A DNA stretch of 64,000 nt from Flaccisagitta enflata (GCA_965153355.1 OZ231126.1:2914001-2978000), one strand, 5' to 3'. Counted from the stretch's first letter, positions 1-64,000 are shown. Notes: generated by a model not told the origin, from the sequence alone. Program-made: numbers and translations.

Positions 1-110
1 ATCGATTGTGAACCGTCATAAAGTTGAACACACTTCTTTGCCTACCTACACATATCTGCCTAAGATTCCATTTTGTTTTCTATCCACACTTGTTTCCTGC
101 TTCGTCGCAG

Positions 111-398
111 CTGAAAACAACTCTTTCCGCGTTGGAAGCGGCCAATGAAAGCGCGGCAGAAGACGGTGAAAAACAACAACAAATCCAACAACAACAACAA
201 CAACAACAGCCGCCAACGTCTTCGTCATCAGGCTCAGTAGAAGCGCCCGTGGAGAGAGCACCGCGAGGAGGTGAAGGTGGAGAAGGGGAAGAGAAGGAAC
301 CGATGATAGCAAAAGACTGTCTCAATGTGGGAATGGAAGTGATCGAGGAGGGAGAAGAGGAAAATGGGGAAGAGGAGAAAGTGAAACCGCAGAAGTGA
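111..398 (+). CDS. Terminal coding exon of an OATP/SLCO paralog (rest of gene lies left of the window)
   Basis: Acceptor ttcgtcgcag|CTG at 110/111, reads LKTTLSALEAANESAAEDGEK...KVKPQK*. Nearly identical in protein to exon 39988-40257, which splices onto an unambiguous OATP. Confidence 0.8.
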   Translation: MKTTLSALEAANESAAEDGEKQQQIQQQQQQQQPPTSSSSGSVEAPVERAPRGGEGGEGEEKEPMIAKDCLNVGMEVIEEGEEENGEEEKVKPQK

Positions 399-3300
399 AG
401 ACTATGAAAACAGTCTTGGAAAAAATATGTCCTTCTTCAATGGAACGTACCAACCTACTGTCCGTGTATTATTGCCTCAATGATCTATTCGACGCGTGAG
501 TTCGTGTTGCCGATTTGTTTACATTTTTTGCTTGATTGATTGTTCTTTTAGTCTGAGTGATTCATTGTTTGATTTTTTACCGTGTGTTTTTGTCACTGAT
601 TGATTTCTTTCGATTGTTGTGTTGGTGTGAGTGTTAAGTGTGTTGGTACGAGTGTTAAGTGTGTTGGTACGTGTGTTAAGTGTGTTGGTACGAGCGTTAA
701 GTGTGTTGGTGCGAGTGTTAAATGTGTTGGTGCTAGTCTTGGTGCAAGATGTGGGCGAACCACCTGTTCACAAAATGTCAGTCAGTGGCCATTCATTGCA
801 ACGACATAATTGACAGCTTGGTCCATCCACGGACAGCTTGGTACAACTGACTGACTGATTGGTCCATCAACTGACTGCTTGGTGCGTCAATTTAAACTGA
901 CTTGTCTGGACCAACTGACTGCTTGATCAGTCAACTAACTGCTTGGTCATTCACTGACTGCTTGCGCCGTCCATCAAAGGAATATGGAGGAATCACATTT
1001 TGCTGATTTCTCTCTCGCGCGCGCGCATTCACATTTCCACTTCTAGCAAGTTTTAAAAAAGAATTTTAATGATAAACCGATTATGAAATCTGAATTTCCT
1101 CTATGCCACTCTCATGACATTTTCTTCAACTATCCGTGTTTATAGCATGATAATTTTTTTATCTTTTAGAGGTTTAATGTAACGAGGTGAAAACGTTTTA
1201 TGTTAAACTAGATTATTTAACAGTTAGTACAGGTCATGCCCCTTTAAACGGTTATTCACTGATTGATCTATTTGTTTTCTGATTCACTGATTGATTTATT
1301 AGTTTTCTGTTCGCGTTTTTGAATCCGCGGTGCAAGGGGGAGGGGGTGTTCAAAGGTTGTGCTCAAGTTTTCTCTTGTTTATAAGTCGCGCAGTAGCTAC
1401 TAGCGACTCTATGGAAGTCTTTGTCTGTCCTTCGGTCGGTCCGTTGCTATGTTGGTCCTTAATGGACAAATTGAAAGGTGTACAAACGAGCATTTAACAT
1501 GCTGCGCGCGTGTTGGGGGACGTGGAAAGAGTTGTGCGTCCCTGTCCACCCGCCCGCGACGATATTGTAACCCCGCGTTACTTGTTGACAAGCTGCAGTT
1601 GAGACGAAGTAAAATGGCTTGGGAAGACTTTTTAGGTGCGACAAAGCACCTCTATAACTGGCTGTGTCCGTTGGTCGTTTGGTCGATTGGTCTGTCTGTT
1701 GGTAACGCATTTGTTCGACGATCCACACGTCGCACCTTATTGGCCTACTTGGCCTTGTTTTTTCCTTATCAACATTTACTAATAATCATTTTTTCTTTAA
1801 ATCAAGTAGAGCATTTATTTGTCATTCTTTGCATCCTTCCCAATTGATCAAAGATCATGTCTGTTTTGTTTTGTTTTTTTTCTCATCATGTTTGTTAATT
1901 CTAACACACACAACTTTTTGTGTGTGCTTTTCATGATTTTCAACTTTTCACTTTTTTGTATCATGGTCAATAAGTATATTTCCATTGACTGTTTATTATC
2001 CATGTTTCCTATTTACAAGTTGTTATAGCACGAATTTTTCGCAATAACAAGCGGTTTAGCATATGGGAAACTACTGATTTTTTTATCTAATGTACTGTCG
2101 ACTTGGGAAACTATTGATTTTTTAATCCTATGTACTGTCGACTTGCTTCATGGCACATTCGGGAGTGTCAATATGCAAATGTTTTTTTTAAATAAGATTT
2201 TATATTAAATAATATTTTAAATTAAATTTCAAATAATTTATAATTGTTAAAATTTGATAATATTAAATCTTTATTTAAATTTCCATTTATATATGAATTT
2301 CATTAATTTCATAATAAATCATAGTAATAATGTAATTAAAGTATATAAAGATTTTGGTACTTCTGCATATTAACACACCCAAATAACACATTTTCAGTTG
2401 CGGCTGCGCAACTCTATACGAGGCTTTGTCCATCCGTTGGTCCATCCATCTGTTGGTCAGTCAGTTGGTCCAGGGTCATGTAAACGATAAATGTAAAAAC
2501 GAGCCTTATAGATAATTCTTGAGTGTGGGAGTTGGGGTAGGGAAAAAGGGTTGGACACCCCTGCCAACCCGTCCGCAATAATGTTGTAACCCCGCGTCAC
2601 TTGTTTGAAAGTGAGTAGGGGCTGTGGTTATCCAGTGGTTTGAAATTTTATTATGTAACGATGTCCGACAAAATCATATTGTTATTACAGAAAGTCATTA
2701 ATACTACAAGGATGCATTCAGATATTTTTCAAGTATAAATCAGAAATTTCCAATAACGCTCAAGACACTACAGTATGTCTATCGCTCATCTACAAGAATC
2801 AAGTTCACTGTAGCAAAATACCAGTGGTATCTAATCAATGGGCCGCGTTTAAGCTCAGCTGCCACTGCTATATATATAACTGATCCTAAAAGAGTGAAAT
2901 CTATCGTTATTATCATCCAATCCATCCATTTCAAAGTGATTCAGATTCTTTGTTATTCCCCCCATTTCACAACCCCCCCCCCAAAAAAAAAATCTTTAGG
3001 TTTTATTATTTTGAATTGATAAATAAACTTTTGTAAAATTTGCAGTAGAAGCTAATTTGGTCGTAATTCCCAAATTATTACTACTACTAGTAAAATATCA
3101 AAAGGAATCCATTATCTGATGTTAAAATTGACGTTAAGGACTAATGGATGAACCTGATAAATCTTAGATGAAGATTAGTTGATGTTACCTGTTTGTTGGG
3201 AATCCTTTGGTCATCGTTAGCTTAGCGTAACAAGTTTTTCTCAAAGGCCGATTTTTCTCTGTCTTTTTTGATGTCATTAGAATTTCATATACTGAACTAT

Positions 3301-4337
3301 TTCCTTTTCATGATTTTATCCTGAGACCAGTCAAGCAAATCAGTATGATTTACTAACAAGCAATCTGGCATACACTTTTTAGTCGCGTGCACGCGACTCT
3401 ATAACTTGTTAATCAGTGTCACCATAAGCTTACTCGGCGTTTAGAGGCGATACTTGCATGACTGCTCCTGCCTTAATGCTTTGGTTAGCCTTTTTATCGC
3501 TGCCCCTGCCCACTCGCACGCGATTTTGGTATCCGTTCATCCGGCCTTGTAAGGCGCGTGCACCAGTCGTTCTTTCGGTTCACTGGCATGGCAAGTCCGT
3601 TACTTAATCATATTGCAAGTGGTATCTGCATCAATGCCACTGCCCAATTGTTAGCTACCAGGTCGCAAGAAGTGCCCTTAGTTAAGCATGCCAATCGACC
3701 TCTTCCCCGAAGTTGCTAGTTAGGCCATTCAATAATGCATAGCACAAGAAACGAAAATAAAACGAATCAATTAAAACGAATAAAATCGCTTATAATTTAA
3801 CAGGTTAAAAAAAAACCACAAGAAAGGCATTTTAGTGAAAGAGGAAAGGGGGGGGGGGAAAGAGATGATTCGACTAGGCAGTAAATTGTGACTTGATAGG
3901 GTTGCGCCACTTCTGACGCAAGGCCCAGTATTATCTAATGTGAAAGGTATATATATATCTGTTAAAAGGTGCAATCATTTCACTTGTCAAAGTTTTTCAT
4001 CGTAAATGATTTAAAACAAATCTGAATACCCTAGACAGCACAATCGATAGTTCACATTCCATTTCCACGAAACATTAATTACCATTAATACGGATTAATA
4101 ACAGCGCCGCGGATAGGCGCGGATAAAGCTCAATTGGGACACCGAAACCCGAAGGAACAATTACAATTATAATTGCTTCTTGTAATTATCAAAAATCCCA
4201 ATTTGTATATCTAGACCATATTAATCATGACGGTTCCTATATCCTTTTCTCGATTAAGAAACGCTTTATCCACTGACCGCATTAACACTGAATGTAACAT
4301 TTCATTTTTAATTGCCTAATACTAAATTAACAGACCG

Positions 4338-5310
4338 ATGGACGAACTAGCGGACGAATGGACAAACCAGCGGACGAATAGACAAACCAGCGGACAAATG
4401 GACAAACCAGCGGACGAATGGAAAACCAGCGGACGAATGGACAAACCAGCGGGCGAATGGACAAACCAGCGGACAAACGGACAAACCAGCGGACAAATGG
4501 ACAAACCAGCGGACGAATAGACAAACCAGCGGACAAATAGACAAACCAGCGGACGAACGGACAAACCAGCGGACGAATGGACAAACCAGCGGACGAATGG
4601 ACAAACCAGCGGACGAATGGACAAACCAGCGGACAAATGGACAAACCAGCGGACGAATGGACAAACCAGCGGACGAATAGACAAACCAGCGGACGAATGT
4701 ACAAACCAGCGGACAAATGGACAAACCAGCGGACAAATGGACAAACCAGCAGACGAATGGACAAACCAGCAGACGAATGGACAAACCAGCGGGCGAATGG
4801 ACAAACCAGCGGACAAACAGACAAACCAGCGGACGAATGGACAAACCAGCGGACGAATGGACAAACCAGCGGACAAATGGACAAACCAGCGGACAAATGG
4901 ACAAACCAGCGGACAAATGGACAAACCAGCGGACGAATGGACAAACCAGCGGACAAATGAACAAACCAGGGGACGAATGGACAAACCAGCGGACAAATGG
5001 ACAAACCAGCGGACAAATGGACAAACCAGCGGACAAATGGACCAACCAGCGGACAAATGGACCAACCAGCGGACAAATGAACCAACCAGCGGACAAACCA
5101 GCGGACGAATGGACAAACCAGCGGACGAATGAACAAACACGCGGACGAATGAACAAACACGCGAACAAATGGACGACAAACCAGCGGACAAATGGACAAA
5201 CCAGCGGACAAATGGACAAACCAGCGGATAAATGGACAAACCAGCGGATAAATGGACAAACCAGCGGACGAATGGACAAACCAGCGGACAAATGGACAAA
5301 CCAGCGTACA
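4338..5310. repeat. 20-bp minisatellite (ggacaaaccagcggacgaat)n, roughly 45-50 units
   Basis: Direct tandem repeat; only ~4 units at the paralogous site 45403-45480. Explains all the long repetitive ORFs here. Confidence 0.95.
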
Positions 5311-5516
5311 TATGGATGACTGGACGGACAGGATGAGGCTTTATTCAGACATGCGCATGGGCGCATCAAAAAATGGTTCACTAATTTTATAAGTAGTATA
5401 ACGAATGGACGAACAGTCTAACATTCAATAATCATCCATTATCAAGTCAATCAAAAAAGCGACTACAAATGAAATATAATAGTTTGTTAACAATCGCCAT
5501 ATATAACTTGATTACT

Positions 5517-7420
5517 CTAGGACCAGAGGCTGGGCTTCATCTGCCAAAGCATCAACGATGCTTCGTTAGTCTCTGAATTTTCTAGTCTTTGTCTCGATCC
5601 ATTGATGCTGCTGCTGCCACTGCTGCTGCTGTTGCTGTTGCCACCACCACCACCAAAGGCGCCGCCACTACCACCACCACTCCCAAGGGTGGCGTCACTG
5701 TCATTACCGTTATACCAAGAGCAATAACCATCTCCGCCGCTGACAACGAGAAAGGTTCTTTCCTCGAACGACGCCGAAACGACGCCGGCGGCGGTCACTT
5801 TCTTACGGCGCCGCAGCGAATTCGGATCGGCGTCACTCGTCGACTGAATCGAGGATGACGTCATAGAGGCGTTCATTCGATTGTTGCTGTTGTTGTTGCT
5901 GTTATTTCTAGTTCCAGCGCCGCCGCTTGAGTCACCAGTTATTACAAGTTTATTACTGTTATTGTCGTTTTGATTATTATCACAAGGATTAACGAGTTCA
6001 GTTTGACGCCGACGAGAAACGGGTGAGTCTGAAGCCGTAGAAGCGGAGAGAGTGACGCCGTCGGAGACAGAGGACAGAAAGCGAGGATCGGAAGCGGAAG
6101 CGGAAGCGACGCTGCCGACAGCGGAAGCGGGTTGATGAGGAATGGCGGAGGCGTTGGAATGGTGAAGATCGACCGAGTTGGAGGATTCCGACGCTCGACG
6201 AGAGTGCGTCGTCGAGGAAGATGGAATGCGTCCTCCACCGGAAGTGCCGCCGGAAACGGGATAATCGACGTCGACGTCATCGTCGACGCCGTTGCCGCCG
6301 ATAAAGTTTTCGGACACAGTCGGCAGCAAAAACGGCGAAGGAGGCACGCTGCCGGTGAAGCTAGTTTGTGACACGACGCTGTCGACGCGGCTCGTCCTCG
6401 CCGGCGCCTCGACGCCGCCTCCGCCGCCGGTGCGGGAGGAGGAGGAGGCGGCGGCGGCGGAAGCTCGTGATGGCGTTGGCGTGGAGGCGGCGGCGACGAT
6501 GGAAGGCGGCGTGGAAATATCGGAAGCGACGGAAACGGATCGTTGACTGGAGTGGCCGAAGTGTCCCATCATGACTGATTGAGAGAGGATGGACTGACGC
6601 GCTTTACGGATCGACTGACGAGCGTCTCGGGCTTTATCGCGGGCTTTCTTTTTGACAGTGGAATAAAGAGAAGCTTCGTTGCCAGACGCGGCGCCTGTGA
6701 GTGGGGAAGAGCAAGCGGGAAAAAGAGTTAGGTAAATTGTAAGGCTCAAACTCATGTGATTGAGGGGGAAATGAGCAGGTTAGAATGAGGTGAGGTTTGC
6801 TAAACGACACAATTTCATCTCAAAAGATCGAATCAAGTCAACTGCAGGCGCAGTAAAGAATCCAAAAGCCCACCCAAGCTGTTGCGATGCTTGTTGCGGT
6901 GGTTGTTGTTGTTGTGGTTGCTGTTGTTGTGGTTGCTGTTGTTGCATGTGGTGGTTGTTGTGGTTGTTGTTGCTGTTGAGGTTATTGTTGAGGTTATGGT
7001 TGAGGTTGTTGTTGAGGTGGCTTTTGTGGTTGTTGTTGCCACTCCATGAAGTGGCAGTTTCCCAATTACCATACGCTAGACGTTCAGTAGGGGTTCCGTT
7101 CGGTCTACCAAAATTCTTGGCAGATTTTTACCTTGAGCGGCGGCTGGTTTGACGGGAGCGCCTCTGACGAAGGCGTCTTCGGAAGCAGCTCCTCCTCCTC
7201 CTCCACCTCCTCCTCCGGCCAACAGATTCTCGTGCGATGAGCCTCTCCGATTGTTGAACTGATTATTCAAGAGTGCGTCGTTGCACGTGGCTTCAGCCGC
7301 CTCCACGTCCAACACGGCACCTCGCATTAATGACTTGTATAGGAAGGAGACGTCTCGTTCACCAGGACGAGGTAAGACGTCGTCTAATAATGCCGTGAAT
7401 GAGGCGCGGGAGGATGAGTG
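5517..7420 (-). pseudogene. 5'-truncated ARHGEF10-like copy (partial exon 7420-7132 and exon 6694-5517)
   Basis: Same protein as 48558-48267 and 46849-45681 (...LVVSGGDGY...LMLWQMKPSLWS*). Donor CAAG|gtaaaa at 7132, acceptor tcacag|GC at 6694. Homology breaks ~23 nt inside the penultimate exon and no upstream exons are visible. Confidence 0.7.
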
Positions 7421-7467
7421 AATTAGCCAATTGCTACTTTGGTTGAAAGGAACTTTGGCCACGAATA

Positions 7468-7559
<92 letters not shown>

Positions 7560-7722
7560 CGATTTTTAAAGTCCCATTGTTTTGAGTTTACATAGTAGGC
7601 AGTTCGTACTTTGTCGGCGGTTTGGCACTTGGCTACATAATAACATCAGGCGCCGGGGTACGTCGGGCTCCTCGCTACATGGTAGAATGAGGAGCTGTAT
7701 TCAGTTTGTTTTGTGTGTGAGC

Positions 7723-7822
<100 letters not shown>

Positions 7823-8526
7823 CAGACAGACAGGAAGACAGACAGGCAGACAGGAAGACAGGCAGACAGACAGACGGAGAGCGGACAGACCAAGACAGAT
7901 CTTTTTAAAGCCTAATATTTTAGATTTACGTGGTTAGCAGTTCGTACATTGTTGAAGGTTTGGTCCTTGGCTACATAATAACATCAAGCACCGGGGTCAG
8001 TTGGGCTCCTGGCTACATAATTTGGAAAAAAGTCGAAGAGACGAAGTCCCTTCGGTCTTTTTGAGTCCTGCAGAGAAAAACGGATTTCCCTTTGTTTTAT
8101 GAGGCGTTTGAGCAAGTTGGTGCATTTTTCGGGCAGAATGGGACTACGCATGAAATCAATAGCTAAGAAAGAGCTAATTCTCCTCTTTCAGATGACGCCA
8201 AGCAGAATTCTGTGCGATTGATAGTTTTGGAGCTATGATTTTTTTAATCTTTTTATATTTTTTCGCATTTTTTTCATTTTTCCCAAAAACAAGGAATCGA
8301 GTTAGTTGAAGTATATTTGAACTTTGAAATGTCCCAGGTGATGATTGTGCATCCTGGCAGCACAGTCTCTCTCGCATTTCAACTCTGGATGCTATGAGAG
8401 GCTTTGTCTGTCAGTCCATCCATTGGTCTGTTGGTCCGTCTGTCCGTCCGACAACCAGACAACCAGACAAAAAAACAATCACAAGAAATTCCAAAACCTC
8501 GCACTTACGACTTTTTGGCGATTTCC

Positions 8527-8768
8527 AAGAATTTTTTGCCGTCTTTTGTTTTTTTCGGAATCCTCCGCCAAAGCGAAGCTTTAATACGAGCTGATTCGGA
8601 CTGTAACATGTAAAACCTAACCCACCCTAGCCCTAATGCTAGCCCTAGCCCTAACCCTAACCCTAAAACAAATTCCAACCCTATCCCTAACCCTAACCCC
8701 ACCCCTAACCCTAAAGCAATAGACCGCTTAAAAAGACATATAAACAAAAGACGGCAAAAAATTCTTGG
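8527..8768. repeat. Inverted-repeat element enclosing degenerate (TAACCC)n telomere-like repeats
   Basis: ccaagaattttttgccgtcttttgttt (8527) is the reverse complement of aaacaaaagacggcaaaaaattcttgg (ending 8768). ccctaa/ccctag hexamers at ~8614-8714. Confidence 0.75.
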
Positions 8769-8882
8769 AGAATACCGACTTTTTTCCTACGGCGAGAGCC
8801 GCCTTTATTGGTAACATGAGGAGCTGTATTCAGTTTGTTTTGCGGGTAGCCTATGAGAGTATTAGATTACAAAAAATGTCCC

Positions 8883-10080
8883 TTAAGTCTGAGTGGAAGA
8901 AGAAACTGGTCGCTGCACAGGCAGGAGAATATCTAAAGGGCTGCGGTAGGAACGATTTACTTTACGTTGACTCGGACTTAGTATTATCTGTAGATTCTCA
9001 GCTTCCTTTTCTTTTACAAGCTCCGAGACAAGCGGATTACTTGCCTTCATCTTTGCAATTGTTCTCCTGCCTAGTTGAAGCAGGCGATCCTTTATGGTAG
9101 GAAGACAAGAGTTCTCATGTAGGAGCTTCAGACTGACATACCTTGGTAGCCGCAGACAAACCCGGATAGCCTTGTTTTGCACCTTCTGCATTATGTCAAA
9201 CAGATCATTTGGACAGTGAAGGAAGCTGATAGATCCATATTCAAAAATTGATCTAATATATATTTTGTAGAGTCGCAGTAAAATTTTTGGTTCGGTCCTA
9301 CCCCATGCTAATATTCTAAGGATATTCAGCCTTTTTTCCGCTCTTTGGGCTAAAGTCTGAATATGATCTCTGAAGCTGAGGTTGTTGGTTACCTCAACAC
9401 CCAGAAATTTTGCCTTAGATACTGGCCTCACTACATCATTAAATAGGAGAATGCAAAGATTTTCATTTTGTTTTTTCCTTTTTTTGCTGAGAATGACCAG
9501 ATTTGATTTGTCACCATTTAACTTCATCCGCCACTTTCTGCACCAACTCTCAATTTCATTTACAGCCCTTTGCAACTTTCGGACAGCAGTCATCTCATTC
9601 GGTCCAGTGCAGCATATCGCTATATCATCAGCAAATTGGAACTGAGAGGCTCCATTATTTTCACCAGTTGGGAGGTCATTCACAGATATGATGTAGATGA
9701 GTGGGGACAGGCAGCTACCTTGAGGTGTCCCAGCCCTTAGGTTGATGACCCTGGAGGAGAGCCCATTTTCAACTACTTGTAGTGTTCTATCTGTAAGAAA
9801 TGAGCTGAGAACTCTGACTAATCTGTCTGGGAGGCCAAGCATTTTTTTGAGTTTGTATCTGATGCTATCGTGCCAACACTTGTCAAATGCGGCTTCTGCA
9901 TCTAGGAACAAGCTAGCTGTGACTTCTCCTGCTCTAAAACCTTTATGGGTCTCCTCGACAAGTCTCAACAGGTGGTCTGAGCTCATTTTACCTTTTCTAT
10001 AACCACTTTGGTTTTTGTTAAACATTCCCTGACTTTCAAGGAACTTACTTATCCTGCCTGCGAGCAGTCGCTCACAGGCA
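8883..10080 (-). mobile_element. 5'-truncated non-LTR retrotransposon (LINE) reverse transcriptase
   Basis: RT motifs NQSGYR, LFLDAEAAFDKCWH, GTPQGSCLSPLIY, QFADD, KFLGV, followed by YIRSIFEYG...QNKAIR. The ORF begins where YRPISL would be expected, with no endonuclease domain. Probable 3' UTR pieces recur at ~7600-7713, 7937-8020 and 8811-8880. Confidence 0.9.
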
Positions 10081-11718
10081 GGAACTGATCTGTCCATCCA
10101 TACGTTCGTAATTCTCTCTCTGCTGCTCCTTTCTTATTCTCACATTTTCAATCTTAGGAGCATTGGGTACCGCTGACCATCAAATGATTTTGTGACTATT
10201 CCTTCCTATCTTCTTGCATTCTCCCTCATATTGAGACTATTTTGCCACTATTTCCGGTTTGATACTGACCACCGCCAATTCTGAATTATCAATTATTATT
10301 ATTATCCAAACTTAGCAGTCAGCAAGGTTCAAGGCTAACCATTTTCTGCAAAAAAAAACACGCTTACAAGCCATAGTTTCCGGTTTGAACAGAATAATTT
10401 AATGAGAAAACAAACAAAAAATGAGTTGGGACTACAGCATTTCATGCATTAGGGCGTGCGCTCGTAACGGTTCCGTCAAAGCGGGTCTACACTGTACATG
10501 GATTTGGATGCACCGTGCACGGCAAATATTGAAATGACAGAAATTTCGCCTGATTGCTACTCGAAAAAAAAAAGGCATTTCATTTCTTCTATACATGACA
10601 TGGTAAATATTTTAATGCAATGCACAACATCGATTAACTTGGCAACTTCATTGCCAAAGTTGAAAATGAACTATAAAACCGGGTCATTCACCTCAGTTGT
10701 CGGATGCTGTCCTGCTTTATTTGTCAAAGTTGCTAGGAACCATTGATTGACTTTTTTTTTGTGTCAAAATTCCTTCACGGTGGGTCAAATAGCTTGTATT
10801 TTATGCGGATTTGAAGCAAAATCTTTGTTTTCTTCGCGGAGCAAAATAGACATTCGAATTAAGAAATTTTCCCTCCATTATATCTCCATCACAGATACTA
10901 TCTAGAACATATGTTTGTCGGCAAGCATTGTGGGACATATCTCTCCTCAAATAAAGAAATTTATATGAAAGTCAGTGAGATTCTGAAACTACATCAAATT
11001 TCTGAGCTAACGCCACCACCCGCATTCTTCTATCTCAGTTCATTTAGAAATGACAAGTAAAACAAGATTGCTACTCCAAATACAAAATGGCAGAAAATAT
11101 GAGATTTCATTTCCTTTCAGTTACGGCACTTGGGAAAACCTCATTTTTCAACCATTTCAGGATTTTTTTTGCTGCTTGAGTGATGGCAAAGAGTAGTCAT
11201 ATCATGTCTTCACTCCCTCTAAACCCGGTCTCTTGACAGATACTTTTATGGAGACAGTTACAGAGATGGGAGCACAGACCATAAAGCATGGGCTGAAAAA
11301 AATCTGCACTCAAGTTGTGAAGGGAGATGGTGTCATTCTACTTCAAAATACCTCTACAAAAGCGTATTAGTTTAATTAATGAAATACGTTGATGTCCATA
11401 AGACTCAAAGAAAGTCTCACATGTGTCTCATTGATGTTTTCTGAATGATTTGATGGATACAAAACCTGATTCTAATCTTGCCGACCAGGTGATAAAGTGC
11501 TCAGTTACTAAAAAAAGATAAACCTTTAAAATCCATGATGGTTTCAAAGAGCTTCAAAATATCTTTTATGTAAGCTTCCACAGAACATTGTAGCTTCAGT
11601 ACTTTAGAAATTATGATGCTTTAAAGACAACCACTCAGAAATCTCAAAAGGATTCAAAATACTTCATTTTCACCTAACATTTTGTACCAGTAATTTGATT
11701 TGTTTATACTACCGAATA

Positions 11719-12313
11719 CTATCTAGGAAAAAAGTTTGGCGACACTTAGGGTTGGCAGTATGTTTCCCTCCTCATATGCTCAAAACTTGTGTATCTGATC
11801 GTTTTTTAGTTATTTTTGTATTCTTACTAACTAGAACAAAAGAGAAAAATAATCTTCAATCCAATTAAGGGACCGCGAGATTGGTTTGTTTATCACAACT
11901 AAGAAGTGGATGTGGTAATAATAGTAGATTTTGGTCATTTTGGCTGCAAATTTGAGCTACTTCCCTTTCAAAATCTGACTGAAAATCCATGAGATTATAA
12001 AACTGGAGCTCAAGAGCTTACCAGTGGTGCAATCCGCATGTTATTGTCATATCTTAGTAAAATTTGAGAGCATTTCAAAGATAGAAGGGTAGAAGAAAAA
12101 ATGAATTCTACTTTTTTTTGGCATTTTTGAAAGTATATGATCAATTTTAAACACATGGCATTTCTAAACGGTTTGACACACAGAGACGAGATTGCGCTCA
12201 GATTGTAGATTTTTTGACGTAGATTAAAATGCTCATAAATTTTATTTACTTATCTCAAAGGGAAGTTAAGCTATCTCTTGTTAAAGGTGTCGCCAAACAT
12301 ATTTCCTAGGTAG
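11719..12313. mobile_element. ~595-bp MITE, TA target duplication (Tc1/mariner-type)
   Basis: TIRs ctatctaggaaaaaagtttggcgacac / gtgtcgccaaacatatttcctaggtag with flanking TA. Second copy in opposite orientation at 41469-42063. Confidence 0.9.
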
Positions 12314-12818
12314 TATATTAAACACAGAAATTTGCTTTCATTGGCGATCAAGAAAATGGGTGTTGAACTTCAATCTTATGTCATTTGAAAACGACTTAAG
12401 CTAGAAAATTTTGCTTGGCCTATAATTGTAGTTTTTAAAGCTCTTTAAAATACTTATGAATTATGAACATGAGCAAGAAATCACTTCACTGCAAGAGCTT
12501 AGTTTTGGGGTATAGATGGAAAATATTTTTTAGGGAATAGATGGAAAATATTTTTTGGGGAATAGATGGAAAATATTTTTTTATGGTTCTTACGGTAAGC
12601 TTTTTTCGCGCTCTTTTTCTTTCTATTTTTCAGCGGACTTTTCTATTCATAGTTTTCTTTGTTTACAAAAGAAATCAAGGAGTAGAATGCCATGGAAACC
12701 ACCGGACACAACTCCATCAAATGCGTATGAGAGAAAGTATGAGAAGTTTCTACCTAATAAAAAACTGAGCACTCCATATTCATTTTGGCCATTGTTAGTA
12801 AGCAATCGGAACAAGTGT

Positions 12819-13516
12819 TCATAGTTGTGTCGCGAAGCCTTTCAGATATTTCAAAATTGCGTTTGTGCGATTCATTCTTTCTTTTTCTTTTTCTATTTGT
12901 TCTTTCGTGTTTTCATAAACGCGCAGATTTACAACGGCACATGAACTATGAAATTTCTCAAATAAACTTCTTGAATCTCTATCGAGAACCACACGAAAAG
13001 CGACGTCCTCGTCCTCTGATCTGCGCCGTGACCATGTCATGAAATGGTTTGCGCTAAGTTTCTTTCGCTCTTCTTCCGTAAGAATATTACCCAAATCTTC
13101 TATGACGATTGGTTTTCGATCAACCGCGTCAACGGTAATGGAATACGCGGTGGCGAGTTCGTCCAGTTTCTCAGCGACATCTGCCCGGAGTACGGGAATC
13201 CTTTCAACGGAGTTGCGGCTTCCCACTAAATAGAATTATGTACATCAATAGTGAGGATTTTTCTTGGTGATTTTCAGGGAAAATAGGTAGATACATCAAA
13301 ATGGTGAGAAATGAGTAAATTCTTGGTGTAATGATAATTATATGATCTGATGCATGAGGACAAAATCTTTGTCATTGAAGTCGGCTGAACGAAATGAGAC
13401 ATTATCTAATCGACAGCAAAACAAAACAATGGAAACCACTTCAAGGATGATAATAGAAACAAAAACACATGAAAGTAGGATATGGAAAAGCAGCAACAGG
13501 GTAAATGATGAGAATG

Positions 13517-13583
<67 letters not shown>

Positions 13584-15841
13584 CGACAACAACGACAACA
13601 ACAACAATGACAACAACAACAAAAATAATTAACAAAACTACCTCGGGATTTTTGTGTCATCCCGCATTTATCCATTTGTTTAGCTGTTTAGCTGTTTAGC
13701 TGTTTAGCTGTAGCTTAAAGATAAATTATTCACTCACTGATCTCATTGGGGATTTTTATGACGGGTATGGGTCTTAGGAATGGAAGGAAATTCATTTGAC
13801 ATCAATATTGAAGGGTCTAGTTGCGCGCGATTTGATCACAATATGCAAATGAGATTTCAATGATTTTTGAAAAATATCAGATAAACTGACTATAGCAATT
13901 TCCCCATGATATGTCATAAATGCATAATGCGGAAGTAAAATGTGCACTACAAAATATTCTGTCACTGTATCATTGCTGCAGAGGTTAGACAATTGTGCAG
14001 ATGGTTGTGGTGGACAAGGAGGAGGAGGAGAGAGAACCGGTAAATGTGTGTTTTTATCAATTTTGGCCGGTGTCACTCTTTTCTGGGATTGAAAGTGGAG
14101 CAAAGAGCTAAATTGATGATTTTACCATGAGTGAATACCTTAATTTACTAATCAATCGATAGAACAAAGAATGTACAGTAGATGTCGTCTAGACTTGGAA
14201 ATACGGGGGAATTCATTACAGGAAAACAAATTTACTTAAGAGACTGATATTTGGAATATAGACTAATAAAAGGATGCTTTGTTGCCCATGGGTGTTGGTT
14301 GCTATGGAAACTCATTTTCATGTATTCACTCTAAAGTATCAATATTTTGAGGGATCATTGTTTGAAAGAAAATTTGCCACAACTTTCCCACAGTATGTTC
14401 TGTAAGAATATTGCTCGTTTCGCCGTTGCTAGGGAGCGTAACTATGTGTTACAGCCCTGTGATGCTCCCTAGCAACCGCCAAACCAGCGATATTCTTACA
14501 GAACATACTGTGGGAAAGTTGTAGCAAATTTTATTTTAAATAATGTTCCCTCAAAAAATTTCTCAAAAAATTGATGCTTTAGCGTAAATACATGGAAATG
14601 TGTTTCCATGGCAACTAACACCCATGGGCAATAAAGCATCCTTTTATTAGTTTATATTCCAAATATCACTCGCTTAACTTAATTTGTCTTCCTGTGATGA
14701 ATTCCCCCGTATTTCCAAGTCTAGACAACATCTACTGTATGAATGAATCAGTCAATGAATTGATCCAGGTATGAATGAACAGAAGATTGAATGATTGGAT
14801 GAATAAATGGACTTTCCATTCCATAAATATAGTGCAGGTGTGATAAACCACATCTCAGACAAACGACGTCTAGAGAGAGAGAGCCTAGATTTCCACATTA
14901 GTTGTCTTTACATCGGTCTTCCCAAGTTTTTTTTTTCTTTTCTGATTTATTTAAGTATCCTAATTGAGGCAAAAAGTTTTGCTAATGTCTAAGCCGAAAG
15001 ATTTGCTTTATGGACGCCACAAATCCACATGTTACGAAAAATGTGCGAATCTGCATCATCTTCTGATCATCATTCGCAGGTGGTTTTGATATGATCTTTT
15101 TATTTATGCGGAATATTGACACCCCTGACGCACTGAGCACCATGAAAACCTCTAGAATGACTTCACCGTAACTCGCATTCCAGATTCATGGCCTGGAACG
15201 TACGTGAAACATCAAATTAAAGAGTTGGAGTGGAAAAATGTAAACGGCGGATTGTAAAAAAGGTCGTTAGCAGGCCAGGAACTACATGTTTGAATCAAAT
15301 TCTATCAATTAGAGTGATATCTGAATGTATTTCTTAAGAAAATCTATGTTTTATCACATTCTGAAAAATAAATCGGAACACGGTATGAGCAAAAAATCGC
15401 CTACGACATTCTTTTTTTCGCTTTGTCACCAACTTAAAAAGGCAAGTCAATTTTGTGAGATGAATTCATCGACTTTTAAGCGAACAAAATAAAAACATGT
15501 CAGCAAGGCCAAAATTCGACCTACACAGTCTATGGACATTACAGTATTTGTAGATATATCAGCAGTTTAGTATATCTCAATTCATTGAAATCTCTTATTC
15601 TAGCGCATTTTACCCCGTTGAGATCTCTCATTTTGCTAAGATGAATCTTATACATGAGAGATCTCAACGCGTTGAAATTTACCAAAATGAAAGATCTTAA
15701 CGGGTTGAAATATGCCAGAGTGAAAGATCTCAATAGGTTGAGATGTGCCAAACTGCTGATATATCTACAAATACCGTTTTGTCCACTGACTGTATAGTTT
15801 CATTCCTGCGACTGAGCCTGTTATTGCGCGTGGGCAAGAGA

Positions 15842-15922
<81 letters not shown>

Positions 15923-18900
15923 GGAAAATGAAACTTGCCCGATTTTGATCAATTTCAAGCCAACAAAAAAAACGACACGGACAGACTGACGGACGGACCA
16001 ATGGGCCAACGGACGGACAAAGGTTCTTATAAATATGCGAGGACGCATCTAGAAATGCAAACATGCCGTTTTGGGTCCTTGAATCCCGCAGATAGGGCCT
16101 ACAGGCAATCATGAGCCTTCTTTTTTAGATGCGTCCTCGCATCTCTATGATAGGCCATGTCCGTCTGTTGGTTGGTCGGTCGGTTGGTTACGACGGCGAG
16201 CATCTGAAGGTAAGATTTAGTGTGTCAACAGGGGTCAAAATGGAAATTTTCATGAGAATAGAAATGAAAAATGACTTTGAAAAAATCATTGTAGTATATC
16301 ATGGTAAATATTTAATTGCAAAATTTGCATTCAAATTGAACAAAAGAGCAAGTATTGACACCATCAACTTAAAATATTCACTAAAAAATTTCCAGAGTTT
16401 TATATTTGTTCACTGATAGGAGGCTTGTTAAAATTATATCTTTGCATAGAAAATAGAAAAATACAAAAATGAAGAACATAGCCGCCTCCGAAAATTGATT
16501 AAAGAGGCGGCTATGTTTTTGAAAATGCAAAATTCCTCTGCATTTGAGTGTCTTATAATTTTAACAGCAGCAATTGGATAAAAAGTGTAAACAAAATTTC
16601 AGTAAAAAACTTTTTTTCGTTGCTTTGCTTATGTGAATTGCTGATTATAAGGTTCATTAGAGGTCAGCATATGACAAAGACATACACACAGTGTGTTTCT
16701 GGGGACAATTTGTCTCTTGAAAATATTTTTGGCATCATTATTATTCAACTATAGTTGAAAAAATGTGGCGAAACACTAAATGTGGCATCAAATGCTCGCC
16801 GTCTTACGCATTCGTCCAAATCGAAAAATCCACGATATCTTTACAGAATATTGCATCATAAATATCATATGCCAGAGGTGTCACGATTTTTTTCTTTACA
16901 GAATCGACCAGGTCGATCGAATCATGGTCGATTCAAAATAAAATATCGACTCAGTATCGACCACAGGTCGATTTTTCGCCAGTTTGCCCTCTTCCCATAT
17001 AGAAATGCTGTTTACTGTTACAGCAACATGTTTGAGAAACCACTCGGTATCACAAGATGGAACATTTGGGATTTTGACCTTTGCTTTGTAGATATTTGTA
17101 GTCGATAGAAGAACAAGGCCGGATACACGGCAATCCAGTCGCGGACGGTTGGGCAGGAGCAGTAATGCGAAAAACCGCTCGGAATTCAAAAATGTGACGG
17201 ACGGACGGATGGACCTACCGATGGACCTACCGACGGACCTACCGACCGACACGGCAAGGTGTAGAGTCGCGTGTCCACGACTAAAAACAATATTGTTGAG
17301 GATGGGTGAGCAGGGGCATCCAACCCCCATCCATACCCCAACCCACCCCCAACACTCAAACATCCACAAAAAGTATCGAAATGCTCAATTTCCCACTTTT
17401 CAACTATCACCATGATAGACGGACAGATGGACGGACGGACGGATGGATGGACGAATGGATGGACGGACGGACGGACAGACGGACGGACGGACGGACAGAC
17501 GGACGGACAGAGGGACGGATGGAGGGACGGACAGACGGCCGGACAAACAGACGGACGGATGGATAGATGGACGGATGGACAGTTGGACAGACGGATGGAC
17601 GGACAGACGGACAGATGGAAGGACTGAGGGATGGATGGACCAATGGACCTACAATTGGAGAAAGCCTCTTAAAGAATTACGTGTTCGCAACTAAAAAGAG
17701 TAGAGAAGCACTCATTGGGAGCAGGAGAAAACTCTGCTTAAAGCCGAAGGTATTTTATTTGTTACTTAATCTAACTTTTTTTTTCGTAATTGAACAAGGC
17801 GACATTGAGCGCGCTTGTTAGTTTTTTTAGATGCTGACAGTCAACTCTATCAGAGGCTTTGTCCGTCCATCTGTTGGTCCATCTGTTGGGCCGTGACGCC
17901 TGAGTTAAAAACGCATAGACATGCATTTACGATTTATGAAGTTGCTCTTTATGCATATCAATTTGAGGAGGGTGTCAGCAAGCCCCGTGAGGCTTGACTC
18001 AAGCTCGAATTTTCTCGCCTCGATTCCATAGTTTTCTGCACATTTCCATTTTAAACAAATGATTTTTTTGATTGTTTTCAGTTCATTCATCATTCCATTT
18101 TTATTCATTCAACATTAACAGTATTCGGTTTAGCAAGCATATTTCTTATTTTAAATCAGAGATCAATCTCATTTCTAAATTTTTGCTAGCTTCCTTTGTG
18201 CTAAAAAAAAAGAAGAAAAAAATTGACCCGATACACTTGTCATTTGGTGAATCAGGAAGATTATTTAGAAATGTTGAAAATCGACCCGATTAATCATCTA
18301 GACGATATCAGATGTGTCATAATCATCATCATCGTCAACATATTCGTCATCATCATCTTCATCGTCGTCATCATCAGCGTCGTCGTCAAAGTTGTCATCA
18401 TCAGCGTCAACGTTACAATCCACATCGTTGTCATCTTTCATCATTATCATCATTATCAGTTTTTTAGATGCGTCCTCGCATCTCTATAATTGGCCGTGTC
18501 CGTCCGTTGGTCAGTCGGTCGGTCGGTCGGTCGGTCATCACCATCAACATCATCATCATCAACACCATCATCCCCATCACCATCATCATCGTCATCATCG
18601 TCGTCTTTGTCTTCATCATCATTATCGTCCTCATCATCGTCATTGTAGTCCTCATCATCATTGTCGTCCTCATCGGCGTCATCATTGTCATCATCGTCAT
18701 CATCATCGTCGTCATCATTGTCATCATCATCGTCATTGTCGTCATGTTACACCTTATAAAGTGAGATCGTATAAAGTAAACCTTATAAAGTGAGACCGTA
18801 TAAAGTAGACCTTATAAAGTGAGACCGTATAAAGTAGACCATATAAAGTGAGACCGTATAAAGTAAGACCATATAAAGTAAGACCCTATACAATGAGACC

Positions 18901-21900
18901 ATATGAAATTAGACCATATGAAATTAGACCATATAAACCAAGACCGTATAATTATAAAGAAAGACCATATAAACCAAGACAAGACGCATCTTTGAAATAA
19001 GAGCAGTCATTTCAACACCTTTTTAAGAATAAATAAAGTAGAATAGTTTAAATAGAAAATATCAAGTAAGACCATAGAAATGAAGACTATGAAGTAAGAC
19101 CCATATAAAGAGAAGAGGACGCATTGTTGGCCTATCTGGCCTTGTTTATTCCCTGCCCTCTCCTGCCCTAGATGATAGTGTCTGTACAGATAGATTGGCA
19201 CTTCATTGTCACAAAAGAGAACAGGTTGACCAAGGGCAATATGCGGTCAGCGATTACCATTGCCCCGCTTTGTTTGACTTTGTATATGAGTGGGGGGAAG
19301 CAGGGAAGCATCCTTGAAAAGGACACAATCTTGTAGAACACATTGGGACTTTCATTCATTCGTCTGTCCTCCCACTCATCCATGATTTGAGGCCTCTTAG
19401 AGTGGAAATCTGGGAGGGATAATAAAAGGCTTATTAGGGGCCTTAGCCACGCCACGGGGAAAACCTCTGCAGGCTGTATTAAATACTCGGTCTTAATGGC
19501 TATTGGTTTCGTCATCAGGAAGACTTCCTCTATCTGTTTCCATAAGAGTCAAAAGAAATGCGCTTCAAAATTTGTTTAAAATCAACAAAATGTGCCTCTA
19601 CAACCATGTTTTTTGCCATGAGTCTTTTCACATTAAAATCTTAAAAATTTTGATTAAAGATTCAAGTTCCTGGTAAAATTTCCAATTGTTTGATAGGTCG
19701 CACTATATAGTTTTACTCAAAAATAAAAAAATCCAATTTTCTCTCAACACATGACAACAACATTACTAATATAACAACCAACAGTGATGTAACACAAAAT
19801 TGAACTCTTTTGTTTCTTGATTAAAGCATGTAGTGCGACATATCAAATGAATGGAAATTTTTCAAGGAATACGATTCTTTCACAAGAATTATAGATGGCT
19901 TCAACCAATCAACTTATCTTGCAAAACATAAAAAATGTTAAACATTTTGTTGATTTAAACACAATTTTGAAGGAGAATTTTTTTCTCTGTGCTATGAAGT
20001 GATATAGTAGACCTTCCTGAAGCCCAGACCAGTCACCGTCATGACCGAGCATTTTTCTTGACCTATGAAAGCCTCCCCCGTAGCGTGTAGCAGGCTCATT
20101 CAAGGCCTGAAAGGGCTGATTTGAGGCCTGATTTAAGTACTGAATGGGCTGATTTGAGGCTTGAGAGGGCTGAATTAAGGCCCAGGAGCCCTGAGATGCC
20201 TAAGAAGGCGAATTTTAGGGCTGAGGGACTTGGTTTGACGCCTAAGAGGCATGATTTGAAGCCCAACAGGCCTGTTTGAGGTCTGTGAGACCTGAATTTA
20301 GTCCTGAGTGGCTCAATGGGGGGGGGGTACAATTGGAAAAACAAATTGATGAAAGGACAGACGCTTGAACAAGTCCTTGACCCTGTTTGTTCAAAAGGAC
20401 TTCATTCCCTTTGGAGCCGCTGCCCAAAAAAACTACTGAAAATGCCAATATTTTGATCGTTTCTGACTGTTTTGACCCTCTTCGGAAACCCTAGATGGGC
20501 CCCCTTGGGAGTTCCCAGCCTTAATTTGTGTACCCCACCACCAGATACACCAGATAACAGTATGTTAACATAAGAATTACAGCTCCATTAACCTCTCAGG
20601 AGAAATCGCGACAAAAATCTCATTATTAATCATCATTTTAGCTAACCATGAGGACCCCTAAAGGGGCCCCTAGAGGCTACTATTATCTATTTCTTAAAAC
20701 TTCATATTCTACTTCTAAATAATGTTCAAACAAGACCAATACCAAGGTTTTTCATTAATCCATTTATTAGATTAAAAAACCCAGGTGAGTCATAAATCAA
20801 ACAGTTCTTCACATTTTTGCGAATCTTACCTTGCTAATTCCAACCTAGGCAATCGACCTTCTACCTTACATGTTGTAGCTAATTCAGGCAACAACAACAC
20901 AAGTTGAAAAATCCACGAATCTCTTTTGCAACTTGTGGTCAAATCGCGCGCAACTAGACCATTGAAATATTTGCTAAAACTGTCATGGATTACTTCCTAA
21001 AGGTCTAAACTGTAAGAAAAATCCCCGATGGTAAAGGTGGAAACAGTTTTCATCATTTAACTACAACCTGTTTACATCAACAACCTGTTTACATAAACCA
21101 TAAACAAAGAGAAACAAGATTTTGGAAACAGTACAGTGGGGTTTGTGGAATAACAGCCTAAACTGGAGGAAGGTATTTAAGTGTCTTAATTTCATTTAAC
21201 AAATTTGATATTTAGATTATAAGTTGTTCACTTGATGCTTTTGTCCCTGAGTTTTTTGGTTGCTATGGAAACCAAAATTATTTTTTTGAACATTTATAAC
21301 AACTAGAATATCGATATTTTGACAAATATTATCAGGGAACATTGCTCAGAATCAAATTTGCTACAACTTTCCCACAGTATGTCCTGTAAGAATATTGCTC
21401 GTTAAGCCGTTGCTAGGGAGCATCATTCAGCGGTTGCTAGGTGTGATGCCCCTTAGCAACGGCCAAACGAGCAATATTCTTACAGAATATACTGTGGGAA
21501 AGTTGTTGTAAATTTAATTTTGAGCAATGTTCCCTGACAATATTTCTCAGAATATTGATATTTTTGTGGTTAAAAATGTTGGAAAAAATAATTTTGGTTT
21601 CCATAGCAACCGAAAAACTCAGAGACAAAAGCATCAAGTGAACAACTTATATTTCAAATATCAAGTTTGTCAAATGAAATTAAGACACTTAAATACCTTC
21701 CTCCAGTTTAAGCTGTTATTCCACGAACCCCACTGTACTAACATTTCCACCGCCGTTACAATGCGTCGGGATGAAATGACAGGAGCTAACACTAGAACCA
21801 AAATGACAGTAGCAACAATCTACTATGTCTTATTAAGTGCAATCATTCAGGCAAGATCTAGTTGACTTACATTTCATTATCTCCTCGGTGCCGTGAAAGA

Positions 21901-22764
21901 TGAAAAGAATGGACGTTGTAGCGCGTGTCAAGGCCCTGACGATACATGAGATACGATACAATGCGCTGACGAATTGTACCCCATCGACTATGACGGCGAC
22001 TGCGGGCCACTGAGCGCCGAGTGGATGAAATGAATCGCCTTCAACTTCGAACGTGAAATCATCCCGAATTCCATCCTGCTGCAACTCGTCCTCGATTCTC
22101 TCTCTGAGCCGTCGATGACCAGAGACCATCACAAGGATGCATCCAGCTGGACGCGAGGGAGCAGCCTCGTGAAACAGAGCATGTAACGCTGTGAGAGGAG
22201 GAATTTTTTAGTCGCGTACATATTTTATATCCCTTTTTTTCGATCGCTTGGTCGGTCGGTCGGACTATCCATCTACCAAACTCCGTTTTACTTTTAGTTT
22301 TAGCGAGGTATGCGTGTCATATCCCAGTCACTGCCTTTATTTTGCTCCAGTGGCACCTGCTGCATTGCCTGTATCCACCCACACGCGATTTTAGGCAGAC
22401 GTGTCTGTCTTGTCATTTTCGCTCTTCATTAGTTATTTTATAGTGTTAAGGATATGATACAGTTGATACAGTTGCGCTCCCCTGCAACTCATCCGAAAAA
22501 AAAGAAAGAAATCCGCCTGTTAGGGTAAGCCGTAAGGTTTTTTTTTCAAAATTGCCTCTGGTACTCCAGGTGATCTGGGGTGAGATTAAACCGGGGGGTT
22601 GCTCGGGGTTGAACCCCAAGTCAACCCCGAGCTCGGGATTTTCTCAGAGTTGCTCAGGGTTGCTCGGAATTTGCTCGGGGTTGACAGAAATTATTCAATT
22701 ATTCATTTTAAAAACGCACAGCAACCATAACAACAAGAACAACAACAACAACAACAACAACATA

Positions 22765-22831
<67 letters not shown>

Positions 22832-25427
22832 CAATTCTGAGCCAACCCCGAGGAAACCCGAGCAACCCCGAGCTTGGGGGGCTCCTGATCAGGATTGGGC
22901 GGCTCCTGATCAGGATTGGCTACAGACGGACCAACCGACCAACAGACATATTGAGTAATAGAGTTTTGTACACGCGACTAAAAACATTGGTGCCACATGG
23001 AGTTGTCAGTTTGGTTCTTGATTTTGTTTTGCTGATATCGTTGTTATTTACGAAACATTGAAAAAATACTCCATTAAAGAAAAGCATCAATGGAAAAAAT
23101 AACCTGTCAGCTTTTTCACGGTTGTCACGAGAAATTTCTGCTGTTCGTCCCACGGCGTTGTAACTTCAATGACATCTGGATCTAAACCTTCGATAGTGAC
23201 TCCAACAGTAGGTGGTAATTGACGTAATACATCTGAACCTTCAAAGTTGGGATAACCTGCGATAAACTCAACCAACTTCCGCGTTGCTCTGAGGGAAAAG
23301 GAAAGCCGATGGTACTCAAATTTGCGACCATGAATGGAATTTAGGTCTTCGAGGATATGATTTTCATGAATATCATGATCAGATGAAAAAAGGACGACAT
23401 TTTGGCTAGAAGCAAAGTTTTTGACAAAATCACTGATTTCAAAACTTTTAGCCTCGTCGAAGAGAATCAAATCTCGACTAAACCAACTGTTCTTATCCTC
23501 ATTCTCAGCAAAATACTCATGCTCAGCTGCATTTTCATGCCCGACCACCACTCTGTCGCGTAAATTGGGATCTTCGTAGACGCGACGCCGAAGTTGCTGA
23601 GTCACCACTTTGTGCAATAAGTCAACGCGGATGAAGACTTTCTTCTCCGCGTCGTCCACGATTCTCACAAATTCGCGCGCCATCTCAAAGAGAATGAGAG
23701 TCTTACCAGCGCCAGGCGGCCCATGCACTGTTGATGAAGAAAGGAGTCAACATTATCATTTTCAGAAAACAAAGAACGAAAGCGTCTATCATTATATTGT
23801 CATTCTTATTGCTAGCCGACCGGACACTAATTGCAATCGTTGAATGCAAGATACATGCACAAATATGGATGCGATCACTGCACTAATGGTTGGTGTTATC
23901 TGGCTTGATGGCCAAGTGAAAGAACAATTACATTGTGTACAATATGCACACTTTTCAATGATGCCTACCCAAGAGACTCAATGGTTGCCTATTTCGAAAC
24001 GCGTCGCGTGCCACCTCCATGATCCGATGTTGTTCTTCTGTAAACATGGCAGCGTTTGATTTGCCCCATTTTTGATCATCCAATTTCTCGTGAAGGAGCA
24101 GATTTTCATTCTGGAGACGATTGAGCATCACCAGCTTTGCTATCAGGGGCTTCGCCTTTGATGACTCCATTTTAAGTGTTGACCTTCTCTTTATCTCCTC
24201 TAGACGATCTCGGATTCTGACTTTTTCTTTGGCCAATGCCGACCTATCTGACACAGCCACGTGGATCTTTCCGATGGCATCGACACTGACTTCCCCAAGT
24301 TCCGCCAACATATCGATTTTCTCGTTTATTGAACGGAGGTTGCCTTCGCTGGTTTCGTCAACTTTGTCAAACTGAAAAATGACACAGCCGACTTCTGGCG
24401 AAAAAATAAGAATGTCGAATGCCTGTTTCCAAAATGCGGAAATGCCTTCGACATTTGACGCCGGCATGGATGCCAACTCGAGAGCCGTTTGGACCCTCTT
24501 TGGCGTGAGATTGGTAAAAATCACACTCCATCCATCTTTTCGGGCTCTTTTCCTGCTCGTTGATTGCTGACCCTTCAATTCCTTCATCCACCGGAGGACG
24601 CTGATGTAAATCTCCTGTTTATACTGCTCTTCTTCGCCACAAACTTGACCGTCATGGGAATATTTTTTCCCCAGATATGCCATAAACTGCTCGCATACTT
24701 CTGGAATTTCCGTTGGATCCTGACGAGCGAGACTGGGATACATAGTCAAGAGATGCTGAGCGACTTCCGGATTATCAATCGTGACTTTCCGGCCAGACGT
24801 GCCAGGTAAACTGAATTCAATCGCTCTGCATTGTGTTAGTCGATCAAACTGATTTTTTGCATCTATCGAAAACAACTGACAATTGGTAGAAAACAAATGG
24901 TACCTTGGTTTGATGCTAAAATTGTTTTCGTCAATGTCAAGAAACGCGCCGATCGTAATTGGAGTCGCGTCTCTTTTGACGAGGTATTGGATATTTGTCA
25001 CATCCAAGTGCGAAGGACCTATACGGCCACAATACGGCCTCTCTTCCTTTTTGGTGCCGATGACATTAAGACGATACTTGGTTACATCTTCTTCCTGAGA
25101 GCCAATCTGAGCGAGTATTCCTTGAGGTATCTTCTCTATGGTCACAAAGTGCGCAACGCCTTGTGGATCTTTCAGTGTGACTTCGACGTATTCGTGGCAC
25201 AGACGCCAGCCTCTGATTTTGAAACCCATTAACGGTGTAGGAACTAGATTTAGCTTGGATTCAAAGATGGAGAATTTTTCAATCACTCCTTGGTTGGTCA
25301 ATTCGGCGAGCTTTTCTTTGAACTCTTTTTGTGTGCCCTTGATGCAGGTTTCGATGTTGGCTTCTGATTTCGAACGGAAATCAGCGATTCTGAATACATA
25401 TTCAGCTCGTCCAAAGTATTGACTCAT
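12819..25427 (-). CDS. ~935-aa multidomain protein: permuted papain-like (PPPDE/LRAT-like) N-terminus, degenerate NERD-like segment, SF1/Schlafen-like P-loop helicase
   Basis: Exons 25427-23969, 23727-23104, 22188-21871, 13225-12819; all introns GT-AG phase 1, total 2808 nt in frame. Splicing restores Walker A LLVHGPPGAGKT. Also Walker B LILFDEAK, LSFSLRAT (motif IV-like), GAQWPAVAVI (V-like), RALTRATTSILFI (VI). N-terminal CHEYVEV...HFVTIEK...YHLFSTNCQLFS. Extra exons in the 8.6-kb intron cannot be excluded. Confidence 0.8.
14176..14737. mobile_element. Foldback MITE (~560-bp near-perfect palindrome), TA TSD
   Basis: ta|cagtagatgtcgtctagacttggaaatacgggggaattc ... gaattcccccgtatttccaagtctagacaacatctactg|ta; arms pair to the centre near 14455. 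Confidence 0.9.
15542..15776. mobile_element. Small MITE with ~28-bp TIRs and internal ~43-bp tandem units
   Basis: cagtatttgtagatatatcagcagttt ... aaactgctgatatatctacaaataccg; internal gagatctcaacg..ttgaaat repeats. Confidence 0.7.
17111..17697 (-). mobile_element. Two adjacent Helentron-associated (HINE/DINE-like) non-autonomous elements
   Basis: On the minus strand: TTTTTAG + short hairpin (tcgtggacacgcga; ttgcgaacacgtaa) + (GTCC/GTCG)n microsatellite; the 17111-17287 copy ends ggccttgtt. Confidence 0.6.
18460..19146 (+). mobile_element. HINE/DINE-like element with internal (CAT)n and ~21-bp (ataaagtgagaccgt) tandem arrays
   Basis: Starts tttttagatgcgtcctcgcatctctata + (cggt)n and ends gacgcattgttggcctatctggccttgttt. 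Confidence 0.6.
21134..21735. mobile_element. Foldback MITE (~600-bp palindrome), TA TSD; inner core shared with 14176-14737
   Basis: ta|cagtggggtttgtggaataacagc ... gctgttattccacgaaccccactg|ta; shared core caactttcccacagtatg..ctgtaagaatattgctcgtt..gccgttgctagggagc. Confidence 0.9.
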
Positions 25428-25686
25428 CTTCTTACTGTCGGTAATCGTTTGCTGTTGCAATGAAGTAGAATCAAGTGAAATCGACTTAGGATACAAATCG
25501 CGTAGAAACTATTACGTACATTGACGCTTGTAAATCTTTTGCCAGTATTGGCCAGAAATTATGATTCAATCAGGAAATACCACGTGGCATGGCTGCAGAC
25601 GTGCATGGCTGCACCTTGAAAACCGGTTTTCAAATTCAATTGGAAAATAACTAAGCAATGCCGGGTTTGAGGCAGAAAAAGAAGAC

Positions 25687-25765
<79 letters not shown>

Positions 25766-26964
25766 TTTAAACGTCTTGGCATCGTCATTAGTTGTTGATG
25801 TAAAGTAAAGGGCGATATTCAGTAGTGTGAAGGGCGATATTTAGTTGTGTAAAGGGCGATGTTTAGTAGTGTTCGCATCGAAACTGCCATTTAATGATAC
25901 CAAATGGCAACGCGCGAGGTTTCCATGTTGTAGCGTTGGTACCGATGTGCCAACTCATTGTTATCATTTAATGTGCTGATTTATTGTTACAAAGAAATGC
26001 CCGGACCTAAAATCCCGGATCCAAAATGTTGGCACATTTATGTCATCACTATTTGAAACTCATTATGGCAATGACAGATAAGAGAAATCCGCCTAAGGAA
26101 AAAAAGTCACTTTTTTGACATCCATATGTGGGGTTCTACTGTGATTGATTTTCCACTTTCCAGTGACAACTGACTAGGCGATTTTGCATTTCCGGCTGCG
26201 GTAATTATTTTGTCAACATCAAATGAGTCAATATGGACATGTTGATGAAAGGGTGTAAATTGCTATTTCAGCAACAACAGAGTTGGCGATAATTTTTTGG
26301 ATACATATGACAAAGCAAGAATTGGTTTGTTGACAAGAGTTATGTAGGCATAGAAACGGGGCGCAGTTTTATGGATTGATGCATAAAGGATAGTTGTGAG
26401 CAAACACCATTGAAAGCTTGCAAGGCTTTCATCCTTTGTATATTGGAGAAATCTGGCCTGCATTTATAAGGGCAATGTTGTTTCAACTTCCAAAAGTATC
26501 ACTACTCTGATAGAGAATGCCGGAGATCCCAGTTGGATGTACCTCGATTCTTGCGAGCGACGAGTAGCCCGTTAGAAACGCGATTGTCTTTGACTAGAAA
26601 CATCCCCTGAGTCTGCGGTGGTGTTAAAAAGTGGGGCAGCGGGAATAAATTCAAGGGATGTATAAAGTTGAGCGGCTTTTTATTTCTTTCCTCCCTTGGT
26701 CTTGGATTTCCTATTCCGCCCGTTGAAGAATCATTTAATTTTCTACCCTATAATAGAGTTTAAATCAAGGTAAAAATAGTGTAGAAAATTTTTGTAATTA
26801 TAAAACACTCATTTGGAACTGCCAAAAGTGTAAAATCTGCTAGAATTTTTTTTCCCAGCCTATGACTTTTTTCCTCATCCCTGAACCCTTTGATTTTACT
26901 GCCCCCCACTCAAGTTTATACACGCCTTGATCTCACATTAATATCATCCGTCTATTTCATTCAG

Positions 26965-40257
<13,293 letters not shown>

Positions 40258-41468
40258 AGACTATGAAAACAGTCTTTGAAAAAATATATCCTTCTTCAAT
40301 GGAACGTACCAACCTACTGTCCGTGTATTATTGCCTCAATGATCTATTCGACGCGTGAGTTCGTGTTGCCGATTTGTTTACATTTTTTGCTTGATTGATT
40401 GTTCTTTTAGTCCGAGTGATTGATTGTTTGATTTTTTTACCGTGTATTTTTGTCACTGATTGATTTCTTTCGATTGTTGTGTTGGTGCGAGTGTTAAGTG
40501 TGTTGGTACGAGTGTTAAGTGTGTCGGTACGTGTGTTAAGTGTGTTGGTACGAGCGTTAAGTGTGTTGGTGCGAGTGTTGAATGTGTTGGTGCTAGTCTT
40601 GGTGCAAGATGTGGGCGAACCACCTGTTCACAAAATGTCAGTCATTGGCCATTCATTGCAACGACATAATTGACAGCTTGGTCCATCCACGGACAGCTTG
40701 GTACAACTGACTGACTGATTGGTCCATCAACTGACTGCTTGGTACGTCAACTGACTTGTCTGGACCAACTGACTGCTTGATCAATGATCAGTCAACTAAC
40801 TGCTTGGTCATTCACTGACTGATTGCGCCGTCCATCAAAGGAATATGGAGGAATCACATTTTGCTGATTTCTCTCTCGCGCGCGCGCATTCACATTTCTA
40901 CTTCTAGCAAGTTTTAAAAAAGAATTTTAATGATAAACCGATTATGAAATCTGAATTTCCTCTATGCCACTCTCATGACATTTTCTTCAACTATCCGTGT
41001 TTATAGCATGATTATTTTTTTATCTTTTAGAGGTTTAATGTAACGAGGTGAAAACGTTTTATGTTAAACTAGATTATTTAACAGTTAGTACAGGTCATGC
41101 CCCTTTAAACGGTTATTCACTGATTGATCTATTTGTTTTCTGATTCACTGATTGATTTATTCGTTTTCTGTTCGCGTTTTTCAAATCTACGGTTCAAAAG
41201 GGGGGGGACAAAGGTTGTGCTCAAGTTTTCTCTTGTTTATGAGTCGCGTACTAGCTACTAGCGACTCTATGGAAGTCTTTGTCTGTCCTTCGGTCGGTCC
41301 GTTGCTATGTTGATCCTTAATGGACAAATTGAAAGGTGTACAAACGAGCATTTAACATGCTGCGCGCGTGTTGGGGGACGTGGAAAGAGTTGTACGCCCC
41401 TGTCCACCCGCCCGCGACGATATTGTTACCCCGCGTTACTTGTTGACAAACTGCAGTTGAGAAAACTA

Positions 41469-42063
41469 CTACCTAGGAAATATGTTTGGCGACACCTTGA
41501 ACAAGAGATAGCTGAACTTCCTGTTGAGATGAGTAAACATAATTTGTGAGCATTTTAATCTACATAAAAAAATCTACAATCTGAGCGCAATCTCGTCTCT
41601 GTGCGTCAAACCGTTTAGAAATGCCATGTGTTTAAAGTTGATCATGTACTTTCAAAAATGACAAAGATAGTAGAATTTATCTTTTCTTCTACCCTTCCAT
41701 CTTTGAAATGTTCTCAAATCTTACTAAAATATGATAGAAATATGCGGATTGCACCACTGGTAAGCTCTTGAGCTCTAGTTTTATAATCTCATGGATTTAT
41801 AGAAAGATTTTGGAAGGGAAGTAGCTCAAATTTGCAGCCAAAATGACCAAATTCTACTATATTTACCACAACCACCTCTTAGTTGTGATGAACAAACCAA
41901 ACTCGCGGTCCCTTGATTTGATCGAAGATTATTTTTCTCTTTTGTTCTTGTCAGTATGAATATAAAAAAAAAACTAAAAACGATCAGATACACAAGTTTT
42001 GAGCACTTGAGGAGGGGAACATACTGCCAACCCTAAGTGTCGCCAAACTTTTTTCCTAGATAG
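41469..42063. mobile_element. MITE of the same family as 11719-12313, absent from the paralogous site at ~1603
   Basis: Same TIRs and TA flanks; the left duplicate reads gttgaga|cgaagtaaaat. Confidence 0.9.
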
Positions 42064-44752
42064 TATGTTGATTGGGAAAACGGGAAGTAAAATTGCTTGG
42101 GAAGACTTTTTAGGTGCGACAAAGCACCTCTATAACTGGCCGTGTCCGTTGGTCGTTTGGTCGATTGGTCTGTCTGTTGGTAACGCATTTGTTCGACGAT
42201 CCACACGTCGCACCTTATTGGCCTACTTGGCCTGGTTTTTTCCTTATCAACATTTACTAATAATCATTTTTTCTTTAAATCAAGTGGAGCATTTATTTGT
42301 CATTCTTTGCATCCTTCCCAATTGATCAAAGATCATGTCTGTTTTGTTTTGTTTTGTTTTTCTCATCATGTTTGTTAATTCTAACACACACAACCTTTTG
42401 TGTGTGCTTTTCATGATTTTCAGCTTTTCACTTTTTTGTATCATGGTCAATAAGTATATTTCCATTGACTGCTTATTATCCATGTTTCCTATTTACAAGT
42501 TGTTTTAGCACGAATTTTTCGCAATAACAAGCGGTTTAGCATATGGGAAACTACTGATTTTTTTATCTTATATACTGTCGACTTGGGAAACAACTGATTT
42601 TTTAATCCTATATACTGTCGACTTGCTTCATGGTACATTCGGGTGTGTCAATATGCAAATGTTTTTTTAAATAAAATTTTATATTAAACAATATTTCAAA
42701 TTAAATTTCAAATAATTTCTAATTGTTAAATTTAATAATATTAAATCTTCATTTAAATTTTTATTTATTTATCAAATTCATTAATTTCATAATAAATTTT
42801 AATGATAATTTAATTAAAGTATATAAAGATTTTGGTACTTCTGCATATTAACACACCCAAATAACACATTTTCAGTTGCGGCTGCGCAACTCTATACGAG
42901 GCTTTGTCCATCCGTTGGTCCATCCGTCTGTTGGTCAGTCAGTTGGTCCAGGGTCATCGAAAAGATAAATGGAAAAACGAGCTTTTTAGATAATTCTTGT
43001 GTGTAAGAGTTGGGGTAGGGAAAAAGGGTTGGACACCCCTGCCAACCCGTCCGCAATGATGTTGTAACCCCGTGTCACTTGCTTGAAAGTGAGTAGGGGC
43101 TGTGGTTATCCAGTGGCTTGAAATTTTATCATGTAAAGATGTCCGACAAAATCATATTGTTATTACAGATAGGCATTAATAGTATAAGGATGCATTCAAA
43201 TATTTTTCAAGTATAAATCAGAAATTTCCAATAACGCTCAAGATACTTCAGTATGTCTATTGCTCATCTACAAGAATCAAGTTCACTGTAGCAAAATACC
43301 GGTGGTATCTAATCAATGGGCCCCGTTTAAGCTCAGCTGCCACTGCTATATATATAACTGATCCTCAAATGGTGAAATCTATCGTTACTATCATCCAATC
43401 CATCCATTTCAAAGTGATTCAGATTCTTTGTTATTCCCTCCATTTCACAACCCCCCCCCCAAAAAAAAAAAAATTCTTTAGGTTTTATAATTTTAAATTG
43501 ATAAATAAACTTGTGTAAAATTTGCAGTAGAAGCTAAGTTGGACGTAATTCCCAAATTATTACCACTATTAATAAAATATCAAAAGGAATCCATTATCTG
43601 ATGTTAAAATTGACGTTAAGGACTAATGGATGAATCTGATAAATCTTACATGAAGATTAGTTGATGTTACCTGTTTGTTGGGAATCCTTTGGTCATCGTT
43701 AGCTTAGCGTAACAAGTTTTTCTCAAAGGCCGATTTTTCTCTCTCTTTTTTGATGTCATTAGAATTTCATATACTGAACTATTTCCTTTTCATGATACTA
43801 TCCTGAGACTAGTCAAGCAAATCAGGATGATTTACTAACAAGCAATATGGCATACACTTTTTAGTCGCGTGCACGCGACACTATAACTTGCTAGTCAGTG
43901 TCACCATACGCTTTTTCGGCGTTTAGAGGCGATACTTGCATGACTGCTCCTGCCTCAATGCTTTGGTTAACCTTTTTATCGCTGCCCCTGCCCACTCGCA
44001 CGCGATCTTGGTATCCGTGTATCCGGCCTTGTTAGACGCGTGCACCAGTCTGGTAAGTCGTTCTTTCGGTTCACTGGCATGGCAAGTCCGTTACTTAATC
44101 ATATTGCAAGTGGTATCTGCATCAATGCCACTGCCCAATTGTTAGCTACCAGGTTGCAAGAATTGCCCTTAGTTAAGCATGCCAATCGACCCCTTGTCCG
44201 AGGTTGCTAGTTAGGCCCTAACTTCAATTCAATGATACATAGCACAAGAGACAGAAATAAAACGAATAAATTAAAACGAATAAAATCGCTTATAATTTAA
44301 CAGGTTAAAAAAAACCACAAGAAAGGCATTTTAGTGAAAGAGGAAGGGGGGGGGAAAGAGATGATTCGACTAGGCAGTAAATTGTGACTTGATAGGGTTG
44401 CGCCACTTCTGACGCAAGGCCCAGCATTATCTAATGTGAAAGGTATATATATATCTGTTAAAAGGTGCAATCATTTCACTTGTCAAAGTTTTCATCGTAA
44501 ATGATTTAAAACAAATCTGAATACCCTAGACAGCACAATCGATAGTTTACATTCCATTTCCACGAAACATTAATTACTTCTTATACGGATTAATAACAGC
44601 GCCGCGGATAAAGCTCAATTGGGACACCGAAACCCGAAGGAACAATTACAATTGCTTCTTGTAATTATCAAAAATCCCAATTTATATATCTGGACCATAT
44701 TAATCATGACGGTTCCTATATCCTTTTCTCGATTAAGAAACGCTTAACACTA

Positions 44753-45353
44753 ACAATAGTACAAGAAAAAACGGAACAACTTGTTTTGCTTATTTTTGCT
44801 GAACTGAGAGATTAAACCATAGAAAATTCATGACCGTTTGAAAGCTCTGCAAAAGATCTTTCAAACACCACGTTGCTGGTCATTCTAGTGTTATTCGTTT
44901 AGAAATGGCATTGGAATGAGTAAAAACATTGCCCCATTCAATTTTGCGTTTGTTTGAATGAAAAGGTTTTGTAAAAAGACATAGTTAACTTTAACAAACT
45001 CTAACTTTTAAACCGTTTGAGATACAGACCTGGGATTGGTCTAAAATGAAAGAAAATTTAAAAATCTTTAAAATCCTTCTGAGAAAAAGTTCAATTAATC
45101 ATTTTTTTGTCTTTTTCCCATGGATTATCAAAAAGATGCAGCTTCTTCAACTTCAACTTTCACAACTGGGACTACCTGCTCTTTATTTTTATGCCATTTC
45201 TAAACGAATAAAGCTAGGACAACCAGCAAGGTCGCATTTGAAAGATCTTTCGCAGAGCTTCAAAACGGTCATGGATTTTGCTATGTTTTTCTCATTGGAT
45301 GATTACAAAACACTGACAAACATTTTGTTCCGTTTTTTTTTTTGTGCTACTGT
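44753..45353. mobile_element. ~600-bp MITE with long imperfect inverted arms, TA TSD, absent from the paralogous site at ~4290
   Basis: ta|acaatagtacaagaaaaaacggaacaa ... ttgttccgttttttttttgtgctactgt|ta; empty site taacactgaatgtaac in the left copy. Confidence 0.85.
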
Positions 45354-45680
45354 TAAATGCAATATTTCACTTGAATTGCCTAATACTAAATTAACAGACC
45401 GATGGACGAATTAGCGGACAAATGGACAAACCAGCGGACAAATACCAGCGGACGAATGGACAAACCAGCGGACAAATAGATGACTGGACGGACAGGATCA
45501 GGCTTCATTCAGACATGCGCATGGGCGCATCAAAAAAATGGCTTACTAATTTTATAAGTAGTATAACGAATAGACGCACAGTCTGACATTCAAAAATCAT
45601 CCATCATCAAGTCAATCAAAAAAGCGACTACAAGAGAAATATAATAGTTAACAATCGCCATATATAAAATTCTGATTACT

Positions 45681-59858
<14,178 letters not shown>

Positions 59859-61392
59859 CTGTCACAAGCGGACCGTTATGAGGGGATTTTGATTCATTAA
59901 CCGTTAAAGCGGCTATAACTGTCTCTCACTCCCAAGGGAAGCTCTTAATGATCATCAACTGACACCGGTACAGATTAGACGAATGACACGTAAACACGGG
60001 CAACGTCACTTCGGTGATGAGTTTATCTAAATTTGACACGATGACAAGTTTATTGTTTGCGAAAGGAGAAGTCGAAAAAAAGCCAGGATCTTTTAGTCAA
60101 ACAGTCGGGTATTTTGACCGTTATCCTGCCAAAACTAGTTCCGCTGCGATATAAGCGCCAATTTTCATCTTTGAGTAAACAACGGAGGATGATGATGGGA
60201 GCTTTCGCGCAAAAACCTGCACAGTCATGCGCCGGAAATGCATTTTTTCTACTGAATTTGACTCAAACATTATAAACGGACAGACCGACAGTCACAGTTC
60301 ACCTCTGTTGAAGACTAAGCACCGCTAAGTATCAATGACCGATTCACAGGTGAGGAAAAAGTTTTTTGTTTCCCACCCCTACCCACAGCCCAAACCAGTC
60401 CTTGCATGTTACATTTCAGGTATCTAGCACGTTTAGCGTTATCACATTTTTGTGTCCTCATCTGCATGAACACATTTAAATCGCTGAATGACAGTTGGCG
60501 TAGTGCAAACAAAGGAATCAACAAAGAAGCTCAATGGAAGCGCGCGACCAAGAGTCAACAATCGTTCTTTTTTTTCTTTTTCATTCTCGCGCAACAAAGA
60601 TAGCAGAAAAATATTAAAACCGGTTTGCCCGCGAGCGCGAGACAAGAAGTATTCCAATTGCTCAAAACAAGACACACGAAAACCAAAAGTCATCAGGTCA
60701 TCCATCTAAGTTGTCTAAATATGGTAAGCCTTTACTCATTAATGCCTGAAATCATGTTTTTGAAATTTAATTAGTTTTCAAGCGTACACATTGATATTTT
60801 TGTATGTAAAATTTCACTCATTTTGGTCTAATGGTTTGTCTTTTACATGTATTTGAAGGAAAACCTTATGTTTCCCCACTGAGAAGATCTTCTATCAAAA
60901 TCCAAAATTTTTCATGTTAACATTATATTTTCTTTTTGAATGATTTTAGCCAACAATCTAGATAAGCCTTGAATGATTAATGATCAACTAAATTGAATAT
61001 TCTTTTTTCAAATCATCTTCAATTCAAGACAGGATTCTTAATTTTCATGAAAAATTTGTCAATCGGGAGCGGGGAAAACTAATGGATCGATGGATTTAAA
61101 TCCATGCAAAATACAAACTACTTGACCAAAATGGATGAAGCTTTGATACAAAAACATTAAAGTATACTCTTTAAGAATAGATCAATCTTAAATGATTGAC
61201 TACTACCATTTATGAGTAGAAGCTGAACAGAATCCGACAACTCAGGTGGATGACCCGGTATTATTCATTTTGAATACGATTCGATTAACTGCTGGGCATC
61301 GGTAATTCAATTTTACCACCGCAAACTCCTTAAGTCGATTTCTAATCGTGGATTCACGATTTTCAAACGTCAATAAGCCCACTTTGGAGAAA

Positions 61393-63887
61393 ATGACTTC
61401 GACAAGCAAACTTCGAAACAATGCAAACCACAGGCCCGTAAATGGAAACCCGGCCCACGAGCCGATCAAAGTCACATTAGCCGGCAAAGAGTCGATGCTC
61501 AAAACTCAGATCTCGGGAATCAAGACTCAAATCGCGGAGGAGGGCTTCAAGCGGCCGTGTTGGCGAGTGTTCCTGGCCACCACTTCCGCTCATGGATATC
61601 CTCGTATCGTTGACGAAAAATACCCAATGCTTGTCAGACTGGTTTGGGTGCTGCTTTGGTAAGTTCGTGAGTGTTCCTGGCCACCATTTCTGCTCATGGG
61701 TATCCCCGTTTCGTTGACGAGAAATACTCGCTGTTTGTCAGACTAGTCTGGGTGCTGCCTTGGTAAGTTTGTGAGCGTTTCTGGCCACCACTTCCGGCTC
61801 ATGGATATCCTCGTATCGTTGATGAGAAATACCCACTGTTTGTCAGACTTAGGGCCGGCAGTAGTTAACTTTAACTAGTTAGTTAACTAGTTAATTTTCT
61901 GAAAACGGTAGTAGTTAACTAGACCAAATTAACTAGTTAAAATAGTTAAAACAAAAACAGTAAATGTTGAATTGTTCAGGTTTTTGAAACACTTTAAGCT
62001 GTTGAAAATAGATTTGTAAGCCTGCTTTTTGTTCAAAATAGTGACTGCAATTACTGATAGTGTTTTATGCACCAATATGTGGAATCATCTTAGGATTATA
62101 GCAAGTGATCCAGAATGGGTCAGAAACTCAGAACGCTTTCAATTAGGTCATTAGACCCAAGTCGACTATTTCTCTCTATTCTGCCTCTTTGGTAATTCCA
62201 ATCATCCTTCTCAGTCCAAATTGTCTTTTTGGGCCTATCAATAAAACCCATCTCTTCTGCAGACTATCATTGCTCAAGTAAATGTGTTTTTTATCTGATT
62301 GCATATGGATTTATCAATTGCACTAAATTGAATGTTTATAAGTCTGTATCTGTCAGTTGATTGGTCTGTCAGCCTGTCTGCCACTCAATCATTCCACATT
62401 TTAGTTTTGTTTCAGTTTTCTGTGAATTACTCATACAACAACTTAGTTTATTGAAGCAAAGGACATCAGATCATCTACAAGCAAGTATTCATGATTTTTT
62501 AACAATTTGGCTAGTTCATTGATCAATTACCTGTCAAAATAAAAAATGAAATAGTTGTTCAACAACCTCTGCGTCTTTTGTTGAGGTAGAAAGAGTTTAC
62601 AATGCAGCAGGACTGTGTTTCTAAAGTGATAGTTTCTCTCTCTAACAGGAATGTTGATAATCTTTGCTTTCTATGAAATTACTTGTCTTGAAAAATCTAT
62701 TATTTGGCTCCTCGTTTAGTAATAATGGACTTGATGTTTGACCTGCTTTGATTTAGGGTTGATAAAATCTTGAAACAATCATTGTTCGCCATTTGAACTA
62801 ATTTTATGGTTATTCTGCATTATGCCATCATGATCATGATAGATTTCAAAAACATTTCAACACTTGGCTGAGAGATACAAGGCTTACCAAAGAGTTCACG
62901 CTTGAAAACGGTGGAAGCTGGTTTTAACTACATTAGTAGTTAACTAGGCTAGAATGTAGTTAGTTAACTATTAACTAGTTAATTTGAAATCCTTAACTAC
63001 TGCCGGTCCTAGTCAGACTGGTATAGGTTTTGCTTTGGTAAGTTTGTGTTTCTGGCCACCACTTCTGCTCATGGATATCCTTGTATCGTTGACGAGAAAT
63101 ACCCGCTGTTTGTCAGACTGGTCTGGGTGCTGCTTCGGTAAGTTTGTGAGTGTTTCTGGCCACCACTTCCGGCTCATGGGCATCCTTGTATCATTGACAA
63201 AAAATACCCGCTGCTCGTCACACTAGTCTGGGTCCTGCTTTGGTGAGTTTCTAAGTGTTTCTAGCCACCACATCCCCTCATCCCTGGGTATACTCGTATC
63301 GTTGACGAGCAATACTTGCTGCTTGTCAGACTGGTCTGGGTTTGGCTTTGGTGAGTCTATGACTGAGTCTGTTTCTTGCCAACGTGATAAGTTCCGAGTA
63401 CAATTGTCCTTCACTGTAGGTCACATGACAACTAGGGACTGAGCAAATATATGCCTCATAATAAAACTGATATTTGCTAATATAGTAATAAAATTGAATC
63501 CCACTCTAACAAACAGACAACAATTGTCTGATGTGGATAGATTACCAGATTTGCACATGATCAAAGACCAAATAATAATAATGGATCTTTACTCGTGAAT
63601 CCACTTTGGCGAGGTTCCACTGTTAATCCATTGTTTCTTTCTCCCATATAAAAGCGTAAGCGCACTGACGGCATTCATCTTTTGCTGCCACTGCGTGTTC
63701 ACATCTTGGATGGCGTCTCCAACATATAACACGATGGAAATGAAGATCATCGATGACGTTGGCGTCCTGCCCGCAGTCTCAATATGCAACGAAAACGCTT
63801 TCCGGAAAAGCAAAATTCTCAACCTGAATTTGTCCCAATTGGAAAACCAAAATGAGAGACTGAGAAGAGCATTGACAAAACTCAGAG
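61393..63887 (+). CDS. DEG/ENaC (ASIC-like) ion channel subunit, first two coding exons; gene continues beyond the window
   Basis: Exons 61393-61658 and 63655-63887 (phase 2 intron). FLATTSAHGYPRI (HG motif)...RLVWVLL-TM1...LPAVSICNENAFRKS (cf. FPAVTICNxN). Confidence 0.9.
61659..63357 (+). repeat. Five ~103-bp copies of the ENaC exon-1 3' end plus donor; second copy split by a hAT MITE
   Basis: ctggccaccacttc..ctcatggatatcc..gtatcgttgacga.aaatac...gtcagactggtctgggt...tttg|gt(a/g)agt at ~61667, 61771/63020, 63045, 63145 and 63252. Confidence 0.93.
61850..63011. mobile_element. hAT-type non-autonomous element with 8-bp TSD
   Basis: TSD gtcagact at 61842-61849 and 63012-63019; TIRs tagggccggcagtagttaa / ttaactactgccggtccta; subterminal tagttaac repeats. 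Confidence 0.93.
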
Positions 63888-64000
63888 GTGAGTTCGAATA
63901 GGTAACCCCAGATATGCTAATGAGACAGTGAAGAATCAAATGACTTGCAGATTTGAAAGCAATCTCTCATCATGATCTCGAATACAGAATTTAGGAACTA

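Follow-up and report, generated by a model that had tools for sequence, protein, structure and literature searches.

A predicted gene lies on the minus strand of the analysed window, a 64,000-nt stretch of Flaccisagitta enflata DNA, between positions 25427 and 12819 (Table 1). Its four exons, joined in a frame read from the sequence, make up 935 codons with no internal stop, and its three introns are all GT-AG and in phase 1. An intact four-exon reading frame had been claimed in the first-pass annotation; this was borne out, and all the motifs quoted there were found where it had placed them. No ATG intervenes between an upstream in-frame stop and the one at 25427, and five relatives (P0006, P0008, P0011, P0012 and P0013) begin within a few residues of the same position. 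Because exon 1 sits within an open frame of 517 codons and has 24 relatives, the gene signal is far beyond chance. The exon 1 product comprises a predicted N-terminal papain-like domain (the head), a middle domain of predicted nuclease fold, and a helical lead-in to the ATPase.

Table 1. Features of the predicted gene, with positions counted from the first nucleotide of the window.
Feature	Position	Strand	Remarks
Exon 1	25427..23969	-	486 codons + 1 nt; ATG at 25427
N-terminal domain, predicted permuted papain-like (NlpC/P60-PPPDE type)	25406..24723	-	residues ~8-235; AF2 model and VIA
CHEYVEV	25199-25179	-	read in sequence
His78 codon, candidate catalytic His	25196..25194	-	conserved in 17/17 relatives; starts modelled strand 77-86
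HFVTIEK	25151-25131	-	read in sequence
Glu98 codon (in TIEK), candidate third triad residue	25136..25134	-	Glu 17/18, Asp 1/18
YHLFSTNCQ	24902-24876	-	Tyr176 at 24902-24900, Cys183 at 24881-24879; spacing Y-x6-C
Middle domain, predicted restriction-endonuclease-like fold	24635..24183	-	residues ~265-415; AF2 model and VIA
FWKQAFDILIF	24434-24402	-	invariant Trp333 (W 16/16); acidic Asp338, start of second core strand
GCVIFQFDK	24389-24363	-	read in sequence
Intron 1	23968..23728	-	GT..AG, phase 1
Exon 2	23727..23104	-	ATPase N-lobe
Walker A GPPGAGKT	23722-23699	-	exon 2
Walker B LILFDEA	23470-23450	-	exon 2
SLRATRKL	23296-23273	-	exon 2
Intron 2	23103..22189	-	GT..AG, phase 1
Exon 3	22188..21871	-	ATPase C-lobe
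GAQWPAVAVIV	22018-21986	-	exon 3
LTRATTSILFI	21931-21899	-	exon 3
Intron 3	21870..13226	-	GTAAGT..AG, phase 1, 8.6 kb
Exon 4 (probable)	13225..12819	-	C-terminal tail, 134 residues, TGA stop; phase-compatible acceptor and open frame

The donors of exons 1, 2 and 3 read TTGG/GTAGG, ACAG/GTTAT and AAAT/GTAAGT, and the acceptors of exons 2, 3 and 4 read ..ATCAACAG/TG, ..CTCTCACAG/CG and ..TCTATTTAG/TG (slash, junction). P0007, P0014, P0018 and P0023 read across the intron 1 junction. P0008, P0015 and P0016 also continue beyond it, P0008 and P0016 by a few residues and P0015 by about 20, and all three keep the position of this intron. Intron 3 is rich in dispersed and simple repeats.

Support for the last exon is weak. 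Read-through at the exon 3 donor reaches a stop 10 codons on, exon 4 has no BLAST match among 44 family sequences nor to P0014, and tblastn placed no homologue there. The model may be partly wrong or the gene silent, the protein ending soon after exon 3 and exon 4, 8.6 kb off, being unrelated or part of another transcript. Against this, the exon 3 donor has the consensus form, the exon 4 acceptor preserves phase 1 and opens a frame of 134 codons, and full-length relatives extend 44-140 residues beyond their last helicase motif. The exon 4 product aligns weakly but colinearly with the P0014 tail over ~105 residues (z 3.0, reached by 2 of 300 shuffles) and with the P0023 tail (z 2.2, 8 of 300), whereas the tails of P0018, P0021 and P0030 give z <1. 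Splice phase, open frame and the weak similarity to the P0014 C-terminus argue weakly for exon 4, which is probably part of the gene; a truncated or silent gene seems to us unlikely, if still a serious possibility.

A search of 1.84 billion proteins with exon 1 returned 24 relatives at E <= 0.001 (best 6.6e-60), 15 of them at <= 1e-10 and 6 at <= 1e-30. In Pfam, all four exon products stay below the curated cut-offs, exon 1 matches no family at E <= 1, and neither exon 1 nor the family profile finds a PDB sequence at E <= 10. By tblastn, 18 of 19 relatives map within the window to exons 1-3 alone, in colinear order. The same architecture is present in other proteins: P0014, P0018, P0021 and P0023 carry head, middle domain and P-loop in a single continuous frame on contigs of 2.9-5.7 kb. 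For the predicted joining of exon 1 to the P-loop exon, the support comes from these relatives. One relative, P0019, lacks the Walker A motif. Directly before the head, P0014 and P0028 bear a UBA_7 domain (2e-9 and 2.3e-12), and P0028 also shows a ZZ domain before the head, under the cut-off (E 0.0023). The gene belongs to a small, unnamed and undescribed protein family.

The head had been assigned to the permuted papain-like enzymes from a signature of two histidines followed by YxLxxxNC. The order His78, Tyr176, Cys183 is indeed conserved, but the second conserved residue is Glu98, and in the family alignment the second His (H93) lacks conservation. Lys99 in HFVTIEK is kept in 17 of 19 relatives; within YHLFSTNCQ, Y176 is found in 15/16, N182 and C183 in 16/16 each, and Q in 14/16. 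The His lies upstream of the Cys, and the Tyr stands seven residues before it. According to PMC3142127, the catalytic sets of permuted enzymes are H49/E64/Y115/C128 in YiiX, H49/E64/Y127/C154 in BcPPNE and H38/E47/Y101/C108 in PPPDE1, with Glu as the third catalytic residue in YiiX and BcPPNE. His78, Glu98, Tyr176 and Cys183 follow the same order as these permuted NlpC/P60 and PPPDE sets, and their Y-x6-C spacing equals that of PPPDE1. A full candidate active site is preserved in the head.

The AF2 model of the head (pLDDT 78.7, pTM 0.74), built like that of the middle domain from a shallow alignment (22 and 19 rows, respectively), has helix 183-202 begin with Cys183 and puts Glu98 in strand 92-100. 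Compared by VIA with 48,161 solved chains, the model finds the PPPDE deSUMOylase DeSI-1 (2wp7) at rank 1 and as the sole chain at Z >= 5, over model residues 47..196 (rmsd 3.2, 101 aligned, 18% identity), with a Z of 5.6 that lies under the range which the tool calls common for unrelated folds. Lower rows include TseH (rank 2), CLN5 (rank 3, Z 4.5), YiiX (rank 6) and BcPPNE (rank 8), as well as PLAAT4 at rank 19 and, at rank 24, Aichivirus 2A. Foldseek, however, gives no match at E <= 0.001. At the NC motif there are weak profile matches to Peptidase_C97 in P0008 (E 0.022, 15.1 bits vs a cut-off of 29.2) and to Lnb_N in P0021 (E 0.034); PF05903 Peptidase_C97 reaches its gathering score neither in the exon 1 product nor in 11 relatives, among which P0008 alone matches, below threshold. 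Taken as a model-based assignment, a permuted papain-like fold of NlpC/P60-PPPDE type is supported, but not strongly.

The nearest known enzymes for the head are the PPPDE/DeSI peptidases (MEROPS C97, PF05903; DeSI-1 2wp7, PPPDE1/DESI2 3ebq). They share with it the permuted order with His before Cys, the Tyr-x6-Cys spacing and an Asn-Cys pair at the start of a helix; DeSI-1 is the top-ranking structural match, though its Z is low. The UBA domains of the two relatives fit a role in ubiquitin or ubiquitin-like pathways, as in PPPDE/DeSI. The differences are that the Pfam model is unmatched by the window protein, that residues 8-47 of the head form an additional strand-helix unit at its N-terminus, and that PPPDE1 has Phe at the third-residue position according to PMC3142127, whereas the head has a conserved Glu, like YiiX and BcPPNE.

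The same motif and the same structural neighbours leave room for a lipid-acting head within an otherwise identical architecture, that is, an acyltransferase, phospholipase or depalmitoylase like LRAT/PLAAT or CLN5 that would be targeted by the helicase module. The Y..NC motif is common to the LRAT/PLAAT and PPPDE families, and CLN5, YiiX, BcPPNE and PLAAT4 lie within ~1-2 Z units of DeSI-1. Lipid-related substrates are argued for permuted enzymes like YiiX (PMC3142127), and CLN5 is reported to be a depalmitoylase (PMC9012467). On the other hand, the top structural match and the Y-x6-C spacing fit PPPDE, the UBA_7 domains and the sub-threshold ZZ domain before the head point to ubiquitin, and inspection by eye noticed no membrane anchor. 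We consider a lipid substrate rather unlikely.

Less probable still is a non-papain alpha+beta roll of NTF2/cystatin-like type, acting as a binding module in which the conserved His, Glu, Tyr and Cys would serve folding, or metal or ligand binding. The best Foldseek rows for the head are indeed NTF2/cystatin-like sheets (DUF4783 and NTF2-like proteins, E 0.057-0.3), most rows over residues 8-113 in both VIA searches are NTF2-like or curved-sheet proteins, and no Z reaches the level at which the tool states trust. Such matches are, however, limited to residues 8-113 and omit the invariant NC helix, whereas those across 45-198 are permuted papain-like proteins. Moreover, rank 1 of 48,161 fell to the family predicted beforehand from sequence, and the four catalytic-type residues are all conserved in the expected order. 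We therefore regard the roll as doubtful and retain the permuted papain-like head.

The middle domain had been described as a degenerate NERD-like nuclease. Its AF2 model (pLDDT 69.6) has a core of the order helix-strand-strand-strand-helix-strand, in which strand 1 is followed by two short helices (elements H30-52, E67-72, E102-108, E112-120, H125-143 and E150-157 in model numbering). Among solved chains, VIA finds 33 at Z >= 5, with a top Z of 7.5 that is also under the tool's range for unrelated folds, and, going by their titles, ~31 of the best 50 rows represent nucleases or resolvases. In a second VIA search, against the PDB, the top 6 of the best 50 rows are SLFN12/SLFN14 residues ~368-568 (Z 6.5-7.2, 129-168 aligned). 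Foldseek returns no match for the model at E <= 0.001. At moderate Z, a PD-(D/E)xK restriction-endonuclease-like fold is supported for the modelled domain.

Position 338, where the second core strand begins, is acidic in 15 of 15 relatives (D in 10, E in 5). Position 352 is occupied by A,A,D,D,H,H,H,Q,Q,Q,Q,R,R,S,T in the relatives, positions 354 and 355 vary just as much, and the family column counts reveal no conserved (D/E)xK in the domain. The NERD part of the earlier description fared less well than the fold. A PD-(D/E)xK-type fold upstream of an SF1 ATPase and a conserved acidic residue opening the second core strand are shared with NERD (PF08378) and SF1 helicase fusions, but the NERD profile matches none of the four window pieces at E <= 1 and none of 11 relatives at E <= 0.1, its ExK positions are unconserved here, and the nearest solved structures are Schlafen linkers. 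In our reading the (D/E)xK catalytic residues are gone from the domain, which as modelled most resembles the Schlafen linker domain.

The C-terminal part contains Walker A, Walker B and later SF1 motifs, five motifs in all, assigned by the general definitions of the SF1 motifs. In the alignment, P0007, P0014, P0018, P0021 and P0023 keep these motifs. Exon 2 is 35% identical to P0007 residues 422-610, and exon 3 is similar to P0018 residues 740-815 (44-sequence set, E 8e-4; tblastn, E 0.043). The window protein was scanned with profiles exon by exon. With the PADLOC set, exon 2 matches Nhi (2.4e-6) and AbiO (1.6e-5); among eight relatives, AbiO matches four, Nhi three and GajB P0014, with P0023 scoring best (Nhi 2.7e-7, AbiO 8.9e-8). 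These matches are never full-length and cover profile positions ~180-356 of 468-470, corresponding to the ATPase N-lobe. Exon 2 also touches the Pfam SLFN-g3_helicase profile (PF09848; E 3.2e-4, with 20.5 bits falling short of the cut-off of 24), which is found in P0007 at E 0.012 and in none of full-length P0014, P0018, P0021 and P0023 at E <= 0.1. The Atlas clusters nearest to P0023 are bacterial DUF2075/SLFN-g3 and UvrD (0.84-0.86), which serve as a lead only. The SF1/Schlafen-like helicase named in the first-pass annotation is thus upheld at low scores, and an SF1 ATPase/helicase of UvrD/DUF2075 kind (Schlafen group III, Nhi/AbiO) is supported at that level by the sequence comparisons.

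As in the long group III Schlafens (SLFN5, SLFN11 and SLFN14), a predicted effector head is followed here by a globular domain and an SF1 ATPase. The linker regions of SLFN14 and of the group II protein SLFN12 are the best solved matches of the middle domain, and exon 2 touches the group 3 helicase profile. In SLFN5, the linker occupies residues 337-552 and directly precedes the helicase N-lobe, as the middle domain does here (PMC8789055). In contrast to the Schlafens, the head has another fold and no Pfam match to the Slfn-core (AlbA_2-type) RNase in the window pieces or relatives, a literal SWAVDL motif is missing, F-W-x3-F-[DE]-[IL] being the one conserved, and the ATPase is closest to Nhi/AbiO by PADLOC.

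The Nhi and AbiO profiles (PDLC02372 and PDLC02350) have ~180-200 positions ahead of their ATPase part, which, going by the name 'nuclease-helicase immunity', we take to be a nuclease domain. The likeness to them consists in a ~190-residue domain, here of nuclease fold, directly before a compact SF1 ATPase, and in their being the best profile matches of the ATPase N-lobe in exon 2 and P0023. Their nuclease part is unmatched, however, the domain here is devoid of catalytic residues, and the gene is eukaryotic, contains introns and adds a peptidase-like head.

That the locus is an endogenised piece of a viral polyprotein, comprising papain-like protease and SF1 helicase but having no cellular role, is very improbable. 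In its favour, the PPPDE name derives in part from dsRNA viruses (PMC3142127), several mycovirus-context papers mention PPPDE and helicase together, and P0018 has a faint Viral_helicase1 match (E 0.053). Against it, three spliceosomal phase-1 introns interrupt the gene, the first kept in position in three relatives, there is no polymerase or capsid nearby, predicted viral structures offer the head model no match at E <= 0.001, the motifs and profile matches of the ATPase are of UvrD/DUF2075 kind, and the family includes UBA and sub-threshold ZZ domains.

Taken as a whole, the reading that we favour, with somewhat more confidence than doubt, is that of an intact animal gene from an undescribed family, joining a permuted papain-like head, a middle domain of dead-nuclease fold and an SF1 ATPase, the head being a putative deubiquitinating or deUBL enzyme. 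The architecture is new, while the folds are already known; in the literature searched, no cellular PPPDE protein was found described as fused to a nuclease fold and helicase. The first-pass annotation proposed a thiol-protease or acyltransferase effector, and peptidase activity of the head is putative. Since two relatives carry UBA domains before the head, one of them with a sub-threshold ZZ as well, the head would most likely remove ubiquitin or a ubiquitin-like modifier. By analogy with the linker and helicase of long Schlafens, the dead-nuclease and helicase module would bind nucleic acid and use ATP, and it would position or switch the thiol-hydrolase head. In SLFN11, ssDNA binding to the helicase domain activates the N-terminal RNase (PMC13056530). 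The layout as a whole recalls that of the antiviral Schlafens, though with another effector, and the family may have the role in innate immunity that the first-pass annotation proposed.

The gene studied was read as four exons on the minus strand (see table). Its start codon at 25427 is the first ATG to follow an in-frame stop on that strand, and the start methionine is supported by five relatives whose first residue lies only a few positions away. Introns 1-3 are all GT..AG and of phase 1, and the joined exons give 935 codons with no internal stops. Each motif quoted in the first-pass annotation was found in this gene where that annotation had placed it. Exon 4 is weakly assigned: its acceptor keeps the splice phase and leads into an open frame, and its product gave a weak colinear alignment with the tails of relatives, which reached z 3.0 for P0014 and z 2.2 for P0023 and stayed under 1 for each of three others.

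Coordinates of the exons and of neighbouring features
Feature	Position	Strand	Basis or remark
Exon 1	25427..23969	minus	read from sequence
Exon 2	23727..23104	minus	read from sequence
Exon 3	22188..21871	minus	read from sequence
Exon 4	13225..12819	minus	read from sequence
OATP/SLCO organic anion transporter exon	37664-38098	plus	C-terminal part of family, E 4.4e-21
Open frame with RVT_1 domain	8883-10133	minus	416 codons, E 2.3e-27
Segmental duplication, first copy	105-6701		~6.6 kb
Segmental duplication, second copy	39982-46857		~6.6 kb
Ser/Gly/Asn-rich open frame, first copy	5517-6779	minus	
Ser/Gly/Asn-rich open frame, second copy	45681-47051	minus	
Tandem repeat	38459-39566		neighbours the OATP/SLCO exon
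Tandem array	54584-57614		period ~107 bp
Tandem array	34337-36495		period ~160-170 bp
Tandem array	4331-5316		period 20 bp
Tandem array	29820-30677		period ~65 bp
WD40_2-like open frame	53891-54580	minus	marginal, E 2.3e-5, 23.7 bits (cut-off 22.5)

A HMMER search of 1.84 billion representatives with exon 1 returned 24 relatives at E <= 0.001, 15 of them at <= 1e-10 and six at <= 1e-30, the best at 6.6e-60. Nine of the ten clusters examined come from ENA assemblies and one from Logan. A family-alignment search of near candidates found P0025 alone, which was already known, and no longer relatives were found among proteins of 2303-5000 aa. By tblastn, 18 of 19 relatives are colinear on exons 1-3 and match nowhere else in the window. 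The N-terminal domain (head), the nuclease-fold domain (middle) and the P-loop ATPase stand in a single frame in P0014 (1315 aa), P0018 (925), P0021 (988) and P0023 (874), whose contigs of 2.9-5.7 kb are transcript-sized. P0007 aligns to exon 1 and then to exon 2 (35% identity over 213 columns), and exon 3 is matched by P0018. Since relatives carry both parts in one frame, splicing of the head exon onto the P-loop exon, on which the earlier fusion claim depended, is probable for this gene too, with these continuous frames as its support. Three relatives continue beyond the end of exon 1 (23969) with '..LLGK' or '..LVGK', by four residues at most in P0008 and P0016 and by about 20 in P0015. Such overruns would be expected if the donor of a conserved intron had been read through, and the position of intron 1 is thus apparently conserved in the family. 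The three modules, their order and their kept residues are what the comparison shows. Judged from the aligned sequences, the gene belongs to this family and its three-part architecture is real. P0019 (665 aa) has the head and middle, but where Walker A is expected it carries a degenerate stretch, followed by a repeated segment; decay of a paralogue or an error of assembly may account for this.

The RNA data comprise about six in 100 reads of one run, tied by a shared study, and are uninformative on expression. All 805 reads placed were partial fits, none full-length. In this sample the depth was zero over exons 1-3 and no more than one or two partially fitting reads in the bin with most of exon 4; the remaining reads fell on intron 3 repeats. 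Within 12700-25560 real depth (about 10-26 per strand) was seen only at 15703-16131 and 18277-18705, both in intron 3; the reads there are partial fits with loose ends, and both sites lie on copies of a dispersed element. A motif like RPRIS.IG.VR.LV.RSVG is common to the open frames of this element and is present as well at 1404-1847, 16129-16416 and 18468-18764. Other copies in the genome are the probable source of the reads on the intron 3 element.

The OATP/SLCO exon shows that the DNA around the gene is animal, and the RVT_1 frame just downstream is a fragment of a non-LTR retrotransposon. The window is rich in microsatellites and satellites; the array periods in the table were taken from self-match offsets, and the WD40_2-like frame adjoins a repeat-rich stretch. 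The paralogue search suggested by the first-pass annotation, run by tblastn within the 64-kb window, found no second copy of the gene. The gene sits between the two copies of a direct segmental duplication (92-94% identity, 40 kb apart) and is itself not duplicated; the Ser/Gly/Asn-rich frames carried by these copies have no Pfam match.

The gene product was scanned against profiles exon by exon. None of the four exon products reached a curated Pfam cut-off, the exon 1 product had no Pfam match even at E <= 1, and an NCBIfam scan gave nothing relevant. Against PDB sequences, the exon 1 product had no match at E <= 10, the family profile had none, and P0023 had two, both at chance level. The ATPase part carries Walker A (GPPGAGKT), Walker B (LILFDEA), an L-R-[AS]-T motif (SLRATRKL), a G-x-Q-[FW]-P-x-V motif (GAQWPAVAVIV) and a TRAT motif (LTRATTSILFI), all of which recur in the full-length relatives and which we take to be SF1 motifs I, II, IV, V and VI. 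Exon 2 matched the PADLOC profiles Nhi (2.4e-6) and AbiO (1.6e-5). Among eight relatives AbiO was matched in four and Nhi in three (best 8.9e-8), P0014 also matched GajB (4.3e-4), and four had no PADLOC match. Pfam SLFN-g3_helicase matched exon 2 at 3.2e-4 with 20.5 bits, below the cut-off of 24. An Atlas feature search with P0023 pointed to bacterial DUF2075/SLFN-g3 and UvrD clusters (0.84-0.86), which serve as leads only. The SF1/Schlafen-like helicase proposed in the first-pass annotation is supported by the motifs and by the agreement of the profiles, although the scores are low and the Schlafen model stays below its cut-off.

In the head (residues ~8-235), the family alignment shows as invariant or nearly so His78 (17/17), Glu98 (17/18), Lys99 (17/19), Tyr176 (15/16), Asn182 and Cys183 (both 16/16) and Gln184 (14/16), together with Gly103, Gln107 and Pro208-Gly209. 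The H...H...NC signature originally read here does not hold: the second histidine, H93, was rejected because its position is variable, being F, W, L, S, Y, V or K in relatives. The available text of the paper defining the structures of permuted NlpC/P60 enzymes gives as catalytic residues His49, Glu64, Tyr115 and Cys128 in YiiX, His49, Glu64, Tyr127 and Cys154 in BcPPNE, and His38, (Glu47), Tyr101 and Cys108 in PPPDE1 (PMC3142127). The His, Glu, Tyr, Cys order is the same as in the head, and the Tyr-to-Cys spacing of seven in PPPDE1 equals that of Tyr176-Cys183.

An AlphaFold2 model of the head, built from a shallow alignment of 22 rows, has pLDDT 78.7 and pTM 0.74. In it Cys183 opens a 20-residue helix, His78 lies at a strand start and Glu98 in the next strand, so that the predicted layout is that of papain, permuted in order. 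Foldseek found nothing in the PDB at E <= 0.001, the best rows being NTF2-like sheets. The exhaustive structure comparison VIA ranked the PPPDE deSUMOylase DeSI-1 (2wp7) first among 48,161 chains, with 101 residues of model 47..196 aligned at rmsd 3.2 A (Z 5.6), and as the sole chain at Z >= 5, the head Z-scores lying under VIA's own reliable level. TseH followed at rank 2, CLN5 at 3, YiiX at 6, BcPPNE at 8, PLAAT4 at 19 and Aichivirus 2A at 24. TseH, PLAAT4 and the Aichivirus 2A protein are presumably members of the same superfamily as DeSI-1. YiiX, BcPPNE, PPPDE1, CLN5 and DeSI-1 are placed together there in the available portions of PMC3142127, PMC9012467 and PMC10318531. For this modelled fold, the weight of the search lies in the predicted family coming first rather than in the score. 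When the head was re-compared with Foldseek's best chains, 2wp7 was absent from that set and the best row was TseH (Z 4.7). Among predicted viral structures none reached E <= 0.001, a PPPDE protein of Pandoravirus being no higher than rank 19 (E 0.5). In relatives, Pfam gives faint matches to Peptidase_C97 (E 0.022) and Lnb_N (E 0.034) at the NC motif. The proposed permuted papain-like head therefore keeps the support of the residue order and of DeSI-1 at rank 1, while the empty Foldseek search and the low Z count against it. UBA_7 precedes the head in P0014 (E 2e-9) and P0028 (E 2.3e-12); P0028 also has a sub-threshold ZZ match, and P0014 a Cys-rich stretch resembling that of P0028 by eye and uncalled by Pfam. 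These forms give the only hint of a substrate, which may be ubiquitin or a relative of it.

The middle (residues ~265-415) was modelled from a shallow alignment of 19 rows (pLDDT 69.6, pTM 0.65). Its core runs helix-strand-strand-strand-helix-strand, as in restriction-type nucleases, with two short helices following the first strand; Asp338 lies where the second core strand begins, and GCVIFQFDK makes up the third. Foldseek gave no PDB match at E <= 0.001; its top rows were an R2 element protein, SduA, BstEII and cap-snatching endonucleases. VIA found 33 chains at Z >= 5 (top Z 7.5), and, going by their titles, about 31 of the best 50 rows represent nucleases or junction resolvases, e.g., Can2, BpuSI, Hjc, McrC, VRR-NUC, Cas4, EcoRI and NgoMIV. 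When Foldseek's 1000 best chains were re-compared, the first six rows all turned out to be SLFN12 or SLFN14, matched at residues ~368-568 (Z 6.5-7.2) with the longest alignments among the matches listed (129-168 residues). This segment is the Schlafen linker domain. In SLFN5 the linker (337-552) lies immediately before the helicase and is described, in the available text, as of function unknown (PMC8789055). The NERD assignment made for the middle was not upheld, since neither the gene (at E <= 1) nor any of 11 relatives (at E <= 0.1) gave a NERD profile match. Its description as an inactivated nuclease does fit: the fold is modelled and position 338 is acidic in 15/15 sequences, but the expected (D/E)xK positions are variable in the family. 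No fold match of head or middle is statistically strong; taken together, the domain assignments are likely to be right.

We infer that the nuclease-fold domain and the ATPase would form a nucleic-acid-binding, ATP-using unit, and that the head would be a thiol hydrolase whose activity or location is controlled by this unit. Ubiquitin-like modifiers would be the favoured substrate, because UBA and ZZ forms exist. The unit may be likened to the Schlafen linker plus helicase and to nuclease-helicases of the Nhi/AbiO type. According to the available text on SLFN11, its N-terminal RNase is turned on by ssDNA binding to the helicase (PMC13056530). Such a coupled sensor-effector mechanism is tentative here and may well prove wrong; an immune role of the gene is plausible only by analogy. 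Bolder, and rather unlikely, is the proposal that the family is an unrecognised branch of animal nucleic-acid-sensing immune proteins on the Schlafen plan, with a deubiquitinase/deSUMOylase-type head replacing the tRNA-cutting one. The linker and SF1 helicase would then act as the sensor of nucleic acid that is foreign or damaged, and with the exchanged head the response would consist of edits to ubiquitin-like marks instead of RNA cleavage; ZZ-UBA forms would dock on ubiquitin chains.

Among the papers listed by full-text search, no description was found of a cellular protein joining a PPPDE-type domain to a helicase. The folds themselves are known; what is new is how the gene combines them, and the divergent family to which it belongs is likewise new. 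Defence proteins of bacteria and animals often have effector heads swapped onto a common sensor module, which in the long Schlafens is the linker plus SF1 helicase. Animals seem also to have a sensor module of the Schlafen kind whose head is very different, being a papain-like thiol enzyme; some relatives tie this head to ubiquitin-binding domains. The domain resembling the Schlafen linker is modelled with a restriction-endonuclease fold that has lost the catalytic residues, a hint that the linker and helicase pair may descend from Nhi/AbiO-like nuclease-helicases. If confirmed, these findings would add a family in which two of the three domains, the head and the middle, lie outside Pfam models, and would provide a new, testable link between nucleic-acid sensing and ubiquitin-like signalling.
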